A stretch of 64,000 nucleotides of DNA, taken from the IMG/VR virus record IMGVR_UViG_3300045051_000014. One strand, given 5' to 3'. Positions 1 to 64,000 of this stretch are shown here, in pieces (the first letter of the stretch is position 1; every line of letters begins with the position of its first letter). This stretch comes from a virus. Taxonomy: Duplodnaviria > Heunggongvirae > Uroviricota > Caudoviricetes. The notes below the pieces were generated by a model. That model had not been told where the DNA came from. It was given only the letters and a program-made list of their open reading frames with translations, and searched no databases. The translations under genes and the position numbers were made by a program.

Positions 1-2
1 AT

Positions 3-404
3 CATGTGGATGCACTAATTGCTGTGCTAGAACGCGGTAAGATCGGTGAGCAATACTGCATCGGCGGTGGCACGCAGAAGACGAACATCGAAATCGCAAC
101 CTCCATCATCGGCTGTATCGGCGGTTAGTTCGAACAGATCGCGTTTGTCGAAGATCGCAAGGGACACGACTTCCGCTACGACATAGATAGTGATAAGCTC
201 TATCTCCACACCGGTTGGAAGCCAATACGTGCATTCCCGCGTGGACTTAGAGAAACTGTAGAATGGTATCGTAATAATATTGAATGGGTGAAATCATGCA
301 GAAGTGCCTCGGAATCATACTCGCAGGCGGCAAAAGCTCGCGCCTCTATCCCGCCACATTTGCTACGACCAAGCAAGTTCTCCCCATCTACGACAAGCCC
401 CTGA
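3..404 (+). pseudogene. rmlB: dTDP-glucose 4,6-dehydratase (RmlB) 3' portion; 5' end lies outside window; reading frame interrupted by in-frame TAG at 126-128
   Basis: Translation ...ERGKIGEQYCIGGGTQKTNIEIATSIIGCIGG*FEQIAFVEDRKGHDFRYDIDSDKLYLHTGWKPIRAFPRGLRETVEWYRNNIEWV matches conserved RmlB C-terminus (NIGG..., DRPGHDRRYAID, IRKTVEWY) on both sides of the stop. Confidence 0.6.
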
Positions 405-1183
405 TCTACTATCCCCTGTCAACTCTCATGTTGGCGGGGATTCGGGATTTTGTTGTAATCACTACGCCGGAAGAACAACAGGTCTTCAAGACGCTCCTAT
501 GGGATGCCGACGAGCGCATGGGCATCAACGTCCACTTTGCCGTACAGGACTATCCTCGCGGCATTGCCGACGCATTCAACGTGGTATCCAAGACCTATCC
601 CCAATTCGTTACCGAGTTCTCCAAGTTCGTATTGATCTTAGGGGATAACATCTTCTACGGCAGTGCTTTGAGCGAACTATTGGAAGACACCGTGGCAAGT
701 ACCCATGCCGCCTGTGTTGTCGCAAAAGTGAAAGATCCCGAAAGATTCGGTGTAATTACAATTGACGAGCGTTCGCAACCCATTGATATCGAAGAGAAAC
801 CAAAGCACCCTAAGTCTAATCTTGCTATAACTGGACTGTACGTTTTCGATTCCACCGTTTTCTACAGGGTCCGCGAACAGAAATTATCCCCTCGCGGAGA
901 ATTAGAGATAACGGATGTATTGAAAGATTACATGGTGAATGGTGATCTAAGAGTGGTTAGTCTTCTAAGAGGAATGATCTGGTTCGACACCGGTACCGCA
1001 GACTCGCTACTGGAAGCCGCTAATCTGGTACAGTCAATACAAAAACATCACGGATATATGGTTGGCAATCCACACGAAATCGCGTATAATAGAGGTTGGA
1101 TCGACCATGAATCACTAAGACTAACTGCGCAATTGTGCGAGAAGTCTGCATATGGTCAATACTTATTGGAGTTACTATCTTGA
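284..1183 (+). CDS. rmlA: glucose-1-phosphate thymidylyltransferase
   Basis: GIILAGGKSSRLYP, VLPIYDKPLIYYPLSTLMLAGIRD motifs typical of RmlA; alternative start ATG 296. Confidence 0.9.
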   Translation: MGEIMQKCLGIILAGGKSSRLYPATFATTKQVLPIYDKPLIYYPLSTLMLAGIRDFVVITTPEEQQVFKTLLWDADERMGINVHFAVQDYPRGIADAFNVVSKTYPQFVTEFSKFVLILGDNIFYGSALSELLEDTVASTHAACVVAKVKDPERFGVITIDERSQPIDIEEKPKHPKSNLAITGLYVFDSTVFYRVREQKLSPRGELEITDVLKDYMVNGDLRVVSLLRGMIWFDTGTADSLLEAANLVQSIQKHHGYMVGNPHEIAYNRGWIDHESLRLTAQLCEKSAYGQYLLELLS

Positions 1184-2484
1184 AACTGACACCTGAACAA
1201 CGGCACTTCTACATTCACGAACTCGCGAAAGAACTGCCGCCATGGGCGTATAACGCAGGCGCAGAGTTTGAACCGGGAAAGACTCCTGTGTATTACTCTG
1301 GTCCGTACATGGATCATCATGAGATTGAGGCAGCACTCAAGACATTCCTCACCGGCAAGTGGTTGGTGACGGGTGAAGAGGTCGCGAAGTTCCAGTGGAA
1401 GTTCGCACGCAAGTTTGGCGTGAAGTGGGCGCACATGGTCAACTCCGGTTCCTCTGCGAATCTGGTCATGATCGCCGCACTCAAGAGTTGGATGGGTTGG
1501 GACGAACATTCAGAAATCATCGTGTCGCCTGTGGGCTTCCCGACCACCATTGCACCTATCGTGCAGAACGGCATGAAGGCAGTGTTCGCAGACATTGAAC
1601 TCGACACGCTCAACTTCGACCTAGAAGATGTAGAGCGTAAGATCCGTAAGAACACGGTCGCTATCTTTGTCTCGCCTGTTCTCGGTAATCCGCCGAACAT
1701 GGATGAACTCAAGCGCATGTGCGACGATGCAGGCATTCTCCTGATCGGTGACAACTGCGACTCCCTCGGTACTAAGTGGAAGGGTAAGTGGCTGACGGAT
1801 TACTATGCCGCGTGGTCAACCTCCTTCTATCCCGCACATCACATGACAACCGGCGAAGGCGGAATGGTATGTTCAAATGACGAAGAAATCATCAAGCTTG
1901 CAAGACAGTTCTCATGGTGGGGAAGGGATTGTGTTTGCGTCGGCGCAGCCAATCTTAAGCCCTGCGGATCCTGTGGAAAGCGTTTCGACAACTGGCTCGC
2001 GCCTGACTATAATGGGATCGTTGACCATAAATACGTCTTCGCTCAGATGGGGTACAACCTCAAGCCGCTCGACTTTCAAGGTGCGATTGGTTCCGTTCAG
2101 CTAGACAAGTTCGATGAGATTCATCTGCACCGGCAGCAGTCCTACGACACCATTCGGGCTATCATCGAAACCTACGTGCCAGAAGTGACGGTAGTGGGTA
2201 ATCTGGATGAAGCCGAAGTCTCATGGTTTGGTGTGCCGATTCTCTGCGACAGTGCGGATGTAAAGACGCGCCTACAGGCTCACTTCGAAGCCAACAAGAT
2301 TCAGACGCGAAACTACTTCGCAGGCAACATTCTGCTTCACCCCGGCTACAAGCATCTAGACGACTTCAAGCGTTACCCTAATGCGAATCAGGCGTTGGAC
2401 CGCGTGTTCTTTGTGGGCGCAGCCCCGCACTACGGTCCTGAAATCTTCAACTGGTTTGAAACGGTACTCTCACAATGGACCTGA
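1135..2484 (+). CDS. PLP/PMP-dependent sugar aminotransferase/3-dehydrase, DegT/RfbH(E1)-like, with C-terminal Cys cluster
   Basis: YYSGPYMDHHEIEA...TGKWLVTGEEVAKF...NSGSSANL pattern of DegT/RfbH family; CxCx9CxxC cluster; start uncertain (overlaps rmlA end). Confidence 0.7.
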   Translation: MREVCIWSILIGVTILKLTPEQRHFYIHELAKELPPWAYNAGAEFEPGKTPVYYSGPYMDHHEIEAALKTFLTGKWLVTGEEVAKFQWKFARKFGVKWAHMVNSGSSANLVMIAALKSWMGWDEHSEIIVSPVGFPTTIAPIVQNGMKAVFADIELDTLNFDLEDVERKIRKNTVAIFVSPVLGNPPNMDELKRMCDDAGILLIGDNCDSLGTKWKGKWLTDYYAAWSTSFYPAHHMTTGEGGMVCSNDEEIIKLARQFSWWGRDCVCVGAANLKPCGSCGKRFDNWLAPDYNGIVDHKYVFAQMGYNLKPLDFQGAIGSVQLDKFDEIHLHRQQSYDTIRAIIETYVPEVTVVGNLDEAEVSWFGVPILCDSADVKTRLQAHFEANKIQTRNYFAGNILLHPGYKHLDDFKRYPNANQALDRVFFVGAAPHYGPEIFNWFETVLSQWT

Positions 2485-3329
2485 CCGTATTCGGGCATAC
2501 AGGATTCGTCGGCAGTCATTTCGTTCAGAGATACTGCCAGACGGACGACCTGTATCTGCCACCTCGCTATTCGCGTAGACCCAATCCATACAAGAAAACG
2601 GATATCCTATATCTAATCTCCACTACGCACAACTACCATGTGTTTGACGATCCGACTCTGGACGTTAAGACTAATCTGGTGGTGCTGACGGAAGCCCTAG
2701 AGTCTTGGAAGAACAACAATCCGGAAGGCGTATTCAACTTTGTGTCATCGTGGTTTGTCTATGGTGAACGGCATGGACTTGAACATAATAGGGCGGTGGC
2801 AGAAACCGCAGTATGTCGTCCAAAAGGTTTTTATTCTATCACAAAACACTGCGCGGAACAATTGGTAAGATCATTCGCAGAAACCCACAATCTGAGCTAC
2901 CGAATCCTACGGCTATGTAACATCCTAGGACCGGGAGACATGGGTGTATCTGCGAAGAAGAACGCGCTCCAATACCTGATCAATGAAATGAAGCACGACC
3001 GCCCAATCTCCATCTACGGGACGGGAGAGTTTACCCGCACCTACATGGACGTTCTGGATTGCGTCGAAGCCCTCCATCTAGTCATGGAAAAGGGTGAAGA
3101 GAACACCATCTACAACATCGGCACGGAACCGGCACAGAAGTTCATCGACCTAATCAAGACTGCCCATCAGTTGCTAGGTAGCAAGTCTGAGATTAACTAC
3201 ATCAAACCTAAGAAGTTCCATCAGCAGGTTCAGGTAGAGAACTTCTCCATGGACTGTTCCAAGCTTAAGAAGCTAGGATTTGAACCAAAATACAGCATCC
3301 TCGGAACGGTAGCCCGACTGTGTAAATAA
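2475..3329 (+). CDS. NAD(P)-dependent sugar-nucleotide epimerase/reductase (SDR fold)
   Basis: N-terminal Rossmann GHTGFVGSH; 284 aa; operonic with rml genes. Confidence 0.6.
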   Translation: MDLTVFGHTGFVGSHFVQRYCQTDDLYLPPRYSRRPNPYKKTDILYLISTTHNYHVFDDPTLDVKTNLVVLTEALESWKNNNPEGVFNFVSSWFVYGERHGLEHNRAVAETAVCRPKGFYSITKHCAEQLVRSFAETHNLSYRILRLCNILGPGDMGVSAKKNALQYLINEMKHDRPISIYGTGEFTRTYMDVLDCVEALHLVMEKGEENTIYNIGTEPAQKFIDLIKTAHQLLGSKSEINYIKPKKFHQQVQVENFSMDCSKLKKLGFEPKYSILGTVARLCK

Positions 3330-3356
3330 GCTAAATAGAGCATCAACCCTCCCACA

Positions 3357-4559
3357 GTGCGGAAGAAGATGCTCAAATTCAGCCAGTTCATCATAGAGAA
3401 TGTCGAAGACACGGCAAAACTCTCCCATCTGGAACACGCCGAAGACCATGTAATCAATGCCGGTTCTGCCGGTGTTCATCATGCCGTCCGGACGCTCGTT
3501 GGCGTTCACCATAAGCTTTTGGGGCATAACACCCCGGTCAAGCTCACCACCAAGTATGACGGCGCTCCATCCCTGATCTTCGGGCATCACCCGGAGTCTA
3601 AGAAGTTCTTTGTCGCTTCCAAGTCGGCATTCAACAAGACTCCTAAGATCAATTACACTCATGATGACGTAGACCGGAATCACGGTCACGCTCCCGGTCT
3701 AGCATCCAAGCTCAAGACCGCACTAGACCATCTTCCCAAGGTTACACCCAAGGGGCGCGTGTTTCAGGGTGACGTAATGTACACCAAGGGTGACGTTCAT
3801 TCGACGCAAACCCACCATTCCTTCAAGCCTAATACCATCAAGTATTCGGTCAAGAAGGATTCTCCGACCGGTCAGAAGGTGGAAAAGGCACACATTGGCG
3901 TGGCTGTTCACACCGAGTACAAGGGCGACGACCTCCATTCGCTCAAAGCTCACTTCGCTCCGGATACTTCCGACTTCAAGGATCATCCGGATGCTCACAT
4001 TATCGGAACCCACACTAAGGCTGATGCTGCGGACTATAAGCCAAAGGATCGTGTCAAGTTCTTCACCCATATCAAAAAGGCAAAGGACGCGGCTTCTGGT
4101 CAGTCTTTTGACCATCTTGATCACCCTGTCCGCGAACATGTCAAGACCTACATCAACCACACTGTTCGCACTGGAACTACTCCATCTGTCGGTGGACTCA
4201 TCAAGCATGTCGAGCAGAAGCACGAAGCTAAGAAGGATATGGTCAAAACTGATAAGTCTAAGCAAGCCATCGAAGCAACGAAACAGTCTCACCTATCGCA
4301 CATTGCGGCTCATAAGGAAGCTTTTGGGAACACTCTCGCGGTTCACAAGCACCTTCAAAACGCCAAGCACGTACTCGTCAAGGCACTCTCCAAGAGCGAC
4401 GAGTTCGACCACCACATCGGGGAAAAGGAATCGGGTCCGGAAGGACACGTTGCCATTGTGGGTTCTAAACCCACAAAATTAGTAGATCGTGGATCGGGTG
4501 GATTCGCCTCTGCCAACCTGAATGCCGGTGGAATCAAAGGCTTAAAGAAAGCTAAATAA
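3357..4559 (+). CDS. Lys/His-rich basic protein; possible covalent nucleotidyltransferase (ligase-like) fold
   Basis: 400-aa ORF; motifs in ligase order: KYDGAP (motif I-like), VFQGDVMY (III-like), EGHVAIVGSK..KLVDR (IV/V-like); otherwise low complexity K/H rich. Confidence 0.55.
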   Translation: MRKKMLKFSQFIIENVEDTAKLSHLEHAEDHVINAGSAGVHHAVRTLVGVHHKLLGHNTPVKLTTKYDGAPSLIFGHHPESKKFFVASKSAFNKTPKINYTHDDVDRNHGHAPGLASKLKTALDHLPKVTPKGRVFQGDVMYTKGDVHSTQTHHSFKPNTIKYSVKKDSPTGQKVEKAHIGVAVHTEYKGDDLHSLKAHFAPDTSDFKDHPDAHIIGTHTKADAADYKPKDRVKFFTHIKKAKDAASGQSFDHLDHPVREHVKTYINHTVRTGTTPSVGGLIKHVEQKHEAKKDMVKTDKSKQAIEATKQSHLSHIAAHKEAFGNTLAVHKHLQNAKHVLVKALSKSDEFDHHIGEKESGPEGHVAIVGSKPTKLVDRGSGGFASANLNAGGIKGLKKAK

Positions 4560-4590
4560 TACAGTTGGAAATTACCCACAGAGCGGTACA

Positions 4591-5865
4591 ATGTCTCACG
4601 CAACTTTCACCTTTGGACGCTTCAATCCGCCGACCGAATCCGGTCACGGCAAGCTAGTCTCTGCTGTTCAGGCTCATGCCGAGAAGACAGGCGGTAAGCA
4701 CTACATCTTCCCATCCCATTCTCAGGATCCAAAGAAGAACCCTCTGAGCCATGGTGACAAGGTGGGAGCCATGAAGAAGCTCTTCCCTTCGGCAAATATT
4801 GTATCCCACCCCGACGTAAAGAACGCAATTCATGCCCTCAAGCATCTTGAATCTAAGGGACATACACACGCAACGATGATCGTTGGTGATGACAGGGTGC
4901 ATGAATTCCACAAGCTACTCCATGCCTACAACGGCAAGGAATACAACTTCAAGAAGATCGAAGTCAAGTCCGCAGGACACCGCGACCCGGATGCAGAAGG
5001 CTCCGAGGGCATGTCCGCATCCAAGCTACGCGGTCTGGTCAAGAGCGGCAAGCGCGACGAGTTCATTTCCCATTACTCCGACAAGAAGCTCGGAGCCGAA
5101 ATTCATGACAAAGTGAAGGCAAACATGAGCGAATCCAAGGCGATGTTCATTCTCGGCGGTCCCGGTTCCGGAAAGGACTACGTGATCAACAATATCCTCA
5201 AGCGTTACGATCTGGTAGAAGTCCAGATGGATCAGATTCTCAACGGCGCAGTCAAGCCTCTGATCGAACAGGGTGTGGATCTTCTGATCAATGGTAATGC
5301 GGATAAGGATAAGATCATCCTTGTCAAGAGCATTCTTGAGAACTATTCGTTCTCACACACCATCGTTTCGGTTACTAATAAGGTGTCGCGTGAGCGCAAC
5401 GCCACTCGCGACCGTCCGTTGTCTGAGCAGACCCGCATTCGTAAGTGGTTGGATTGTGAGAACATTTCGCTGCCCAACTCATTCATCTTCAAGAACTCAC
5501 TCAACTTAGTAGAAGCTTCGAAGACCGAACTCAGCGATTTCCAGAATCAGATCGAAGCCTATCTCGGATTCCTCCAAGAGAACAAGTTCTACACCCTTGC
5601 CGAAGTCCTAGAGTGGGGAACCGATGAAACGGTTCGCACGTTTAAAGAAGCGACTCCCGGTGAGAGTGTCGTAGACACCAAACCAAAGCTTACCGTCAAG
5701 GCACTGCGTAAGCGTGGTGTAAAGGGTATGCCACCAAACGCATATGACTCTCGCGTGGGTGGAGTCCAGTATACTAACTACGCAGGTGGCGGTGCCTATA
5801 CGGGCGGCGCATTCGGCGGATTGGTTTCCAGCTATCAGCACGACAAGAATAAGAAGGTACTGTAA
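4591..5865 (+). CDS. fusion protein: N-terminal cytidylyltransferase-like (HxGH-type) domain + C-terminal P-loop nucleotide kinase-like domain
   Basis: FTFGRFNPPTESGHGKLV (PPAT/NMNAT-like T/HxGH), MSASKLRGL (ISxSxxR motif), later ILGGPGSGKDY Walker A of AK/Pnk type. Confidence 0.6.
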   Translation: MSHATFTFGRFNPPTESGHGKLVSAVQAHAEKTGGKHYIFPSHSQDPKKNPLSHGDKVGAMKKLFPSANIVSHPDVKNAIHALKHLESKGHTHATMIVGDDRVHEFHKLLHAYNGKEYNFKKIEVKSAGHRDPDAEGSEGMSASKLRGLVKSGKRDEFISHYSDKKLGAEIHDKVKANMSESKAMFILGGPGSGKDYVINNILKRYDLVEVQMDQILNGAVKPLIEQGVDLLINGNADKDKIILVKSILENYSFSHTIVSVTNKVSRERNATRDRPLSEQTRIRKWLDCENISLPNSFIFKNSLNLVEASKTELSDFQNQIEAYLGFLQENKFYTLAEVLEWGTDETVRTFKEATPGESVVDTKPKLTVKALRKRGVKGMPPNAYDSRVGGVQYTNYAGGGAYTGGAFGGLVSSYQHDKNKKVL

Positions 5866-5866
5866 C

Positions 5867-6889
5867 ATGTCTCAGAAAGCGTGGATGAACGCATACACCA
5901 AGGGATCGAAGGATATGCAGGCTCGGCTTGCCAAGATCCACAAGAACAATCCTGAGTTTCAGGATTTCGTCAAGAAGCACGGCTTCGGCGGCAACCTTTC
6001 CAAGAAGCAGTCTGAATTGCAGAGCAAGGGTTCTGTTCAGACGGTCAAGCCCGTCACACCCGCTTCGCCTGAGAAGAATCAGAACTTGGATCGTGAAGCT
6101 CTAATCAAGGCAGCAGCCGTTAAGTTGCGCAATCGTCGGCTTGCCAACTCTAATCGTGTGGCATTTGGCGGCGAATTAGGTGGAGACTTCTCCATGCATC
6201 GTGGTGGATGGCGGCGCTATTCCGAGTCCGTAGAAGAATCCGTTGCCGCTAACTTCCGTAAGATCGTTCCCGGTCTTGGAAAACTACAGGCAAAGAACCG
6301 CGCCATTGATCTAGACAATGAGCTAACGAAAGGCATTCAAAACAAGACCCTGACTCGCATACAGCGCATGGCAAAAGCAAAGCACATCGAACGTTTCGCT
6401 CGCGTGGCATCCGGTGAACCTGCATTTAAGAGAAATCCTGCTAACGGCTTCGGTGAGTCGGTAGACGAAGATATTGCCTACAAGGATGGCACGATTGCCA
6501 TGTACCGTGGTGGATGGATCGCAAAGCGTGATGGTAAGAAGATCGGCACCACCATGCCATCTGATAAGCACGCAAGGGAACTTTTAGATGCGACTCACAA
6601 GAGCCTCGCACAGAAGACCATGACGGCACTCAAGAGCAAAGCCAAGTCGGTCATGCAGGGATTTGCCGCACGCAAGTTGGCTACCGAGTCTGCCGCAAAT
6701 CGTCGGCGCATTCGTTCATGGGACTCAGCCGTTCTTCCTGTAGAACACGATCATCCCCTACATACAGAACACCCAAAGAAAAAGCTTGACGCTCTTAGAG
6801 CGGCAGGCAAACACGTAGAAGCACGCGAGCTAGAACGCTCATGGCTAAGAAAAGCAATGGCTAAAGCAAAGACGGAGAACTCAAAATGA
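5867..6889 (+). CDS. hypothetical Lys/Arg-rich basic protein with internal (M/I)xRGGW repeat
   Basis: long ORF, ATG after TAA of upstream gene, internal repeat AFGGELGGDFSMHRGGWRRY / AYKDGTIAMYRGGWIAKRDG. Confidence 0.6.
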   Translation: MSQKAWMNAYTKGSKDMQARLAKIHKNNPEFQDFVKKHGFGGNLSKKQSELQSKGSVQTVKPVTPASPEKNQNLDREALIKAAAVKLRNRRLANSNRVAFGGELGGDFSMHRGGWRRYSESVEESVAANFRKIVPGLGKLQAKNRAIDLDNELTKGIQNKTLTRIQRMAKAKHIERFARVASGEPAFKRNPANGFGESVDEDIAYKDGTIAMYRGGWIAKRDGKKIGTTMPSDKHARELLDATHKSLAQKTMTALKSKAKSVMQGFAARKLATESAANRRRIRSWDSAVLPVEHDHPLHTEHPKKKLDALRAAGKHVEARELERSWLRKAMAKAKTENSK

Positions 6890-7752
6890 GCAAGGCACTG
6901 AATGAACTCAAGAAGGCAACGATGGCATCCTATCTGTCCAAGGCAGGTGGTCGCGTGCGTTCCGGTACGAAGATTGGAATCGACTTTGAGAACGATGCCT
7001 ATCGTGACCTCAAGACGGTCAACCGTCATTCCGAATACAACGTAGACGGAAAGGAAAAGGATCCTGTGATCCGTGCCAAGGCTGAGAAGAGCATGAAGGT
7101 CAACACTGACCTTGCTAAGACGTTCAAGCGTGATGCTGCGAACCGCATCAAGGGTATTGCTCGCGCAGGACGCCTGTTGGCTAAGGAAGATACTGTCAAC
7201 GAAGCAGGCAAGAATCCTTACGGTCCCGGCTACAAGCTAATCGACAAGGACGGCAACGAACTCAAGGTCGGTCACAAGTTCATGCACACTTCGCATCACG
7301 AAGGCTCCAAGCCAGAGCATCACGAAATCACCGGATGGCAGTCGGGTGAGCAGCGTGGCAACTCTTCCTCTTCGGGTCGCGTTGCGGTCAGAGTCGGTAA
7401 GGGTAAGAAGGCTTACGACACCGAATACTTCCCTCATGTTTTCGGCATGAAGGTTGTCAAGGAAGATGTAGAGCCTGTCAACGAACTCAAGACTTCGACT
7501 CTCGCATCCGTCGCAACGAAGCGTTATGCACAGGCGCAGGCTGCACTCAAGGCAAAGGACTTCGGCGGATATGTCAAGGCAAAGGCTAAGTCCATCAAGG
7601 CAGCGGACGCAACCGTGCCTAAGAGTGGTTGGAGTCCAGAAGACGATGCCAAGAAGAATGAAGAAGTTGTGGTAGAATCTCCACAAGAAAAGTATCGCAA
7701 GATCAAGGAAGCCAAAGTCAAGGCAGCTTGCTCTTGCTCCAAGGGGAAGTAA
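6886..7752 (+). CDS. hypothetical Lys-rich basic protein
   Basis: ATGA overlap with upstream ORF; 288 aa, K-rich low complexity. Confidence 0.6.
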   Translation: MSKALNELKKATMASYLSKAGGRVRSGTKIGIDFENDAYRDLKTVNRHSEYNVDGKEKDPVIRAKAEKSMKVNTDLAKTFKRDAANRIKGIARAGRLLAKEDTVNEAGKNPYGPGYKLIDKDGNELKVGHKFMHTSHHEGSKPEHHEITGWQSGEQRGNSSSSGRVAVRVGKGKKAYDTEYFPHVFGMKVVKEDVEPVNELKTSTLASVATKRYAQAQAALKAKDFGGYVKAKAKSIKAADATVPKSGWSPEDDAKKNEEVVVESPQEKYRKIKEAKVKAACSCSKGK

Positions 7753-7753
7753 C

Positions 7754-8899
7754 ATGAGTCAGCTATTCACTAACGTCAGACCGGGCGATACCGTTCACTA
7801 CCTCACCCCACAGGGGCAGCGTGGTAAGGGCAAAGCCGTTCTCTCCTACGATACGCACGTTGTTGTGAATCGTGGTAAGGGACAGCCGCAGGTTGTCAAC
7901 GACAAGAACTATGTCAAGCATGAACGCAACGGCAAGGTCGTCGGCGCATTGCTGTCTCGCCTCAAGGAAGCAACGTGGCAGGGTGCCAACGATCCTTATA
8001 ATTGGGATCCGGTAATGCGTCAGCAGGTTTTCGCTGCCGCCGCGAAGAAGAACCGCGAGAAGCAGAAGGCAAAGGGTCAGCCTGTTCCTCATGAACTGGA
8101 AACTGGTCGTTCATACAAACCTAAGTACAATCCACCTCCTCGCCGTGGCACTGCCAACGAAGACTCGCATGACGCAGAGGGTAAGTCCGCTCGCGTTGCG
8201 AAGACTAAGCGACTCAAGAAGAAGCTGCACGAACTGAACACCAGTACGCTAGCATCTTATGTTTCTAAGGCTATTGCTGATCGTAAGAAGGCACAGGGCG
8301 GATTCGAAATGGCGGGTCGCATTCATACGGGCGAGCGCAAGAAGTATTTCCAAGACAAGATGTTTGCCAAAGTCAGCAAGCGCACGAAAGGCATTCAGAC
8401 GGCTGTGGGCAAGATTGCCAACAATCTGCCGCACGAACCACTCAAGGCACATGCCGATTCCGAGAGCGCAAAGCATGGTGGATGGAGCGGCATGGAAGCG
8501 CGTGAGTCTGAGTGGACCGCTAACATTCAAATGGCGAAGTCTTCGATCAAAACTCCAAGTGGTCACTACCTGATGCGCGATGGTCGCAAACTATCTGGTC
8601 CTCATTCACCAGAAGATGCAGTGAAGCACTACAAGGCTCTCAGTGCGCAGGGTACCGACACGAAGGGTGTGAAGATCGTTCATGTCAAGGAAACTCATTC
8701 GTTCGACGTAACGAACTCCCTGCTTTCCGAAGCCAAGGTGAAGGAAGCCGCAGCAAAGGCAATTTCCCTTTCCAAGAAGGCGAAGGGCAACAAGCATGTG
8801 GATACCGAACCCAAGCTAGATATACATGACAAGGGTGGCGGTGGACCGATGGGCGGTACGCATGAAGGACCGGAGGGTGGCGTCGATGCTAAGATTTAA
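7754..8899 (+). CDS. hypothetical Lys-rich basic protein
   Basis: 381 aa ORF immediately after previous stop; K/H rich. Confidence 0.6.
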   Translation: MSQLFTNVRPGDTVHYLTPQGQRGKGKAVLSYDTHVVVNRGKGQPQVVNDKNYVKHERNGKVVGALLSRLKEATWQGANDPYNWDPVMRQQVFAAAAKKNREKQKAKGQPVPHELETGRSYKPKYNPPPRRGTANEDSHDAEGKSARVAKTKRLKKKLHELNTSTLASYVSKAIADRKKAQGGFEMAGRIHTGERKKYFQDKMFAKVSKRTKGIQTAVGKIANNLPHEPLKAHADSESAKHGGWSGMEARESEWTANIQMAKSSIKTPSGHYLMRDGRKLSGPHSPEDAVKHYKALSAQGTDTKGVKIVHVKETHSFDVTNSLLSEAKVKEAAAKAISLSKKAKGNKHVDTEPKLDIHDKGGGGPMGGTHEGPEGGVDAKI

Positions 8900-9359
8900 G
8901 GAATATTTCACGGAAGAGGAACACATCGTCATTGATGTGGAGCCTACGTATACGCTTTCCAACATGGAAAAGGCGAATGCAGATCTTGATGCCGTGACCG
9001 AAGTTCCATTCGTCAACTCTGCGCTGTTTGTCAACGCAGTGCGTGGTACTCTGGAACGATATGGTGTCATTCTGCCTGCACACTCCAATATGCAGCAGCT
9101 TTCCATGGAAGGCGAGTGGGTCTATCAGCTAGGTGATTCCGGTCACTACGTCTACATGGTTCACAACCTGACACCAGATGGTGCGGTTGAGGGCTATGCT
9201 CAGATCGTGGATCAGGAAGAACTGGACGACCTCTCAGAACTTGGCATTCCAGAAACCATTGAACCAGAACAGCCAGATCGTACTGAACCTTCCGAGTGGA
9301 TGAAGTATCCAAAGGCACGTAGGGACGATGACTCAGGGAATGACGCAGAATACGCCTAA
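8886..9359 (+). CDS. hypothetical acidic protein
   Basis: ATG 8886 overlapping upstream stop; acidic C-terminus (EELDDLSELGIPE...). Confidence 0.5.
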   Translation: MLRFKEYFTEEEHIVIDVEPTYTLSNMEKANADLDAVTEVPFVNSALFVNAVRGTLERYGVILPAHSNMQQLSMEGEWVYQLGDSGHYVYMVHNLTPDGAVEGYAQIVDQEELDDLSELGIPETIEPEQPDRTEPSEWMKYPKARRDDDSGNDAEYA

Positions 9360-9364
9360 TACCT

Positions 9365-9748
9365 ATGGAACAACTTAATAATGATACTGTGTTGCTTTAC
9401 GCAATCAAAGCCTACGATAAGCTCAATTACGTAAAGTCTGAATTTGAAGAGGACTACAAGACATTTCGTTATGTCAAGAGACTTCTTCAACGATACCGGC
9501 AGTCAGGTGAGTTGAGAGAGAACTTAGTTCTCAATCATCTTAACCTGATCTACAATATGTTTGGGATTGAACCGGGAACCCGCTTACTATTCTTTAAGAT
9601 GGATGAGGCTGACTATGCAAGTCTCAAGACCTTTCTGGTCTACCTGAATACGATGCCTGATGTGGTGCATGGTATTGATGGAAGAGACATTCGTTCTTCG
9701 GATTATCCTGTGGATATGAGAATTGCTAATGTCTTAAGATCTCTTTGA
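9365..9748 (+). CDS. hypothetical protein
   Basis: 127 aa ORF, no recognisable motif. Confidence 0.5.
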   Translation: MEQLNNDTVLLYAIKAYDKLNYVKSEFEEDYKTFRYVKRLLQRYRQSGELRENLVLNHLNLIYNMFGIEPGTRLLFFKMDEADYASLKTFLVYLNTMPDVVHGIDGRDIRSSDYPVDMRIANVLRSL

Positions 9749-9813
9749 AATAACCCTTCAAAGAACCACACGGTTATTATACAGGTCGGAATTAGAACTG
9801 TCAAGGTCAAATC

Positions 9814-11808
9814 ATGGAAAAGTACAAATCAGTTTACCCAACTTTGCGACAGGCAAAAACTAAGTGGTCTAAGCCCTCTATTGTCGCCAAGCAGGGTGAA
9901 GGTCCGTCCCATGATTGGTACGAAATGATGAAGAAGGACGCTCGCGCCAAGCTAGCAGCATCCATTCATCAGGCGCATACTGGATCCATTCACAAGCAGG
10001 AACGTATTGTTCATGAGGGTAAGGTTCCTGTGTATGGTTTTTTGACGCAACTACAGAACATCCGCATGAAGGAAACCGGAGTGAAGAAGAGGAAGAACCG
10101 TATGACCAAAGACCCACGACCAACTGATTTCTCTCGTCCTGACCTTAAGGAAGAAGATAGAATCGGCAAGCAGACTCCTTCGGCTGAATCCATTGCGAAG
10201 AAGCACAACAAGGACATTGCCGAGATTCAGGCACAGATCGACAAGGGTATTAAGGTCGAGCGCGAACACACCAACTCAGACGCAGAGGCGCATGAGATTG
10301 CTCGCGACCATCTGGACGAGTTCCCTGACTACTATGATCGACTAGACAAGATGGAAAAGAAGGCAAAGAAAGATATGAAGGAAGGCTACGATCCCGAGAA
10401 GGAACAGATCAAGAATCGTATCGAAGCGCACAAGAGCGTGGCAGAGAAGATGGCAAAGGAACACGGCGAACAGTCAATGGAAGCCGCATTTCACCGTGCA
10501 CTAGTAAGGCGCTATCAGAAAGAGTTGGGTGAAGACAGCACACCGGTCAACGAAGCGACCATGGTGGGTAGTGGTCCTGACGCACAGAGACACGCAGACA
10601 AGTACATCACTCCATACGTGGGACAGAAAGAAACCCACACCTTGAAGAAAGATAATCAGCACATCCCTGCCAAGACCAAGGTTACGGTCCACGGTCACAA
10701 GGTTGTGGACGGTAAGTACCATGCTGTTGTTTCAGGTGGTGGTTCTTCCAAGAAGATCAACGTTCCATTCACACACGTTAACAAGCCGGTCGTCGCCAAG
10801 AACAAGGGTCTGGACTACGAAAGCAAGTTCGTAAAGACTCTGAACAAGCACGGTCTTATGTCTGGTAAGGGCGCAGGCTCAACATCTGGAAATGACTTCC
10901 ACCTAATCGACAAGAAGACGGGTAAGGTCCACCATGGTAAGGTTGCAGAACATGCCTATCAGGGTGAGTCTAAGAAAGATCTGTCTGCCGCATATGGTCA
11001 GGCATCCCTGTCACACCACCCGAAGAAGGGTTGGCACTTTAGCGACAAGGCGAAGGAAAGATTCCCACACTACACTGCTGCTATTGAAAAGGCAACGGTG
11101 ACGGTCGGAAAGACAAAGAAGCCACTGCTTAAGCATGTCAATGAGCAATTCGGTGCGCCACATCCTGTGAAGAAGTCCTCCCATAACGTGTACTCGGATC
11201 CAACCGATTTGCATCCCGCACACGCATACATGAAGGATCACCATGTTGACGTTCTTCATGTTGGAAGTCATGGCACATATCGCGCAGGACTTTCACACCA
11301 CAAGGACCGCACTCCACTAGGTCTTCCTAAGACTGAGGGTGAGGGTCGCTATCGTGTGCGCCAGAAGCATAGAAACTCTCTGACTGTTCAGTTCAACATT
11401 AAGAAGCTAGAGAAGTCTAGTGTTCATTTGGACAATCCAGAACACCTGAACGCCATCAAGAAGAAGCTAGGTCACTCTACTCTCAAGGAAGAGGTTGCCA
11501 ACTCTGTTGGTGGCGGCATGTCGCCAGTCATCGGTGGTGAGAGCAACATTCACGGCTTCGATCCTATCATGGGTAAGTCTTCTCGCCGCAAGACATTTGC
11601 AGGCAAGCAGGTATTCGTGGTTGATCCTACTACCTATCACAAAGCCTATCTCGGCAAGCGCAAGTACGAACACTACGAGAAGTATCTTGAGGGTTCGCCA
11701 TACTTCGAAGAGATTCGTGAGTATGGTCGCAAGAATTGGGATGAACCTATCATCCTACAGAACGAACAAACAGGCGCAATGGTGTACCTAAAATATGGAA
11801 GCAAATAA
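9814..11808 (+). CDS. large hypothetical Lys/His-rich protein
   Basis: 664 aa uninterrupted ORF, same compositional family as 3357-8899 block. Confidence 0.65.
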   Translation: MEKYKSVYPTLRQAKTKWSKPSIVAKQGEGPSHDWYEMMKKDARAKLAASIHQAHTGSIHKQERIVHEGKVPVYGFLTQLQNIRMKETGVKKRKNRMTKDPRPTDFSRPDLKEEDRIGKQTPSAESIAKKHNKDIAEIQAQIDKGIKVEREHTNSDAEAHEIARDHLDEFPDYYDRLDKMEKKAKKDMKEGYDPEKEQIKNRIEAHKSVAEKMAKEHGEQSMEAAFHRALVRRYQKELGEDSTPVNEATMVGSGPDAQRHADKYITPYVGQKETHTLKKDNQHIPAKTKVTVHGHKVVDGKYHAVVSGGGSSKKINVPFTHVNKPVVAKNKGLDYESKFVKTLNKHGLMSGKGAGSTSGNDFHLIDKKTGKVHHGKVAEHAYQGESKKDLSAAYGQASLSHHPKKGWHFSDKAKERFPHYTAAIEKATVTVGKTKKPLLKHVNEQFGAPHPVKKSSHNVYSDPTDLHPAHAYMKDHHVDVLHVGSHGTYRAGLSHHKDRTPLGLPKTEGEGRYRVRQKHRNSLTVQFNIKKLEKSSVHLDNPEHLNAIKKKLGHSTLKEEVANSVGGGMSPVIGGESNIHGFDPIMGKSSRRKTFAGKQVFVVDPTTYHKAYLGKRKYEHYEKYLEGSPYFEEIREYGRKNWDEPIILQNEQTGAMVYLKYGSK

Positions 11809-11811
11809 ATC

Positions 11812-12033
11812 ATGCAGTCAGCAGTACAAAAGAATCTATTCAAGTATCTCCCCAAGAATCTGCCCAAATCGGAAGAAAACCTAATAAAATCAATGGGTTT
11901 CGGTGAAAAGAATCTCCCCAAAAATCTATTCACGCAGGATCCAATCACGGCAGAAATCATCGAACTGCGCTCGCAACTCGCGGACGTAATGGATGAAATT
12001 AGAGATATGTCATGGGGTGAGGGTAAACTCTAA
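11812..12033 (+). CDS. hypothetical small protein
   Basis: 73 aa ORF, ATGA overlap with next gene. Confidence 0.4.
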   Translation: MQSAVQKNLFKYLPKNLPKSEENLIKSMGFGEKNLPKNLFTQDPITAEIIELRSQLADVMDEIRDMSWGEGKL

Positions 12034-12665
12034 TGTTCACTAAGCCAATGCTCTTTGCCATGTTTCCTAATTCAGCTAAGTCGAAGCTAGACCTCGACAT
12101 GTTGGTGATGGTACTTGACGATGCATTCACCAACGGACCTCTCAGGACGCTCAATCGCCGCGCATCATTCCTTGCGCAGCTTGCGCATGAATCTGGTCAG
12201 TTCACGGTAATCTCCGAGAACCTGAACTACTCGGCTACAGGACTACAGAAGGTATTCAAGAAATACTTTCCGACACCAGAACTCGCGAATGCCTATGCAA
12301 AGCAGCCGCAGAGAATTGCCAACCGTGTCTATGCAAATCGCATGGAGAACGGACCAGAAGAATCGGGTGACGGATGGAAGTACCGTGGGCGTGGGTTTAT
12401 TCAACTCACCGGCAAGCGAAACTATCGCCTTTGTGGGGCGGCGCTCGGTATTAACCTATTGGAAGACCCCGATTACGTATCGCGTTCGCCTATTGGAGCG
12501 ATAGAAACCGCCCTATGGTTCTGGACGGTCAATAACCTAAATACCTTCGCTGACCGTGATGATATCAAGGGTCAGACATTCAAGATCAATGGCGGAAGCA
12601 ACGGATTAGCAGAACGACTCAAATACTATGAAAATGCGAAGAGGGTCTTATCAGGTGGACAGTGA
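12033..12665 (+). CDS. endolysin, glycoside hydrolase family 19 (chitinase-like lysozyme)
   Basis: ASFLAQLAHESGQF catalytic motif of GH19 phage lysins; followed by holin/spanin genes. Confidence 0.8.
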   Translation: MFTKPMLFAMFPNSAKSKLDLDMLVMVLDDAFTNGPLRTLNRRASFLAQLAHESGQFTVISENLNYSATGLQKVFKKYFPTPELANAYAKQPQRIANRVYANRMENGPEESGDGWKYRGRGFIQLTGKRNYRLCGAALGINLLEDPDYVSRSPIGAIETALWFWTVNNLNTFADRDDIKGQTFKINGGSNGLAERLKYYENAKRVLSGGQ

Positions 12666-13078
12666 CCGAATCATCGAAGAAAAGAAAATCAGTAACGCGG
12701 TATCGCGAAGACTGGCTGGATCGCAAGTGGCGACCGGCAATGGGATGGATGTATCTGGTGGTATGTGTCACCGACTTCATCGTGTTTCCCATTCTTCATG
12801 CATGGTTTCAGTCTCAATACGGAACAGCAACGCTCGCATGGGATCCACTCACTCTTAAGGGCGGTGGATTGTTTCATGTAGCGATGGGTGCGGTTCTCGG
12901 TGTGGCAGCATGGTCGCGTGGTCAGGAGAAGATTACGAAATACCAGACCGGTTATTACAACCGTAGTGGAGTAGATGATGGGTATGGCAATGAATACATG
13001 GGCGAAGAAATTAGTGGGCATGACGAAGTGCCTGTGGAAAGTACGCAACCGAAGGAATTCTACAGATTCCGTGGATGA
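12662..13078 (+). CDS. holin candidate (2 TM segments)
   Basis: hydrophobic helices WMYLVVCVTDFIVFPILHAWF and LFHVAMGAVLGVAAW; position between endolysin and spanins. Confidence 0.5.
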   Translation: MTESSKKRKSVTRYREDWLDRKWRPAMGWMYLVVCVTDFIVFPILHAWFQSQYGTATLAWDPLTLKGGGLFHVAMGAVLGVAAWSRGQEKITKYQTGYYNRSGVDDGYGNEYMGEEISGHDEVPVESTQPKEFYRFRG

Positions 13079-13109
13079 TAGTCCACCGTCAGCATTAAAG
13101 GAACTCAAC

Positions 13110-13688
13110 ATGAAATTCTTCAATCCAGTAAGTCTAATTCCACCACAGTACAAGCTCGCGGCGTATATCGTCGCGGCAGTATTGGCAGTCAGCATTCTCT
13201 TTGGTGGTGGATTCAAGGTGGGACATACGTTCGCCACGAATCACTACACCGCAATCATTTCTGACATGGAAGCCGATGCCGCAAAGTTGCGTGCAGAAAA
13301 GGCAGAACTACAGGTTAAATTGACCGCCGAAATCGCAAATGTGAAAGAACGCATAATCACTAAATACGTGGACCGTGTGAAAGTCATCAAGCAGAAGGAG
13401 TATATCTACCGTGAACAAGCAACAAATAATGTCCCTGATCGCACTGAGCTTTCTAATGGTTGGGTGTACTTGCACGACTCCGCTGCCGGAAATACAGATG
13501 CCGACAGCACCAGAAGTGCTGATGCAACCGGCAGCGGAATTGAAGCCAATCAAGCCCTCGCAACCGTTACAGACAACTACGCCATTTGCCACGCAAACGC
13601 CGAGCAACTAACCGCGCTTCAAGAGTATGTCCGTGAAGTGCAACGAGTGGTTGCCCAAGCGAATGAAGCCCTAAGAAACAAGAAGTAA
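13110..13688 (+). CDS. i-spanin (Rz-like): N-terminal TM + coiled coil
   Basis: MKFFNPVSLIPPQYKLAAYIVAAVLAVSILFGG TM then coiled-coil; contains embedded +1 frame lipoprotein ORF. Confidence 0.6.
   Translation: MKFFNPVSLIPPQYKLAAYIVAAVLAVSILFGGGFKVGHTFATNHYTAIISDMEADAAKLRAEKAELQVKLTAEIANVKERIITKYVDRVKVIKQKEYIYREQATNNVPDRTELSNGWVYLHDSAAGNTDADSTRSADATGSGIEANQALATVTDNYAICHANAEQLTALQEYVREVQRVVAQANEALRNKK
13411..13611 (+). CDS. o-spanin (Rz1-like) lipoprotein embedded in i-spanin gene
   Basis: signal peptide with lipobox LMVGC, Pro-rich mature part; fully nested in a different frame. Confidence 0.6.
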   Translation: MNKQQIMSLIALSFLMVGCTCTTPLPEIQMPTAPEVLMQPAAELKPIKPSQPLQTTTPFATQTPSN

Positions 13689-13692
13689 AATC

Positions 13693-14076
13693 ATGGCAGA
13701 TGTAGATCAGAGAGTAGCAAACAACGAAGCCGCAATTAACAGACTTGATGTGGAATTGTCGGCATTGAAGGAAAAGGTTTCCTTCTTCAACGTCATCTAT
13801 GGTAAGTTCGATGTTACCCTAGGGAAGATACAGGAAATGATCGAAAATCGTAGATACGAAAACAACGAAGAAATCAAGGATGTGTACACACGCCTTGAAG
13901 CTTCGGAGCAACGCATTCTCACGGAAATGAAAGGAATCCGCGAAGAAATGAAGCGGCAGCACGACGAGTATCAGGCTAAGATTTCTGAGATTGACAAGTG
14001 GCGTTGGATCGTGGTCGGCGCAGCAGGCGTGGTCGGTTGGATTCTCAATAAGTTCTTCGGTTTGGGTGCCGGATAA
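13693..14076 (+). CDS. hypothetical coiled-coil protein with C-terminal TM segment
   Basis: 127 aa, C-terminal WRWIVVGAAGVVGWILNKFFGLGAG. Confidence 0.5.
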   Translation: MADVDQRVANNEAAINRLDVELSALKEKVSFFNVIYGKFDVTLGKIQEMIENRRYENNEEIKDVYTRLEASEQRILTEMKGIREEMKRQHDEYQAKISEIDKWRWIVVGAAGVVGWILNKFFGLGAG

Positions 14077-14116
14077 AGACTTGTAAATTAGCTCGCAGTG
14101 TGGTATCATACCATGC

Positions 14117-15151
14117 ATGAGCATCTATATTGATCGTAAGTACATCGGACTAATTCAATACCGATTAGAGGGTTTCGTTCAAAAGAAACCAGACCTCTAC
14201 AATTGCCGCTGCCCGTTCTGCCTCGACTCTAATAAGAGTAAGTCAAAGAAGCGCGGATACATCTACAAACTCCATGGCATCGAATCGTATGCTTACCGTT
14301 GTCATAATTGCGGTAAGTCTATCTCCATTGGACATTTGATCGAAGCCATTGACTCTAATGCATATAAGCAGTACGTCTTGGAGAAGTATACGTCAGGTGC
14401 TAATAAGCATTCACCCGTCGAGAAGCCGGAATTCGGCAGTCTGAAAGGAAATGCCGCAGAGTATTTCCGCAACCATCCAAAAAACCTAGGCATATCAAGT
14501 ATTTGCAGACTCCCTTCGGAGCATCCTGCAAGAACCTATATACTGAACCGACGCATTCCGGAGAAGTTCTGGAATGAAATCTACTACACCGACAAGTTCT
14601 ACGACTTCCTGAATGCCGACTTTCCTGATCATGGAAAGGAAGAGAAAGAAGTTCCCAACGATGCACGAATCGTGTTACTATACACGGATCGCGGTGGGTA
14701 TGTGACTCATGTGGCAGGACGCGCCATCGACCCTAATAATGGACTACGCTATGTTAGCATCAAAGTTTCGGACGTTGACAGAAAGATTTTCGGAGCGCAT
14801 CGACTTGATCTTAAACAACCCGCCTACGTGGTTGAAGGTCAGTTTGATAGCCTCTTTGTTGATAACTGTGTGGCAAGCGGTGACTCTAACCTTCTTGCTG
14901 TTGTGGATCACTTTGGGTCCGGTGATTGGACAGTAATATACGATAACGAGCCACGCAACAAGCAGATTGTGAAGGCTTTGGAATTGGCGATAGATAAGGG
15001 ATACAAGGTTGTAATCTTCCCGACCGATTTGGAACAGAAGGATATCAACGATATGGTTCTCGCAGGACATGACGCAATGGAATTGATTCGCGAGAACACT
15101 TACAAGGGTGCATTGGCAATGTTACGTTTTCAAAGGTGGAAAAGAGTATGA
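14117..15151 (+). CDS. DNA primase (zinc-finger + Toprim domain)
   Basis: CRCPFC...CHNCGK zinc ribbon; Toprim-like YVVEGQFDSLFVDN ... DNEPRNKQ acidic motifs. Confidence 0.6.
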   Translation: MSIYIDRKYIGLIQYRLEGFVQKKPDLYNCRCPFCLDSNKSKSKKRGYIYKLHGIESYAYRCHNCGKSISIGHLIEAIDSNAYKQYVLEKYTSGANKHSPVEKPEFGSLKGNAAEYFRNHPKNLGISSICRLPSEHPARTYILNRRIPEKFWNEIYYTDKFYDFLNADFPDHGKEEKEVPNDARIVLLYTDRGGYVTHVAGRAIDPNNGLRYVSIKVSDVDRKIFGAHRLDLKQPAYVVEGQFDSLFVDNCVASGDSNLLAVVDHFGSGDWTVIYDNEPRNKQIVKALELAIDKGYKVVIFPTDLEQKDINDMVLAGHDAMELIRENTYKGALAMLRFQRWKRV

Positions 15152-15822
15152 ATAAGATTGACGTTCTGAATGGCGGCTTTGTTCGCCTTGTGGATTCGAT
15201 GGGCAGCGACCTCTCTATTGTGCGCTCCGCTCGCGTATCCTACGATGCCGACTGGCGCGAAGGTGACGAACAGAAGGATGCGAAGCTTATCGCATACCTG
15301 ATGAAGAACCGACACACTTCGCCATTCGAATCGGTGACATTCACATTCGAAGTCAAGGCTCCTATCTTTGTGTTCCGTCAGTGGCACCGTCACCGCACAT
15401 GGGCATACAACGAAATCTCCGCACGCTACACCGAACTGGATGAAGGCTACTACGTTCCCGCAGTAGAGCAGATTACCACTCAGTCCAGTTCCAACAAACA
15501 GATGCGTACCAACGAACAGCATCCTCAAGCCGGATGGATGCGCCGCGAGATTGACGAACAGAATGAAGCGGCATTCACAACCTATCGAACACTCATTGCG
15601 AAGGGTTGCCCTCGCGAACTCGCACGCTCCGTACTTCCTGTCGGCGCGTACTCGCGTATGTTCGCATCCGTGAATCTTCACAACCTGTTCCACTTCCTGC
15701 GGCTACGGCTGCATGAGCATTCACAGTATGAAATCCGCGTCTATGCGGAAGCCATGCTACAGTTGATTGAGCCTATAGTTCCTGTAGCCGTAAAAGAATT
15801 CAAGAACACACTACAAGGATAA
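15136..15822 (+). CDS. thyX: FAD-dependent thymidylate synthase
   Basis: ThyX signature RQWHRHRTWAYNEISARY (RHRx7SxR). Confidence 0.9.
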   Translation: MEKSMNKIDVLNGGFVRLVDSMGSDLSIVRSARVSYDADWREGDEQKDAKLIAYLMKNRHTSPFESVTFTFEVKAPIFVFRQWHRHRTWAYNEISARYTELDEGYYVPAVEQITTQSSSNKQMRTNEQHPQAGWMRREIDEQNEAAFTTYRTLIAKGCPRELARSVLPVGAYSRMFASVNLHNLFHFLRLRLHEHSQYEIRVYAEAMLQLIEPIVPVAVKEFKNTLQG

Positions 15823-15825
15823 GTC

Positions 15826-17718
15826 ATGACTTCACGCCTACCCTCCATTTATCAGGATTACATTCATATCTCCCGTTACGCACGATTCCGTGACGATCTA
15901 GGACGGAGAGAAACATGGGATGAAACGGTTGACAGATATATCACATATTTTCAGAAATCATGTGATAACAACAAGAAGATTCCGTGGGAAGATCTTCGAC
16001 AGGGTATTCTGAATCTGGAAGCAATGCCGTCCATGCGTGCGCTCATGACCGCAGGACCGGCACTAGAGAAGGATCAGGTCGCAGGCTACAATTGCTCGTA
16101 TGCCGTCATCGACAATCCCAAGGTCTTCGATGAAATCATGTACATTCTGATGTGCGGCACCGGAGTCGGCTATTCGGTCGAGTCTCGCTACACGAACAAG
16201 CTGCCAGAGGTTCCAGATGAAATCCACGAAACAGAAACAACCATCGTCGTCCGTGATTCAAAGATTGGGTGGGCAACCGCATATCGCGAATTTATCTCTC
16301 TGCTCTATTCCGGTAAACTTGCTAAGTGGGATGTATCTAAGGTGCGAAAGGCAGGTGAACGACTTAAGACGTTTGGTGGGCGCGCTTCTGGTCCTGAACC
16401 TCTTGTCGATCTATTCGAATTCACTAGAAAGGTCTTCCAGAAAGCTAGAGGAAGAAAGCTTACAACGCTAGAGTGTTCCGACCTAGTATGTAAGATTGCA
16501 GATATCGTGGTTGTCGGCGGTGTTCGCCGCTCCGCACTGATCTGCCTGTCCGACCTGAACGATGACTATCTGCGTAATGCGAAGTCCGGTCAGTGGTGGG
16601 TTTCTGATCCGCATCGTCAGCTTGCAAATATCTCCGCAGTGTATGAGCGCAAGCCATCCATGGAAACGTTCATTCGCGAGTGGGTTGCATTGTACAACTC
16701 CAAGTCTGGTGAGCGTGGCATCTTCTCGCGTGAAGCATCACAGGCTGTTGCTGCGAAGTATGGTCGCCGCGACGAGAACGTTGACTATGGTACGAACCCA
16801 TGCTCTGAGATTATTCTGCGTCCTGACCAATTCTGTAATCTGAGTGAAACCGTGGCGCGTGCGGGTGACAGTCTTCCTGACCTTCTGCGCAAAGTTCGCC
16901 TTGCTACGATTCTCGGAACGCTACAGGCAACGCAAACTAACTTCCGTTATCTCTCTAAGCGTTGGAAGAACAACACGGAAGAGGAAGCTCTTCTCGGTGT
17001 GTCGCTGACTGGCATCATGGATCATCCTGTTCTGAATGGCAGTGCGGGTATCGAACTTGCAACCGAGTGGCTGACCGCAATGCGCGAAGAGGCTGTCAAG
17101 GTCAACAAGGAATTCGCGAAGATTCTCGGCATCAATCAGGCAGCGGCAATCACTTGCGTCAAACCATCTGGCACCGTGTCGCAGCTAGTCGATTCGGCTT
17201 CGGGTATCCATCCGCGCTATGCTCCGTACTACATCCGTCGCGTGCGTGGTGACAAGAAAGATCCACTCGCAGAGTTCATGGTATCGCATGGTTACACTGC
17301 GGAAGAGGACTTCTACGGCACTTCGCGTTGGGTGTTTGGGTTCCCCATCAAGGCACCGGAAGGCGCAATCGTCACGGCAGACGTAACCGCAATTCAGCAG
17401 CTAGAACTGTGGAAGGTCTATCAGGAACATTGGTGCGAACACAAGCCGTCGATCACGGTCTACGTGGGTGACGATGAATGGATGGAAGTCGGCGCGTGGG
17501 TCTATAAGAACATCGACACTCTATCCGGCGTATCCTTCCTGCCTCGCGACACCGGTACCTATCGTCAGGCACCGTATGAAGAAATCACGGAAGAGAAGTA
17601 CAAGGAACTGGCTGCGGGACAAAGCCTAGATATTGATTGGACGCAGTTCCGCGAGTTGACCGATAATACAGAGAGCGCAAAGACATTGGCTTGCTCTGCC
17701 GGGGTTTGCGAAATCTAA
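15826..17718 (+). CDS. ribonucleotide reductase, class II-like (single chain, ~630 aa)
   Basis: active-site GTNPCSEIIL (NPCxE), size and architecture of monomeric B12-type RNR. Confidence 0.75.
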   Translation: MTSRLPSIYQDYIHISRYARFRDDLGRRETWDETVDRYITYFQKSCDNNKKIPWEDLRQGILNLEAMPSMRALMTAGPALEKDQVAGYNCSYAVIDNPKVFDEIMYILMCGTGVGYSVESRYTNKLPEVPDEIHETETTIVVRDSKIGWATAYREFISLLYSGKLAKWDVSKVRKAGERLKTFGGRASGPEPLVDLFEFTRKVFQKARGRKLTTLECSDLVCKIADIVVVGGVRRSALICLSDLNDDYLRNAKSGQWWVSDPHRQLANISAVYERKPSMETFIREWVALYNSKSGERGIFSREASQAVAAKYGRRDENVDYGTNPCSEIILRPDQFCNLSETVARAGDSLPDLLRKVRLATILGTLQATQTNFRYLSKRWKNNTEEEALLGVSLTGIMDHPVLNGSAGIELATEWLTAMREEAVKVNKEFAKILGINQAAAITCVKPSGTVSQLVDSASGIHPRYAPYYIRRVRGDKKDPLAEFMVSHGYTAEEDFYGTSRWVFGFPIKAPEGAIVTADVTAIQQLELWKVYQEHWCEHKPSITVYVGDDEWMEVGAWVYKNIDTLSGVSFLPRDTGTYRQAPYEEITEEKYKELAAGQSLDIDWTQFRELTDNTESAKTLACSAGVCEI

Positions 17719-17734
17719 TTGACTGAGGTTTGTT

Positions 17735-18715
17735 ATGCCAAATTTTGTGACTAAGACGCTAAGAGCGGGTGGGTCAATCCACCCGCTCGTCATTCCACAT
17801 GCCCTAGGAACGAACGGTACCGGTCTGTTCAATCCATCCGTCTACAAGGATGGTAACGACCTATGGGTGAATGTGCGTCACTGCCAGTACACCATCTATC
17901 ATTCCGAGAAAAGCAAGTTCGAACACCAGTGGGGTCCGTTGTGCTACCTCTGTCCAGAGGATGACCTGACATTGACCACAACCAACTGGATGTGCAAACT
18001 CAATTCAGACCTTTCTATCGACAAGACGTATAAGGTAGACTTCTCTCGCTTCAATCAGCCGCCGAAGTGGGAATTCGTCGGTCTGGAAGATTGCCGCCTG
18101 TTCCGTTGGGATGGTAAGTTGTATCTCTGTGGCGTTAGGCGCGACACCACAACGAACGGTCAAGGTCGCATGGAACTATCTGAGATTCAGATGGTTGGTG
18201 ACACAATGACCGAAGTATCCCGCTACCGCATTCCGACTCCCGGCAACGTGGATTCGTATTGCGAGAAGAATTGGGTTCCGGTGGTTGACATGCCATACCA
18301 CTTCATCAAGTGGAGCAATCCAACCGAAGTGGTCAAGGTAGATGTAGAGAAGAAAACAACCGAACAGGTATTCATAGGAACTCATGTGCCTATGTGGTAT
18401 GATCTTCGCGGTGGCAGTCAGGTCATTCCGTTTGGCGACTATCGAATCACCATTGCGCATGTTCTGACTAAGTTCAACAAGACCGAAGCCGGTCGCAAGA
18501 ACGCGCAGTATCGTCACTGCTTTATCGTGTGGGATAAGGAATGGAACGTGGTGAAGTATGGCGCACTCTTCGATTTCATGGGTGCTGAGATTGAGTTCTG
18601 TTGTGGACTTGTGCAACATGGTAACGACTTCCTGATCACCTTCGGGTTTCAGGACAACGCAGCATATCTACTAAGAACGCCGCGCAAAGTGATTGAGGAA
18701 TTCATCAATGGATAA
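17735..18715 (+). CDS. hypothetical protein
   Basis: 326 aa ORF, RBS GAGG upstream; no recognisable motif. Confidence 0.55.
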   Translation: MPNFVTKTLRAGGSIHPLVIPHALGTNGTGLFNPSVYKDGNDLWVNVRHCQYTIYHSEKSKFEHQWGPLCYLCPEDDLTLTTTNWMCKLNSDLSIDKTYKVDFSRFNQPPKWEFVGLEDCRLFRWDGKLYLCGVRRDTTTNGQGRMELSEIQMVGDTMTEVSRYRIPTPGNVDSYCEKNWVPVVDMPYHFIKWSNPTEVVKVDVEKKTTEQVFIGTHVPMWYDLRGGSQVIPFGDYRITIAHVLTKFNKTEAGRKNAQYRHCFIVWDKEWNVVKYGALFDFMGAEIEFCCGLVQHGNDFLITFGFQDNAAYLLRTPRKVIEEFING

Positions 18716-19961
18716 GCTACAACTTGCTATCACAAAGTTCGCGACGGATCCTGAGAACGCAGAACTGAACTTCGAACTCGCTTTGCTATACGAAGAGATT
18801 CAGCAGACCGCTGCCGCTATCTCTTATTTCTCCCGCGCATCAGAACGCACACCCGATACGAACCTCGCCTACGAGTGTCTGTGTAAGGTTGGTCTGTGTT
18901 TTGAACGGCAGGGTCGCCGTGGCAATACCGTGCGCGGATTCTACAAGCACGCAATCTGCCTGATGCCGAAGCGCCCCGAAGCGTACTTCCTGCTATCGCG
19001 TTTCTACGAGCGAACCACCGACTACGTGAGTGCGTATCTCTATGCGCAGCAGGGATTAGAACTGGCAGACTTCAATCAGAAGCCTCTGCGCACTTCGGTC
19101 GAATATCCCGGCAAGTATGGTCTGCTCTTCGAAAAGGCAGTGAGCGCATGGTGGTGGGGTAAGTCGCAAGAGGCACGCGACCTGTTCCAAGAACTCAAGG
19201 GTTACGCTTCTGTCATGGATCAAACTCATTGGCAGGCAGTGCAGCGCAATCTCACTAGCTTGGGTGCCGGTCCCGTCGAACATGCGATTCGCCCATACAA
19301 CAAGTATGAGTATGCGCGTCTGCGTTACAAGTTCCCCGGCTCAGAAACGATTGAGCGAAACTACTCTCAGGTCTATCAGGACATGTTTGTTCTGGCAATG
19401 ACAGACGGCAAGCGCGATGGAACGTATGTCGAAGTCGGATCCGGCGATGCCACTCTCGGCAGCAACTCCAAGCTGCTAGAGGAATGGGGTTGGCGCGGCA
19501 TCGGCTTGGAGTGGAATCAGGAGTTGGTCAATACGCATTTGAAGTACCGCCGAAACACTGTGCTGAGACAAGACGCATTGCAGACGGACTACTCACTAAT
19601 CTGCGGTAAGCTTTGCGACGAGAAGGGAGTCATCGACTATCTACAGTTAGATTGCGAACCTTCCGAAGCTACGTACAAGATTCTCACGATGATTCCATTC
19701 GACACATACAAGTTCCGTGTCGTCACGTTCGAACATGATCACTATGTCGATATGACAGGTCAGTATCGTGAACTATCTCGCAACTATCTCAGATCGAAGG
19801 GTTACGTCATGGTGGTCAACGATGTATCACCCGACGAGAAGGCAACATTCGAAGACTGGTGGGTTAATCCGCAACTGGTTAAGCCGGAAACTCTTCTACG
19901 CATGAGACAAGTGACCGACAGCGTAACCAACATTAACAGGTACATGTTCCCAAATGACTAA
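18708..19961 (+). CDS. TPR-repeat protein with C-terminal methyltransferase-like domain
   Basis: N-terminal TPR-like helices; YVEVGSGDATLGSN glycine-rich SAM-binding-like motif. Confidence 0.5.
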   Translation: MDKLQLAITKFATDPENAELNFELALLYEEIQQTAAAISYFSRASERTPDTNLAYECLCKVGLCFERQGRRGNTVRGFYKHAICLMPKRPEAYFLLSRFYERTTDYVSAYLYAQQGLELADFNQKPLRTSVEYPGKYGLLFEKAVSAWWWGKSQEARDLFQELKGYASVMDQTHWQAVQRNLTSLGAGPVEHAIRPYNKYEYARLRYKFPGSETIERNYSQVYQDMFVLAMTDGKRDGTYVEVGSGDATLGSNSKLLEEWGWRGIGLEWNQELVNTHLKYRRNTVLRQDALQTDYSLICGKLCDEKGVIDYLQLDCEPSEATYKILTMIPFDTYKFRVVTFEHDHYVDMTGQYRELSRNYLRSKGYVMVVNDVSPDEKATFEDWWVNPQLVKPETLLRMRQVTDSVTNINRYMFPND

Positions 19962-21645
19962 TAAGATTGTTGACTTCTTCCCATACTACGATCCGACCGG
20001 CAGACAGGTCACGGAGCTACGCCTGCGCCTGTTCGAAAACATCGTGGACGAGTTCATCATCGTAGAAACCAATGTGACGCATAGCGGACTGCCTGCGCAG
20101 CAGGGACTAGAGAATCTGATTGACGAGATTGGTTTCCCCAAAGAGAAGATCCGCATCATCAAGCTAGACATTCCAGATGCGTCCGAACTGGATTCCATGA
20201 TCACGCAGATGGACATGTTGAATTGTTATGGTGGTAATGCGGCAAACAAGGAATCGGTTCTAGGTCGCGTGCGCGAGCGTCTACAGAAGGATGCCATTCT
20301 TAGCGTCTTCGAAGAGTATCCAGAAGACACGTTGTTCATTGTCAGTGATCAGGACGAAATCATTAATCCAGATTACATGCCATGGATCGTGTCTACGGTC
20401 AACCAGTATCCTCAGTACATTCTCAAGATCCCCATGGTGCAGCTTGCCGGTCGCGCAGATCTGAGAGTTTATGATGTTCTTACTAACAATCCTGTGCCGT
20501 GGAATACTTCCGTCAGTGTATTGAAGAAGAGTCATCTACGCCGTGTGTCGCCGTTGGGCATTCGTTCCTGCATTCAGAAGGTGTTCGAAACAATCTATCT
20601 CACTCTGGACGGTAACGTAGTTCAGGACGTTGGTTGGCACTTTACGTGGATGGGTGGTGCGAAGGAACGAGTCGCGAAAGTCGAAGGCTTTGCTCACCAT
20701 GACGATAAGTTCGACTTCCTTGTGACTGGTTCATACTCTAGTCCCGAAACGAAATCGGTGCTGTCTAACATGGTTCTGCGGGAAGGCTCAATGTCACCGT
20801 CCTGCAACAAGTTCGAAGTCCTACGTGACTACCCGAAGATGAATCTACCGAAGCTGATCTTCAAGCTACCTAGAGTGCGCGAGTATCTGCTTCCCAACCC
20901 ACCGATTCCATACGACTTCGATGAAGCCGTGAAGGAAATCGACATGGGTGGTCAGCCGGAAGTCTCGGCACGATTCGTCTATGATGAATTCGCATTAGAG
21001 AACACCTACGAGAAATACTGCCCTGTCAAGGACGGTGATGTAATCGTGGACATTGGCGCGAACATCGGACTGTTCCCGCTCACTCTCAAGTATCGCCACC
21101 CTCGGCGCGTCTACTGTGTGGAACCTTCTAATGGTCTGTTCGAAGTCCTCAAGAAGAACACTGCCAAGCTGCCGTTCCCTATCACGTATCTTCACTACGG
21201 TATCGGTGGTTCGACGGGCGAGAAGGAAATCACTAAGGACGATTGGATCTATGGTGAGCATGGCGCACCGACGTTCAAGACTAAGACGTTCAAGGATTTT
21301 ATTTCTGAGAACAACATCCACCACATTCACTTCTTCAAGATCGACTGTGAGGGTGGCGAGTACGATATCTTCACGGAAGAGAACTATGAATTCCTCACCC
21401 GAAATGTGGACTACATAACTGGTGAGTGGCATTTGGGTGGAATCGGCAATGGGGTGGAGAAGTTCATCAAGTTCAAGAACCTCTACCTGAAAGGCAAGAA
21501 CAACTTCCGCGTCTTCGAACCGTACCAGTTGAAGCGTGATATTACGAAGGACGTTCTGGACGATGCCTACGTGCAGAAGTATTTTGATTGGTGGGATCCT
21601 CGCGGCAATGGTGCGCAGTTTCTAATTTACATTGACCAACGGTGA
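19954..21645 (+). CDS. glycosyltransferase-like N-domain fused to FkbM-family methyltransferase
   Basis: VVDIGANIGLFPL...VYCVEPS matches FkbM MTase motif; 563 aa. Confidence 0.65.
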   Translation: MTNKIVDFFPYYDPTGRQVTELRLRLFENIVDEFIIVETNVTHSGLPAQQGLENLIDEIGFPKEKIRIIKLDIPDASELDSMITQMDMLNCYGGNAANKESVLGRVRERLQKDAILSVFEEYPEDTLFIVSDQDEIINPDYMPWIVSTVNQYPQYILKIPMVQLAGRADLRVYDVLTNNPVPWNTSVSVLKKSHLRRVSPLGIRSCIQKVFETIYLTLDGNVVQDVGWHFTWMGGAKERVAKVEGFAHHDDKFDFLVTGSYSSPETKSVLSNMVLREGSMSPSCNKFEVLRDYPKMNLPKLIFKLPRVREYLLPNPPIPYDFDEAVKEIDMGGQPEVSARFVYDEFALENTYEKYCPVKDGDVIVDIGANIGLFPLTLKYRHPRRVYCVEPSNGLFEVLKKNTAKLPFPITYLHYGIGGSTGEKEITKDDWIYGEHGAPTFKTKTFKDFISENNIHHIHFFKIDCEGGEYDIFTEENYEFLTRNVDYITGEWHLGGIGNGVEKFIKFKNLYLKGKNNFRVFEPYQLKRDITKDVLDDAYVQKYFDWWDPRGNGAQFLIYIDQR

Positions 21646-22325
21646 TAACAATGGATTACGTATTCAAAGATAGCTATGAGTTCACGACAGACTGGTTTAG
21701 CTCAAATGTGGTGTTGTGGAATGCGATTATCGCGAAGCATCAGCCTCGCCGCGTTCTTGAGATTGGCAGTTTCGAAGGACGTTCTGCCACCCATCTAGTA
21801 CAAGAGGTTAGAAAGTACCACAACGACCCGATTGAATTGGTCTGTGTCGATTCGTGGGAAGGTGGTGTCGAACATGCCGGAATCGACTTCAATTCGGTCG
21901 AAGGTCGATTCGACAGGAACATGCAGAAATTGGTGGATTCCACCTTTGATCTTTCTATCTGGAAGAAGAAGGGATTGTCACATGTCGCACTTGCCGAATT
22001 AATCATGGAGAATGCCGCGCCGTTTGATCTGGTCTACATCGACGGATCCCACATGGCATCTGACGTATTGCTAGACGCTACCATGGCATTCAAGTTGTTG
22101 AAGGTCGGCGGAATTCTGATATTCGATGACTATGAATATGGAACTCCCGAGCTTATGGATAAACCACATGAGCATCCGCACATTGCCATTGAAGCATTCA
22201 TCGAAGTGAATGCCAACAAGCTTGCGTTCGTACAATTCAAGTCAAAGGATGAATCCGGTAACGAAGTCAACCTTCGCGACCAAACAAGACTCTATCAGAT
22301 GTACCTAGAAAAGAAAGCCGACTAA
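21642..22325 (+). CDS. class I SAM-dependent O-methyltransferase
   Basis: VLEIGSFEGRSATHL (motif I) and LVYIDGSHMASDV...GGILIFDDY typical of Methyltransf_24/CmcI family. Confidence 0.7.
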   Translation: MITMDYVFKDSYEFTTDWFSSNVVLWNAIIAKHQPRRVLEIGSFEGRSATHLVQEVRKYHNDPIELVCVDSWEGGVEHAGIDFNSVEGRFDRNMQKLVDSTFDLSIWKKKGLSHVALAELIMENAAPFDLVYIDGSHMASDVLLDATMAFKLLKVGGILIFDDYEYGTPELMDKPHEHPHIAIEAFIEVNANKLAFVQFKSKDESGNEVNLRDQTRLYQMYLEKKAD

Positions 22326-22352
22326 ATATTCAATCATTCAAAGGAGTTTCTC

Positions 22353-22559
22353 ATGGCAGAACTAGAACGAGAATTGCACTGTGAGAATTGCGGTGGTCAT
22401 TGCCGCATCATCTACGATTCCGAACAGGTTCACTACGATCCCGAAACTTGCCCGTTCTGTGGCGAGATTGCCGGGACTGTTGTTGACGAAGATTGGGAAG
22501 AGTTCGAAGACGATGGACTAGGCGATGACGACGATGACAATGACTCTAATTGGAATTGA
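22353..22559 (+). CDS. small acidic zinc-ribbon protein
   Basis: CENCGGHC...CPFCGE, poly-D/E tail; RBS AAAGGAG. Confidence 0.45.
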   Translation: MAELERELHCENCGGHCRIIYDSEQVHYDPETCPFCGEIAGTVVDEDWEEFEDDGLGDDDDDNDSNWN

Positions 22560-23187
22560 TTATAGTCTGACTTGCCCTGCCGTCTGTGTCGCTAACAGTA
22601 AGAACTTTGACGACTGTTACTTCTACTTCCTGCATGAGAACAAGAAGCACCATGGGTTCACTTTCGAAGATCACATTCTAGGTGATCCTCATGACGAGTA
22701 CCTGACGGATCAGCAACGCTACGAGAACATTGCATCTTGGGTGCTGAACATCCTATCATCCTTCGACAAGGAATCGGTATACATACTCATTGAGGACTAC
22801 GCTTTCGCGGCAAAGGGACGAGTGTTCAACCTTGCTGAGAACTGCGGACTCCTCAAGTATCTCCTGTATAAGAACGGCTACAAGTTTGCTACCATTGCGC
22901 CTAGCGTCATTAAGAAGTACGCAACGGGCAAGGGCAACGCGAACAAGGAAGCCATGTGGCTTGCGTTTTTTGAATTGACCAACCGCGACCTTGTGGGTGT
23001 CTATGGTCCCAAGACCAGAACGCTTACCTCGCCGGTTACTGATATCATTGACTCCTACTATCTTACACGATGGATGCACGATAGCCTAGAAAACGAAGAA
23101 GAATCGGAGAAAATGAATCGTGGCACAAACAAAGCAAAACCAAAGCCAAAACCAAAGAAAGGAAAGCGAAGTGATAACCAATTGTGA
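22525..23187 (+). CDS. RuvC-like Holliday junction resolvase candidate
   Basis: N-terminal LIGIDYSLTCPAVCVA and later YILIEDYAF acidic motifs resembling RuvC fold nucleases. Confidence 0.45.
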   Translation: MTTMTMTLIGIDYSLTCPAVCVANSKNFDDCYFYFLHENKKHHGFTFEDHILGDPHDEYLTDQQRYENIASWVLNILSSFDKESVYILIEDYAFAAKGRVFNLAENCGLLKYLLYKNGYKFATIAPSVIKKYATGKGNANKEAMWLAFFELTNRDLVGVYGPKTRTLTSPVTDIIDSYYLTRWMHDSLENEEESEKMNRGTNKAKPKPKPKKGKRSDNQL

Positions 23188-23539
23188 TGCAATCGTTTTC
23201 GGCTCCTATCAACAGGAAGCCAATGTCCACACTATCATGACGTTCATGCAGTCCAAGCATGGTCACAAGGCAGAACCTCATGAGTGCGGACACCGATTCA
23301 ATATCGTGTTGTTTGATAAGCTAGAACCCGAAGAGAAGGACGTAGAAATCTTCACTGCCATTCTAGGCGACCCGAAGGGTTACGTCGAGCGCATGGGCAA
23401 GGCAGGATATCATGGTCTGGTAGTCAAGCAGAAGGCGTGCAAGGCAAAGGAAATCAAGGAAGTCTTTTCCAGAGTTCTTCATGGCTATGGCTTTGAAGAG
23501 AAACTAATTAAGAAGGTAATCCGCAAAACGGTGGTATAA
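23120..23539 (+). CDS. hypothetical protein (start uncertain; GTG 23171 or ATG 23237 possible)
   Basis: ORF overlaps upstream gene; RBS AAAGGAAAG before GTG 23171. Confidence 0.4.
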   Translation: MAQTKQNQSQNQRKESEVITNCDAIVFGSYQQEANVHTIMTFMQSKHGHKAEPHECGHRFNIVLFDKLEPEEKDVEIFTAILGDPKGYVERMGKAGYHGLVVKQKACKAKEIKEVFSRVLHGYGFEEKLIKKVIRKTVV

Positions 23540-23541
23540 TC

Positions 23542-24516
23542 ATGAAGCGATATATTGTGACGGGTGGCGCGGGATTTCTCGGCAGTCATCTGTGTGAACG
23601 TTTGATGGAACTGGATGAAACCTGTAAGGTATTTGCTGTAGATAACCTGTCATCTTCGAACGGTGACAATCTTCACAAGCTGCGCAAGTATGGCTACAAT
23701 CGTTTTGAGTTTGCTGAACTCGACGTATGCAAAGAGAATACGTGGTGGCAGTTGGATCATCATGGTCCCTTTGATGGCATCTTCAATCTGGCTTGCCCCG
23801 CATCCCCACCGTTCTATCAGAACATGCCCATTGAGACTACTCTCACTTGTGTACTAGGAGCGCACTATGCCTTGGAATACGCAACGAAATGGGGATGTAA
23901 AGTTCTCCAAACATCTACTTCGGAAGTTTACGGTGATCCAGAGGTTTCTCCTCAACCGGAATCGTACCGTGGCAAGGTCAATTGCTTTGGACCGCGAGCG
24001 TGCTACGATGAGGGCAAGCGTGCTGCCGAAGCTCTCTTCTTCGACTACCAGAAGCAAAGCGGTACAGATATTAGGGTGGTCCGTATTTTCAATACTTACG
24101 GTCCTCACATGCTTGCTAATGATGGTCGCGTGGTAAGCAACTTCATCATGCAGGGACTCAAGGGCGAAGACCTCACCATCTACGGTGACGGCACGCAGTC
24201 GCGTTCTTTCTGTTATGTCGAAGACCTGATCAACGCAATCATGATTGTCTGGAAGTCTAATTACAAGGCTCCGGTCAATATCGGTAATCCAAAAGAGTTC
24301 ACGATGCTTGAACTTGCGGAGAAGGTAATTAGAATTACAGGTGGTAAATCCAAATTAGTCTTTAAGGATCTGCCTACCGACGATCCTCTTCAACGCTGTC
24401 CCGACATTTCCCTAGCGAAATCATTGGGTTGGGTGGGACCGAGAATTGAACTTGACGAGGGGCTACGAAATACTGTACAATACTTCCTGAGTCGAGCATT
24501 ATCGACTAGGAGATAA
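23542..24516 (+). CDS. UDP-glucuronate decarboxylase-like NAD-dependent epimerase/dehydratase (SDR)
   Basis: IVTGGAGFLGSHLCERL Rossmann motif, catalytic YDEGKRAAE (YxxxK); length 324 aa like UXS/ArnA C-domain. Confidence 0.8.
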   Translation: MKRYIVTGGAGFLGSHLCERLMELDETCKVFAVDNLSSSNGDNLHKLRKYGYNRFEFAELDVCKENTWWQLDHHGPFDGIFNLACPASPPFYQNMPIETTLTCVLGAHYALEYATKWGCKVLQTSTSEVYGDPEVSPQPESYRGKVNCFGPRACYDEGKRAAEALFFDYQKQSGTDIRVVRIFNTYGPHMLANDGRVVSNFIMQGLKGEDLTIYGDGTQSRSFCYVEDLINAIMIVWKSNYKAPVNIGNPKEFTMLELAEKVIRITGGKSKLVFKDLPTDDPLQRCPDISLAKSLGWVGPRIELDEGLRNTVQYFLSRALSTRR

Positions 24517-24517
24517 T

Positions 24518-24763
24518 ATGAAGTATACTTACAGTGATCTAGTGAGCAAGCTGCGTGACGGCGTGCTGAACATTACCTTTGAGAAGGTTGACGGTACGGA
24601 GCGCACAATGCAGTGTACGCTGCGTCCGGAATATCTGCCGGAACAGTATCGCAACAAGGCACCCATGCTGACCGAGACTGCGCCTGAGACAATCTCTGTG
24701 TGGGACACCGAGAACTCCGGTTGGCGCTCGTTCCGCGTCGATAACGTTCGCGCAGTATTCTAA
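24518..24763 (+). CDS. hypothetical small protein; domain paralogous to C-terminus of ORF 38219-38959
   Basis: ITFEKVDGTERTMQCTL...WRSFRVDNV vs VTFTKADGSKRTMHCTL...WRSFRKERV. Confidence 0.5.
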   Translation: MKYTYSDLVSKLRDGVLNITFEKVDGTERTMQCTLRPEYLPEQYRNKAPMLTETAPETISVWDTENSGWRSFRVDNVRAVF

Positions 24764-25818
24764 TGGCTGTCAAGCAAGTCAGAACTCGGCGCGTCCATGC
24801 GCCGGTTGACCATGAGCCGAAGTGGACCGACAAGGCACTTCCGCAGCGCATTGATATCATCAAGGCGTTGAACTGGTACAACACGGAACGCGACGAGAAG
24901 GATGCTGCAAAGATCCTCAAGACGACTCCCGGCATTGCGCGTGAGTTCCTGACGCTTGCGTGGACAGTGCGCATGAAAGAGCGCGGCTTCCCTGTGCTGA
25001 AAGAATCCGAAGCGACGGTGCTACGGATGACGCACGCATTTCGCGAACGGCTGAAAGCTGCGAAGCCTGTACTGGTTGACAAGACCAACGTGGTTTCCAT
25101 TCAGGAACGCATTCAGGGTAAGACCAACGAAATCATTGGCGAAATGGAAGGCTTGATTGATGACTACGGAATCCGTGGTGATCACACTAAGCTGAATGCC
25201 TATCAGTGGATGGTGGACAACGATGTGAAGCCAATTCACGCCAATCGCATTGCCGACCATTTCCGCGAGTGCAGCAAGGAAGTCCTGCTTGCCGCGTCTG
25301 GTAAGGATGCGTTCCTCAAGGAAGCGTATCACAACTTCACCAAACCGCGCATTCTCAATCTGCTGCACACGTATGCCGCGATTGTCAAGGATGCGGAACG
25401 ACTTGCTGCCAATGCTTCCAAGCAGCGCAAGCCACGCAAGAAAAAGCCGGTGTCCTTCGAAAAGATGGTTGCCAAGATCAAGTACAAGGTCAAGGATGAC
25501 AGCCTCAAGCTGCAATCCGTGGATCCGGTCAAGATCGTGGGTGCCATTCAGTTGTGGGTTTACAACACTAAGACTCGTAAGCTAGGCGTGTACAATGCCG
25601 AAGACGAGTCGGGTTTGAAGGTGAAGGGAACCAGTATCAAGAACTACGTCGAAAGTACGTCAGTTTCGAAGACGTTGCGCAAGCCTGACAAGACCCTGCC
25701 GTTGGTGGTAGATGGCGGCAAGATCCAGTTGAGAAAGGTGCTAGATGGCATCAATTCGAAACCGATTAAGATGAATGGAAGAATTGGCAAGGACACCCTG
25801 TTACTCCGTGTTGTATGA
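24763..25818 (+). CDS. hypothetical protein
   Basis: 351 aa ORF, ATGG overlap with upstream stop. Confidence 0.6.
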   Translation: MAVKQVRTRRVHAPVDHEPKWTDKALPQRIDIIKALNWYNTERDEKDAAKILKTTPGIAREFLTLAWTVRMKERGFPVLKESEATVLRMTHAFRERLKAAKPVLVDKTNVVSIQERIQGKTNEIIGEMEGLIDDYGIRGDHTKLNAYQWMVDNDVKPIHANRIADHFRECSKEVLLAASGKDAFLKEAYHNFTKPRILNLLHTYAAIVKDAERLAANASKQRKPRKKKPVSFEKMVAKIKYKVKDDSLKLQSVDPVKIVGAIQLWVYNTKTRKLGVYNAEDESGLKVKGTSIKNYVESTSVSKTLRKPDKTLPLVVDGGKIQLRKVLDGINSKPIKMNGRIGKDTLLLRVV

Positions 25819-25834
25819 GTTTGAAATAGAACGC

Positions 25835-25996
25835 ATGGTCCGTGACAGGGATCTAATGCGTGCCGGTGGCAACTATCCTGCCGCAGACCGAATGCGGCAG
25901 GAGATTGAATCCATCGTGGATGGAAACTATCGGGTTGCCCTGTTGGACGAGCCGGAAGGCACCTTCTGGTACTGGACGACTTCGAAACCTAAATAG
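25835..25996 (+). CDS. hypothetical small protein
   Basis: short ORF, weak. Confidence 0.3.
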   Translation: MVRDRDLMRAGGNYPAADRMRQEIESIVDGNYRVALLDEPEGTFWYWTTSKPK

Positions 25997-26032
25997 AAGG
26001 TTCCTCAACCCTGCCTAAGAGGATTCCCGCCA

Positions 26033-26575
26033 ATGGTTAAAGTTCTCAGCAACCACATGAGGGGCGTAGATCGCGTCCTTCTTCGTCGTTATGCTAATTG
26101 GGTGCTTCGTAAATTCGTCCGTCCTAGCGTCCTGAACAAATCAACCATTATCATTAAGGTCATTACCGCAAACGAACTCACCGACCGTTCCGATTATTCA
26201 GACTTCACCGATGCGAAGGCATGGATGACGTATGATGGAATTGTGGACGGCAAGAAAAAGTTCACCGTGATCCTGAATGCGGCGCGTCAGGGTAAGAAGT
26301 CCAAGACACCGTGGGTCCGCATCAAGATGCTCATGATGAACGTCGGACATGAAATGATTCACATCAAGCAGTATCTCAACAACGAACTGTTTGACTACGT
26401 GGACGGCAAGGCACGTTACAAGGGACAGGTGTTCCACCTAGGTCACTCAGACGACCTAGAGAAGTATTTCGACTCCCCATGGGAAATCGAAGCCTACGGC
26501 AGAGAGTATGGATTGTACAAAGTGTTTGTACGTAAACTGAAAGATGAACTGAAAGAGAAGAACAAAAAGAAATGA
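26033..26575 (+). CDS. zinc-metallopeptidase-like protein (HExxH)
   Basis: MMNVGHEMIHIKQY motif. Confidence 0.5.
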   Translation: MVKVLSNHMRGVDRVLLRRYANWVLRKFVRPSVLNKSTIIIKVITANELTDRSDYSDFTDAKAWMTYDGIVDGKKKFTVILNAARQGKKSKTPWVRIKMLMMNVGHEMIHIKQYLNNELFDYVDGKARYKGQVFHLGHSDDLEKYFDSPWEIEAYGREYGLYKVFVRKLKDELKEKNKKK

Positions 26576-26778
26576 ATGGACAACGAATACCACTGCGCAA
26601 GGGTGAAAAACTCTTAACGTTTAAAAACAAGATAAACGGGATCGTCTATTACAGTACGAATCGCTATAAGCCCATGATCCATGAGGGTCAGGAAATGCTA
26701 CCTGTATTCCAACGTGCCGCGCCCCCAAATGCGCGGCATTTGCTTTTAGTGTCCAAGGCAGCATTAGAGCGCATCTGA
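26572..26778 (+). CDS. hypothetical small protein
   Basis: 68 aa, ATGA overlap. Confidence 0.4.
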   Translation: MNGQRIPLRKGEKLLTFKNKINGIVYYSTNRYKPMIHEGQEMLPVFQRAAPPNARHLLLVSKAALERI

Positions 26779-26910
26779 GCGGCTTTCAGCCCTCACCCGC
26801 TAGCCTAGGATACCCCTAAATTTGCGCCTCGCTACGGGCTTCCTATTGCGTCCTACGCAATTTAACAATAATTGTTCACGTTTCCGGATGCGTTCATGTT
26901 TACTGAACAC

Positions 26911-26985
26911 CGTAAGTCCTTGATTTATAAGGCTTTTATAGTGAACAAACACCCCTCTCGTAAGTCATTGATTCTTAAAGGGTTT
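26911..26985 (+). repeat. two copies of intergenic element CGTAAGTCCTTGATT-N6-AGGGTT
   Basis: cgtaagtccttgatttataagg (26911-) and cgtaagtcattgattcttaaagggtt (26960-26985). Confidence 0.6.
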
Positions 26986-27025
26986 CCTGTGTTGCGTATT
27001 TGGGTGGTTTTGATATGATTAGAGT

Positions 27026-27322
27026 ATGGAAAGCAAACGTAAGACCCCGCGACTGGAAATCAACCTTCCTGCGATTACCATTGGTGATTGCATCAAGGCG
27101 TTCGACTTCGAACCCTGCAAGGGTCGCCCCGACATGTACGTTGTCGGCATCGTGAAGGATATCGGTTGGATTCGCAACGAATACATCGGTTTCACGATTG
27201 ACTGCGTGTACGACTCTGTGGCAGAATCGGTGAACAAGCCGGAATACTCGCGAGTCGGTCAGACGGTCTATGTGCCGGTCCAGACTCTTTTCGATTACGA
27301 CGGTCGCGTGACGCGCATCTAA
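27026..27322 (+). CDS. hypothetical early protein
   Basis: 98 aa ORF downstream of repeated intergenic element. Confidence 0.5.
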   Translation: MESKRKTPRLEINLPAITIGDCIKAFDFEPCKGRPDMYVVGIVKDIGWIRNEYIGFTIDCVYDSVAESVNKPEYSRVGQTVYVPVQTLFDYDGRVTRI

Positions 27323-27323
27323 T

Positions 27324-27563
27324 ATGACTACTCCCGTTCTCAAGTTCGCGTCGGTTGCGGAAGCGGTTGCTCACTTCCACGCGCAGGGTTTCAAGACCGT
27401 GTTGGAAAACGCGGGTCATTCAAAGTGCCGCCTCATGATGAAGCATGGCGATATCATGGTCATTCGGCACATGGGTCTTCTTGACGTTGAAGCGCATGAA
27501 GACGATGGTTTCTGGCAAGACAAGCTCACCGATTGGGCGAGCGATGGCGCGGAGTTCCTGTAA
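27324..27563 (+). CDS. hypothetical small protein
   Basis: 79 aa. Confidence 0.45.
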   Translation: MTTPVLKFASVAEAVAHFHAQGFKTVLENAGHSKCRLMMKHGDIMVIRHMGLLDVEAHEDDGFWQDKLTDWASDGAEFL

Positions 27564-27772
27564 TGTCTACTGGCAAGTATGCGGCGTATGAATATCACGG
27601 TGGTCCGTATGACCGTGGCAGTGCGGATTACTACTATTGGCGTCCGCGTCACCCGCACAAGTATCCGAATGGTACGTACAACGGTCCCGAAGTCACCGAC
27701 CTGACTCCGGAAGAAATCGAAGCGTACAATGCCGGTTACGATGAATGCAATGATCGAAAGGATTGGGGTTAA
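27563..27772 (+). CDS. hypothetical small protein
   Basis: start ATG 27563 overlapping upstream TAA. Confidence 0.45.
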   Translation: MSTGKYAAYEYHGGPYDRGSADYYYWRPRHPHKYPNGTYNGPEVTDLTPEEIEAYNAGYDECNDRKDWG

Positions 27773-27776
27773 TACC

Positions 27777-27974
27777 ATGGCTGAAAATAATGCTCTCAAG
27801 CTTGCTTCCGCGAGCGATATCAAGACTCTCATTCAGTGTGATGCGGTGACTCATGCCGAAGCACTGGAACGAGTCGATGCAGTCCTTGCACGCAAGGTCA
27901 TGACTGATGGCAAGCGTGCGCGATGGAATCGACTGCGCGAGTGGATCGTCAAGGCTCAAACTGAGGCAGCGTAA
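27777..27974 (+). CDS. hypothetical small protein
   Basis: 65 aa. Confidence 0.45.
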   Translation: MAENNALKLASASDIKTLIQCDAVTHAEALERVDAVLARKVMTDGKRARWNRLREWIVKAQTEAA

Positions 27975-28165
27975 TGTCTAACGCGCCCACACCGTTGACC
28001 ATTCCGAAGGTCTGGAAGTTGCTCGACGCTGCACGTTGGATGCGTGACAACAACATTCCGCGTTGCGATGGTATGTCGCACGATGAATACATTGCGAGTC
28101 TGCAAAAGATCATATCAGACAAGTGCGATGAAGTGGACCGGCTGTTTAACAGGAATGCCGCGTAA
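27974..28165 (+). CDS. hypothetical small protein
   Basis: ATGT overlap chain. Confidence 0.4.
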   Translation: MSNAPTPLTIPKVWKLLDAARWMRDNNIPRCDGMSHDEYIASLQKIISDKCDEVDRLFNRNAA

Positions 28166-28365
28166 TGATTCTTAAGGGTAAGACGTTGAAGGGTAAGAAC
28201 CGCATTCGGGAGCATGGCACCGAATGGGAAACCCTTACGTCTTCGCCATCCGTGTTGTTTGACGCAAGACCGGGACCGTGGCTGTTTGTCGCGCCCGTTG
28301 GCAAGCCTCATGACGCACGATGGATTCACGCATTACACGATGACAATTTTGAGATAATCGGATGA
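28165..28365 (+). CDS. hypothetical small protein
   Basis: 66 aa. Confidence 0.4.
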   Translation: MILKGKTLKGKNRIREHGTEWETLTSSPSVLFDARPGPWLFVAPVGKPHDARWIHALHDDNFEIIG

Positions 28366-28712
28366 TCGCTGCACCCAAGGTTGGTTCACTCATTCGCGTG
28401 CAGACTAAGTTCGGTCTGCGCGAAGGCACTGTCGTCCCCAACGAAAAGTGGGAAAAGGCAGACACGTTCTGCATGACTGGCGACGAGCATATCCGCGTGC
28501 GCAATATCGCACTGGTCAATGTCGTCACCATAGAATACATCAAGGGTGCGCCGTCGCATGATGCGGTGCGTGCATTCCGCGTCAAGTCTACGGACAAAAA
28601 GCGCGAGTACATCGTGACGGTGCGCGGCAACAAGTTCGACTGCAACTGCACCGGTTTCACCTATCATCACAAATGCAAGCATGTCGAAGGCGTGCGAAGG
28701 AAAATCAAATGA
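28362..28712 (+). CDS. hypothetical protein
   Basis: 116 aa; C-terminal CNCTGFTYHHKCKH cysteine/histidine cluster. Confidence 0.5.
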   Translation: MIAAPKVGSLIRVQTKFGLREGTVVPNEKWEKADTFCMTGDEHIRVRNIALVNVVTIEYIKGAPSHDAVRAFRVKSTDKKREYIVTVRGNKFDCNCTGFTYHHKCKHVEGVRRKIK

Positions 28713-29578
28713 AAATTCAAATCATGAACGACCTCCATTTGGAGTTCGACAATCAGGGACCGGTCCTCGCACTTCCGGGTGGCGAAGTCCTTTTGCTTCC
28801 CGGTGACGTTGCCGTGGCAGACTATCTGCGCAAGGAACGCACGGACAAGATGGCGAAAAAGCATGAGCGGGTTGCGCGGGAATTCTTTTTCCACGAATGC
28901 GCAAAGTACGAGCGTGTCTATTACATCATGGGCAACCATGAGCATTACAATGGCATCTTCGATTACACGGTCGAAATCATGCGTGAGTTCCTACAGGGAA
29001 CGAACGTAACCATTCTGGATAACGAATGGGTTGACCTTGATCATAACTGCGGTTGGCAGTTGTTCGGCGGCACGCTCTGGACTGATTACAACAATCAGGA
29101 CTGGTTCGCGATGCACGCTGCGAAGGACAAGATGAATGACCACCATATCATCAAGAAACTCAAGCCGGTTGCGAATCCGTATGGCGAAATGATGGGAAGG
29201 TTCCTTCCTGTTGACGCTTATGCGGAACACAACAAGACGCTAGAGGCTCTTGAGAATGGCATCTATGACATGGCGCGAATCGACAGACCCACGATTGTCA
29301 TGACGCACCATGCGCCAACGCATCAGAGCATCATGCCGCAGTATGCGGGCGATCTACTCAATGCTGCGTATGCTAGCGACTTGAGCGAACAGATCATGAG
29401 ACTAAGCAATATTAAGTATTGGTTCCACGGTCACATGCATGACAGCATCGAATACACGGTGGGCGAGTGTCAGGTTAAGTGTAATCCTAGGGGTTACAAC
29501 TACTATGCGCTCAATCCTAATTTCAAGCAGCACTACGAATTAGATTTGTATGCTGACGCGAAACCTGATATACTGTAA
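28709..29578 (+). CDS. calcineurin-like metallophosphoesterase
   Basis: IMNDLHLEF (motif I), later MGNHEHY (GNHE) and GHMH motifs. Confidence 0.75.
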   Translation: MKIQIMNDLHLEFDNQGPVLALPGGEVLLLPGDVAVADYLRKERTDKMAKKHERVAREFFFHECAKYERVYYIMGNHEHYNGIFDYTVEIMREFLQGTNVTILDNEWVDLDHNCGWQLFGGTLWTDYNNQDWFAMHAAKDKMNDHHIIKKLKPVANPYGEMMGRFLPVDAYAEHNKTLEALENGIYDMARIDRPTIVMTHHAPTHQSIMPQYAGDLLNAAYASDLSEQIMRLSNIKYWFHGHMHDSIEYTVGECQVKCNPRGYNYYALNPNFKQHYELDLYADAKPDIL

Positions 29579-29601
29579 CCCTCTAATCGGAGAACTTCGT
29601 A

Positions 29602-30099
29602 ATGTCTAAGTCTAAGTGTAAGCCAATTGAAACAGATCCGTTCACCAATAATTCTGGTCATACTTTTAATCCCGGTGATCCGGCGATTGCGGTGACAAAG
29701 GGTTGGGGTTCCGCGAATCTGCGCATCGGCAAGTATCTCGGTGTGCGCTACTACCCGTCTTATTGGAACAAGGAAAAGTATCCGAAGGGTGCGCCTTGCG
29801 TGGTCATGGAAGTGGTGAAGTCTTCGAAGAAACTCGTTCATAAGGAAACGGGTGTGGACTACGACCATAAGGCAGAGAATGCCCTGTCGTATCCGAAGTA
29901 TCCTACCGCACGTTACAACACACCTGAATTCACGGCACAGTACGATGAATACAAGGCAGCGGTTACTGCACGCGGCGAGAAGATTGCGGAACTGCGTAAG
30001 GATTACGAGTACCGTGACTACAACTATCTCAGCCGCACGATGTTGCAGTTGAACAAGATTTATCCGGCAGACATTGCTCTGCGCGATGTGGTCCTCTAA
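29602..30099 (+). CDS. hypothetical protein
   Basis: 165 aa ORF, RBS GGAGAA. Confidence 0.5.
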   Translation: MSKSKCKPIETDPFTNNSGHTFNPGDPAIAVTKGWGSANLRIGKYLGVRYYPSYWNKEKYPKGAPCVVMEVVKSSKKLVHKETGVDYDHKAENALSYPKYPTARYNTPEFTAQYDEYKAAVTARGEKIAELRKDYEYRDYNYLSRTMLQLNKIYPADIALRDVVL

Positions 30100-30110
30100 G
30101 GGAGACTGTC

Positions 30111-30296
30111 ATGATGACTAAGGTTTTGGCTCTTATCGCTCTTGTTGTTCTGTTTCTGATTATCGGTCCTGCCCTGTTCATTTGGGGTACGAACGAACTT
30201 CTGGAACAGGCAGGATCGACGTATCAGATTCCGTGGAACTTCTGGACATGGCTCGCTGCATTTGTAGTCATGCCGAAGGTTTCTGTTAAGAGTTAA
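30111..30296 (+). CDS. small membrane protein
   Basis: two hydrophobic segments. Confidence 0.4.
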   Translation: MMTKVLALIALVVLFLIIGPALFIWGTNELLEQAGSTYQIPWNFWTWLAAFVVMPKVSVKS

Positions 30297-30301
30297 TCAA
30301 T

Positions 30302-30547
30302 ATGACCATCAAGCGCAAGTCTGAAATGTCAACCCGCCCCGTCATCGACTTGACGGGACCGGAAGGAAATGCATATGTCCTATTGGGGTATGCGCGTCGA
30401 TGGGGCAAAGAACTCGGCAAGAACACCACACTCATTCACAAGGAAATGACGGAAGGTGACTACCACAATCTAGTGCGAGTCTTCGAACGCGAGTTTGGTG
30501 ATTACTGCGATATCATCGGTGCTGATGAATTCGTGGACGACCTGTAA
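30302..30547 (+). CDS. hypothetical small protein
   Basis: 81 aa. Confidence 0.45.
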   Translation: MTIKRKSEMSTRPVIDLTGPEGNAYVLLGYARRWGKELGKNTTLIHKEMTEGDYHNLVRVFEREFGDYCDIIGADEFVDDL

Positions 30548-30786
30548 TGCCTTACGTAGAAGTGTATGTCGATTCTCAGGACGTTATTGACGACCTGACA
30601 GATGACGATATCATCGAAGAATTGCAGGGTCGCGGCTATGATTGCAGCACTCTCCAAAAGGATACGGTGGCAGTCGATATCAACAAGACCATACTGAAAC
30701 TGTATGAGTTGAAGCGGATCAATAGTCCGGAATTCGATGATGTGTTCACTGAGTTTGTTTACAATACGATAGGAAGGATTATATGA
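30547..30786 (+). CDS. hypothetical small acidic protein
   Basis: 79 aa. Confidence 0.45.
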   Translation: MPYVEVYVDSQDVIDDLTDDDIIEELQGRGYDCSTLQKDTVAVDINKTILKLYELKRINSPEFDDVFTEFVYNTIGRII

Positions 30787-30953
30787 AGAGAGTCGATTGG
30801 TTATTGCTTGCAGCGTGGGTAGCCTACGTGGTCTTTTTGGGACCATGGCTTATCTCCGCGCCAAGTTGGATCGCAGTTGGGTTAGGCTTTGGTCTACTGA
30901 TTGCGCTTGTGGTTGTCACGTTCAAGAGGTTTGGAAAGATTCATTATGAATAA
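30783..30953 (+). CDS. small membrane protein (56 aa, not in ORF track)
   Basis: MKRVDWLLLAAWVAYVVFLGPWLI...; ATGA overlaps. Confidence 0.35.
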   Translation: MKRVDWLLLAAWVAYVVFLGPWLISAPSWIAVGLGFGLLIALVVVTFKRFGKIHYE

Positions 30954-31842
30954 GCGTATTCTCGCCGCAGCCGTTATTGCTGCACTGTCCCTTTCGTCCC
31001 TGACGGGTTGCGATAAGGTTCCTGCCGGTAATGTCGGTGTGAAGGTCTATCTTCTCGGTAACTCCAAGGGTGTTGACGTTGAAGAACTGTCACCGGGACG
31101 CTATTGGATTGGCATCAACGAAGAACTCTATCTGTTCCCGACGTTCCAACAGAACTATACGTGGACGTATGATTGGGTGGACGACAACAACGACGGCAAG
31201 CGTGATCCGGATGAAGTAGTGGACGAGTCCATTGCTTTCCAGACGAAGGAAGGCTTGGGTGTCGCTGCCGATATTGGTATCTCGTACACCGTGGACCCGA
31301 CAAAGGTTTCGGTCCTCTTCCAGAAGTACCGTAGGGGTATCGAAGAGATTACCGACCTGTATCTGCGCAACATGGTCCGCGACACTTTCGTAAAGGTCGC
31401 AGGCTCACGCTCCATCGAAGACGTATACGGTGCGGGTAAGGAAGCGTTGCTCAAGGAAGTCGAAGACCGCGTTCGCGTGGAAGTCGCTCCGTTCGGTATC
31501 ATCGTAGAGAAGTTGTATTGGGCAGGTTCGCCACGACTTCCGCAGACGGTCATTCAGTCCATCAACGCGAAGATCGAAGCTACGCAGAAGGCGCAGCAGC
31601 GTGAGAACGAGATTCAGCAGACGAAGGCGGAAGCTGAGAAGGCAATCGAACAGGCGCGTGGTGAGGCTGAGTCTCGCCTGATCAATGCGAAGGCAGAAGC
31701 CGACGCGATTCGCATCAAGGGTGAAGCTCTTGCCGAGAATCCAAAGTTGGTTGAACTGTCGGCAATCGAAAAGTGGAACGGCGTACTGCCGACCATTACC
31801 GGTGGCGCAGTGCCTTTCGTTCAGGTTCCGCAGGGTAAGTAA
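30946..31842 (+). CDS. SPFH/band-7 (prohibitin/stomatin-like) lipoprotein
   Basis: signal peptide with lipobox LTGC; SPFH core then coiled-coil KAEAEKAIEQARGEAE. Confidence 0.8.
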   Translation: MNKRILAAAVIAALSLSSLTGCDKVPAGNVGVKVYLLGNSKGVDVEELSPGRYWIGINEELYLFPTFQQNYTWTYDWVDDNNDGKRDPDEVVDESIAFQTKEGLGVAADIGISYTVDPTKVSVLFQKYRRGIEEITDLYLRNMVRDTFVKVAGSRSIEDVYGAGKEALLKEVEDRVRVEVAPFGIIVEKLYWAGSPRLPQTVIQSINAKIEATQKAQQRENEIQQTKAEAEKAIEQARGEAESRLINAKAEADAIRIKGEALAENPKLVELSAIEKWNGVLPTITGGAVPFVQVPQGK

Positions 31843-32151
31843 TTGACCCCTGACCTGATCAACGGTCTGTTTGAACTGTGCGGGGCGGCATTTGTCGCCC
31901 TGCACATTCGGCAGATTCGCAGGGACAAGAAGGTGGCGGGAGTCTCTATTCCCGCCATCGTCTTTTTCACCAGTTGGGGATTTTGGAATTTGTTCTACTA
32001 TCCGCATCTGGATCAATGGCTCTCGTTTGCCGGTGGCATTGCGATTGTCATTACGAACATGGTGTGGGTTGGATATCTTCTATACTATTCGCGTAAGCCG
32101 AAGAGTGAACTGGAAGAGTATTACGATGAATACGATTGGAGTGATAGATAG
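31843..32151 (+). CDS. membrane protein, probable partner of SPFH protein
   Basis: 3 predicted TM helices; immediately downstream of SPFH gene. Confidence 0.55.
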   Translation: MTPDLINGLFELCGAAFVALHIRQIRRDKKVAGVSIPAIVFFTSWGFWNLFYYPHLDQWLSFAGGIAIVITNMVWVGYLLYYSRKPKSELEEYYDEYDWSDR

Positions 32152-32153
32152 TA

Positions 32154-32330
32154 TGAGCGGCAATTTCACAGTCTTGACTCCGGAACAGGAAGAGCGTCTT
32201 AAGAAATTAGAGACTTTCTACTATAAGGTGCGTCAGCTAGCCAATAGTTCTAATTTGAATCAGTATCCACTGATCTATCAGGCGCTATCGGAAGTTGACC
32301 CCAAGTGGAACGAAGGAAGTTCAAATTAGA
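32154..32330 (+). CDS. hypothetical small protein (58 aa)
   Basis: MSGNFTVLTPEQEERLKKLETFYYK... Confidence 0.4.
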
Positions 32331-32331
32331 C

Positions 32332-32360
32332 TTGACAAGTGATCAATTAGTCTGTATACT
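32332..32360 (+). promoter_or_regulatory. sigma70-like promoter TTGACA-N17-TATACT (drives Ro60 leader RNA)
   Basis: -35 TTGACA 32332-32337, -10 TATACT 32355-32360; spacer contains GATCAATTAGTCTG. Confidence 0.6.
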
Positions 32361-32742
32361 TATAGGCTAATGGGATGATTACAGCAAACCAAATAATACA
32401 GTAAGTCACTGGCATGGAGTTGAGGGTTCGCCCGAAGGCTCCCGTAAAGTGCCAGACAGCAGAAGTCAACTGTGTAAAATACGACTGGCTCCCGACGAGA
32501 TTCGGGATAAGGTTTGGAAGGCTCCGTAAAACTTCTTCATCCCGATTGTTTATGTTTTGAGACTTCATGCAGCAAACCCAATACTTTGATAGGTAAAAAG
32601 CGAAGTCTGGTTGAATGAGAGAATCGGTTCAGCAAACCAAATTCGCCGCGTAAGCGGCTTCAAAGAACTCCCGCAAGGGGAGTCCGTAAGGGACTATAAT
32701 CACTCGCGATTCTGTTTGTAATAGGTAGGAAGGAATAGTAAA
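32361..32742 (+). ncRNA. structured non-coding leader / candidate Y RNA-like RNA(s) upstream of TROVE (Ro60) gene
   Basis: no convincing ORF; three consecutive GNRA-tetraloop hairpins (gccgc-GTAA-gcggc 32635-48; tccc-GCAA-gggg 32659-70; agtcc-GTAA-ggact 32671-84), gcc-CGAA-ggc 32428-37, three copies of CAGCAAACC(C)AAAT. Confidence 0.45.
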
Positions 32743-34167
32743 ATGAACGCATCAGCAAAGAACGCATTTGTATCCGCAGCACTCTCAGTGCCGGTTGAGG
32801 CTCGTACTGAAAATGGTATGAAGGCTCAGAAGTCCACCATGTCCGCAATCGTAGACCTGTTCTACATCGTCGGATCTTCGCGTGGTAAGAATCTTTCGCG
32901 CCAGTTCGAATCGGCAATGCAGCAGGATGAAGATCTTGCGCTCCGTATCGCACTGTGGGCGCGTGACGCTCGCGGTGGTGCCGGTGAGCGTGAAGTGTTC
33001 AAGTTCCTCTTGACGCACCTTGAACAGTCGCGTCCGGACTTCCTGTTGAATTCGGGTTTCTTGGCAAAGGTGCCGGAACTCGGACGTTGGGACGACTTGC
33101 TCGTTCTGACTGAGCCACGCATCAAGGCGAAGGCATTCAACCTGATCAAGTCTGCGCTTGAGTCTGGCAACGGACTGTGCGCAAAGTGGATGCCACGTAA
33201 GGGCAAGATTGCGCGTGAGCTTCGCGAAGCATTCGGTATGTCGCCAAAGGCATACCGCAAGACTCTTGTTGGTCTTTCCAACACGGTTGAGCAGAAGCTT
33301 TGTGCGCGTGAATTCGACAAGATCGAATACTCGCACGTTCCTTCGCTCGCAATGTCGCGCTACATGAAGGCATTCTCCAAGAATGACGCAGAGCGTTTCG
33401 TTGCATACCGTGAGTCCTTGAAGAAGGGCGAAACGAAGATCAACGCGAAGGGTGTCTACCCATACGATATCATCAAGGCTCTTCGCCACGGTGCGGACTC
33501 CGCAGTGTGCGATGCGCAGTGGGATGCATTGCCTGACTACATGACTGACGCGAACGTTCTGCCTATGGTAGACGTTTCAGGATCCATGGAGTGTTCGGTT
33601 GGTGGCAACGCTAACCTGTCTTGCCTCGACGTTTCGCTTTCACTCGGACTTTACACTTCGGGACGTAACAAGGGTGCGTTCAAGGACATGTTCCTTACGT
33701 TCTCTGGCGACACGGAACTCAAGAAGGTCAAGGGTACACTCTCGCAGCGTATGGCTCAGATGAACTCTTCTGAGTGGGGCATGAACACGAATCTGCACAA
33801 GGCATTCGACCGAATCCTTGACGTTGCAGTAAAGGGCAACGTGCCACAGGCAGACATGCCAACGGTTCTGTTGATCATGTCGGACATGCAGTTTGACCAG
33901 TGTGCGAAGTACGATGACTCTGCTATGCAGATGATCGAACGCAAGTACGCTGCGGCAGGCTACAAGGTTCCTGTCATCGTGTTCTGGAACATCAGTGCCG
34001 GTGGCAAGGACAACTCGCCAGTATCCTTCAACAAGAAGGGTGTTGCGCTAGTCTCCGGTTGCTCGCCTGCAATCATGAAGGCTGTCCTCGCGGCAGACTT
34101 GGATGATATCTCGCCCGAGACAATCGTGCGCGATGCGGTCGCAATCCCACGGTACGACTACACCTAA
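32743..34167 (+). CDS. rsr: TROVE-domain Ro60-like (Rsr) RNA-binding protein with vWA/MIDAS C-domain
   Basis: 474 aa; HEAT-like TROVE region; MIDAS motif MVDVSGSMECSVGG; RBS AGGAAGGA; terminator downstream. Confidence 0.8.
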   Translation: MNASAKNAFVSAALSVPVEARTENGMKAQKSTMSAIVDLFYIVGSSRGKNLSRQFESAMQQDEDLALRIALWARDARGGAGEREVFKFLLTHLEQSRPDFLLNSGFLAKVPELGRWDDLLVLTEPRIKAKAFNLIKSALESGNGLCAKWMPRKGKIARELREAFGMSPKAYRKTLVGLSNTVEQKLCAREFDKIEYSHVPSLAMSRYMKAFSKNDAERFVAYRESLKKGETKINAKGVYPYDIIKALRHGADSAVCDAQWDALPDYMTDANVLPMVDVSGSMECSVGGNANLSCLDVSLSLGLYTSGRNKGAFKDMFLTFSGDTELKKVKGTLSQRMAQMNSSEWGMNTNLHKAFDRILDVAVKGNVPQADMPTVLLIMSDMQFDQCAKYDDSAMQMIERKYAAAGYKVPVIVFWNISAGGKDNSPVSFNKKGVALVSGCSPAIMKAVLAADLDDISPETIVRDAVAIPRYDYT

Positions 34168-34188
34168 AAGGTGGTATTACGCTAAATA

Positions 34189-34228
34189 AGAATCACGCAG
34201 GGCTATTTCGCTTTGCGTGATTCTTTTG
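34189..34228 (+). terminator. rho-independent terminator after rsr
   Basis: 11-bp stem agaatcacgca/tgcgtgattct followed by TTTTG. Confidence 0.55.
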
Positions 34229-34241
34229 CGAGCGCCCATGC

Positions 34242-34802
34242 ATGGACACCGTTCCACAAGTTCACACTCTTCTGAGCGTCTTCACGCCGGAAGAGTGTTC
34301 GCGCATTATCGCATTTGGTCTTAACGGACCACTGACTCCCGGCTATTCACCGGGAATGCGCATTGACCCCGACCGACGTTCCTCTTTTATTCGTTTCATC
34401 TATCCGGATGAAGGTACACATTGGATCTTTTCGCGCCTCTGGAAGACTCTAGAGCATTCGGGGTTTTCCGAAGGTATTACGACTCTTAACTTTGCTCAAT
34501 TCACTGAGTATAAGGCAGAGTACGGTGGTCACTTCTCCCTGCATCGGGATACGGAAGTTTTCTATCACGCCACGGATACTACGCATATGAAGCGCAAGGT
34601 CACACTTGTAATTCAACTTAGTGATCCGGATACTTACGAAGGCGGCGACCTTGAATTCGTGTACGGGAAGAATCAAAGTTTGTATGGACAACGATGCCAT
34701 GGTTGTGCTATACTGTTTCCAGCTAAGACGCTTCATAAGGCTAATAGAGTCACAAAAGGCGAGCGATATTCGCTAGTCGCGTGGTTCGAAGGTCCGAAGT
34801 AG
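34242..34802 (+). CDS. 2OG-Fe(II) oxygenase, prolyl 4-hydroxylase-like
   Basis: HRDTE (HxD) ... H...; KRKVTLVIQLSD..YEGGDLEF pattern of P4Hc domain. Confidence 0.7.
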   Translation: MDTVPQVHTLLSVFTPEECSRIIAFGLNGPLTPGYSPGMRIDPDRRSSFIRFIYPDEGTHWIFSRLWKTLEHSGFSEGITTLNFAQFTEYKAEYGGHFSLHRDTEVFYHATDTTHMKRKVTLVIQLSDPDTYEGGDLEFVYGKNQSLYGQRCHGCAILFPAKTLHKANRVTKGERYSLVAWFEGPK

Positions 34803-34860
34803 AATTAGAGCTTGGATGCCTATATACTCGGTGTTGCACCGCAGCAAAAAGGATGGTATA

Positions 34861-35127
34861 ATGGACAAAGGAAAACGTCAGCAAAGACTAATCCAAAAGG
34901 TCCGGAATCTATCGAAGTGGTTGAAACGGGAACGAGTAAAGGCAAAACGGTCAGGTGTCAGGTTCGGAATAGAGAATGAGAAGAATGCACACATTGAAGC
35001 GAATCACGGTAAACGTTGTTCTTGCGATTTGTGCTGTAATCCACGCCATTCAAGATTCCATAAAGGAACAGGACGCTTGACCCTCCAAGAGAGGAAAGCA
35101 AATGAGAAAGTTTATGACGAAGATTAG
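34861..35127 (+). CDS. hypothetical small basic protein
   Basis: K/R rich, CSCDLCCNPRH. Confidence 0.3.
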   Translation: MDKGKRQQRLIQKVRNLSKWLKRERVKAKRSGVRFGIENEKNAHIEANHGKRCSCDLCCNPRHSRFHKGTGRLTLQERKANEKVYDED

Positions 35128-35276
35128 TTACGAAGCGATGATGGTGTTTGCGTTGGTGGTCTGTGTGGCTACCGTCGCGGCAGCATGGTTACACGCATTC
35201 GGACACATGGGACAATAACAGGGAAGATCGAAGGTGGAAGCAGTCACCATATGACTGCGATTTGAGGATGAATAGT

Positions 35277-36218
35277 ATGAAGTTGAAAGTAATGTTGATG
35301 GTCGCGATGCTTGCCCTTTCGGGTACAGCATATGCCGGTCTTGACGTAGATGGTAATTGCGGTGTCGGCAGCGGCGCAGGGCAAGCCAAGTGCGTTAAGG
35401 GTGGTGACGGTGGTGGATCCAACGGTGGTGGTGGCGGTGGAAGTGCGGCAGTCGAATCGACTAACACGAACACCAATACGAACACGCAGCTACAGGGTCA
35501 GGTACAAGGGCAGCAACAGGCTGCGGTTGCCGTGATCGCTGTCGGTAACGGTGGTTCGCTTGGAACTCCTGATAGTCAGAGCGTAGGCACTCAGTCTACA
35601 TCCGGCACAGGTGGCGTCACGATTGCCGGTAACGCAACGGCTCCGTTCTCCAACGGCAACTACGTTGAGAATAACAGTCAGGTGGGTGACGTAACTTCTG
35701 GTGACGTAACATCTACGAACACTAACACTGCCAATGGTGGTGCCGGTGGTCAGGGTGGAACGGGTGGACAGGCAGTTTCGGCTGCGGTTGTCGAAGCGGG
35801 TGCCGCAAGTGCGGTAGTCGAGTCTGGTGCAGTCCAGTACACTTACACTGAGCGTCTACAGGCTCCGTCCATTGGTCAGGGTTCGTTCGCAATCGCGGGT
35901 TGCTCCGTTGCCGGTAATGCCGGTGGTAGCGGTCCCGGTTGGAGTGGATTCCTTGGCTTCGGTTTTACACCTTCGCAGTGTTATGACTTCATGCTCGCAC
36001 AGGCTTATCAGTCGATTGGCGAAAAGAAAGCCGTCTGCGATATCCTGCGTAACAGCAAGGCAGGCAAGCGTCAGGAGAAGCGTGGTATCGTTCTCCCTGA
36101 GTGTAAGCCAGAAGTAGTTGCAGTGCCGGTACCAGTGGTAGTCCCACCGGTTGACCTGTCACCGTATGCTACGAAGGAAGAATTGAACCGTGCGTTCAAG
36201 GCTTCACAGTCCAAGTAA
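35277..36218 (+). CDS. secreted Gly/Thr/Ala-rich low-complexity protein
   Basis: signal peptide MKLKVMLMVAMLALSGTAYA; (TN)5 repeat, poly-G; C-terminal Cys pair. Confidence 0.55.
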   Translation: MKLKVMLMVAMLALSGTAYAGLDVDGNCGVGSGAGQAKCVKGGDGGGSNGGGGGGSAAVESTNTNTNTNTQLQGQVQGQQQAAVAVIAVGNGGSLGTPDSQSVGTQSTSGTGGVTIAGNATAPFSNGNYVENNSQVGDVTSGDVTSTNTNTANGGAGGQGGTGGQAVSAAVVEAGAASAVVESGAVQYTYTERLQAPSIGQGSFAIAGCSVAGNAGGSGPGWSGFLGFGFTPSQCYDFMLAQAYQSIGEKKAVCDILRNSKAGKRQEKRGIVLPECKPEVVAVPVPVVVPPVDLSPYATKEELNRAFKASQSK

Positions 36219-36228
36219 CTGAAACAGG

Positions 36229-36260
36229 AGAGGGCGGGAGAAATCCCGCCCTCTTTCATT
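36229..36260 (+). terminator. rho-independent terminator
   Basis: 11-bp GC-rich stem agagggcggga-GAAA-tcccgccctct then TTCATT. Confidence 0.55.
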
Positions 36261-36436
36261 ATGAAAGATGAAAGATTGGAAATTCTTAGTGATTTGGTTA
36301 GGTCTGGTGTGCCTGTGGATTTCAGTCAAGCCATCGAAGTGATAGAGTATCAAGAGCGACTTAAGGCAACCAGAAAAATTACCAGATTAGAAAAGATCAA
36401 GAATTACTTCCGTAAAATTTATCATGAACAGACTTG
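36260..36436 (+). CDS. hypothetical small protein (58 aa)
   Basis: ATGA overlap with MazG start. Confidence 0.3.
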
Positions 36437-36801
36437 AAGAACTACTCATTATCCTTTCCGAAGAATGCGCCGAAGTACAGCAGGCAGCAATCAAGTGCGT
36501 GCGTTTCGGAAAGGCATCTACGCATCCAGATAGTTCTGAATCTAATCAATTGAAATTAGAACGTGAGATTGGCGACTTCATGGCAATGGTGCGATTGCTT
36601 ACCGAAGAATATAATCTCAATATGGACAACATCATTGAATCGGCTGACGCAAAGCTAATCAAGGTTGAGAAGTTCATGAAGAACAAAAAGGGATTGACTG
36701 CGCCGGAACTAGCCGAAGCATTCTCACACCGCACCCTGCCGCCTCTTTCAACGTCCGTTGAAAAGCCGCACCGCAGAAATCCCCGGCGAAAAACGCGGTA
36801 A
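36424..36801 (+). CDS. mazG: MazG-like nucleoside triphosphate pyrophosphohydrolase
   Basis: LEELLIILSEECAEVQQAAIK EExxE metal-binding motif. Confidence 0.75.
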   Translation: MNRLEELLIILSEECAEVQQAAIKCVRFGKASTHPDSSESNQLKLEREIGDFMAMVRLLTEEYNLNMDNIIESADAKLIKVEKFMKNKKGLTAPELAEAFSHRTLPPLSTSVEKPHRRNPRRKTR

Positions 36802-36804
36802 ATT

Positions 36805-36830
36805 TGTAAGTCCTTGATTTCCAAAGGGTT
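36805..36830 (+). repeat. intergenic element TGTAAGTCCTTGATTTCCAAAGGGTT
   Basis: same consensus, upstream of AAA ATPase gene. Confidence 0.6.
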
Positions 36831-36904
36831 ATTGTTATTGCTTAATCTTACCTCTTCCTGTAGACTTATCTTATAGGTTGATGATTTTAAGCAAGGAATA
36901 ATAC

Positions 36905-37789
36905 ATGCCGCGTGGCGTACCGAAAGCGGGTTTCCGCATGACAAAGAACCGAAAGCGTAACATGGGCAAGGGTGCCTCTGCCGCGTCGGTTGTCGCTGTC
37001 ACTTCTAATCCCATGTACCGTGAACCGGAAGTGCAGGAAACGGAAGACCAGATTCGGAACAAGTTGGAAGAGCGTTTCGCCGCTATGACCATGATGGTCG
37101 AAAGCGCGATTAAGGGTGACGTTCGCGCCATCATTTTCTCCGGTCCCGCAGGCGTGGGCAAGTCGCATGAAGTTCATGCGGCGTTGGAAAGGCTCAAGCC
37201 GTATCATACGATCATTCACGGTTTCGTTCGCCCGACCGGTCTGTACAAGACTCTGTACGAATACCGTCAGCCGGGATCAGTGGTTGTGCTAGATGACGCT
37301 GACTCCATCTTTGGCGACGACATTTCGCTGAACATTCTCAAGGTCGCGTGCGACACTACGCGCAAGCGTGAAATCTCTTGGCTGTCTGAAATCCGCATGG
37401 AAGATGAGGGTGGCGACAAGCTGCCGCGCAGCTTCGAATTCGAAGGCACGATCATATTCATTACGAATCAGGACTTCGACTACCTGATCGAAAAGGGTTC
37501 GAAGCTCGCTCCGCACCTTTCGGCTCTTGTGTCGCGTTCCATGTATCTCGACATGAAGATGCATTCGAAGCGTGACTACATCGTGCGCATCAAGCAGGTA
37601 CTTGAAAAGGGTATGCTGCGCGAGTACGGTCTGTCGGCAGTCGATGAAAAGGAAATCATGGACTTCATCACTTCGCACATGGACAACATCCGCGAACTCT
37701 CGCTGCGAATGGTGGTCAAGATCGCGAACCTCAAGAAGTCGCGCCCGACTAAGTGGCACTCGCTCGCTAAGGTCTTCTGCGTCAAGTAA
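36905..37789 (+). CDS. AAA-family ATPase
   Basis: Walker A GPAGVGKSHEV, Walker B VVVLDDADS. Confidence 0.75.
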   Translation: MPRGVPKAGFRMTKNRKRNMGKGASAASVVAVTSNPMYREPEVQETEDQIRNKLEERFAAMTMMVESAIKGDVRAIIFSGPAGVGKSHEVHAALERLKPYHTIIHGFVRPTGLYKTLYEYRQPGSVVVLDDADSIFGDDISLNILKVACDTTRKREISWLSEIRMEDEGGDKLPRSFEFEGTIIFITNQDFDYLIEKGSKLAPHLSALVSRSMYLDMKMHSKRDYIVRIKQVLEKGMLREYGLSAVDEKEIMDFITSHMDNIRELSLRMVVKIANLKKSRPTKWHSLAKVFCVK

Positions 37790-37790
37790 T

Positions 37791-38051
37791 ATGAATATCA
37801 CACAAGATGAAAAAACGAAGTTCATCGAACTTCTGAACCGTGCCGCGAATCGCATCATCACGTATGCGAACAAGAATCACCGACCGCATTCTGGTGGTGG
37901 CGACGAGCGGGATTACTACACGGCTGAAATGGAAACAGCCGATGAAAACGGAATTGAGTTCCGTTGCGAATTCAACGGCTCATGCCACTGTCACCCGGAA
38001 ACGGATTACAATTACATCACTCTTCCTTGGGAAGAGATTCTTAGGGACTAA
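37791..38051 (+). CDS. hypothetical small protein
   Basis: 86 aa; CHCHPE. Confidence 0.45.
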   Translation: MNITQDEKTKFIELLNRAANRIITYANKNHRPHSGGGDERDYYTAEMETADENGIEFRCEFNGSCHCHPETDYNYITLPWEEILRD

Positions 38052-38054
38052 CAC

Positions 38055-38204
38055 ATGTTCACAATCATTTCGACACTTATCTTTCTTTTGCTCATGCTCA
38101 TGTGGCGTAAGGACGATTGGCTCAATCTGCTAATCAAGTTCTCGCTCGCATTCATGACGGGTTGGGGTGGATATCTTATCTACTCTAATCAGATGTTCGG
38201 CTAA
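38055..38204 (+). CDS. small membrane protein (49 aa)
   Basis: two hydrophobic helices. Confidence 0.3.
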   Translation: MFTIISTLIFLLLMLMWRKDDWLNLLIKFSLAFMTGWGGYLIYSNQMFG

Positions 38205-38218
38205 CAGGAGTTTATATC

Positions 38219-38959
38219 ATGGGTACTCGCTCACTCACTTATTTTTATCAGGACGGCAAGCCGTTCTGTGGTTTCTACCGTCAGATGGATGGTTATCCGG
38301 ACGGGCATGGTGTCGAACTCGGTGAGATTCTTGCGCCGATTACTCTGGTCAATGGATACCAAATGCACATGAAGGCAGGCACGCACGCCAACGGTCCCGG
38401 CTGTCTTGCCGCACAGGTTATCGCTTCGCTCAAGAATGAGCAGGGGCTAGGTGGCATCTACATGATCGCACCGACTCCCGAAGAGGATTCGGAAGGTTGG
38501 CAGGAATATGAATATCACATCTTCCTCGACACGGTGGGTGAAGGTTTCAATTCGACGTTCGTTGGACGCATCGAATGCCGTGATCCGGAGCGTGTGATCT
38601 TCTCTGGTGACTTCAAGAGTTTCCTCAAGTGGGCGCGTAAGCCTAAGATGAAGGATGGCGAATACGTCCCGGTTATCGTACTGCCGACGAGCGGTGTCGA
38701 TATCACAAAGCACGCGAAGCCTGAACTCAAGGATGCGCTCAAGAAAGGTATCGTCAGTGTCACCTTTACGAAGGCTGACGGTTCGAAGCGCACGATGCAT
38801 TGCACGCTGAATGGCGAACTGATTCCGGAAGATAAGCGTCCGATTGGTAACTCCGTGCATCTGGTCAAGGATCCGGATCTGTTCAAGGTCTTCGATCTTG
38901 ACAAGCAGGATTGGCGTTCGTTCCGCAAGGAACGTGTACTGAACTACGAGGTAGTCTAA
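38219..38959 (+). CDS. hypothetical protein; C-terminal domain paralogous to ORF 24518-24763
   Basis: 246 aa; shared VTFTKADGSKRTMHCTL...WRSFR motif. Confidence 0.6.
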   Translation: MGTRSLTYFYQDGKPFCGFYRQMDGYPDGHGVELGEILAPITLVNGYQMHMKAGTHANGPGCLAAQVIASLKNEQGLGGIYMIAPTPEEDSEGWQEYEYHIFLDTVGEGFNSTFVGRIECRDPERVIFSGDFKSFLKWARKPKMKDGEYVPVIVLPTSGVDITKHAKPELKDALKKGIVSVTFTKADGSKRTMHCTLNGELIPEDKRPIGNSVHLVKDPDLFKVFDLDKQDWRSFRKERVLNYEVV

Positions 38960-38960
38960 T

Positions 38961-39125
38961 ATGAACGGTCCTGCATTGATCAAGTACGCACTCTACGGTG
39001 TGTTGGGTATGGAACTCGCATTCTCCGGTGTTAACATCATCGACAGTCCGTTCCGTTTTCTCGGCATCATCCTCACGGTGGTTGTGATTGAAAACCTCGG
39101 CATCATCCAGTCGCGGAGATTCTAA
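38961..39125 (+). CDS. small membrane protein (54 aa)
   Basis: hydrophobic. Confidence 0.3.
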   Translation: MNGPALIKYALYGVLGMELAFSGVNIIDSPFRFLGIILTVVVIENLGIIQSRRF

Positions 39126-39126
39126 C

Positions 39127-39375
39127 ATGACTGAGAAAAAGTATCCGCGCAAGTTTCGCCTGACGGTCTATCTTGCCGAAGGTGTCGATCCCATCAGGGG
39201 CAATCCCATCACGGTTAACGATGAATTCGAAGAGGCGAAATGGGGTTCCGCATTGCGAGACTTCAAGAGCATGTCTTATCTTGGGCTAACACAGGCTGAT
39301 GGATTTGGTGGTGTAGACAACATCTACATCAATCCGAAATACATCGTCGCTATTCGCCTCGCGGATGTAGAATAA
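39127..39375 (+). CDS. hypothetical small protein
   Basis: 82 aa. Confidence 0.45.
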   Translation: MTEKKYPRKFRLTVYLAEGVDPIRGNPITVNDEFEEAKWGSALRDFKSMSYLGLTQADGFGGVDNIYINPKYIVAIRLADVE

Positions 39376-39716
39376 TGAGCTACGCAATCGGAAACATCAT
39401 CTACGGCATTCCTCTTGATCTAGATGAAGAGGATCTTCCCGAAGACCACATTCTGCGCGAAGCGGTCGATGGTGAGTATGACGGGTTCCTATCCTATTAC
39501 TCAGGCAGCGGCGATATACCGGCAGCGTTTGGTGTGGAGATTGACTCATTCGATGAATGTTGTTTCTCCATCGACATTAGCAGTTTGCGTCTGGCACCGA
39601 CCGACGCGCAACTCCGACAGTACGAAAGACTGTTGGAACATGTCGATCAAGAGGTCAAAGCCGAATTAGAAAAATTTGGTGAGCCTCGCACATTCATCCT
39701 TTGGAGTACATCGTAA
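39375..39716 (+). CDS. hypothetical acidic protein
   Basis: 113 aa, ATGA overlap. Confidence 0.45.
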   Translation: MSYAIGNIIYGIPLDLDEEDLPEDHILREAVDGEYDGFLSYYSGSGDIPAAFGVEIDSFDECCFSIDISSLRLAPTDAQLRQYERLLEHVDQEVKAELEKFGEPRTFILWSTS

Positions 39717-39961
39717 TGAAACTACTTGACACCGCACAAACCAAATATCTCGACTCAATGGAGAAGCGTGCGTTCCCCGCGTGCTTCACCGGATCAAAAC
39801 AGTTTGAAGCGTGGCAGGAAGTCGAATCCATTGCACACACAAAGCCGCGTGCGCTCCCATGCCGGGACTGCGCGGTAGACTATCATAAGCGCATGGTCAT
39901 GGAAGGTCGCTGCGCATTGGCGGGAATCCCGAAGATCACCCGAATCATGGATAAGGCGTAA
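39716..39961 (+). CDS. hypothetical small Cys-containing protein
   Basis: 81 aa. Confidence 0.45.
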   Translation: MKLLDTAQTKYLDSMEKRAFPACFTGSKQFEAWQEVESIAHTKPRALPCRDCAVDYHKRMVMEGRCALAGIPKITRIMDKA

Positions 39962-39984
39962 CAGGAAGGCTCACAAGCCACGAT

Positions 39985-40062
39985 CCGAGGGTACCCGCTA
40001 CCCTAGCCTATCCGGACCCCAAAACCCGTCCTAGGGCTTCCTAGGCGGTCCTACGGGGCGCT
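39985..40062 (+). repeat. GC-rich ~80-bp module (ACCCGCTA..CCTAGG..GGCGGTCCTA) preceding the CGTAAGT element; paralogs at 26786-26880, 50330-50406, 58490-58579
   Basis: shared strings acccgctag, cctagg, gctacgggct, aggcggtcctag. Confidence 0.5.
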
Positions 40063-40136
40063 CGTAAGTCCTTGATTCTATTAGGGTTTTTACGGGTCAA
40101 ATAGCCCCTTCGTAAGTCCTTGATTTCGTTGGGGTT
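40063..40136 (+). repeat. two copies of CGTAAGTCCTTGATT-N6-(A/G)GGGTT element
   Basis: 40063-40088 and 40111-40136. Confidence 0.6.
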
Positions 40137-40197
40137 TTTCTTATTGCGTTATATCTCTTATCTTGCTAAGATGGTTATACAAGGTAAGGAAATAGAT

Positions 40198-40920
40198 ATG
40201 CTGAATCGCAAAGTCTCCGAATGGTCAAACACCGAATGCAAATTCGTGGATAAGGGTCGCGTGACTGAGCATGTCGGTCGCTCGCTTTACGTGGCGAACG
40301 AAACGGTCCAGATCATGTCGGACGTATGGGATACCGAAACGTTCCTGTATTCGATCCGCGACGATGGCACGCTTTCCCGCGATTGCGTCGGCTACTGCGA
40401 CAATCCGGAACTCAATCCGGTGTACGAAATCGACGCGACCGAAGAGGCGTTCGAACTCTATCGCGCCAAGCAGGAAGCGGACAAGTACGAATCGTTGGTG
40501 CATAACACCAATGCGGACTACGCGAATCCGGCATTCAAGGGTCGCGTTGTCAAGGTTGTCCGTGGGCGTAACGCTCCGGTCGGCAAGGTTGGCAAGGTTG
40601 TGGTCGTCATCGAACGTCCGTATGGCATGGGCTATCGCTCGGTCATGCGTCCGAAGCTCGGTATCGCGCTTTCCGCGAAGACGGTCGAAAAGGTCATGCC
40701 GAATGGTAAGGTCTTCCAGAACCATGCCGACATGATATGGGTTTGGGCGCACAATTGCGAAGTCGAAGTGCCGCAGACGGCAGACCTCGCGAAGTGCCGC
40801 CAGATGGCGCAGGATTTTGCGAAGTCTCAGGTGAAGGCGCTCCGTGCGCGTCAGGAAGAGGCGTTCAAGTATCATGCGCCGCGAATGCAGGGTTATCGTC
40901 GCGTAGTGGAATGGGCGTAA
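40198..40920 (+). CDS. hypothetical protein
   Basis: 240 aa; RBS AAGGAAA 7 nt upstream; downstream of repeated intergenic element. Confidence 0.55.
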   Translation: MLNRKVSEWSNTECKFVDKGRVTEHVGRSLYVANETVQIMSDVWDTETFLYSIRDDGTLSRDCVGYCDNPELNPVYEIDATEEAFELYRAKQEADKYESLVHNTNADYANPAFKGRVVKVVRGRNAPVGKVGKVVVVIERPYGMGYRSVMRPKLGIALSAKTVEKVMPNGKVFQNHADMIWVWAHNCEVEVPQTADLAKCRQMAQDFAKSQVKALRARQEEAFKYHAPRMQGYRRVVEWA

Positions 40921-41002
40921 AGCCTAAGAAAGACGGGCGAAAAGTTAAGCGGTTGATTGGCAAGGGATTTTTCGGGTTGACTTCTGACTAAATCTCTGTA
41001 GA

Positions 41003-41221
41003 ATGGTATACATGATGACGAAAAATGTGAAGCAGACGGTGCGCGAAGTCGCAACGGAACTTTCGATGCAGGGTTTCCTGCTAGAGCATGAAGTCACGTT
41101 GAAAGGCGATTGGGAATCGGCTAAGTTGGATAAGACCGTATTGTATGCGGTGGCATCCAAGTTGCAGGAACAAATCGCGGCTCTTCTGGTGGCGGCAGGA
41201 CAGGCAGAAAAAGATGCTTGA
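41003..41221 (+). CDS. hypothetical small protein
   Basis: 72 aa. Confidence 0.4.
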   Translation: MVYMMTKNVKQTVREVATELSMQGFLLEHEVTLKGDWESAKLDKTVLYAVASKLQEQIAALLVAAGQAEKDA

Positions 41222-41330
41222 CAGGATGACGGTTTGGATGTATGCTAATGAGGATGCGATAGTCTGTGTGATGGTCGCATTCGTATTAGGGATAATCTTC
41301 GCTCGGTTGGTCTGGTAAGACAAATTAGAC

Positions 41331-41359
41331 TTGACAGGGCTTCGATTAGTCTGTATACT
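41331..41359 (+). promoter_or_regulatory. sigma70-like promoter TTGACA-N17-TATACT, near-identical to 32332 promoter, upstream of tRNA array
   Basis: AGACTTGACA...GATTAGTCTGTATACT shared 10-mer flanks with the rsr promoter. Confidence 0.6.
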
Positions 41360-41438
41360 GTATGGTCTAAGGTAAGGTGCGGCACCGATTACTGCCGCAG
41401 GATTAGGTAGAAGGCGCAAAAAATATTTGCAAAATCGC

Positions 41439-41467
41439 TTGACTTAGAGAGATTTTTCAAGTAAACT
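41439..41467 (+). promoter_or_regulatory. sigma70-like promoter TTGACT-N17-TAAACT
   Basis: -35 41439-41444, -10 41462-41467. Confidence 0.45.
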
Positions 41468-41606
41468 GTGCTATATATTGTAGAGAGTGGATTCGCCGCT
41501 CCCGCTAGTCGGTAGGGTCGCAAAAGACCCCAAGCTGCCCCTCAACGGGTATGTGTAAAAGGCGAATGTTTGAAGTGGTAAACTTGGCTAGTCCCAAGTT
41601 TTTTTG
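41468..41606 (+). ncRNA. candidate small RNA between promoter 41439 and terminator 41579
   Basis: no ORF; internal hairpins (ggtc-gcaaaa-gacc; aacttgg..ccaagtt). Confidence 0.4.
41579..41606 (+). terminator. rho-independent terminator ending a ~135-nt promoter-driven transcript
   Basis: stem aacttgg/ccaagtt, loop ctagtc, T7 run. Confidence 0.6.
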
Positions 41607-41805
41607 CCCCTACGAAAAGTGGGGATGCCGCAAAAGGTTCTTTTACAATTAGAACAAATAGTGATTAAGGCGCACTTACTGCCTTGCGAGGACTTTTTGC
41701 TCGCTAAATTGTAAGGTAAATCACTTCCTGTCTTCGGATGGGCGTGCCTATCAAGGGTGCCATGACTACGTTAACGTCATCCCGCAATCGGTAAGCGGGA
41801 ACTAT

Positions 41806-41881
41806 GCAAGCGTCGTCTAACGGCTAGGATACTAGACTTTCAATCTGGAAGATGCGGGTTCGAATCCCGTCGCTTGCTCCA
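41806..41881 (+). tRNA. tRNA-Glu(TTC)
   Basis: manual fold: acceptor gcaagcg/cgcttgc, anticodon loop cTTTCaa, T-arm gcgggTTCGAATcccgt, CCA encoded. Confidence 0.75.
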
Positions 41882-42069
41882 ATTTTTCGGAGCGCGGTTA
41901 ATTCTCGCGTTCGAATACTGAGTCGGAAAAAGTCGGGGTTCAATTCCCTGTCATGCGCTTCGGTGTATGGTGGTGTAACGGCAGCACAGTTCCATTTGAG
42001 AGATTCGCGTCACCCGTCGCGACAAGCGAGGTCTGTAACAACAGGCTGAAATTACGGGTAATGAACAAT

Positions 42070-42145
42070 TCCGGGTTGACTAGAGTGGTAATAGCCGCGA
42101 CTGTTAATCGCGTATTCGTAGGTTCGATCCCTACACCCGGAGCCA
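42070..42145 (+). tRNA. tRNA-Asn(GTT)
   Basis: acceptor tccgggt/acccgga, anticodon stem cgcga/tcgcg loop ctGTTaa, T-loop TTCGATC, CCA. Confidence 0.75.
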
Positions 42146-42153
42146 ATTTTTAT

Positions 42154-42228
42154 GGTCCCTTGGTATAACGGCTATTATGCGAAGCTGTCTACTTCGCGAA
42201 ACGGGTTCGACTCCCGTAGGGATCGCCA
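42154..42228 (+). tRNA. tRNA-Asp(GTC)
   Basis: acceptor ggtccct/agggatc, anticodon loop ctGTCta, T-arm acgggTTCGACTcccgt, CCA. Confidence 0.65.
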
Positions 42229-42232
42229 ATTT

Positions 42233-42306
42233 GGGGAGTTAGTATAACGGGATTATTTCTCGCTTGCACCGAGAAGACAAGGGTTCGATTCCCTTACTCT
42301 CCACCA
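42233..42306 (+). tRNA. tRNA-Ala(TGC)
   Basis: acceptor ggggagt/actctcc with G3-U70, anticodon loop ctTGCac, CCA. Confidence 0.8.
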
Positions 42307-42311
42307 ATCAT

Positions 42312-42388
42312 GGGTCTGTCGTATAACGGCATATTATATTCGGCTCTTAACCGATAAGATTAGGGTTCGATTCCCTACAGACCCACCA
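42312..42388 (+). tRNA. tRNA-Lys(CTT)
   Basis: perfect acceptor gggtctg/cagaccc, loop ctCTTaa, T-loop TTCGATT. Confidence 0.7.
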
Positions 42389-42396
42389 ATTACTAT

Positions 42397-42481
42397 GGTC
42401 AAGTATACCGTTAAAGACGCGGAACCGGCTGTAACCCGGTTGTCTCAGACTGGCTAGGAGCGTTACCTAGATTGACCACCA
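42397..42481 (+). tRNA. tRNA-Tyr(GTA)-like, long variable arm, non-canonical T-loop AGCGTTA
   Basis: anticodon stem accgg/ccggt loop ctGTAac; variable hairpin gtc-tca-gac; T-stem ctagg/cctag; one acceptor mismatch. Confidence 0.45.
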
Positions 42482-42491
42482 ATTCATCGTC

Positions 42492-42567
42492 GGGTTCATG
42501 GCGTAACGGCGAGCGCATCGGGCTTTTACCCCGTAAGGTCAGGGTTCGAATCCCTGTGAACCCACCA
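42492..42567 (+). tRNA. tRNA-Lys(TTT)
   Basis: perfect acceptor gggttca/tgaaccc, loop cTTTTac, T-arm agggTTCGAATccct. Confidence 0.7.
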
Positions 42568-42571
42568 ACAT

Positions 42572-42666
42572 GTTCCTGTGGTGTAACGGCAGCACTCCAC
42601 TCTTATAAGGTGGCAATGGCGGCAGATTACCGCATGGTCTAGGTTCGAATCCTAGCAGGAACACCA
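42572..42666 (+). tRNA. atypical 95-nt tRNA-like gene, anticodon ambiguous (TAT or GAT depending on which internal hairpin is the anticodon arm)
   Basis: perfect acceptor gttcctg/caggaac + ACCA, canonical T-arm ctaggTTCGAATcctag, D-arm gtgtaacggcagcac, but two internal hairpins (ccact-cttataa-ggtgg and gcgg-cagatta-ccgc). Confidence 0.45.
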
Positions 42667-42673
42667 GAACAAT

Positions 42674-42748
42674 GCCGGTGTCATCTAATGGCGAAGATGG
42701 TCGCCCGATTAGCGACTCATAAGGGTTCAAGTCCTTTCACCGGTACCA
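42674..42748 (+). tRNA. tRNA-Ile(GAT)-like (C33 instead of U33)
   Basis: perfect acceptor gccggtg/caccggt, anticodon stem gtcgc/gcgac loop ccGATta, T-loop TTCAAGT. Confidence 0.55.
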
Positions 42749-42756
42749 ATTTATTT

Positions 42757-42833
42757 CGGGGTTTAGCTCAGTCTGGTAGAGCGTCTGCTTTGGGAGCAGA
42801 ATGTCAAGTGTTCGAATCACTTATCCCCGACCA
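42757..42833 (+). tRNA. tRNA-Pro(TGG)
   Basis: D-arm gctcagtctggtagagc, anticodon stem tctgc/gcaga loop ttTGGga, T-loop TTCGAAT. Confidence 0.7.
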
Positions 42834-42839
42834 ATTTCT

Positions 42840-42918
42840 GCGAGCGTGGCGTAACAGGCAAACGCGGCAGACTTAAAATCTGCGACATTTGTGAGTTCGA
42901 ATCTCACCGTTCGCACCA
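42840..42918 (+). tRNA. tRNA-Leu(TAA), class-I length (7-nt variable loop, no long arm), A73
   Basis: acceptor gcgagcg/cgttcgc, D gcgt-aacaggcaa-acgc, anticodon gcaga/tctgc loop ctTAAaa, T-arm gtgagTTCGAATctcac. Confidence 0.65.
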
Positions 42919-42927
42919 AAGTATAAT

Positions 42928-43002
42928 GCGGGTAAGGTGTTAATAGATACACGGCGGTCTTCCAAACCTCAGTTGTGGGCGCGATACCCACTACCCGCTC
43001 CA
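42928..43002 (+). tRNA. tRNA-Gly(TCC), T-loop CGCGATA
   Basis: acceptor gcgggta/tacccgc, loop ctTCCaa, discriminator U + CCA; resembles phage-type tRNA-Gly. Confidence 0.7.
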
Positions 43003-43131
43003 ATTTGCTCGTTGATCGGTGAGCCTGACGGCAGATCCGCAAATGTCAAATGCGTTGGTTCGCATTCCGGCTCTCTCCATACAGCGGGAGAGTATCGGGT
43101 AAGACGGTTCGATTCCGCAGCAAAACAATTT

Positions 43132-43207
43132 GTCCTCATAGCATAACGGAAAGTGCGTCGGGCTTCTACCCCGTTCGGTGTGGGTTCGATTCCTACTGAG
43201 GACACCA
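43132..43207 (+). tRNA. tRNA-Arg(TCT)
   Basis: perfect acceptor gtcctca/tgaggac, loop ctTCTac, T-arm gtgggTTCGATTcctac. Confidence 0.7.
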
Positions 43208-43213
43208 AATTAT

Positions 43214-43289
43214 GTTGGGTTAGTATAACGGCTATTACAGCAGTCTCCAAAACTGCACGATGGGAGTTCGAATCTCTCACCCAACGCCA
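43214..43289 (+). tRNA. tRNA-Trp(CCA)
   Basis: perfect acceptor gttgggt/acccaac, anticodon gcagt/actgc loop ctCCAaa, G73. Confidence 0.8.
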
Positions 43290-43301
43290 ATCACAAACAA
43301 T

Positions 43302-43379
43302 GGGACGTTGAAGGGAACTGGTATACCTTTCACGCTTAGAACGTGAAGCTTCTCGGTTCGAATCCGAGGCGTCCTACCA
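43302..43379 (+). tRNA. tRNA-Leu(TAG), class-I length, A73
   Basis: D aagg-gaactggtat-acct, anticodon tcacg/cgtga loop ctTAGaa, 5-nt variable, T-arm ctcggTTCGAATccgag. Confidence 0.6.
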
Positions 43380-43530
43380 ATGCATAGGTTGTCAACAAAC
43401 CTCAATAGACGTAAGAGAAAACCTTACGGTGATGAAATCGTGTTGAACGCACTCTTCATGCGTCATAGTCTTAAAGCGATAAGACAGGAGCGTTGTCTCG
43501 GATACGTAACCGGGGCGGCTATTCAACAAT

Positions 43531-43605
43531 GCCCTCTTAGTATAACGGAAAGAATACTTCGCTACGAACGAAGAGGTAGGGGTTCGATTCCCTTAGAGGG
43601 TACCA
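43531..43605 (+). tRNA. tRNA-Arg(ACG)
   Basis: anticodon cttcg/cgaag loop ctACGaa, T-loop TTCGATT. Confidence 0.7.
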
Positions 43606-43610
43606 ACATT

Positions 43611-43685
43611 GTCTCTGTAGTGTAATGGAAAACACGCAACTCTCCGAAGGTTGTAATTCAGGCTCGACTCCTGACAGGGACACCA
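43611..43685 (+). tRNA. tRNA-Arg(CCG), T-loop CTCGACT
   Basis: acceptor gtctctg/cagggac, anticodon caact/ggttg loop ctCCGaa. Confidence 0.65.
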
Positions 43686-43687
43686 AT

Positions 43688-43762
43688 GGTGATATCGTAC
43701 AACGGCTAGTACCGAAGTCTCATAAGCTTTTAATGATGGTTCGATTCCATCTATCACCACCA
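43688..43762 (+). tRNA. tRNA-Met or Ile2 (CAT), elongator-type
   Basis: perfect acceptor ggtgata/tatcacc (G1-C72 so not initiator), loop ctCATaa. Confidence 0.7.
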
Positions 43763-43768
43763 AATTAC

Positions 43769-43843
43769 GCCGAGTAAGCATTGCAAGCGATGCAGGGGTC
43801 TTGTAAGCCTCAGAATGCGGGGCAGTACCGCAACACGGCACCA
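43769..43843 (+). tRNA. tRNA-Thr(TGT), non-canonical T-loop GGCAGTA
   Basis: acceptor gccgagt/acacggc (one A-A mismatch), D gcat-tgcaagcg-atgc, loop ctTGTaa. Confidence 0.5.
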
Positions 43844-43848
43844 ACTAT

Positions 43849-43924
43849 GTAAGCGTGGCAGACCGGCAGATGCAGCAGGTTGCAACCCTGTTTTAAGTAG
43901 GTTCGACTCCTATCGCTTACTCCA
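43849..43924 (+). tRNA. tRNA-Cys(GCA)
   Basis: perfect acceptor gtaagcg/cgcttac, loop ttGCAac, U73, T-loop TTCGACT. Confidence 0.75.
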
Positions 43925-44020
43925 AACAAGCTGATGCGGGGTTCGACACCCCTGATGATCGCTAGAGGGTTGCAAACTTCTAACGACTAATGAAGGACGC
44001 TCATCGGCTCTAAACACAAT

Positions 44021-44094
44021 GCCCGATTCGTAAAATGGCATTACCTCGCTTTTACACGGCGAAGTTGGCAGTTCGATTCTGTCATCGGGTACCA
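44021..44094 (+). tRNA. tRNA-Val(TAC)
   Basis: acceptor gcccgat/atcgggt, D gtaa-aatggca-ttac, anticodon tcgct/ggcga loop ttTACac. Confidence 0.7.
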
Positions 44095-44165
44095 AACACA
44101 GCAAACGTTATGCGTTTCAAAGGGAGCGGCTGCAAAGCAAACTGGCTTCCACCAATTCAGACAAT

Positions 44166-44241
44166 AGCGGAAGGGTGAAACGGTTTACATTCTAGCCTCA
44201 TAAGCTAGAGACATTGGGTTCGACTCCCATGACCGCTACCA
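44166..44241 (+). tRNA. tRNA-Met(CAT)-like with imperfect acceptor (5 bp + AA/GA mismatches at 6-67,7-66)
   Basis: anticodon ctagc/gctag loop ctCATaa, T-loop TTCGACT, ACCA end. Confidence 0.45.
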
Positions 44242-44247
44242 AACAAT

Positions 44248-44328
44248 GTCCCAAAGAGAGCGAACGGAACGCCTGTTGCCATTGGCAATGCAAGCTAGCT
44301 ACGGTTTCGATGCCGTTGCGGGACACCA
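44248..44328 (+). tRNA. tRNA-like element, anticodon undetermined (possible pseudogene)
   Basis: acceptor gtccc(aa)/(gc)gggac + ACCA, aacgg D-loop, no clean 7-nt anticodon loop, odd T-region tttcgatg. Confidence 0.3.
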
Positions 44329-44333
44329 ATTAC

Positions 44334-44407
44334 GTCCGATTAGCTTAAAAGTGAAGCACCGTGCTGATAACGCGGAGAAGTAGGAGCATTACCTACATTG
44401 GACACCA
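44334..44407 (+). tRNA. tRNA-Ile(GAT), T-loop AGCATTA
   Basis: acceptor gtccgat/attggac, D gctt-aaaagtg-aagc, anticodon ccgtg/cgcgg loop ctGATaa (canonical Ile loop). Confidence 0.6.
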
Positions 44408-44512
44408 ACTACATTCAGCGCACAAACTCTTGCCATTTAAACGGGCGAGTATGCAGAGTGCGGTCCTGCGTCAACAGGGCGAAGCGATTTTGACGAATCG
44501 TAGACTGCGTGC

Positions 44513-44587
44513 GCCGCCATAGTATAATGGTCATTACAAGGTCTTGGTAAGACTTGAATCACAGTTCGATTCTGTGTGGTGGCACCA
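44513..44587 (+). tRNA. tRNA-Thr(GGT)
   Basis: acceptor gccgcca/tggtggc, loop ttGGTaa, T-arm cacagTTCGATTctgtg. Confidence 0.75.
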
Positions 44588-44592
44588 ACAAT

Positions 44593-44678
44593 GCGGAAGT
44601 AGCCTAGCGGTTAGGCACTTGCTTGCCAAGCAAGAGTGCGAAAGCCAAACGCGAGTTCGAATCTCGTCTTCCGCTCCA
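44593..44678 (+). tRNA. tRNA with anticodon GCC (Gly) but 86 nt with ~16-nt variable region
   Basis: perfect acceptor gcggaag/cttccgc, class-II-like D-arm gcc-tagcggtta-ggc, anticodon cttgc/gcaag loop ttGCCaa, extra agtgcgaaagccaaac before T-arm. Confidence 0.5.
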
Positions 44679-44679
44679 A

Positions 44680-45279
44680 TTAGCGTGGATCGTACCTGTA
44701 ATCAGAATGATACATGTTGACGATCCCGCGTCTTAGCTCAGAAGTAAGTTCAAGGTTAGGTATGAAGTTCGGCTTTTCGTTTTCAACGGGAATGTCGATT
44801 GCCATGCCGCCGAAGATACCAATGAGTTTTCTGGCTTCCGATTCGAAGTCATGAAAGTTGAGAACGTTCATGTTAGGATGATCAAACCAATCGGACTGCG
44901 GCTTGAAGCCAATAATGTCGGTGCGTTGAATCCTCTCTAGCAGACGATCCGGATGATTCATCTTATCTCTTAGATGTTGCGGAAGAGCGTTGTATGATTC
45001 TTCATCCAACGGTTCCGGCATACGAATACCAGTGAATGATTCGGGAAACAGTTTGATCAGGACGGTTCGATACGTGCGCAGAAAGTTGTACGCGGATACG
45101 AAACGTTCTACAGGGTCACGCCAGAAAGCGTAACCACTTGAATCTAAATACGCAGTGCTTGGAGTCTCATGCAGACTTCCGACATTCCTGCCGTAAGGTT
45201 TCAATAAGTTTCGAATGGTAGTCGAACCAGTTTTCGGCACCAGATAGAATGCGTGCTTGTTGTCATGACTAATGATCAT
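44680..45279 (-). CDS. sulfotransferase-family protein (PAPS-binding PKTGSTT motif)
   Basis: N-terminal FYLVPKTGSTTIRNLL resembles sulfotransferase 5'-PSB loop; only sizeable minus-strand gene, embedded in tRNA array. Confidence 0.55.
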   Translation of the reverse strand: MIISHDNKHAFYLVPKTGSTTIRNLLKPYGRNVGSLHETPSTAYLDSSGYAFWRDPVERFVSAYNFLRTYRTVLIKLFPESFTGIRMPEPLDEESYNALPQHLRDKMNHPDRLLERIQRTDIIGFKPQSDWFDHPNMNVLNFHDFESEARKLIGIFGGMAIDIPVENEKPNFIPNLELTSELRRGIVNMYHSDYRYDPR

Positions 45280-45439
45280 GCACGTATTTAGGGGAAGATC
45301 ATGAACTTCGAAAGAAACAGAGCATATTACTGGCGGCAGGCGCGAGCATGTTTCAAAGCCGGTTTCAAGTTCCTTCGAAGAGCAATCTTCCTTCCAAAAA
45401 GATAATGTCTCTTAAGCTAATCTAGTGAAAGCGCAGGTC

Positions 45440-45590
45440 TGAAAAGCCTGATAGGTTGGAGCGTAACCAACAGGGGACACCAGTTTCGGGATGTTTACAG
45501 CAAACCAAATACCTCGCCAAATCTGAGGGGCTGTCCAATGGGGACTGTGCGCTAGGGTTCGAATCCCTGCCTACTAGCACAACCATCCCG
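45440..45590 (+). ncRNA. tRNA-like / Y RNA-like module (ACAGCAAACCAAAT + T-arm-like GGTTCGAATCCC, no CCA)
   Basis: motif at 45497-45510; hairpins cctc..gagg, gtcc-aatg-ggac; TTCGAAT T-loop at 45557-45571 without matching acceptor. Confidence 0.4.
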
Positions 45591-45775
45591 TCTAATTGAT
45601 TGTCGCGTCACTGAAATTGAACGTGCGGACATATCGCAGCACTGAGGACATATGTTATTCCCCGCGTGGGCGAGCTTGGAGTCTTCTGCCGACAATCAAC
45701 TTTATAGAGTCAACGGATGAAATGACCTCCCTTGTGGTGCGGCAATAGCCGTATAAAAAATCCGTCGAATTCAAT

Positions 45776-45852
45776 GCACCGGTCTTCTAATAGGATAGGA
45801 AAACAGGTTCTCAACCTGTGCAATGACGGTTCGAATCCGTTCCGGTGTACCA
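45776..45852 (+). tRNA. tRNA-Glu(CTC)
   Basis: acceptor gcaccgg/ccggtgt, anticodon acagg/cctgt loop ttCTCaa, T-loop TTCGAAT. Confidence 0.65.
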
Positions 45853-45859
45853 AACATAA

Positions 45860-45934
45860 CAGGATGTAAGTCAACAGCAGACGACCTCGCTTGGAACGAG
45901 GAGGCAGTAGGGGCAGCACCTACCATCCTGACCA
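45860..45934 (+). tRNA. tRNA-Pro(TGG) second copy, T-loop GGCAGCA
   Basis: perfect acceptor caggatg/catcctg, anticodon cctcg/cgagg loop ctTGGaa. Confidence 0.55.
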
Positions 45935-45986
45935 ATTCATACTACATAGTAGACCATATGGACTACTTTGTAGTCCAAAGATCAAT

Positions 45987-46063
45987 GGTAAGTGTAGCAT
46001 AGTGGCTAATGCCCAAGACTGTGAATCTTGAAGACGCGGGTTCGAATCCCGTCGCTTACCCCA
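45987..46063 (+). tRNA. tRNA-His(GTG) with encoded G-1
   Basis: extra 5' G pairing with C73, loop ctGTGaa, T-arm gcgggTTCGAATcccgt. Confidence 0.75.
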
Positions 46064-46083
46064 AACACAAATGGAGCGAAACC

Positions 46084-46269
46084 ATGGCTGCGAAGAACGA
46101 TGTAACAGGTGATAGTATCAAAACTAAGACTGGCAATCCTGATGCGTATGCAAAGGGTTGGGATCGAATCTTCGGCAGTAAACGAACAAAGGACCGTACA
46201 CCTTCCGGTGAGCTTGCTGAACCGGTGCGCCGCAGGGCTGCGAACAAAGTACGGGCTAAGAACAATTGA
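46084..46269 (+). CDS. small basic protein (61 aa) nested between tRNA genes
   Basis: ATG with GGAG RBS 7 nt upstream; MAAKNDVTGDSIKTKTGNPDAYAKGWDRIFG... Confidence 0.35.
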   Translation: MAAKNDVTGDSIKTKTGNPDAYAKGWDRIFGSKRTKDRTPSGELAEPVRRRAANKVRAKNN

Positions 46270-46350
46270 TGGGTTGACGGTGCCGGTAACTGTCCCTAGT
46301 CTTTGAAACTAGTGCATTGCGCGTAGGTTCGACTCCTACCCCATCAGCCA
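46267..46350 (+). tRNA. tRNA-Gln(TTG) with enlarged D-loop and 10-nt variable region
   Basis: perfect acceptor tgatggg/cccatca, anticodon ctagt/actag loop ctTTGaa, T-arm gtaggTTCGACTcctac. Confidence 0.5.
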
Positions 46351-46616
46351 ATTTGCCTCTAGAGCAAAAACAACGAGTCATGTTACGTTGTAAAATAAGA
46401 ACATGCAACCATGTGCTGAAAGCAGACGGCTAACGTGCTGTCTCTCTAGCACCCACCGTTGTAGGTGGGAGTGCGGAGTGGAGTAAGAGTGGTGGTAGTA
46501 ATTGATTCCGAGATAGTTCAATAGGCAGAACAACCTCACGCTAAGAGGGAGACAGGGTTCGAATCCCACCGGAATTAGTGGCGCGGCTTCCAAGAATACC
46601 AAACGCGCCCAACTTT

Positions 46617-46690
46617 TCTCCTCTCGTCTAACGGCAGGACGCAACGCTCTGAACGTTGCTATCGTGGTTCGAATCCATGGGGGAGAGCCA
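46617..46690 (+). tRNA. tRNA-Gln(CTG)
   Basis: acceptor tctcctc/ggggaga, D gtct-aacggca-ggac, anticodon caacg/cgttg loop ctCTGaa. Confidence 0.7.
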
Positions 46691-46699
46691 AATTTAAAT

Positions 46700-46787
46700 G
46701 GAAGGTTGTCCGAGAGGCTTATGGACCCTGTTTGCTAAACAGTGGGGCGTTAAAACCACACAGGTTCGAATCCTGTACCTTCCGCCA
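46700..46787 (+). tRNA. tRNA-Ser(GCT), class II
   Basis: perfect acceptor ggaaggt/accttcc, G73, loop ttGCTaa, long variable arm, T-arm acaggTTCGAATcctgt. Confidence 0.7.
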
Positions 46788-46795
46788 AAACAAAT

Positions 46796-46883
46796 GGAAG
46801 ATTGACCGAGAGGCTTATGGTTCCCGCTTGGAAAGCGGTGAGATGTAAAAGTCACGCAGGTTCGAATCCTGCATCTTCCGCCA
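46796..46883 (+). tRNA. tRNA-Ser(GGA), class II
   Basis: perfect acceptor ggaagat/atcttcc, G73, anticodon ccgc/gcgg loop ttGGAaa, long variable arm. Confidence 0.7.
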
Positions 46884-47001
46884 AATGCAGTATAGGAAAG
46901 TATCCGAATCCAAGAGAGCCTATACCTCGCTGACGGATTCAGCCGCGCTACGTGTTGAAATGCACGGTAAAGCCGACGCGGACAAAAGTAATCGGCACAT
47001 T

Positions 47002-47075
47002 CGTCCCTTAGTATAGAAGCAATACGTTGCCTTGACATGGCAGAAAAGATGGAGCGTTACCATCAGGGACGACCA
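47002..47075 (+). tRNA. tRNA-Val(GAC), T-loop AGCGTTA
   Basis: perfect acceptor cgtccct/agggacg, D gtat-agaagca-atac, anticodon ttgcc/ggcag loop ttGACat. Confidence 0.6.
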
Positions 47076-47080
47076 ATTAT

Positions 47081-47168
47081 GGAAGGTTGGCAGAGAGGCT
47101 AATTGCCGCTGTTTCGAAAGCAGATGGGTGTAAAAACCACACAGGTTCAAATCCTGTACCTTCCGCCA
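47081..47168 (+). tRNA. tRNA-Ser(CGA), class II
   Basis: paralogous to Ser(GCT) gene (same acceptor and T-arm), loop ttCGAaa. Confidence 0.65.
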
Positions 47169-47173
47169 GATAT

Positions 47174-47250
47174 GCGAGTGTGATGTAACTGGCAAACGTG
47201 TTCGGCTCAAACCCGAATTTCTGTGGGTTCGAATCCCACCACTCGCACCA
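47174..47250 (+). tRNA. tRNA-Leu(CAA), class-I length, A73
   Basis: perfect acceptor gcgagtg/cactcgc, anticodon ttcgg/ccgaa loop ctCAAac, 5-nt variable, T-arm gtgggTTCGAATcccac. Confidence 0.65.
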
Positions 47251-47255
47251 ACTAC

Positions 47256-47332
47256 GCGCCTATGACGGAACAGGCATACGTCTAACGTTGAGAACGTTAG
47301 TTTTGTGGGTTCGAATCCCACTAGGCGCACCA
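47256..47332 (+). tRNA. tRNA-Leu(GAG), class-I length, A73
   Basis: perfect acceptor gcgccta/taggcgc, anticodon taacg/cgtta loop ttGAGaa, same T-arm as Leu(CAA). Confidence 0.65.
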
Positions 47333-47624
47333 ATTTACTGAGTCGAGCTAACGCAGGCAACTGAGGAAGTTCGCGACTCACGCAGGAATCGTGTGGGAGC
47401 CGAAAGGCGTCTTACCACCGTGATATAGTGAGCAACACAAACAGAGCGTGGGAAATTCCTGCCTATACGTTCGGGTTGTGGCAAAGATGAATGTTAGCAT
47501 AGAACAGAATCGCGGCTACGGACTCAGTAATTCGAAATAGCTAACCCATACGTGTCAAAAGGATATGTCCGAAACAAGCGTAATTCGAATGAGGCTTGTT
47601 AGACGGTGGGTTGGCGGTACCTAT

Positions 47625-47701
47625 ACCCTTGTAGTTTCAACGGACAGAACACCCCGGTCCTAACGGGTCCAATGCAGGTTCGAATCCTGTCAAGGGTACC
47701 A
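47625..47701 (+). tRNA. tRNA-Arg(CCT)
   Basis: perfect acceptor acccttg/caagggt, loop gtCCTaa, T-loop TTCGAAT. Confidence 0.6.
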
Positions 47702-47709
47702 CACATTAC

Positions 47710-47784
47710 GCCGCCATCGTATAATGGCTATTACGGATGTTTCGTAAGCATCCTATCTCAGTTCGACTCTGAGTGGCGGCACCA
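47710..47784 (+). tRNA. tRNA-Thr(CGT)
   Basis: acceptor gccgcca/tggcggc, anticodon gatgt/gcatc loop ttCGTaa, T-loop TTCGACT. Confidence 0.75.
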
Positions 47785-47787
47785 GTT

Positions 47788-47840
47788 AAATGTCCAGTAT
47801 AGTGTACAAATACCCCGGTTTTGTCCATTATAGTGTACAA
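47788..47840 (+). repeat. direct repeat GTCCA(G/T)TATAGTGTACAA x2
   Basis: 47790-47807 and 47823-47840. Confidence 0.5.
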
Positions 47841-47849
47841 GTCTATTAT

Positions 47850-47937
47850 GGAAGACTAACCCAACAAGGTTGGGACTCGCCTTGAAAGCGATGGGATGTC
47901 GAAAGGCATTGGGGCGCGATACCTCAGTCTTCCGCCA
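47850..47937 (+). tRNA. tRNA-Ser(TGA), class II, T-loop CGCGATA
   Basis: perfect acceptor ggaagac/gtcttcc, G73, loop ctTGAaa, long variable arm. Confidence 0.6.
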
Positions 47938-47944
47938 ATTTGGG

Positions 47945-48075
47945 GAAACGTCCAGCAAATCAAAATACTTTACTTGTAATAAAGCAAAACCGTTTCCCGC
48001 CGATTTGAGAAAGCGTACAGCAAACCAAAGCAATCCTCTGTAAAAGGACAGGATGGGGTTCGAATCCCCACGCGC
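47945..48075 (+). ncRNA. tRNA-like / Y RNA-like module (ACAGCAAACCAAAG + T-arm tggggTTCGAATcccca, no CCA)
   Basis: motif at 48017-48030; T-arm at 48055-48071; no D/anticodon arms. Confidence 0.4.
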
Positions 48076-48194
48076 TCCACCGTTCGACGGAGCAGTAGTG
48101 TAATGGTAGCACGGTAACGCAAAAAACGCTTTCTGCCCTTTCCTAAATAGTCCTATTCGGGACTATGTGGTAAATAGTCCCTTGGAGGACTATC

Positions 48195-48512
48195 ATGGCT
48201 ACCACAAAATTCTCCCCAATGACCATTCTCGGATCCATCATGTCGCTCGCAGCATTCGCGAGCCTTGTCATTGGATTCAATTCTTATTTCATGACCAAAG
48301 CCGAAGCCGACGAAATCATCGGTAAGGTGACACGGCAGCAGCAGGTGGATCGGGTAGAAACCGACCTCACTGTAATTGAATTAGAAATGAAGTTTCTGGA
48401 AGAGTCCCTCAAGGACGATCCCACCGACGAAAAGGCAAGAAAGCGCCTAGAATACCTAGAAGAGCGCCAACTGATTCTTGAGAAGTATCAGCTAGAACTT
48501 CAAAAAGAATAA
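48195..48512 (+). CDS. hypothetical protein, N-terminal TM helix + coiled coil
   Basis: 105 aa; GGAGG RBS embedded in second of two tandem hairpins. Confidence 0.5.
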   Translation: MATTKFSPMTILGSIMSLAAFASLVIGFNSYFMTKAEADEIIGKVTRQQQVDRVETDLTVIELEMKFLEESLKDDPTDEKARKRLEYLEERQLILEKYQLELQKE

Positions 48513-48561
48513 GCCTAAATAAGACACTCACTATTCGTTCCAATTGTAAAGGATCACCAAC

Positions 48562-49677
48562 ATGCTACGCTTCAAAGAACACCTGATTGAGAAAGAGATT
48601 GCGGAATACGCTTTCGTGTTTGAGGATTTTGTTGCCCTAGGCGAACAGTCCCTAGACGAAATGAAGCTGACCGATATCCCTGTCAAGGTAGAGGGTCCAA
48701 AGGTCAATCGTGACAAGACCCCACCTACGGGTGTTCCGAAGCCAGAGCAGAAGGGTGGCAACCACTGGCAGAAGCTCCGCAAGGGTGCTGCGTCTTATTT
48801 CTCTAAGTCTCCCGAAGAACAGAAGAAAGCGCAGGAACACGCCCACAAGGTTCTAGGTCACACAGCCCTCATGGGCGACGAGGCTTCCAACCCGAAGCTC
48901 GCTAAGAGTGGTAAGACGATGCCCGAGTTCCGTACTAAGGGACTCACGCTAGCACCGTCCACCCATTCTGGCATCGACGTATGCCCTAACGCATCGTCCG
49001 AGTGTAAGGCATCGTGCCTAGGCTCCGAAGCCGGTCGCGCACACATGGCAAAGGATGCGCGAGTCAAGCGTACCCACAAGTTGTTTGACCATCCAGAACA
49101 TTTCTATGCCAAGCTTGACTCAGAGATTTCCTCTGCGAAGAGCGCGGCACACAAGGCAGGGCAGAAGCTTGCAGTTCGCCTGAACGTTGCTTCCGACATT
49201 CCTCATGAGCATCTTGCTCGCGGTCTGTTCGACAAGCATAAGGATGTTCACTTCTACGACTACACTAAGATCACCGGAAGAGCGAACCACAAGAACAAGC
49301 CTGACAACTATCACCTGACGCTTTCTTCGACGGGTCTGAACCACAAGGAAAGCAACTGGTCGCATGTGCGCAAGCACCTAGACAATGGTGGTGTGGCAGC
49401 AATGGCATTCCACATCAATGCGAAGAGTCACGCAGGCAAGGCTACGGCACTGCCGACACACGTACACGATGAAGAGACAGGAAAGAAGTATAGAGTTATC
49501 GACGGCGACGAGCATGATCATCGTCACCTTGACAAAGCCTACCATGGTATCCCTGATCATGAGGGAGTCATTGCCGGTCTTAAGTTCAAGGGCGGCGAAG
49601 GCAACATGGAGAAGGCAGGCAACTTTGCAGTGAAGCATGAAGGCGGCATTGCGGTTGCTAAGAAGGGGCAGAACTAA
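48562..49677 (+). CDS. hypothetical His/Lys-rich protein
   Basis: 371 aa ORF. Confidence 0.6.
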   Translation: MLRFKEHLIEKEIAEYAFVFEDFVALGEQSLDEMKLTDIPVKVEGPKVNRDKTPPTGVPKPEQKGGNHWQKLRKGAASYFSKSPEEQKKAQEHAHKVLGHTALMGDEASNPKLAKSGKTMPEFRTKGLTLAPSTHSGIDVCPNASSECKASCLGSEAGRAHMAKDARVKRTHKLFDHPEHFYAKLDSEISSAKSAAHKAGQKLAVRLNVASDIPHEHLARGLFDKHKDVHFYDYTKITGRANHKNKPDNYHLTLSSTGLNHKESNWSHVRKHLDNGGVAAMAFHINAKSHAGKATALPTHVHDEETGKKYRVIDGDEHDHRHLDKAYHGIPDHEGVIAGLKFKGGEGNMEKAGNFAVKHEGGIAVAKKGQN

Positions 49678-49689
49678 TTTCGATTAGTC

Positions 49690-49718
49690 TTGCCTTTGTG
49701 GGCAAGGCATGATATAAT
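49690..49718 (+). promoter_or_regulatory. sigma70-like promoter TTGCCT-N17-TATAAT overlapping an inverted repeat
   Basis: preceded by GATTAGTCT; spacer tgcctttgtgggcaaggca is palindromic. Confidence 0.45.
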
Positions 49719-49744
49719 GTTCTTGCCTCTAATTTGAGGAAAGA

Positions 49745-50323
49745 GTGTGTTTTATGACTCCTAAGATTCTAATTGCAGACAGCGCAGGCAACCCTAAAGA
49801 TTGGGTTTCTCTTGACTACGCAACCCACTACCTCGCATCCGATAAGGTTGTGTGGCAGGCAGGTTCGATCATCAAGACCTACCGTGGCGGCTACAATGCT
49901 GCGACGGGCGAACGCTCGACTCTGGACATTCACTCCATCCTAGGTATTTCCGGTAAGCTGCTAGGCGACAAGTTCTTCACCAGAACTTCCGTCTACACCG
50001 ACCGTGAGATTCTCTACGCTCGCGACAGATACCTCTGCGCGTACTGTGGAGAAGAGTTCGATGCGTACAAGCTTACCATCGACCACGTAATGCCGCAGTC
50101 TCGCGGTGGACGTAACGTTTGGCAGAACTGTGTTACTGCGTGCAAGACATGCAACCACAAGAAAGCCGACCGCACGCCAGAAGAGGCGAAGATGAAGTTG
50201 CTGTATGTTCCATACGCTCCTAACATGTTCGAAAAGATGATTCTTAAGAACCGCAACATCCTTGCGGATCAGATGGACTTCCTCAAGGCTCGCGTCCCTA
50301 AGACCTCTAGAGTCTTCCTGTAA
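49745..50323 (+). CDS. HNH endonuclease
   Basis: CAYCG...TIDHVMPQSRGG...NCVTACKTCNHKK HNH/zinc motif. Confidence 0.7.
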   Translation: MCFMTPKILIADSAGNPKDWVSLDYATHYLASDKVVWQAGSIIKTYRGGYNAATGERSTLDIHSILGISGKLLGDKFFTRTSVYTDREILYARDRYLCAYCGEEFDAYKLTIDHVMPQSRGGRNVWQNCVTACKTCNHKKADRTPEEAKMKLLYVPYAPNMFEKMILKNRNILADQMDFLKARVPKTSRVFL

Positions 50324-50406
50324 GCCGTTCGGCAGGCTCCCTAGGCTACCCTACCGGTGCCTAGGTGCGCCCCGCTACGGGCTTTATAGGCGGTCCTAGG
50401 GCATAT

Positions 50407-50432
50407 CGTAAGTTGTTGATTTATAAGGGGTT
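50407..50432 (+). repeat. intergenic element CGTAAGTTGTTGATTTATAAGGGGTT
   Basis: consensus copy followed by TATAAT box and ORF 50474. Confidence 0.55.
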
Positions 50433-50473
50433 GAAACACTTGTGTTTTAGCCCCTTTTTGCTATAATGGTTGT

Positions 50474-50863
50474 ATGACTACTAAGCCTGTCTTTTGGATT
50501 CAGGGACTCCATATTACTGAGGGTCCGGAACTCCTGCGCAAGTGTTTCACCGAAACTCGTATCTGGCGCGGCAACGATCCGCGTCCGATTGTTCTCGGCG
50601 GCGACGGTTATTGGCAGTGGGGCGTTTCTGCGTACCGCAACAACCACAAGGGTTTTTGTTGGACTCAGGCTCTTCACGATGGTCTGGAAGGTTTCCATTC
50701 GACCATCTTTCACAGTGACCCCGACGCACGTTTTTGCGTGCATTCGGGTCATGCCGACTATGCTCACGTTGAGCGTATTTGGAATCTGGTCAACGAAAAT
50801 GTTGCAGTGCCAGATGATTTCCCCGACGAGTTCGGCGGCATCGGCAAGGCAGGAGTTTGCTAA
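50474..50863 (+). CDS. hypothetical protein
   Basis: 129 aa, TATAAT-like box upstream within repeated element. Confidence 0.5.
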   Translation: MTTKPVFWIQGLHITEGPELLRKCFTETRIWRGNDPRPIVLGGDGYWQWGVSAYRNNHKGFCWTQALHDGLEGFHSTIFHSDPDARFCVHSGHADYAHVERIWNLVNENVAVPDDFPDEFGGIGKAGVC

Positions 50864-50867
50864 GATT

Positions 50868-51317
50868 ATGGGAATTCTATATATTATCAGGGGTGTGTCT
50901 GGTTCGGGCAAGACGACTCTCGCGCAGAAGATGGCAATCGAAAAGGGTTGCCAGTATTTTGAAGCTGACATGTGGTTCGTGCGCGGCGACGGTGAATACA
51001 TTTTCGACGCTCGCGAACTGCCGCGAGCGCACCGGTGGTGTCAGGATCAGGTGCGCAATGAGATTGCGAACGGTCGGGATGTTATCGTGTCGAACACGTT
51101 CACCCGCGAATGGGAAATGCAGGAGTACATTCGCTGCGCTTCCCTTCACAACTATCACACGGTAGTCATTGAGTGCCGTGGACAGTATCCGAATGTACAT
51201 GGATTGACCGAAGAGGCAGTAGCGAAACAGGTAGCACGCTTCGAAAGCAATGACGAGATTCGCGCAAGGAATTCTCGTTATGACGATGGACACGTTACCT
51301 TTCTACTGAATGATTGA
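50868..51317 (+). CDS. P-loop polynucleotide kinase-like protein (Pnk kinase-domain-like)
   Basis: Walker A IIRGVSGSGKTTLA at N-terminus, ~150 aa; adjacent to RNA-ligase-like and phosphoesterase genes. Confidence 0.55.
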   Translation: MGILYIIRGVSGSGKTTLAQKMAIEKGCQYFEADMWFVRGDGEYIFDARELPRAHRWCQDQVRNEIANGRDVIVSNTFTREWEMQEYIRCASLHNYHTVVIECRGQYPNVHGLTEEAVAKQVARFESNDEIRARNSRYDDGHVTFLLND

Positions 51318-52203
51318 AATGCATGTGATAGACAGACAGTTGCGCGAGTTTGCTGAGTCCAATCCGGACTTAGTATCCGTTCGCGTTTCTCTTCGCTATC
51401 CGCGTCTGCGCGTAGTGAAGTACAAGCACAAGGTTTTCTACAAGTCTCTCTGGACTCCTGAGTTGTGCGAAATGCGCGGCTTAGTTGTCGATGAAGACTG
51501 GAACGTGATCGTGCGTCCGTTCCGCAAGATTTTCAACCGCTTCGAAAACGGCACCGACTTCCCATTGGATGCCGACGTTGCGGCTGCGCGTAAGGTCAAT
51601 GGCTTTATGGCAGGCTTGACGGTGGACGATGAATACGGAACGATTGTTTCGACAACGGGTTCGTTGGATTCGCCATTCGTTGCGATGGCTGAGAAGTATT
51701 TGCTGCCGTTGAAGGATCGCGGTCTGATCAACGGTGTGACCTATCTGTTCGAAATTGTGGACCCACAGGATCCGCATATCATCGAAGAGAAGGTCGGTGC
51801 GTACCTGATTGGTGCGCGAGCAGTCTGTTCGAAGATCACGCTCCTAGAGTGTGACTTGGACGAGATTGCAGCAGGAATGGGTGTCATGCGTCCCGAGTGG
51901 AAGCGTGCGCCGTTCGCTGAAATTGTCGCGGAGACTAAGGCTTGCAAGCATGAGGGTTTCGTGTGTTACGACACTTCGAACGGTCATGCGCTCAAGATCA
52001 AGTCTCCGTATTATCTAACTAAGAAGTTCTTTTCGCGGGTTCGACCAGAGAAGTTGACGGTGGATTGGCTACAGGCTAATCGCGGTAACTTTGATGAAGA
52101 GTTCTACGGATTGATCGACTATATCTCTGCAAGCCGAGACTTTTTCGTTGCTATGTCTCCGGAAGATCGGCGTGCATACATTGAGGATTATTTGTCACTA
52201 TGA
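51310..52203 (+). CDS. ATP-dependent RNA ligase-like nucleotidyltransferase (motif I KVNG)
   Basis: AAARKVNGFMAGL lysine-nucleotidylation motif variant; 297 aa. Confidence 0.45.
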   Translation: MIEMHVIDRQLREFAESNPDLVSVRVSLRYPRLRVVKYKHKVFYKSLWTPELCEMRGLVVDEDWNVIVRPFRKIFNRFENGTDFPLDADVAAARKVNGFMAGLTVDDEYGTIVSTTGSLDSPFVAMAEKYLLPLKDRGLINGVTYLFEIVDPQDPHIIEEKVGAYLIGARAVCSKITLLECDLDEIAAGMGVMRPEWKRAPFAEIVAETKACKHEGFVCYDTSNGHALKIKSPYYLTKKFFSRVRPEKLTVDWLQANRGNFDEEFYGLIDYISASRDFFVAMSPEDRRAYIEDYLSL

Positions 52204-52769
52204 CTGAACGTATTTGGTTTACGTCCGACACACATTTCGGACACAAGAACATTTTGAAGTTTTGCCCTGAGTCTCGACCGGTTAAGACCGTAGAAGAGCA
52301 TGATGCGCGATTGATTCGAAACTGGCAGGAGCAAGTCGCTCCGCAGGATCGCGTCTATCACTTGGGCGACTTTTTCTTCTGCAACGGCGACCGGGCTAAG
52401 AGAATTCTTGACCAGTTGCCGGGACAGATTCACTTCATTCACGGCAACCACGACAAGGTGATTTCGTCTAACCACGATATCCGCTCGCGGTTCGTATCCG
52501 TGTCTGACTACAAGGAACTGCGGATTGAGGAAATCAAGGTCTGCCTGTTCCACTTCCCTATCTACGAGTGGCATCACATCCACTACGGATCGTTCCACTT
52601 CTACGGTCACGTTCACGGTTCGGTACAAGTACCGGGTCGCGCAATGGACGTAGGTGTGGATACCCGTCCCGGTGGCGACATGAAGCTTTGGTCTTGGGAA
52701 GAGTTGAAGAGACTCATGCTCAAGCGTGAGATTCGTACCCACCACAACAACGTAAAGGTTGAAATGTAA
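52200..52769 (+). CDS. calcineurin-like metallophosphoesterase (candidate RNA 2',3'-phosphatase)
   Basis: WFTSDTHFGHKNI, YHLGDFF, IHGNHD motifs. Confidence 0.75.
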   Translation: MTERIWFTSDTHFGHKNILKFCPESRPVKTVEEHDARLIRNWQEQVAPQDRVYHLGDFFFCNGDRAKRILDQLPGQIHFIHGNHDKVISSNHDIRSRFVSVSDYKELRIEEIKVCLFHFPIYEWHHIHYGSFHFYGHVHGSVQVPGRAMDVGVDTRPGGDMKLWSWEELKRLMLKREIRTHHNNVKVEM

Positions 52770-53094
52770 TATGAGTCTTGATGTAAGTCTTGTTAAAGTG
52801 ATGCCAACCGAAATCTATTCGGACAACATCACCCATAATTTGAATAAGATGGCACAGGAAGCCGGATTGTATGACGCACTCTGGCGACCTGATGAAAACG
52901 GTCTTACGACTGCGGCTGATCTTATTCCATTTCTGGAAGAGGGATTGCGCAAGCTTTGTGCAGACCCCGCACACTATGAGCAATTCAATCCGGCAAACGG
53001 GTGGGGTAGCTACGTTGGTTTGAAGGTATTCGTCCGCGACTACCTAGAAGCCTGCCGTGCCAATCCGGATGCAAAAGTAGAAGTGAGTAGATAA
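52759..53094 (+). CDS. hypothetical protein
   Basis: 111 aa. Confidence 0.45.
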   Translation: MKCNMSLDVSLVKVMPTEIYSDNITHNLNKMAQEAGLYDALWRPDENGLTTAADLIPFLEEGLRKLCADPAHYEQFNPANGWGSYVGLKVFVRDYLEACRANPDAKVEVSR

Positions 53095-53095
53095 C

Positions 53096-53521
53096 ATGCG
53101 TAAAGAATTAGACGATGCATTGTGTGAAAAGTATCCCAAGATTTTCGAACAGAGACATTGGGATATGAGCAAGACCTGTATGTGTTGGGGATTCCCCGGT
53201 GACGGGTGGTACGACATTCTCGACAACCTTTGCGGTGCCATTCAGGACTATTGCGATAACGTGAAACGCTACGATGAAGAGACTAAGCTATTGGTTCCGG
53301 CTTGCAAGCAAGTTGTGGCAACACAAGTCAAAGAGAAGTTCGGTGAACTCCGTTTCTACTTCGAAGGTGGAAACGAGACTATTCATGGAATGATAACAAT
53401 GGCAACCTACATGAGCAAGCGCACCTGCGAAGAGTGTGGTAAGCCGGGAAAGATTCGTCCCGGTGGATGGGTTCGAACCCTCTGCGATAAGCACGCGAAG
53501 AGAAAGCATGTTCGTTCTTAA
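53096..53521 (+). CDS. hypothetical Cys-rich protein
   Basis: 141 aa, CEECGKPGK. Confidence 0.45.
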   Translation: MRKELDDALCEKYPKIFEQRHWDMSKTCMCWGFPGDGWYDILDNLCGAIQDYCDNVKRYDEETKLLVPACKQVVATQVKEKFGELRFYFEGGNETIHGMITMATYMSKRTCEECGKPGKIRPGGWVRTLCDKHAKRKHVRS

Positions 53522-53900
53522 TAAGAAAGACCTAGAGTACAGTTGGTTCTCCGGTACGGGTGCCGGTGGGCAGCACAGGAACAAGCACATGAATTGCTTG
53601 CGCCTCAAGCATGTCCCATCCGGCATTCAGACGACCGGACAGAATCATCGGGATCGAATCTCTAATGAGCGTGAAGCCATGGAGAAGTTGATCGCTCGCG
53701 TGCGCTCGTTCTATCATCCCGAAGTGCAGAAGGAACGCTTCCGCGCAAAGGAACAGGTTCGTTCTTATCGCGAGCCTGACAACATCGTGAAGGATCATGC
53801 ATCCGGCGAAGTGTTCTCTTACAAGGAAATCGTCTTAGATGCGGACCCCGAAGAATTAGAAAAAGCCATGGCAGCAAGGCGCAATGCGCTAAGTGCCTGA
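53508..53900 (+). CDS. peptidyl-tRNA hydrolase / ArfB-like class-I release-factor-domain protein (GGQ motif)
   Basis: SGTGAGGQHRNKHMN GGQ motif; ~130 aa like ArfB/YaeJ. Confidence 0.7.
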   Translation: MFVLNKKDLEYSWFSGTGAGGQHRNKHMNCLRLKHVPSGIQTTGQNHRDRISNEREAMEKLIARVRSFYHPEVQKERFRAKEQVRSYREPDNIVKDHASGEVFSYKEIVLDADPEELEKAMAARRNALSA

Positions 53901-53921
53901 TTGTTAAGCTAGATTACATGC

Positions 53922-53950
53922 TTGACTTTTCCATGAACATCGTGAGATAA
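53922..53950 (+). promoter_or_regulatory. sigma70-like promoter TTGACT-N17-GATAAT upstream of DNA ligase
   Basis: -35 53922-53927, -10 53945-53950. Confidence 0.5.
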
Positions 53951-53957
53951 TAGTAAT

Positions 53958-54848
53958 ATGAGTAAAACATTCAAACCGATTCTTGCCGGTAAGTTCGACG
54001 CAAGTAAACAGAAGTTTCCTGTACTCGCATCCGCAAAGCTTGACGGCGTGCGCTGCATCATCATCGACGGTGTTGCAATGTCGCGAAGCCTCAAGCCGAT
54101 TCCGAATGAATACGTTCAGAAACAGATCGGCAAGAAAGTCTACAATGGACTCGACGGCGAACTCATGGTCGGGTTTGTCGGCGGCAAGGATGTATACCGC
54201 AACACAGTCTCCGCAGTCATGTCCGAAGACGGCGAACCGAATTTCACCTTTTGGGTGTTCGACAAGGTTCCGCAGAATCCTGAGCGTGCAGACGGTTATT
54301 CAGATCGTCTAGACTCCATCAAGAAGTTCGACGGTGCGCCGCACATCAACGTGCTACCGCATACCCTGATCAAAGATATGGATGCGCTCGACAAGTTCGA
54401 AGCGAAGCAACTAGAGCGCGGCTTGGAAGGCGTGATTCTGCGTTCGCCGCATGGTCCTTACAAGTTCGGTAGATCGTCCACCAACGAAGGCACGCTACTG
54501 AAACTCAAGCGATTCGAAGACTCCGAAGCGACGATCATCGGCGTTGAGGAACTTCTGTCGAATCAGAACGATGCGAAGACCAACAAGCTTGGACACACTG
54601 AGCGTTCCTCACACAAAGAAAACATGGTGCCTATGGGTACGATGGGTGCGCTCAACGTTCGCGACCTCAAGACAAAGGTGGAATTCTCCATCGGCACCGG
54701 CTTCGATGCGGTCACAAGGGATACCTTCTGGAAGACCCGCAATACCGTCATCGGCAAGATCGTGAAATATAAGTATTTTGCAAGTGGTTCGAAGGACAAA
54801 CCGCGATTCCCGGTATTCCTTGGCTTCCGTGACGAGAGGGATATGTAA
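53958..54848 (+). CDS. ATP-dependent DNA ligase (small phage-type)
   Basis: motif I ASAKLDGVRCI (KxDGxR); 296 aa; promoter TTGACT-N17-GATAAT upstream. Confidence 0.7.
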   Translation: MSKTFKPILAGKFDASKQKFPVLASAKLDGVRCIIIDGVAMSRSLKPIPNEYVQKQIGKKVYNGLDGELMVGFVGGKDVYRNTVSAVMSEDGEPNFTFWVFDKVPQNPERADGYSDRLDSIKKFDGAPHINVLPHTLIKDMDALDKFEAKQLERGLEGVILRSPHGPYKFGRSSTNEGTLLKLKRFEDSEATIIGVEELLSNQNDAKTNKLGHTERSSHKENMVPMGTMGALNVRDLKTKVEFSIGTGFDAVTRDTFWKTRNTVIGKIVKYKYFASGSKDKPRFPVFLGFRDERDM

Positions 54849-54850
54849 TT

Positions 54851-55030
54851 ATGGACCCCGTAACAATCTTATTGTACATTGTGGCAATTCCGGTAGCACT
54901 AGGAATTGTCGCAGCAGTCCTATGGTTCATCTTTAAGTTATTCTGGATCATCGGTCTGATCGTCTTCAAGCTTGCGATTATCGCACTGGCAATCGCAGCC
55001 CTAGTTGGTCTAGGAATCCTGTTGACATGA
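54851..55030 (+). CDS. small membrane protein (59 aa)
   Basis: two TM helices. Confidence 0.3.
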   Translation: MDPVTILLYIVAIPVALGIVAAVLWFIFKLFWIIGLIVFKLAIIALAIAALVGLGILLT

Positions 55031-55476
55031 TCATCGAAATCCTAGCATGGTTCACCGTTGTTGGTCTTCCAATTCTAGGATTGGTGGCAATCTGGTTCCT
55101 TTGGCGAAAGCTTTTCCCAAAGACGGATGACGCACCCACACCACTCCACGATCTACGCTACGCACACACCGCGCCGCCGCCCGAATACGTGGAACCGACT
55201 GTCACCGTGACCACAACAAATGATACACCCGAATGGAATTCGATTGACGAGCAAAGCTTTATGAAGGAAGAGGAAGTAGACTGCCGTAAGATCGTAGAAC
55301 CGGGAACTCGCGTCTGGCGCGTCTATCGCAGCGAAGACCATAAGAACTGGATCGAATGCGAGCCTACACTTACGGAACGATCTGCGGTCAACTATGCGGA
55401 ATATGTCAAGAGCATGTATCCCGGCAATCTCGTACAAGTCACAGACCCTTGCGGGATCATTCTAATCCATGAATAA
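55027..55476 (+). CDS. hypothetical protein with N-terminal TM helix
   Basis: 149 aa. Confidence 0.5.
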   Translation: MIIEILAWFTVVGLPILGLVAIWFLWRKLFPKTDDAPTPLHDLRYAHTAPPPEYVEPTVTVTTTNDTPEWNSIDEQSFMKEEEVDCRKIVEPGTRVWRVYRSEDHKNWIECEPTLTERSAVNYAEYVKSMYPGNLVQVTDPCGIILIHE

Positions 55477-55942
55477 GGAACTCTGCAATCGCGTGCTTTC
55501 GCTTTGTGATTCGTGGACATGGAAGCGATACGATTTCCAGAGTCCATCGGGCATACCGTTCCACTATAGCGGCAGTGCTGTACGCAGAAACGATCCACTC
55601 TATAAGGAACTGTTGGACTATCTTCTACAGGTAGAACCAGAATTTGCGAACTACGATGTTTCCATATCCATCAACAAATATGAAGTTGGTGACTATATGG
55701 GTAAGCATCGGGATCGAATGCCAACACGACTGCGCACCTTTCTAGTCCAGTTGAGCGAACCTTCCTCTTATGAAGGTGGCGACTTGACGGTAGATGATAA
55801 GATCAGTTCAAGAGAACAAGGCGCGACCAACACATTTGATTCACAGGAAGTCTGGCACTCAGTAGGCAAAGTTCTAAGTGGAATTAGATACAGCATCGTC
55901 TTTTGGGGTTACAAGAAAGAGCTTGACAGTTCCACCGATTAG
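55469..55942 (+). CDS. 2OG-Fe(II) oxygenase, prolyl 4-hydroxylase-like (paralog of 34242-34802)
   Basis: HRDRMP (HxD) ... YEGGDLTV ... H. Confidence 0.65.
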   Translation: MNKELCNRVLSLCDSWTWKRYDFQSPSGIPFHYSGSAVRRNDPLYKELLDYLLQVEPEFANYDVSISINKYEVGDYMGKHRDRMPTRLRTFLVQLSEPSSYEGGDLTVDDKISSREQGATNTFDSQEVWHSVGKVLSGIRYSIVFWGYKKELDSSTD

Positions 55943-55951
55943 CTATATACT
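55923..55951 (+). promoter_or_regulatory. sigma70-like promoter TTGACA-N17-TATACT upstream of natV-nadV
   Basis: GCTTGACAGTTCCACCGATTAGCTATATACT; same GATTAG..TATACT architecture. Confidence 0.55.
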
Positions 55952-56001
55952 ATTAGGCAGAGGATAGACCTCTACCGTTTTTACTCTAAGGGAGCCTTAG
56001 A

Positions 56002-57063
56002 ATGACAAGCCAAACGCACATGTCCGTGTTCATCGGACGTTTTCAGCCGCCGCACAAGGCGCACATTGACACCATTCGGTACGCACTGAAATTCTCCGAC
56101 AAGGTGCTAATTCTAATCGGATCCGCATTCAAGCCATCCGACACTCGCAATCCGTTTTCTCATATCGAACGCAGTCACATGATCAAGACTTGCTTCGATG
56201 CTGACGTTCAAAAGCGTCTTATCTTCGACTATATCTCCGACCATCCATACAACGATCTTGCGTGGGTGAAGAATGTCCAGACTGCCATCGACAATGCTTA
56301 CTACAATAACTTCGGTTGGCAGGACAAGCAGGACATTACTCTGATTGGACACCACAAAGACGAGTCCTCTTACTACCTCGACCTGTTCCCGTCTTACAAG
56401 CAAGCCGAAATGGAAAACCTGTACGGTCTGGATTCCACGAACATTCGTGGACTCTGGTTCGCAGGCAAGGATGCGTGGAAGAACGGCAACATGAAACTGG
56501 TATCACACTCCGTTCCGCAGCCTGTCATGATTCATCTGAATGAAGTCATGAAGGAAGATCGCTACCAGACGCTAGTGAAGGAATACGAGTTTCTGCGCAC
56601 CTACAAGCTACAGTGGTCGCAGGCTCCGTATCCGCCAACCTTTGTCACCGCAGACGCAGTAGTGTCCTGCCTCGGTCACGTTCTACTGGTACAGCGCAAG
56701 GCTGCGCCGGGAGAGGGACTGTGGGCATTGCCGGGAGGCTTCCTCAATCAGTACGAAACGGTGCGTGAGTGCGCCGCTCGCGAACTAGAGGAAGAGACTA
56801 AGATCAAGGTGCCACCCGCACGGCTGCGCGGTTCGATTCGCACAGAGAAGCGATACGATCATCCCGGCAGAAGCCTGCGTGGACGCACGATCACCACCGC
56901 ATTCCACTTCGACCTCTTTGGCGAACGCTCGCTTCCGAAGGTCAGGGGTTCCGACGATGCTGCCGCAGCACGATGGTTCCCTCTCAACGAACTTGTTCGA
57001 CTACAGGACAAGATGTATGAAGATCACTACCATATCGTAACTGATCTTCTCGGCTTGGGTTGA
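56002..57063 (+). CDS. natV: bifunctional NMN adenylyltransferase / Nudix hydrolase (NadM-Nudix)
   Basis: FIGRFQPPHKAH (HxGH), Nudix box GGFLNQYETVRECAARELEEETKI. Confidence 0.85.
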   Translation: MTSQTHMSVFIGRFQPPHKAHIDTIRYALKFSDKVLILIGSAFKPSDTRNPFSHIERSHMIKTCFDADVQKRLIFDYISDHPYNDLAWVKNVQTAIDNAYYNNFGWQDKQDITLIGHHKDESSYYLDLFPSYKQAEMENLYGLDSTNIRGLWFAGKDAWKNGNMKLVSHSVPQPVMIHLNEVMKEDRYQTLVKEYEFLRTYKLQWSQAPYPPTFVTADAVVSCLGHVLLVQRKAAPGEGLWALPGGFLNQYETVRECAARELEEETKIKVPPARLRGSIRTEKRYDHPGRSLRGRTITTAFHFDLFGERSLPKVRGSDDAAAARWFPLNELVRLQDKMYEDHYHIVTDLLGLG

Positions 57064-57105
57064 AGATAGACTTCGACTCGTTTTCAAATGTTAAGGAGTT
57101 TAACA

Positions 57106-58475
57106 TGCGTACCAACTTACTACTAAACACAGACTCGTACAAGGCTTCCCACTGGCTCCAATACCCACCGGGAACAGAGTACGTCTATTCATACATCGAA
57201 TCTCGCGGCGGTCTTCATGACGCGACCGTGTTCTTCGGTCTACAGGCATTCATCAAGGAATACCTCACCGAATCCATCTGCCTCAAGGATATCTACGAAG
57301 CGAAGGAATTCTTTGAGGCACATGGCGAGCCGTTCCACTTCCACGGATGGAACTACATTCTGCGCAAGCACAATGGATATCTGCCGGTGCGTATCTCCGC
57401 GCTGCCAGAAGGAATGCGCGTGCCTGTCGGTACGCCGCTAGTCACCATCGTCAACACGGACCCTGAGTGCTTCTGGCTTACATCGTATCTGGAAACCGCA
57501 CTGCTTCGCGCAGTCTGGTATCCGACGACCGTTGCGACAATCTCACACTACATCAAGACGATCATCAAGCGCGAACTGGAAGACACTGGCGATGTTGCCG
57601 GTCTGCCGTTCAAGCTGCATGACTTCGGTGCGCGTGGCGTATCATCCAATGAATCTTCGATGCTAGGTGGCATGGCGCATCTGGTCAACTTCCAAGGCTC
57701 CGACACCGTAATGGGTATCGTCGGCGCGAAGCGTTGGTACAACGAGCCAATGGCAGGCTTCTCCATTCCGGCAGCAGAACACTCCACGATTACTACATGG
57801 GGTAAGACTCGCGATGGTGAGACTGCGGCATACGCCAACATGGTAGCCAAGTATGGTAAGCCGGGAACGATCTTCGCGGTTGTCTCCGACTCCTACGATA
57901 TCTACAAGGCGTGCGAAGAGATTTGGGGTGGAACGCTCAAGCAGCAAGTCATCGACTCCGGTGCGACTCTCGTAGTCCGTCCTGACTCTGGTGATCCGGT
58001 TGCAGTCACACTTCGCTGCATTCAGATCCTTGACGAGAAGTTCGGTCACACGGTCAACGCGAAGGGATTCAAGGTTCTCAATCACGTTCGACTGATTCAG
58101 GGTGACGGTGTGAACCCAAGTTCCATCGAAGCCATCCTGATGAACTTCAAGGCGCATGGCTACAGCGCAGACAACATTGCGTTCGGCATGGGCGGCGCGT
58201 TGCTACAGCACATGAACCGCGACACGCAGGAGTTCGCAATGAAGGCGAGCGCAATCCGAGTCAACGGCGAATGGCGCGATGTATCGAAGTCGCCAATCGG
58301 TCAGGCTTCGAAAAAGTCGAAGGGTGGACGGTTCACTGTAACATGGGACCGCGACGGTTGGCAGACGATGCCACTGGACGAGACTGTGGAGAATATGTTA
58401 AGTCCGGTCTTCGAAGACGGCAAGCTTTTGCGGGATACGTCTTTTGCACAGGTACGGTATAACAGCACCCTGTAA
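57106..58475 (+). CDS. nadV: nicotinamide phosphoribosyltransferase
   Basis: N-terminal NLLLNTDSYKASHW and overall NAMPT architecture, 456 aa. Confidence 0.85.
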
Positions 58476-58579
58476 GACTAATAGGAGCCGTCTGGCAGGC
58501 TTTTGGGGAGTACCCGCTAGGGTAGCCTAGGGTACCCCAAATAGCCCCAAAACGCCCTATAAGCGGTCCTAGAGGCACC

Positions 58580-58605
58580 CGTAAGTGCTTGATTCTATTA
58601 GGGTT
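58580..58605 (+). repeat. intergenic element CGTAAGTGCTTGATTCTATTAGGGTT
   Basis: consensus copy after nadV. Confidence 0.55.
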
Positions 58606-59034
58606 ATTGGGTCTAATCTAAGTTACTGATTCTTAAAAGCTTTTTCGTGTTGCATTCTCGGTCCAGTTTGATATACTGGTATTACAGAGTGAGGAAACGG
58701 ACATGAGTTAGTCGATAGGGTAACGGTTGCGTCTAGGGGTAAGTTGTGGTGACACCTAGATAGCCGCGCACAGCACCATGACCGGTTGCAGCAAAATGAC
58801 CCCGCTGTAACTGAGAAGTGTCTAGCCTAGACGGTAAATTGGTGGGGTTCGCAACTGGCACAAGGCGATAACAAATTGTGAAACTGCCCTACTCTGTAGA
58901 ACTGGATCGCGCCGTGCGGTCATATACAAGAGTCGAATATAGACTGCAACGGCGCACTTGGGAAGAGGATTCGAACGACGGCGGGACAGATGGTAGCTTT
59001 GTAAAGCACTGTCCCGCCGAATTTCAAACTGACT

Positions 59035-59451
59035 ATGGCTCACATGAATCAAGAACGCAAAGCGAAACTCTCTCCCGCAATCAAGGCGCATTGTGCCAAG
59101 TATGGCATGAAGGCTTCGATTGGCGTGCGTCATCACTCGACGCTCGTTGTCAACATCAAGTCGGGCAAGCTCGACCTCTGCCAGAATTTCTACGATACGC
59201 AGGCTGCGGAGTATTCGCGCCGCTATCCGCATCACCCGGCTATGGAACTGCCGAAGTCCATTCAGGTCAATCCGTACTGGTCGCATGAACATTTCTCAGG
59301 CAAGTGCCGCGAATTCATCGTCGGCTTGCTTAACCTCATGAACATCGGCAATCACGACAATTCCGACGCGCAGGTAGACTACTTCGATGTGGGTTGGTAC
59401 CGCGACGTTAACATTGGATCGTGGAACAAGCCTTATCAGGTGACTCGCTAA
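59035..59451 (+). CDS. hypothetical protein
   Basis: 138 aa; preferred over overlapping frame 58878-59288. Confidence 0.5.
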   Translation: MAHMNQERKAKLSPAIKAHCAKYGMKASIGVRHHSTLVVNIKSGKLDLCQNFYDTQAAEYSRRYPHHPAMELPKSIQVNPYWSHEHFSGKCREFIVGLLNLMNIGNHDNSDAQVDYFDVGWYRDVNIGSWNKPYQVTR

Positions 59452-59786
59452 TGAAAATCTACAATCGCAACGATGCGGCGGCTCGTAAGGTTCTTGCCAT
59501 TGTCAAGCGTCTGGCTAAGAACAGCAAGGATGATTCTTGTATCGTGGTTGAGTCCTATGTGAACTGCCGCGAGCAGGGTTTCGCCCTCGCATCGTGCGAC
59601 GACCGCAAGGTTGCATTCTCAGAATTCCGCCGCAGTGACGATATCGTTGTGTACACTGGCGCACGCGCTGACTTCGCTTTCAATACGAACATTCCCGGCG
59701 ATGAAGTCTACGAGTCTGCGCGATTCTTCCGCTACAATCAGCATGAAGCCGCTGCAAAGTTCATCGTCAAGTTTCTGGAATCGTAA
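59451..59786 (+). CDS. hypothetical protein
   Basis: 111 aa, TAATG overlap. Confidence 0.5.
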   Translation: MKIYNRNDAAARKVLAIVKRLAKNSKDDSCIVVESYVNCREQGFALASCDDRKVAFSEFRRSDDIVVYTGARADFAFNTNIPGDEVYESARFFRYNQHEAAAKFIVKFLES

Positions 59787-59996
59787 ATGATGAACATGAC
59801 CGAAAACAAACTCGCGAAGGGTGCATTCCTTTCGAAGCGGCTCAAGCAGTGCGTCATCAATGGCGTGCCGGAAGAGCAGGCTAACAACGTGTACGCGGGA
59901 TACTGTGAAGGTTTCCTGATGTACCTCGCAAACCGCTTTCCAGAAGTCCGCAAGGAAATGGAAGAGCGTGTTGCCTATGACGGGTTCAAGCGATGA
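59787..59996 (+). CDS. hypothetical small protein
   Basis: 69 aa. Confidence 0.4.
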   Translation: MMNMTENKLAKGAFLSKRLKQCVINGVPEEQANNVYAGYCEGFLMYLANRFPEVRKEMEERVAYDGFKR

Positions 59997-60268
59997 ATAA
60001 CCAGATTTTCAAATACGGTCCATTGCGGGTTCAGGAATACCCTGACGATTGGCAGCGACTCGATACCCCGGAGTTTTCCAAGTTTCTACACGTTGGAATT
60101 CAGAACGGCGAAGTCTACGCATGGTTCGAAGTCAATCCTCGCGCCGCGCAGGTACCAACCGAAGTGATCATCATCGGCACCGGTTGGGATGTTCCGGAAG
60201 ATGGTGAATATCTCGGAACCGTCATTGGTGCCAACGGATTTGTCTGGCATCTTTACCGGAAACTCTAA
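59993..60268 (+). CDS. hypothetical small protein
   Basis: 91 aa. Confidence 0.45.
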   Translation: MNNQIFKYGPLRVQEYPDDWQRLDTPEFSKFLHVGIQNGEVYAWFEVNPRAAQVPTEVIIIGTGWDVPEDGEYLGTVIGANGFVWHLYRKL

Positions 60269-60269
60269 C

Positions 60270-60482
60270 ATGAAGTCTTACGTTCTCCGTGCGGGTTCGA
60301 AGTATACTCTTGTTCAGGACACTCCTAACAAGAAGATCATCACACCGGCAGTCGCAGACCGCGACATTTCGTTCGACGGCTGCGAATTGGTGGAAGTGGA
60401 TACAGTCACAAAGATCCTGCACTTCCGCACCGGCAATCGGCACTATTATGCCAACAACTCCAACGTGAGTGTGATACACTAA
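60270..60482 (+). CDS. hypothetical small protein
   Basis: 70 aa. Confidence 0.4.
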   Translation: MKSYVLRAGSKYTLVQDTPNKKIITPAVADRDISFDGCELVEVDTVTKILHFRTGNRHYYANNSNVSVIH

Positions 60483-60709
60483 TGGACAGAAAGTTTAATG
60501 ATCTTCTTACGGCTGAATCACTCTCAGAAGAGTATGAGGCATGGTGTAAGAATTTCGTCAATCGCAATAACAACGATCTGCGCTTCGGGCAGTACATCTG
60601 GAATAAATACGGTATACTTGGGAAGTCCGCACCTGAGATATTTTACGCCGAAAACGTAGGTGATGCCTACTGGCGAATTGTGGACGTTTTGATCCAACAG
60701 GAAATTTGA
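60482..60709 (+). CDS. hypothetical small protein
   Basis: 75 aa. Confidence 0.4.
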   Translation: MDRKFNDLLTAESLSEEYEAWCKNFVNRNNNDLRFGQYIWNKYGILGKSAPEIFYAENVGDAYWRIVDVLIQQEI

Positions 60710-60909
60710 TCATGTCACGCACATGGAAACGGGATGATTCTGGTCGCAAGAATCAGGGCGATACTCTTAGAGATAAGAGGCGCAATAAGTATAAGAACAC
60801 CCACCGAGAAGATGCCGTAAATCCGGATTCGTATGATCGGATGAAATTGAATCAGGAGTTTCGACGTAACTCTAATTTCAATTATGGGCTTGACAGCGAC
60901 TCAGATTAG
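60706..60909 (+). CDS. hypothetical small basic protein
   Basis: 67 aa. Confidence 0.4.
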   Translation: MIMSRTWKRDDSGRKNQGDTLRDKRRNKYKNTHREDAVNPDSYDRMKLNQEFRRNSNFNYGLDSDSD

Positions 60910-60918
60910 TGCTATACT
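60890..60918 (+). promoter_or_regulatory. sigma70-like promoter TTGACA-N17-TATACT
   Basis: GGCTTGACAGCGACTCAGATTAGTGCTATACT. Confidence 0.55.
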
Positions 60919-60961
60919 GGCTGTGTTGATTTGATTTATCATTTGAATTTGAGGTTTTGTA

Positions 60962-61417
60962 ATGTCTAAGGCTACTAAGTATTTTGAACTCTTCTCGGCT
61001 CTCCGCGCAGGCGGCGACAAGGGCGTTTCCCCTGCCGCATTGCAGAAGGCAACCGGGTTCAATCAGGGTGCGCTTGCCGTGTACATTCACGCACTGCGCC
61101 ATCAGTTCGGTGCGGTCATCGAATCCGTCCGTAACGGTCGCACCGTGACTGCGTACCGGCTCACCAATGCCGACGAACTCGCATCCAAGATTCTGCCGAC
61201 TCGCAAGCCGCGCACCATCAAGGCGAAGGCTAAGACTTCCAAGGCTCCGACGCAGCCGCGCAAGGGTTCGATCCTTCGCACTGCCAAGGTTGAGAAGGTC
61301 ACGAAGGCTCCGATTGCGCGTGACGACGGTTCGATTCCGGTTCTCGACGCGGACCTCGACATTGCCGAAATCGGCGCGTCGGAACTTGACGACATTCGCC
61401 ACTCGCTCGGTATCTAA
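60962..61417 (+). CDS. hypothetical early protein, possible winged-helix DNA-binding N-domain
   Basis: 151 aa; strong promoter 60890-60918 upstream; K/A/P-rich linker. Confidence 0.55.
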   Translation: MSKATKYFELFSALRAGGDKGVSPAALQKATGFNQGALAVYIHALRHQFGAVIESVRNGRTVTAYRLTNADELASKILPTRKPRTIKAKAKTSKAPTQPRKGSILRTAKVEKVTKAPIARDDGSIPVLDADLDIAEIGASELDDIRHSLGI

Positions 61418-61556
61418 TCCATGAAGAATTGGCAATATTACGGTTTGCAATCCAACATCATGATTGCCTGTTCCTTTTCAGCCGATTGGACGGTTGCGAA
61501 GGCAGTGTTTCTCGCACTGGCAGTTCTGAACCTGTTCCTCGCGTGGACGACTCGCA

Positions 61557-61826
61557 ATGACTAATCTGCGCAAGGATGGTTTACCGGTAGTTCCCATTTG
61601 CATCGAATGTGAGCATTGGTACGATTCCGTGTTCGATTCATGTAACTCGCCCAATCGGGCGCGGGACTTCGACCCTGTATATGGCTATACGTACAAGTCG
61701 CTTCGATGCCGCGATGCGCGTGCCAGTAACGACCTGTGCGGCACTGCCGGTGCATGGTACGAGCCGCGCAAGCCGGAACCAAAACCGACGATTCGGCAGC
61801 GCATTCGACGGTGGCTTTTCAGCTAA
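61557..61826 (+). CDS. hypothetical Cys-rich small protein
   Basis: CIECEHW...CNSP. Confidence 0.45.
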   Translation: MTNLRKDGLPVVPICIECEHWYDSVFDSCNSPNRARDFDPVYGYTYKSLRCRDARASNDLCGTAGAWYEPRKPEPKPTIRQRIRRWLFS

Positions 61827-61856
61827 ATACTCTTGCCTAATACGGGAGGGTATGTT

Positions 61857-62024
61857 ATGATGAACCTAACAAGAGAATCCACCCACTACTTTATCGTGTC
61901 AAACATCTGGATTGCTACTGGCGTTCTGGCAACCCATATGCACGATATCCTGTTCGCAGGCGCACTAGGATTGTTCTGGTTCTTCTACGGCATCTGGATT
62001 AGTAAGAAGGAACGCGAAGAGTAA
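61857..62024 (+). CDS. small membrane protein
   Basis: two hydrophobic helices. Confidence 0.4.
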   Translation: MMNLTRESTHYFIVSNIWIATGVLATHMHDILFAGALGLFWFFYGIWISKKEREE

Positions 62025-62141
62025 GGTTTCATATGATTTTGATATTGCTGTTTATAGCAGTCATGGTGTGGGGCTGCGCAATGTGGCTCAAGCAGATTGC
62101 GAAAACCCTTGATGAAATCAAGGATAAGATGTGAGGTTGTT

Positions 62142-62585
62142 ATGAAGAAATTGATTGTAGTTGCCATTGCTGCCGCCCTGTTAAGTGGGTGTGGTCCTTC
62201 ACCCGAAGAAATTGCTTCAAGGGAACGAGCCGCCGAAGAACAAAAGCACAATCAGCGCAAAGCGGAGGCTATGGATGCTATCAACCGCGCACCCTTCCCA
62301 TGTGGTGAAATTGTGCGTCTTGAAGAAGATTTCGCAGACCGCGCCACATGTTCAAACGGCGAAGTCTATATTATCCGATATATCAATATGCCTGTCGGTA
62401 AAAAGGTTGCTATCAGTTGCTCCGCATTTGACAAGCCAGAATTCAGACGACTTATTGAGAAGTATGCGAATCGGCGCATCACAAAGGAAGCCTGTATTAC
62501 TGCCGCCAACCCATATGACGCATTCCAAACGGTAATGGTTGCTATGGGATATCGCGAAGATGCATATGGTAGATGGTCAAAGTGA
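62142..62585 (+). CDS. lipoprotein
   Basis: signal peptide with lipobox LLSGC. Confidence 0.5.
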   Translation: MKKLIVVAIAAALLSGCGPSPEEIASRERAAEEQKHNQRKAEAMDAINRAPFPCGEIVRLEEDFADRATCSNGEVYIIRYINMPVGKKVAISCSAFDKPEFRRLIEKYANRRITKEACITAANPYDAFQTVMVAMGYREDAYGRWSK

Positions 62586-62836
62586 CCCGCCGCGACGAAC
62601 TCATGACCCATGCTAACTGGCTACAAGAGCATGGGTATTACAAGCACATGTCTATTATCAGTTTGATTGATATGTTAGAGCGTAATCAATCGAAACTTTC
62701 TATGCAAAAACAGCCTGTCCAGATTCCGAATTCCCTATATAATAGAGTAGAATCTGGACAGGAAAGTTCGAATGAAGATGCCACAAATGGCTCGCGAGGG
62801 CAAGAATCAATACGGGAATCCAAAACCCAAGAGTGA
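62573..62836 (+). CDS. hypothetical small protein
   Basis: 87 aa. Confidence 0.35.
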   Translation: MVKVTRRDELMTHANWLQEHGYYKHMSIISLIDMLERNQSKLSMQKQPVQIPNSLYNRVESGQESSNEDATNGSRGQESIRESKTQE

Positions 62837-63296
62837 GTGCGATAGATGCCATGAGCATCTACCTGCGAACAAGTTCTCATACATCAAGAAAGAGAATCCA
62901 TCTTTGGGACGGCGCACGATCTGTAAGGCATGTTCAAGCGTCCGCGCCGAGAAAGAACGCGAGCGGCGCAAGTCTAATTGGAAATACAAACCTGCTCTAG
63001 CAATGCTCAATAACTCTAAGCAACGCGCCAAAGCCGCAGGCATCTTGCATTCCATCACGATTGATGATATAATCATACCTGATGTGTGTCCTATACTTGG
63101 AATTAAACTTGAGGTTGGGGATCGCAAGAACCACAACAACGCACCTAGTATTGACCGAGTTGACAACACCAAAGGTTACACCAAAGATAACATCATGATT
63201 GTATCTTGCCGCGCTAACATGTTAAAGAAAGATGCAACCATTGATGAACTGATTCAAATGGGTAAATATTTTGAACATATTTTTCCTAGACCGTGA
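62772..63296 (+). CDS. HNH homing-type endonuclease
   Basis: SIDRVDNTKGYTKDNIMIVSCRANMLK HNH_3-like motif; N-terminal Cys/His zinc motif. Confidence 0.65.
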   Translation: MKMPQMAREGKNQYGNPKPKSECDRCHEHLPANKFSYIKKENPSLGRRTICKACSSVRAEKERERRKSNWKYKPALAMLNNSKQRAKAAGILHSITIDDIIIPDVCPILGIKLEVGDRKNHNNAPSIDRVDNTKGYTKDNIMIVSCRANMLKKDATIDELIQMGKYFEHIFPRP

Positions 63297-63804
63297 TCCA
63301 CAAGTCGCAGCACGCTACCACTGCGATAAGCATGTTGTGAAATTAATTCTGGAATCTGCGCAGTTGCTTTCGACTGCGCATCGGGTTCTGGACGGCGACT
63401 CTAAGGGAGTGTTGCCTGATGAAAGAAATGAAGTTCTCTATAGAGCTACCCACCGTAATCACCCGTCTGCTGTATGGGTTAGACGCGAACTTGATCACTA
63501 TCGTTGGGTTCATGATCTACTATATTTTCTTATTGGTGAGTTCCGTTATCGCTACGGCAAGCCACACGCCACAGAGCGTCTACAGCCCTATCTTCTAGAC
63601 GCGCCGCAAAATATTCCTACGGACGGTCCTTTCATCATGGAGGATCCGCCTCAGTGTATGCCGGATGACTGCAAGGGTCCAGACACCGTGGCTGCGTACC
63701 GTACCTATTACGCAAAGCATAAATACCACATTGCCAATTGGAAACGGCGCGGCAGTCCGGAGTGGTGGAATGAAACGGTTCAAGGAATTCATAGCGGAAA
63801 GTAG
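63271..63804 (+). CDS. hypothetical conserved protein
   Basis: 177 aa; FFLDRDPQVAARYHCDKHVVKLILESAQLLSTAH. Confidence 0.55.
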   Translation: MNIFFLDRDPQVAARYHCDKHVVKLILESAQLLSTAHRVLDGDSKGVLPDERNEVLYRATHRNHPSAVWVRRELDHYRWVHDLLYFLIGEFRYRYGKPHATERLQPYLLDAPQNIPTDGPFIMEDPPQCMPDDCKGPDTVAAYRTYYAKHKYHIANWKRRGSPEWWNETVQGIHSGK

Positions 63805-64000
63805 TCTTCATGTCTTCGACATAGACGACACGCTATTCCATACGACCGCAAAGGTCCACGTAAAGAAAGACGGCAAGACCGTCCAGAAGCTCTCTTCGGC
63901 TGAGTATAACAGTCACTCGCTCCCACCGGGACACGAATATGACTATCACGAATTCCACTCAGCCCACAAATTTAACACCGAATCGAAGCCTGTCCACCGC
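63770..64000 (+). CDS. HAD-superfamily phosphatase (partial, 3' end outside window)
   Basis: HVFDIDDTLFHT matches HAD motif I DxDxT. Confidence 0.5.
   Translation, partial: MKRFKEFIAESSLHVFDIDDTLFHTTAKVHVKKDGKTVQKLSSAEYNSHSLPPGHEYDYHEFHSAHKFNTESKPVHR

What the first reader, a model, noticed from the sequence alone, without database searches (positions are those of the whole stretch)
44680..45279. Only minus-strand gene in the window is a sulfotransferase-like ORF dropped into the tRNA array
199-aa ORF with PKTGSTT 5'-PSB-like motif, transcribed opposite to ~40 flanking + strand tRNAs. Orientation and position suggest a moron or insertion. A phage sulfotransferase could modify glycans, small molecules or nucleic acids. 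Whether ORF 4591 (nucleotidyltransferase + P-loop kinase) could supply an activated donor is speculative.
Basis: partly seen in the sequence, partly recalled or inferred. Interest (0 to 1): 0.6.

Follow-up and report, generated by a model that had tools for sequence, protein, structure and literature searches.

The report
Phage sulfotransferase gene inside tRNA array
A real, conserved gene for a small sulfate-transferring enzyme sits backwards inside a phage's block of about 36 tRNA genes; it belongs to an uncharacterised accessory family that in most other phages lies beside the tail-fibre genes, so it is a believable but fairly ordinary find whose target molecule is still unknown.

Summary
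Window 44680-45279 (-) is a 199-aa ORF and the only opposite-strand gene among all source gene calls for the window. It lies between tRNA-Gly(GCC) and a tRNA-Phe(GAA) in a 36-tRNA array.

It is not a recent insertion. Three diverged lineages keep it in the same slot, while an outgroup relative (L210) has an empty site with the two tRNAs 7 nt apart. This implies a single old gain of a ~720-nt cassette.

Across 28 non-redundant viral lineages the family is normally co-directional within tail-fibre/neck modules of T4-like aquatic phages and Sphingomonadaceae prophages, sometimes next to a 2OG-Fe(II) oxygenase. A conserved CTAAATA-N5-ATG predicts a late, leaderless transcript.

Best reading: a late-expressed, cytoplasmic, PAPS-dependent sulfotransferase using host PAPS, acting on the adsorption apparatus or its glycans. 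The acceptor is inferred, not shown. ORF 4591 shows no link to PAPS synthesis. Viral sulfotransferases are already annotated, so this is a new member of a known kind.

The parts
44680..45279 (-). 199-aa sulfotransferase-family ORF, stop codon included
45217..45237 (-). 5'-phosphosulfate-binding loop, P15-K16-T17-G18-S19-T20-T21
   Evidence: P15, K16, G18, S19, T21 are at least 90% conserved in the 29-sequence alignment. G18 is invariant and T17 at least 90% conserved among 64 diverse relatives.
45169..45171 (-). His37, candidate catalytic base lying between the two PAPS motifs
   Evidence: At least 90% conserved among 64 relatives with a mean column identity of 24%. Its equivalence to the catalytic His/Glu of solved enzymes is inferred from order and spacing only, not from a superposition.
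45094..45126 (-). 3'-phosphate-binding motif, F52-W-R54-D-P56-V-E-R59-F-V-S62
   Evidence: R54, P56 and S62 are invariant; F52 and R59 are at least 90% conserved. A family profile aligns this motif to RNPVDRAFSAY of sulfotransferase 3rnl and RDPVSRYLSEW of HS6ST3.
45285..45291 (-). CTAAATA, a T4-type late-promoter-like element 5 nt upstream of the ATG; the predicted transcription start is the A of the ATG (45279)
   Evidence: The motif occurs 12 times in the window against 4.05 expected; 0 of 100 shuffles reach 12. CTAAATA-N5-ATG is conserved in the window, L001 and L012/L014. CTAAATA starting at -12 is the late-promoter motif reported for T4-like phage Aeh1 (PMC1524935). Function here is inferred.
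45280..45406 (.). 127-nt spacer between the ORF start and tRNA-Phe; part of the inserted cassette
   Evidence: Conserved between the window and L001, almost absent in L012, and absent in the empty site of L210. No sigma-70-like promoter found there.
44593..44678 (+). tRNA-Gly(GCC), convergent with the ORF; 1 nt separates its CCA end from the ORF stop codon
   Evidence: ARAGORN, Rfam 63 bits. The 1-2 nt junction is conserved in L001 and L012.
45407..45479 (+). tRNA-Phe(GAA), divergent from the ORF; missed by ARAGORN
   Evidence: Rfam tRNA at 41 bits. Anticodon loop CT-GAA-AA read. Conserved in L001, L012 and L210.

Best explanation
The ORF encodes a soluble, cytoplasmic, PAPS-dependent O-sulfotransferase of minimal size (199 aa).

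Shown here:
- The gene is real and under purifying selection.
- The predicted fold is that of sulfotransferases.
- The residues that bind the 5'-phosphosulfate (K16, S19/T20/T21) and the 3'-phosphate (R54, S62) of PAPS are conserved, as is a His (H37) between them.
- The gene is an accessory cassette of about 720 nt, gained once between tRNA-Gly(GCC) and tRNA-Phe(GAA) in the ancestor of three lineages of a group of ~172-kb T4-like aquatic myoviruses.
- Its nearest relatives, and most of the family, lie co-directionally in tail-fibre/neck modules.

Inferred:
- The donor PAPS comes from the host. No PAPS-synthesis gene was seen in the 64-kb window.
- The gene is transcribed late from the conserved CTAAATA element as a leaderless mRNA. 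It runs antisense to the tRNA precursor transcript, so its expression is probably uncoupled from, or antagonised by, tRNA-array transcription.
- The acceptor is a component made in the cytoplasm late in infection and tied to adsorption: a tail-fibre protein, or a glycan attached to virion proteins. The phage also encodes a nucleotide-sugar pathway and glycosyltransferases.

Rough split of belief:
- Active sulfotransferase: 0.8.
- Late or leaderless expression: 0.5.
- Acceptor is a virion or fibre component: 0.4.
- Acceptor is a host envelope glycan: 0.25.
- Acceptor is a small molecule or other: 0.2.
- Acceptor is a nucleic acid or tRNA: 0.05.
- Catalytically inactive: 0.1.
For: Enzyme identity:
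- Pfam Sulfotransfer_2 above the gathering cut-off. 35 of 64 diverse relatives hit the same model, and no non-sulfotransferase family is hit.
- AF2 model pLDDT 87.6, pTM 0.83.
- Foldseek PDB top hit is sulfotransferase 3rnl, probability 0.96.
- All five PDB profile hits are sulfotransferases, aligned on the 3'-PB motif.
- BFVD top hits are viral 'sulfotransferase family' proteins.
- Motif conservation.

Real gene: dN/dS 0.19.

Cytoplasmic: no hydrophobic segment, maximum KD19 = 0.81.

Cassette history:
- Same slot in L001/L002/L255 and L012-L015.
- Empty site in L210, with the two tRNAs 7 nt apart.
- L210 is syntenic at 58-78% aa identity and is the outgroup by tRNA identity.

Tail-fibre link:
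- In 47 loci the gene is co-directional with collagen-like or S74-chaperone fibre genes, SBBP propeller proteins, DUF7936 and gp13-like neck genes.
- 16 of 28 lineages have the shared fibre-like protein within four genes, and 6 have a 2OG-Fe(II) oxygenase.
- In an NJ tree the window clade groups with L016 and L003, which have that context.
- In the prophages the gene starts 4 nt after the preceding tail-module gene.

Late expression.

Sugar genes in the window.
Against: - No biochemical evidence exists for this family. Nothing identifies the acceptor.
- Gene neighbourhood is only circumstantial, and in this phage the gene has left that neighbourhood.
- The 'fibre-like' cluster was built by single linkage on crude ORF calls and may be held together partly by low-complexity repeats.
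- The NJ tree is shallow and unsupported.
- H37 was not superposed on a known catalytic base.
- The late-promoter reading rests on a 7-mer and on an analogy with phage Aeh1. The late sigma factor gp55 was not looked for because most of the 172-kb genome lies outside the window.
- A second phage (L032) also carries a family member inside a tRNA array. This could mean the tRNA location is not accidental.
Confidence: 0.5

Rival explanations
1. Host-envelope modification. The enzyme sulfates a host surface glycan or glycolipid precursor at the cytoplasmic face. This would alter the phage's own receptor, so that superinfecting phages or released progeny do not adsorb to infected cells or debris. 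Receptor-modifying genes are often kept next to receptor-binding-protein genes.
For: - The family sits beside tail-fibre / receptor-binding genes.
- In Sphingomonadaceae prophages it lies at the distal end of the tail module, next to defence islands, where conversion genes commonly sit.
- The best fold matches and the Pfam family are carbohydrate sulfotransferases.
- In this phage the gene has its own orientation and putative promoter.
Against: - In the prophages the gene is packed 4 nt behind a tail-module gene and co-directional, suggesting late co-expression rather than expression in the lysogen.
- In lytic T4-like phages it is embedded in the structural operon.
- A late promoter leaves little time to remodel the envelope.
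- No glycan export or flippase partner is seen nearby.
Confidence: 0.25
2. Small-molecule or signalling-molecule sulfotransferase. This would be an auxiliary metabolic or counter-defence gene that sulfates a metabolite, antibiotic-like compound or nucleotide signal, unrelated to the virion.
For: - Phage sulfotransferases are usually listed as auxiliary metabolic genes of unknown role (PMC10580990; PMC8290583).
- The enzyme is very small, with little room for a macromolecule-binding cleft.
- The L032 array carries the gene among metabolic-looking cargo: peroxiredoxin-like and radical-SAM-like ORFs.
Against: The recurrent tail-fibre neighbourhood across many lineages is not expected for a free-standing metabolic gene.
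Confidence: 0.2
3. tRNA or nucleic-acid modification. The enzyme acts on the neighbouring tRNAs or on phage DNA, which would explain why it lives in the tRNA array.
For: - The slot within the array is conserved in three lineages.
- A second, apparently independent occurrence lies in the tRNA array of L032.
- RNA-repair genes and an RNase P-like RNA lie nearby.
Against: - 42 of the 44 other family loci scanned have no tRNA within about 7 kb.
- The closest relatives of the window clade are in fibre/neck modules.
- A related phage with the same array lacks the gene.
- The L032 array is a general cargo hotspot.
- From general knowledge, no sulfated nucleoside or nucleic-acid sulfotransferase is known.
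Confidence: 0.05
4. Catalytically dead or structural protein. The sulfotransferase fold is retained, but the protein serves as a fibre-assembly factor or a PAP/PAPS-binding module without transferring sulfate.
For: - It is short compared with characterised enzymes (199 aa against 250-300).
- Its position in assembly operons would suit a chaperone.
Against: The residues under the strongest conservation across a family with only 24% mean column identity are exactly the PAPS-binding and candidate catalytic ones. This argues for retained chemistry.
Confidence: 0.1

Closest known systems
Pfam Sulfotransfer_2 (PF03567) carbohydrate sulfotransferases, such as heparan-sulfate 2-O / 6-O / 3-O sulfotransferases and NDST (PDB 3f5f, 5t03, 3bd9, 1nst)
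   Same: P-loop-like alpha/beta fold. A 5'-PSB loop PKxGxT(T/S). A 3'-PB motif RDPxxRxxS. A conserved His between the two motifs. HMM score above the Pfam gathering cut-off.
Bacterial sulfotransferase from Alicyclobacillus acidocaldarius (PDB 3rnl)
   Same: Best Foldseek and profile match: probability 0.96 and E = 0.0018. The 3'-PB motif aligns residue for residue.
   Different: 14-16% identity. 3rnl is itself a structural-genomics entry with no known acceptor, so it gives no functional lead.
Annotated viral 'sulfotransferase family' proteins: uncultured Caudovirales A0A6J5KNV5, Synechococcus phage ACG-2014f, Prochlorococcus phage P-SSM7, Ralstonia phage phiRSL1, and giant viruses
   Same: Small (190-285 aa) viral proteins with the same predicted fold. 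The top BFVD hit has E = 4e-11, TM 0.68 and 28% identity. Their biological role is also unknown (PMC10580990).
   Different: The cyanophage proteins are only 14-16% identical. tblastn with four diverse members of this family finds no isolated phage in GenBank. This sequence family is so far known only from metagenomic phages and prophages.
Morons and accessory cargo genes in phage tRNA regions
   Same: A discrete cassette with an empty site in a relative, its own orientation and a putative promoter, and sporadic distribution: 1 of 80 gp13 loci carries a family member. The L032 array likewise carries several cargo ORFs.
   Different: Composition is only mildly atypical. No terminator was found. 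The cassette is old and fixed across three lineages.

Membership tests
PAPS-dependent sulfotransferases (Pfam Sulfotransfer_2, PF03567) | Score above the curated Pfam gathering cut-off | tested here: met
   31 bits against 22, E = 3.7e-7, residues 2-141. 35 of 64 relatives also hit; otherwise only Sulfotransfer_1 and Sulfotransfer_3.
PAPS-dependent sulfotransferases (Pfam Sulfotransfer_2, PF03567) | 5'-phosphosulfate-binding loop with the catalytic Lys (PKxGxT/S-T) | tested here: met
   P15-K16-T17-G18-S19-T20-T21. Conserved across the family.
PAPS-dependent sulfotransferases (Pfam Sulfotransfer_2, PF03567) | 3'-phosphate-binding motif (R-x-P-x-x-R-x-x-S at a strand-helix junction) | tested here: met
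   R54-D-P56-V-E-R59-F-V-S62. R54, P56 and S62 are invariant in 64 relatives. Aligned to the same motif in 3rnl, HS6ST3 and SOT16/18.
PAPS-dependent sulfotransferases (Pfam Sulfotransfer_2, PF03567) | Catalytic base (His or Glu) positioned at the acceptor hydroxyl | tested here: inconclusive
   H37 is at least 90% conserved and lies between the two motifs, as in HS2ST and HS6ST. No residue-level structural superposition was available. The loop has lower pLDDT, about 67.
PAPS-dependent sulfotransferases (Pfam Sulfotransfer_2, PF03567) | Sulfotransferase fold | tested here: met
PAPS-dependent sulfotransferases (Pfam Sulfotransfer_2, PF03567) | PAPS-dependent sulfate transfer to an acceptor | not testable with these tools
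   Requires enzymology.
P-loop nucleoside / nucleotide kinases (rival assignment) | Walker A GxxxxGK[ST] and kinase-like full-length fold match | tested here: not met
PAPS synthesis enzymes (ATP sulfurylase / APS kinase), for ORF 4591-5865 | Match to ATP-sulfurylase or APS-kinase models or structures | tested here: not met
   PHROG 'cytidyltransferase' at 1e-50 plus a weak P-loop. Pfam gives only a sub-threshold AAA_19 hit. NCBIfam and PDB give only weak adenylate-kinase-like P-loop matches.
T4-type late gene | Late-promoter element at about -12 to -6 (CTAAATA variant, as reported for phage Aeh1) | tested here: met
   CTAAATA lies 5 nt before the ATG and is conserved in three lineages. The motif is enriched about 3-fold in the window and sits 24-69 nt upstream of nine other genes. 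Presence of gp55 and actual timing were not tested.
Moron / mobile accessory cassette | Presence/absence polymorphism with a clean empty site in a relative | tested here: met
   L210 has tRNA-Gly(GCC) and tRNA-Phe(GAA) 7 nt apart, against 728 nt in the window. L210 is the outgroup.
Moron / mobile accessory cassette | Own promoter and terminator, and atypical composition | tested here: inconclusive
   There is a candidate late promoter. No terminator was found. GC3 z = -1.1 and codon-usage z = -1.1, rank 14 of 83.

The most novel reading that the evidence does not exclude
Some T4-like aquatic phages and Sphingomonadaceae prophages may post-translationally sulfate their own adsorption apparatus. 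A prolyl-hydroxylase-type 2OG-Fe(II) oxygenase would hydroxylate collagen-like tail fibres, or glycosyltransferases would decorate them. This sulfotransferase would then O-sulfate the new hydroxyls, giving negatively charged fibres. Sulfated phage virions have not been described. In this lineage the gene was moved into the tRNA array and is read as a leaderless late mRNA antisense to the tRNA precursor.
Probability: 0.15. Interest if true: 0.75.

Novelty: new member of a known kind. Interest (0 to 1): 0.4.

Why it matters
Sulfotransferases are repeatedly listed among phage auxiliary genes, yet the OM43-phage paper states that their biological function in phage genomes 'remains unclear' (PMC10580990). 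This analysis defines a broad family: 1152 representatives at 50% clustering. It has no member in isolated phages, its PAPS-binding residues are intact, and it has a consistent home beside tail-fibre genes. That turns a vague annotation into a testable hypothesis: sulfation of the adsorption apparatus or of its receptor. The empty-site comparison also gives a clean example of a phage tRNA array acting as a landing pad for cargo genes. If the acceptor proved to be a virion protein or glycan, it would add sulfation to the small list of known phage virion modifications.

Tried and rejected
Searches that found nothing or could not run:
- GenBank phages, with window DNA (megablast) and with four family proteins (tblastn): no match.
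- PDB by sequence with the single protein: only a chance hit. With the 29-sequence profile: also only a chance hit. Only the 64-sequence profile reached sulfotransferases, and weakly.
- PHROGs: only a sub-threshold Gal-3-O-sulfotransferase hit.
- NCBIfam: nothing.
- The afdb50 fold library was unavailable.
- Sigma-70 promoter and intrinsic-terminator scans around the ORF found nothing relevant.
- The canonical T4 late motif TATAAATA is absent from the window.

Ideas rejected:
- ORF 4591 as a PAPS synthase.
- The AAA_33 kinase at 50868-51317 as an APS kinase. It sits in an Rnl1 / phosphoesterase RNA-repair module, its PHROG matches are an ATPase family and (weakly, E = 7e-8) polynucleotide kinase, and its APS-kinase score is noise (14 bits against a cut-off of 127).
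- A tRNA-directed function.
- Recent horizontal acquisition.

Attempts that fell short:
- I tried to fetch the gp13 region of the window's own lineage, to see what now occupies the ancestral slot. The gp13 family is too abundant, and the relevant contigs were not among the 80 loci returned. Those loci served instead as a control.
- A 15-nt tRNA-Phe pattern was too unspecific and had to be filtered by BLAST.
- L255 was first taken for a fourth lineage, but it carries the same protein as L001.

Full report
**1. The observation**

Window 44680-45279 (minus strand) is an ATG-initiated 199-aa ORF. ARAGORN finds 32 tRNA genes between 41806 and 47784, all on the + strand. An Rfam scan adds four more, giving 36.

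The ORF's stop codon lies 1 nt from the CCA end of tRNA-Gly(GCC) (44593-44678). Its start lies 127 nt from a tRNA that ARAGORN missed (45407-45479). The anticodon loop of that tRNA reads CT-GAA-AA, which makes it tRNA-Phe.

The claim 'only minus-strand gene in the window' was checked against the gene calls that the source databases hold for the parent contig (JGI 3300044712 Ga0453684_0000425, 172,269 bp; the window is its bases 1018-65017, reversed) and for a Logan assembly. Four overlapping views cover the whole window, and every called gene is on the + strand except this one.

**2. A real gene**

Against the 77%-identical orthologue in L001, dN = 0.136 and dS = 0.729, so dN/dS = 0.19.

About half the genes in this phage lack a Shine-Dalgarno-like sequence (15 of 34 have one). 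Its absence here is therefore not an argument against the ORF.

Composition is only mildly atypical. GC3 is 0.497 against a genome mean of 0.573 (z = -1.1). The codon-usage log-likelihood has z = -1.1, rank 14 of 83.

**3. What the protein is**

- Pfam Sulfotransfer_2 (PF03567) matches residues 2-141 at 31 bits; the gathering cut-off is 22.
- A search of 5.8 billion proteins returned 119 relatives. A full HMMER pass over 1.84 billion cluster representatives found 1152 at E<=0.001 and 217 at E<=1e-10.
- In an alignment of 64 diverse representatives (mean column identity 24%), the invariant residues are G18, R54, P56, S62 and D193. T17, H37, F52, R59, Q128, W131, L140 and N167 are at least 90% conserved. 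These are the 5'-phosphosulfate loop (PKTGSTT, residues 15-21) and the 3'-phosphate motif (RDPVERFVS, residues 54-62) that define PAPS-dependent sulfotransferases, plus a His between them. The heparan-sulfate 2-O and 6-O enzymes carry their catalytic base in that position (established knowledge of those enzymes; the equivalence was not verified by superposition here).
- 35 of the 64 members hit Sulfotransfer_2. Two hit Sulfotransfer_1, one hits Sulfotransfer_3, and nothing else is hit.
- An AlphaFold2 model built on 29 sequences has pLDDT 87.6 and pTM 0.83.
- Foldseek's top PDB hit is sulfotransferase 3rnl, probability 0.96.
- A family profile hits only sulfotransferases in PDB, aligned on the 3'-PB motif.
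- The protein has no hydrophobic segment, so it should be cytoplasmic. It has no paralogue in the window.

**4. Donor supply**

None of the source gene calls in the window carries an ATP-sulfurylase or APS-kinase domain.

Nothing in Pfam, NCBIfam or PDB connects it to PAPS synthesis.

The 149-aa AAA_33 kinase at 50868-51317 belongs to an RNA-repair module. Host PAPS is therefore the likely donor. This is an inference, and 108 kb of the genome lies outside the window.

**5. History of the locus**

The same arrangement, tRNA-Glu(CTC) ... tRNA-Phe | ORF (antiparallel) | tRNA-Gly(GCC), is found in two further lineages. One has protein 77% identical (L001/L002/L255). The other has protein 58% identical (L012-L015).

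A fourth relative, L210, comes from a 172,580-bp contig. It has the same array order, and its flanking protein genes are syntenic with window 35.8-40.9 kb at 58-78% amino-acid identity. In L210, tRNA-Gly(GCC) and tRNA-Phe(GAA) are separated by only 7 nt, and no family member is present.

Over 16 shared tRNAs, L210 is 76-78% identical to the other three lineages. Those three are 82-92% identical to each other. L210 is therefore the outgroup. The simplest history is one gain of a ~720-nt cassette in the common ancestor of the three lineages. A precise loss in L210 cannot be excluded.

**6. Where the family normally lives**

The phage itself is a distant relative of T4-like aquatic myoviruses. 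Its DUF6267 protein is 31-34% identical to those of cyanomyoviruses, Pelagibacter phage HTVC008M and Methylophilales phage Melnitz.

A pattern scan of IMG/VR returned 53 loci with a family member. Using crude ORF calls on 47 loci, the gene is almost always co-directional with its neighbours. The recurrent neighbours are:
- a fibre-like protein family 2-4 genes upstream, in 32 of 47 loci;
- very large collagen-like or glycine-rich proteins with S74 chaperone C-termini;
- an SBBP beta-propeller protein;
- DUF7936 and DUF6065;
- gp13/14/15-like neck genes downstream;
- a 2OG-Fe(II) oxygenase (PF13640).

After collapsing to 28 lineages at 70% identity, 16 have the fibre-like neighbour and 6 have the oxygenase.

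The Sphingomonadaceae homologues (Novosphingobium, Porphyrobacter) are in prophage tail modules. The order is 513-aa fibre, S74 fibre, 463-aa SBBP protein, sulfotransferase (starting 4 nt after the previous gene), then a 123-aa ORF, followed by defence islands.

The family is accessory. Only 1 of 80 gp13-bearing T4-like loci (723 kb) contains a member.

In a rough NJ tree the window's clade groups with L016 and L003, both in the fibre/neck context.

Of the 44 other family loci scanned for tRNAs, only L032 has any. It carries a 166-aa member co-directionally inside a differently ordered 21-tRNA array. That array also holds peroxiredoxin-like, radical-SAM-like and Band_7-like cargo ORFs (annotated by eye). 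Its copy groups elsewhere in the tree. tRNA arrays thus look like landing pads for cargo genes, not functional partners of this enzyme.

**7. Expression signals**

No sigma-70-like promoter or intrinsic terminator flanks the ORF.

CTAAATA lies 5 nt upstream of the ATG, and CTAAATA-N5-ATG is exactly conserved in all three lineages despite divergent flanks. The 7-mer occurs 12 times in the window against 4.05 expected; 0 of 100 shuffles reach 12. Nine + strand copies lie 24-69 nt upstream of called gene starts.

Nolan et al. [quoted passage not shown] With that geometry the transcript would begin at the A of the ATG, giving a leaderless late mRNA. This agrees with the family's usual place in late structural operons, but it remains an inference.

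The ORF is convergent with tRNA-Gly and lies inside the tRNA transcription unit. Its mRNA would therefore be complementary to the tRNA precursor. This suggests mutual interference (inference).

**8. Interpretation**

The identity as a PAPS-type sulfotransferase is well supported. The acceptor is not known.

The neighbourhood evidence points to the adsorption apparatus: either the fibres themselves or glycans on virion proteins. This phage also encodes an RmlA/RmlB-like plus DegT nucleotide-sugar pathway, glycosyltransferase-methyltransferase fusions and two 2OG oxygenases. The alternative is the host receptor.

I favour a virion-side acceptor because the gene is tightly embedded in late tail operons, even in prophages. 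The margin over the host-envelope reading is small. A tRNA or nucleic-acid target is unlikely.

**9. Comparison with what is known**

Small 'sulfotransferase family' proteins are already annotated in uncultured Caudovirales (BFVD top hit E = 4e-11, TM 0.68), in cyanophages ACG-2014f and P-SSM7, in phiRSL1 and in giant viruses. Viromics papers list sulfotransferases as auxiliary genes, and one of them (PMC10580990) states that their function in phage genomes is unclear. No paper in the library uses the phrases 'phage sulfotransferase' or 'phage-encoded sulfotransferase'.

This sequence family has no member in isolated GenBank phages. The finding is therefore a new member of a known kind. It is credible and modestly interesting, mainly for the tail-fibre association and the clean empty-site evidence.

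**10. Caveats**

- The neighbour analysis uses crude longest-ORF calls and single-linkage clustering.
- The tree is a distance tree without support values.
- IMG/VR loci include redundant contigs.
- The promoter assignment rests on a short motif.
- Only 64 kb of a 172-kb genome was examined.

Noticed in passing
window 47336-47529 (+); also L001 7274-7467 (-): A 194-nt RNase P-like RNA lies inside the tRNA array, between tRNA-Leu(GAG) and tRNA-Arg(CCT). It matches Rfam RF00373 (archaeal RNase P) across the whole model at 48 bits (40 bits when rescanned on a shorter stretch) against a gathering cut-off of 84, with E about 1e-10 to 1e-11. It keeps the catalytic-core motifs GAGGAA-UC, GAAUG and ACAGAA...GGCUA, but the specificity domain is collapsed (89 model positions replaced by 15 nt). 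It is about 90% identical in the 77% lineage. Its substitutions cluster in one hairpin and include 3 compensatory pairs. The one literature search run did not surface a paper on phage-encoded RNase P RNA. It deserves its own analysis.
   Followed up: partly
window 42928-42999, 44166-44238, 44334-44404, 45407-45479 (+): Four tRNA genes are detected by Rfam (37-49 bits) but missed by ARAGORN. They include the tRNA-Phe(GAA) next to the sulfotransferase gene.
   Followed up: partly
window 42572-42666 (+) and 44593-44678 (+): Two unusually long tRNAs. tRNA-Ile(TAT) is 95 nt, and this length is conserved in L001 and L012 (93 nt in L210). tRNA-Gly(GCC) is 86 nt here but 74-75 nt in L001, L012 and L210, because of an extra arm after the anticodon stem.
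   Followed up: no
window 1-3329 and 19954-24516 (+): A nucleotide-sugar toolkit: 4,6-dehydratase/epimerase, NTP_transferase, DegT/EryC1 aminotransferase and a second epimerase. Further on lie a glycosyltransferase-17-like/FkbM methyltransferase fusion (563 aa), a Methyltransf_24 gene and a GDP-mannose-dehydratase-like epimerase. A GT92-like gene lies just beyond the window end. The target of this glycosylation is unknown.
   Followed up: partly
window 49745-54848 (+): An RNA-repair / translation-rescue module lies immediately after the tRNA array: HNH endonuclease, AAA_33 P-loop kinase (best PHROG match an ATPase family, weaker match to polynucleotide kinase), T4 Rnl1-like RNA ligase, metallophosphoesterase, an RF-1-domain (ArfB-like) protein and an ATP-dependent DNA ligase.
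   Followed up: no
window 56002-58475 (+): An NAD+ salvage pair: an NMN adenylyltransferase-Nudix fusion (CTP_transf_like + NUDIX) followed by nicotinamide phosphoribosyltransferase.
   Followed up: no
window, 11 + strand sites, for example 3331, 4552, 22322, 25989, 34182, 48143, 48515, 61823: CTAAATA is about 3-fold enriched and usually lies 24-69 nt upstream of gene starts. It is probably this phage's late-promoter element, as reported for T4-like phage Aeh1. The canonical TATAAATA is absent.
   Followed up: partly
window 4591-5865 (+): A 424-aa fusion of a cytidylyltransferase-like domain (residues 2-184, PHROG E = 1e-50) and a weak adenylate-kinase-like P-loop domain. It has no Pfam family above threshold and is unrelated to PAPS synthesis on current evidence.
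   Followed up: partly
L032 3975-12353: A different viral contig has a 21-tRNA array interleaved with cargo ORFs: a 166-aa minimal sulfotransferase family member, a peroxiredoxin-like protein, a radical-SAM/SPASM-like protein, a Band_7-like protein and a probable 2OG oxygenase. All cargo annotations are by eye. It illustrates tRNA arrays as cargo hotspots.
   Followed up: partly
L029 / L049 (contig IMGVR_UViG_3300043446_000566): One 84-kb viral contig carries two paralogues of the family about 8 kb apart, flanking a 1917-aa collagen-like tail fibre with an S74 chaperone C-terminus.
   Followed up: no
L210 2100-2920 compared with window 54012-54848: In the outgroup relative, the DNA ligase gene (73-87% aa identity) lies upstream of the tRNA array. 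In the window it lies downstream in the RNA-repair module. This is a rearrangement between related phages.
   Followed up: no

Follow-up and report, generated by a model that had tools for sequence, protein, structure and literature searches.

The window analysed here covers 64 kb out of approximately 172 kb, identical proteins being encoded on a contig of about that size. The region under study belongs to the auxiliary genes of a large, uncultured phage; it lies downstream of the phage tRNA array and contains two modules, spanning positions 50868-52769 and 56002-58475. The large tRNA array (41806-47784, + strand) reported by the first-pass annotation is real: ARAGORN identified 32 genes and Rfam three more (44166-44238, 44334-44404 and 45407-45479, all on the + strand). 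All the ORFs named in that annotation were recovered on the + strand, with the same starts and with their catalytic motifs intact. On other contigs, the gene calls of an independent metagenome collection yield identical models (129, 149, 297, 189, 107, 141, 130, 296 and 59 aa). These genes had been described as consecutive; they are all present on this strand, but small ORFs intervene at two places. Two of them separate the phosphoesterase gene from that of the GGQ protein: a 107-aa ORF (52771-53094, + strand; phrog_4019), present in the related loci L004 and L005 and absent from L006, and a Cys/His-rich 141-aa ORF (53096-53521, + strand), which adjoins the GGQ gene and had no family match in the Pfam, PHROG and NCBIfam searches. 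Three others lie between the DNA ligase gene and nadM (54851-55942, + strand), encoding a 59-aa hydrophobic protein (54851-55030), a 149-aa protein (55027-55476) and a 157-aa 2OG-Fe(II) oxygenase (55469-55942); this stretch is conserved in L004 and L005 only.

Upstream of the first module, a terminator-like hairpin found by scanning (50425-50456, + strand; 14-bp stem, then a T run) would close the preceding unit, and the sequence TGCTATAAT (50459-50467, + strand), read as an extended -10-like motif, lies 6 nt 5' of the ATG at 50474; both are consensus matches only. This ATG opens a conserved, lineage-specific 129-aa ORF (50474-50863, + strand), located directly 5' of the kinase gene in the same apparent unit. 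Copies 65-70% identical occupy the same position in L004, L005 and L006, and searches of Pfam, PHROG and NCBIfam gave no match. A relationship with cREC was considered for this ORF and rejected (hhalign probability 0.3).

The first module encodes three proteins. (i) The 149-aa product of 50868-51317 (+ strand) is a P-loop kinase of the Pnk clade (AAA_33, 1.6e-14; phrog_2071, 5.6e-32; phrog_505 'polynucleotide kinase', 7e-8). When the family profile was compared with the PDB, six of the best eight distinct proteins were polynucleotide or tRNA kinases, T4 Pnk being the first (2.4e-8), with PNKP (1e-7), Pnkp1, PSTK and CthPnk (2e-5) also matched, so the Pnk-like assignment stands and a generic ATPase unrelated to Pnk is not what the profile describes. 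D34 aligns with the catalytic D35 of T4 Pnk and this general-base Asp is invariant across the family, whereas R38 and R126 of T4 Pnk have no evident counterpart in the alignments. We infer from these relationships that the protein is an RNA 5'-OH kinase; the Aravind group had named this type of protein merely 'nucleotide kinase'. (ii) The 297-aa product of 51310-52203 (+ strand), first noticed for its KVNG motif, is by sequence and predicted fold an Rnl1-family ATP-dependent RNA ligase with a short helical C-terminal region (PF09511 RNA_lig_T4_1, 30.6 bits, cutoff 28.3; phrog_562, 1.8e-49). T4 Rnl1 is its sole PDB sequence match (9.4e-10), and the AF2 model (pLDDT 93) carries the nucleotidyltransferase fold, with T4 Rnl1 as the top Foldseek match (4e-12, TM 0.65), followed by the fungal Trl1 ligase domains. 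The nucleotidyltransferase motif K95-V-N-G98 is present; K95, G98, E148, E215, G216, K229 and K231 are invariant among 59 homologues, and the equivalents of T4 R54, K75, F77, K99, G102, E159, E227, G228, K240 and K242 are retained. In contrast to T4 Rnl1, K119 is replaced by Thr and the C-terminal domain, which confers tRNA specificity, is mostly missing. (iii) The 189-aa product of 52200-52769 (+ strand) is a binuclear metallophosphoesterase (MPE; phrog_547 'phosphoesterase', 1.9e-56). Its active site is complete: all five motifs (D10/H12, G56-D57, G82-N83-H84, H118 and G136-H137-x-H139) are invariant in 21 homologues. It matches aq_1665 (PDB 1xm7) at 1.2e-23; this protein, itself uncharacterised, is the one close relative with a solved structure, and by sequence the MPE could not be linked to those that heal RNA (CthPnkp, lambda phosphatase). 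The protein encoded here would heal RNA ends carrying 2',3'-cyclic phosphate and 3'-phosphate.

Between the two modules lie two further enzymes. The stand-alone GGQ protein (53508-53900, + strand; 130 aa; PF00472 RF-1, 3.7e-17; G20-G21-Q22) had been likened to ArfB or peptidyl-tRNA hydrolase, a resemblance that we reject: in NCBIfam it scores best with prfB (1.1e-15), then with prfA and prfH (3.7e-10), ArfB being far weaker (1.2e-4), and its AF2 model (pLDDT 86) finds mtRF1a, RF2 and RF1 as best Foldseek matches. It corresponds to domain 3 of RF1/RF2 plus C-terminal strands and a helix, with the codon-reading domain absent, and its 251 homologues measure about 103-200 aa, mostly 124-148. Most likely it hydrolyses peptidyl-tRNA on stalled ribosomes, independently of the codon. 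The second enzyme (53958-54848, + strand; 296 aa; phrog_114, 1.7e-64) is a minimal ATP-dependent DNA ligase with the NTase and OB domains (PF01068 DNA_ligase_A_M and PF14743 OB_2) and the expected KxDG motif, K27-L-D-G; its most likely role is in DNA replication or repair. The GGQ gene is a variable accessory, and neither of these two genes is fixed in module 1. Just 5' of its gene is a promoter-like site, TTGACT-18-GATAAT with a TG (53922-53951, + strand; consensus match only).

The second module encodes NadM-Nudix, a bifunctional NMN adenylyltransferase/Nudix protein (56002-57063, + strand; NF003788, 356.9 bits, cutoff 354; NUDIX 2.1e-22, CTP_transf_like 9.5e-10), and NadV, a nicotinamide phosphoribosyltransferase with NAMPT_N and NAPRTase domains (57060-58475, + strand; NF006629, 641.9 bits, cutoff 405), whose start, from alignments of homologues, is probably the ATG at 57105 rather than the TTG at 57060. 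Both had been predicted, both pass the NCBIfam cutoffs, and the pair corresponds to the Nmnat and Nampt of NARP2. The promoter of their own that had been proposed coincides with the best sigma-70-like site in 11.5 kb, TTGACA-17-TATACT (55923-55951, + strand; 11/12), after which come a small hairpin and, ahead of nadM, an AAGGGAG ribosome-binding site; however, this is a consensus match only, and the promoter-like sites in the region are not above the shuffled expectation (15 versus 9.8 +/- 3.7).

The kinase and ligase genes overlap by 8 nt, and the ligase and MPE genes by 4 nt (ATGA at the ligase stop), which suggests that the three are probably translationally coupled. Their linkage extends well beyond this phage. 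The ligase is found in 788 GenBank phage records. Among 42 dereplicated IMG/VR ligase loci flanked by 3 kb or more, 31 have the kinase and 37 the MPE within 3 kb of the ligase; 27 have both, and 41 have one or both. Kinase-ligase fusion proteins of ~420 aa occur in L058-type loci, and the complete trio is also present in Vequintavirinae, in Pseudomonas phage phiK7A1, in a T5-like Vibrio phage and in a 210-kb NCBI contig. These data support the idea that kinase, ligase and phosphoesterase form a conserved, co-inherited set. The splitting of the activities over three small ORFs, which had seemed unusual, is therefore the normal state in hundreds of phages, and the same gene neighbourhood was described, and read in the same way, by the comparative genomics of Iyer et al. 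(2021, 2022) (PMC7824862 section 3.4.9; PMC9503650 section 3.7.3). The locus is thus a further example of a previously described layout common to many phages. It differs from the rV5/Mydo-type phages, in which cREC and Sir2 accompany the cassette; both are absent from the 64-kb window.

Taken together, we favour, with a probability of about 0.7, the reading that module 1 is an RNA end-healing and sealing cassette and module 2 a NARP2 pathway rebuilding NAD+. The presence of the genes, their assignment to families and folds, the conserved motifs and the linkage are observed; from these we predict the enzymatic activities, the substrates and the defence systems countered as follows. In module 1 the metallophosphoesterase would open and then remove the 3'-terminal phosphate, the Pnk-type kinase would phosphorylate the 5'-OH, and the Rnl1-type ligase, self-adenylylated at K95, would transfer AMP to the 5'-phosphate and seal the break. 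This logic is that of T4 Pnkp/Rnl1, except that a phosphoesterase of the calcineurin type, as found in bacterial Pnkp, takes the place of the HAD phosphatase and that each activity has its own polypeptide. In module 2 Nampt would convert nicotinamide and PRPP into NMN and the Nmnat-Nudix protein NMN into NAD+, so that NARP2 would rebuild the pool destroyed by NADase defence systems; the NARP2 of KVP40 has been validated experimentally against Thoeris and DSR2 (10.1101/2024.02.11.579819). The counter-defence island proposed in the first-pass annotation consequently survives in part, in its conserved trio and its NARP2 counter-defence pathway, but not in its unusual split nor in its ArfB-like member. 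Coordinated action of the whole island would be deduced from co-location only.

It is indeed possible, although in our opinion rather unlikely, that location is all that these genes share: large phages would gather dispensable auxiliary genes near the tRNA array, the trio being a unit and the island uncoordinated. The content of the region varies in the way this predicts. The 141-aa ORF and the GGQ gene form one segment, missing from the closest relatives (L004, L005 and L006), including those at 85% and 69% ligase identity; the block from the DNA ligase to the 2OG oxygenase is missing from L006, and in the relative at 69% the DNA ligase is lacking as well. For the GGQ family no neighbour is conserved, and just 2 of 80 loci have an Rnl1-type ligase within 10 kb. 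Moreover, the region seems to comprise three distinct transcription units, and the NAD+ genes are not placed or oriented in the same way with respect to the cassette in all lineages. Such gathering fits less well with the 30 dereplicated related ligase loci that have full flanks: 15 of them carry a NAMPT-family gene, with NARP1-type or NARP2-type partners and in at least five different arrangements, at most 10 kb from the cassette, and 21 carry tRNA genes within the same distance. The first frequency is far higher than that of NARP1 or NARP2 among all phages, 5.4% when any position in the genome is counted (10.1101/2024.02.11.579819). tRNA arrays and NAD+ genes adjoin the cassette repeatedly in unrelated phage lineages, and this repeated independent association points to co-selection, not necessarily to a shared mechanism.

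That the kinase and the phosphoesterase would instead heal DNA ends, or both DNA and RNA ends, with the nearby DNA ligase we consider improbable. The targets would be nicks with 3'-phosphate and 5'-OH, for example from host nucleases. The best relatives of the kinase, T4 Pnk and mammalian PNKP, also accept DNA as a substrate, and 12 of the 30 loci encode an ATP-dependent DNA ligase no more than 10 kb from the cassette; however, this ligase is missing from most loci, L006 included, whereas the Rnl1-type ligase is the faithful partner, through the linkage, overlaps and fusions described above. Similarly, the match of the MPE to PdeM, the phosphoesterase associated with DNA ligase in the DNA-damage response (TIGR04123, 1.5e-5), is weak and far below the cutoff (24.5 versus 150 bits).

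Less probable still is a role of kinase and phosphoesterase in NAD+ or nucleotide metabolism or in signal destruction rather than in RNA end healing, for example as a nicotinamide-riboside or nucleotide kinase, or as a phosphodiesterase acting on ADPR derivatives or on immune signals made of cyclic nucleotides. In its favour, NAD+ genes are near half of the loci, this type of MPE also occurs without RNA ligase (beside the GGQ gene in 18 of 80 GGQ loci), positions 4591-5865 encode another P-loop domain of the phrog_2071 type joined to a cytidylyltransferase in an architecture resembling NadR, the kinase profile weakly matches nicotinamide riboside kinase (2.6e-3) and an extension of NARP1 by phosphatases is known (10.64898/2026.01.28.702374). 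However, the latter are Macro-domain proteins and not MPEs, polynucleotide kinases outscore the riboside kinase by five orders of magnitude, and kinase and MPE are tied more closely to the RNA ligase, to which the kinase is fused in one lineage, than to the NAD+ genes.

The kinase (50868-51317), the Rnl1-type RNA ligase (51310-52203) and the metallophosphoesterase (MPE; 52200-52769), all encoded on the + strand, form a unit. In the window, the kinase stop and the ligase start overlap by 8 nt, the ligase stop and the MPE start overlap as ATGA, and the next ORF begins 1 nt past the MPE stop. The same association is seen in other phages. A tblastn search with the ligase gave matches in 788 GenBank phage records, and in the Klebsiella phage KB57 (Vequintavirinae), the Pseudomonas phage phiK7A1 and the T5-like Vibrio phage JSF10 the ligase lies within 1 kb of annotated 'phosphoesterase' and 'ATPase/AAA' genes of the same families. 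A survey of IMG/VR started from 80 loci whose ligase homologues have 38-85% identity; dereplication at 80% ligase identity reduced these to 53, and neighbours were counted in the 42 with at least 3 kb of flank on both sides: within 3 kb of the ligase there is a kinase in 31/42, an MPE in 37/42, both in 27/42 and at least one of them in 41/42. In one lineage (604-1866 of locus L058, and the L049-L067 group) kinase and ligase are joined in a single ORF of ~420 aa, a Rosetta-stone link between the two window genes. The order of the genes is not fixed: it is kinase-ligase-MPE in the window and MPE-ligase-x-kinase in the rV5-like phages, and this argues for selection on linkage and not for shared descent of one arrangement. 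Represented in 788 phage records of GenBank and by over 1,200 protein clusters, the kinase/short-Rnl1/MPE set is among the most widespread phage RNA-repair configurations, and separate ORFs are its rule; the splitting over three ORFs, which the first-pass annotation had considered unusual, is therefore the ordinary state.

The assignment of ORF 51310 to the nucleotidyltransferases is borne out by its fold, which is closest to that of T4 Rnl1. The ligase scores 30.6 against RNA_lig_T4_1 (PF09511; Pfam gathering score 28.3), and its PHROG match (1.8e-49) is to the family that contains T4 gp63. Residues K95-V-N-G98, F147-E148, E215-G216 and K229-x-K231 are invariant across 59 homologues, and in a profile alignment of the nucleotidyltransferase domain K95, E148, E215/G216 and K229/K231 pair with K99, E159, E227/G228 and K240/K242 of T4 Rnl1. 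The Rnl1-specific T4 residues R54, K75 and F77 pair with R56, K73 and F75, whereas the position of T4 K119 is occupied by T116 and is not conserved. Single-sequence PDB searches with both the ligase and the kinase were uninformative and profiles were required; the sole significant PDB match of a six-homologue ligase profile is T4 RNA ligase 1 (9.4e-10). An AlphaFold2 model built from the 59 homologues (mean pLDDT 93, pTM 0.88) has T4 Rnl1 entries as its top three Foldseek matches (4e-12 to 4e-11, TMq 0.64-0.66), followed by fungal Trl1 ligase domains and archaeal Rnl3. With 297 aa the protein falls 77 residues short of T4 Rnl1 (374 aa): the profile alignment ends at T4 residue 249, and motif V is followed in the model by ~65 helical residues (233-297), compared with a C-terminal helical domain of ~120 aa in T4, so that at most a shortened form of the T4 Rnl1 tRNA-specificity domain is present here. 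The predicted function is the ATP-dependent sealing of 5'-P/3'-OH RNA ends.

The kinase is likewise related to Pnk, as had been proposed, and is not a generic ATPase, with polynucleotide as its putative substrate. Its family matches are AAA_33 (1.6e-14), phrog_2071 'ATPase' (5.6e-32) and phrog_505 'polynucleotide kinase' (7e-8); searched by itself against the PDB, the sequence matches P-loops only. When a 24-member profile is compared with the PDB, T4 Pnk comes first (2.4e-8), then mammalian PNKP (1.1e-7) and Capnocytophaga Pnkp1 (3.2e-7), with seryl-tRNA(Sec) kinase and the Clostridium thermocellum Pnk domain (2.1e-5) further down; gluconokinase (1.1e-4) and nicotinamide riboside kinase (2.6e-3) stand well behind the polynucleotide kinases. 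The P-loop reads G9-x-x-G12-x-G14-K15-T16, and D34, invariant in the 24 homologues, pairs with the T4 general base D35. No equivalents of T4 Pnk R38 and R126 are evident in the kinase alignments; read by eye, these lack a conserved Arg at D+3 and place an invariant His (H111) in the lid region. The protein, of 149 aa, is a kinase domain only and has no C-terminal DxDxT acylphosphatase domain.

The third protein belongs to phrog_547 ('phosphoesterase', 1.9e-56), and the five binuclear MPE motifs (D10/H12, G56-D57, G82-N83-H84, H118 and G136-H137-x-H139) are fully or almost fully conserved among 21 homologues. Its profile matches aq_1665, GpdQ, YfcE-type and two other proteins in the PDB at E<=1; the closest is the uncharacterised Aquifex aq_1665 (1.2e-23), with GpdQ next (1.5e-3), and neither the CthPnkp phosphatase nor lambda phosphatase is among the matches at that threshold. 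In NCBIfam the DNA-ligase-associated PdeM is matched weakly, below threshold. It is gene context, and not kinship with any characterised RNA phosphatase, that makes the MPE a candidate healer of RNA 3' ends. We rejected an identity as the ADPR-1''P phosphatase associated with NARP1, since that enzyme is a Macro-domain protein (10.64898/2026.01.28.702374). A phrog_547-type MPE is also found within 10 kb of stand-alone GGQ genes in 20/80 loci (in the L095-L160 series), and as 18 of these 20 have no Rnl1-type ligase, the MPE may have roles beyond the ligase cassette.

The kinase and the MPE could also be read as serving the DNA ligase encoded downstream (53958-54848, +). This is a minimal two-domain ATP-dependent enzyme (K27-L-D-G; PF01068 plus the OB domain PF14743; phrog_114, 1.7e-64). 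Its gene is found close to the cassette in 12 of the 30 dereplicated ligase loci whose flanks reach 8 kb or more, the set on which the NAMPT and tRNA proximity counts are also based, and is absent from L006, the relative with 69% ligase identity. That reading is weakened, since kinase and MPE are far more tightly linked, and the kinase even fused, to the RNA ligase. Service to the RNA ligase is the reading we retain for both, and a role in DNA transactions is the default one for the DNA ligase.

The cassette shares features with three known systems, and differs from each of them: (i) As with T4 Pnkp and Rnl1 (gp63), which counter the PrrC anticodon nuclease, the enzymes are phage-encoded, the ligase has the same family and fold, the kinase is nearest to the T4 Pnk domain and the inferred heal-and-seal logic is alike. 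In T4, however, the 3'-healing HAD (DxDxT) domain is fused to the kinase, whereas in the window healing would fall to a separate binuclear metallophosphoesterase; pseT and gene 63 are separate in T4, while the window genes are adjacent and overlapping; and the ligase with its short helical C-terminal region and Thr for K119, like the kinase without evident R38/R126 equivalents, departs from its T4 counterpart. (ii) Clostridium thermocellum Pnkp/Hen1 combines the same three chemistries, with a calcineurin-type MPE as 2',3'-phosphatase, but bacterial Pnkp is one polypeptide (kinase-phosphatase-ligase) and the window encodes separate proteins. The ligase domain of bacterial Pnkp is of a different family, the Rnl4 type, and in the PDB profile search no sequence link between the window MPE and the Pnkp phosphatase was detected. 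(iii) A further parallel is the neighbourhood described for Escherichia phage V5 and Proteus phage Mydo, in which a T4-like tRNA ligase and a nucleotide kinase occur with cREC, sirtuin and MazG and, in some cases, a calcineurin-like phosphoesterase (PMC9503650 section 3.7.3, Iyer et al. 2022). The ligase, kinase and MPE families are the same, the window ligase is 45% identical to those of Mydo and KB57, the trio is also present in KB57, and NAMPT-family and DNA ligase genes lie near in both neighbourhoods. In contrast, none of cREC, Sir2 and MazG was found in the 64-kb window, the order is kinase-ligase-MPE and not MPE-ligase-cREC-kinase, and the NAD+ module is of NARP2 type (NadV and NadM-Nudix) instead of the NARP1-type Prs-like/Namat pair. 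A scheme for jumbo phages uniting tRNA arrays, Rnl1/Rnl2 ligases, polynucleotide kinases, phosphoesterases, peptidyl-tRNA hydrolases and NAD+ systems has also been published (PMC7824862 section 3.4.9).

The situation with the GGQ protein (53508-53900, +) is different. This 130-aa protein carries an RF-1 domain (PF00472; 3.7e-17, 62.8 bits, cutoff 35), with G20, G21 and Q22 invariant in 81 homologues and R85, Y87, N92, V94 and D96-G100 invariant or nearly so. It had been described as ArfB/peptidyl-tRNA-hydrolase-like, and this description has to be replaced: NCBIfam ranks prfB (1.1e-15), prfA and prfH (3.7e-10) above ArfB (1.2e-4), no stretch passes by itself against the ArfB model, and the protein covers positions 224-347 only of the 353-position prfB model. 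The AlphaFold2 model (pLDDT 86) matches mtRF1a, RF2 and RF1 over ~130 columns in Foldseek, with PrfH and C12orf65 at ranks 48-49 and no ArfB chain in the top 50. It consists of release-factor domain 3, a lower-confidence linker at the place of the switch loop, and C-terminal strands and a helix; domain 1 and the codon-recognition domain 2 (PxT/SPF) are missing, and the C-terminus (EELEKAMAARRNALSA) is not basic. The protein is probably a codon-independent peptidyl-tRNA hydrolase. Its family is large: 251 clusters of the protein collection belong to it, as do 423 IMG/VR stretches, the best 80 of which are all stand-alone ORFs of 111-158 aa. The members retain domain 3 of RF1/RF2, the region of the switch loop and the C-terminal strands and helix, and codon reading has been lost entirely. 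Deposited phage genomes contain few of them, and in GenBank phage records there is no homologue above 36% identity. A conserved partner of the GGQ gene, as a split release factor or a frameshift would imply, was rejected, the ORFs upstream of the GGQ genes in L007, L009 and the window being unrelated. PHROG family 19918 does not reach the upstream ORF.

The distribution of the GGQ gene, together with that of the DNA ligase, which L006 lacks, disposes of the idea of a single coordinated five-enzyme kit. The GGQ gene and its upstream ORF are absent from the relatives with 85% and 69% ligase identity, and a GGQ gene lies within ~5 kb of the trio in three lineages, represented by the window, L014/L020 and L007. 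Among the best 80 of the 423 IMG/VR matches, an Rnl1-type ligase lies within 10 kb of the GGQ gene in 2, and because of this we downgrade it as a part of the kit. Its neighbours are heterogeneous (in the GGQ locus L009 they are ribosomal protein S21, HSP20, ClpS and PTH2), and we read it as a mobile accessory gene. It shares with PrfH-RtcB2 and ArfB a GGQ peptidyl-hydrolase domain freed from normal stop-codon decoding, and in the window its gene and that of an RNA ligase belong to one apparent operon. However, PrfH keeps a version of domain 2 that is missing here altogether, the basic C-terminal tail of ArfB, which probes the empty mRNA channel, is also missing, and the ligase is an ATP-dependent Rnl1, whose linkage to the GGQ gene is not conserved, and not RtcB. 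One may speculate, with odds that we put clearly against it, that the protein represents a phage-borne family of minimal release factors that would clear, without codon reading, ribosomes which cleaved tRNA or mRNA has jammed during infection; as the window gene sits in the apparent RNA-repair operon, rescue would be coupled to tRNA repair in an ATP-ligase analogue of PrfH-RtcB2. The stand-alone, release-factor-derived family is a candidate new ribosome-rescue factor.

Downstream lie the NAD+ salvage genes, whose identification stands, as both NCBIfam equivalog models pass their curated cutoffs: NadM-Nudix (56002-57063, +; CTP_transf_like and NUDIX) scores 356.9 bits against NF003788 (bifunctional NMNAT/Nudix), and NadV (57060-58475, +; NAMPT_N and NAPRTase) 641.9 bits against NF006629. 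The true start of NadV is most likely the ATG at 57105. The two genes are adjacent, and within the 64-kb window a Nampt and an Nmnat occur without Adps, as defines NARP2; the pair is that of NARP2 and is predicted to synthesise NAD+ from nicotinamide and to give rescue from NADase defence systems. The homologues in KVP40 rebuild NAD+ and cancel Thoeris and DSR2 defence (10.1101/2024.02.11.579819). The pair resembles KVP40 NARP2 (NadV and NatV; Osterman et al. 2024) in its two enzyme families and in being adjacent and co-oriented, and neither an Adps nor a Prs-like gene is present in the 64-kb window; the window pair is, however, divergent, with no nucleotide match above ~66% to any GenBank phage, and its activity is predicted from KVP40.

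The proximity of NAD+ genes and tRNA arrays to the cassette recurs. In 15/30 loci there is a NAMPT-family gene at most 10 kb from the ligase, and the partner of that gene is a Prs-like gene (NARP1-type) in 11 and NadM (NARP2-type) in 4, while NARP2 occurs in ~1.1% of phages, and NARP1 plus NARP2 in 5.4% (10.1101/2024.02.11.579819). The position and orientation of the NAD+ genes relative to the cassette vary between lineages. tRNA genes are found within 10 kb of the cassette in 21/30 loci. The layout of tRNA array, cassette and NAD+ module is therefore recurrent and, in raw counts that ignore both kinship and the general tendency of auxiliary genes to cluster, well above the quoted background. 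That NARP1 or NARP2 genes and tRNA arrays adjoin the cassette in roughly half of the independent lineages, or more, suggests co-selection by hosts combining tRNA-cleaving and NAD+-depleting defences. A tmRNA gene is also present within 10 kb of the cassette in four representative ligase loci (L018, 19190-19538; L026, 18410-18732; L049, 16165-16567; L085, 18660-19069), and tRNA(CUA) or tRNA(UUA), amber or ochre suppressors, occur within the same distance in L038, L030, L018, L026, L017, L014 and L015.

In the window (GC ~0.50) all plausible genes are on the + strand. The tRNA array spans 41806-47784, with 32 genes predicted by ARAGORN and 3 more matches above the Rfam gathering score (44166-44238, 44334-44404 and 45407-45479), giving ~35 members. 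Two of the tRNAs exceed normal length, tRNA-Ile(UAU) (42572-42666, 95 nt) and tRNA-Gly(GCC) (44593-44678, 86 nt); the former may contain an insert or a long arm, since its 95 nt are kept in the relative with 85% ligase identity (L010, 838-932). Between array and cassette lie genes for a GP88-family protein (48562-49677) and an HNH endonuclease (49745-50323), the latter present in only some relatives. By megablast, none of 50,697 GenBank phage records has near-identical DNA for 50868-58475; at lower blastn stringency NadV and NadM are the sole GenBank phage matches (64-67% identity), and the phage is not placeable by DNA similarity. Metagenomic contigs, the longest of 172,287 bp, encode proteins identical to those of the window, which makes the source a large, uncultured tailed phage. 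The gene caller of an independent collection agrees on the ORF set (129, 149, 297, 189, 107, 141, 130, 296 and 59 aa). The genes named in the first-pass annotation are thus all present and their functional reading largely stands, but other genes interrupt the series: between the MPE and the GGQ gene there are two small ORFs, and between the DNA ligase and NadM there are three, including a 2OG-Fe(II) oxygenase.

Three consensus matches mark the region's transcription signals: a strong hairpin with a T run (50425-50456) upstream of orf50474, the 129-aa ORF (50474-50863) directly 5' of the kinase; a promoter-like site (53922-53951) 5' of the DNA ligase; and TTGACA-17-TATACT (55923-55951) before NadM, the best sigma-70-like site of the region. 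These would fit three units, 50474-53900, 53958-55942 and 56002-58475. The extended -10-like motifs TGCTATAAT (50459-50467) and TGAGATAAT (53943-53951) stop 6 nt short of the ATGs at 50474 and 53958, and if they function, the mRNAs starting there would be leaderless or nearly so. A cREC identity for orf50474 was rejected (hhalign probability 0.3).

Taken together, the window set is a new, divergent member of a published phage module type adjoining a known counter-defence pathway. The claims of novelty, an unusual split and a single kit, do not hold, and current views are not overturned; the practical value is one of annotation, a conserved RNA-repair cassette and a NARP2 pair being now recognised in a lineage without close GenBank relative. 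The threads worth following are the predicted activities of the cassette, above all that of its MPE, whose closest solved relative is uncharacterised, the recurring proximity of NARP and tRNA genes, and the stand-alone GGQ family.

Three further window genes deserve mention. The 424-aa protein encoded at 4591-5865 has an N-terminal cytidylyltransferase (phrog_3041/395) fused to a P-loop domain of the cassette kinase's PHROG family (phrog_2071, 4e-6), an architecture like that of NadR, a candidate NARP3 enzyme; Pfam, NCBIfam and PDB gave no support for that identity. The 474-aa protein at 32743-34167 (DUF2828 and DUF7788; phrog_850 'RNA-binding protein') is of the ROT/TROVE-vWA type, which Iyer et al. 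tied to RNA repair, and no Y-RNA partner was matched by Rfam anywhere in the window. Finally, a 177-aa protein without family match is encoded at 63271-63804, and 12 further viral loci (cluster 6) have homologues of it (46% identity) next to the RNA ligase.
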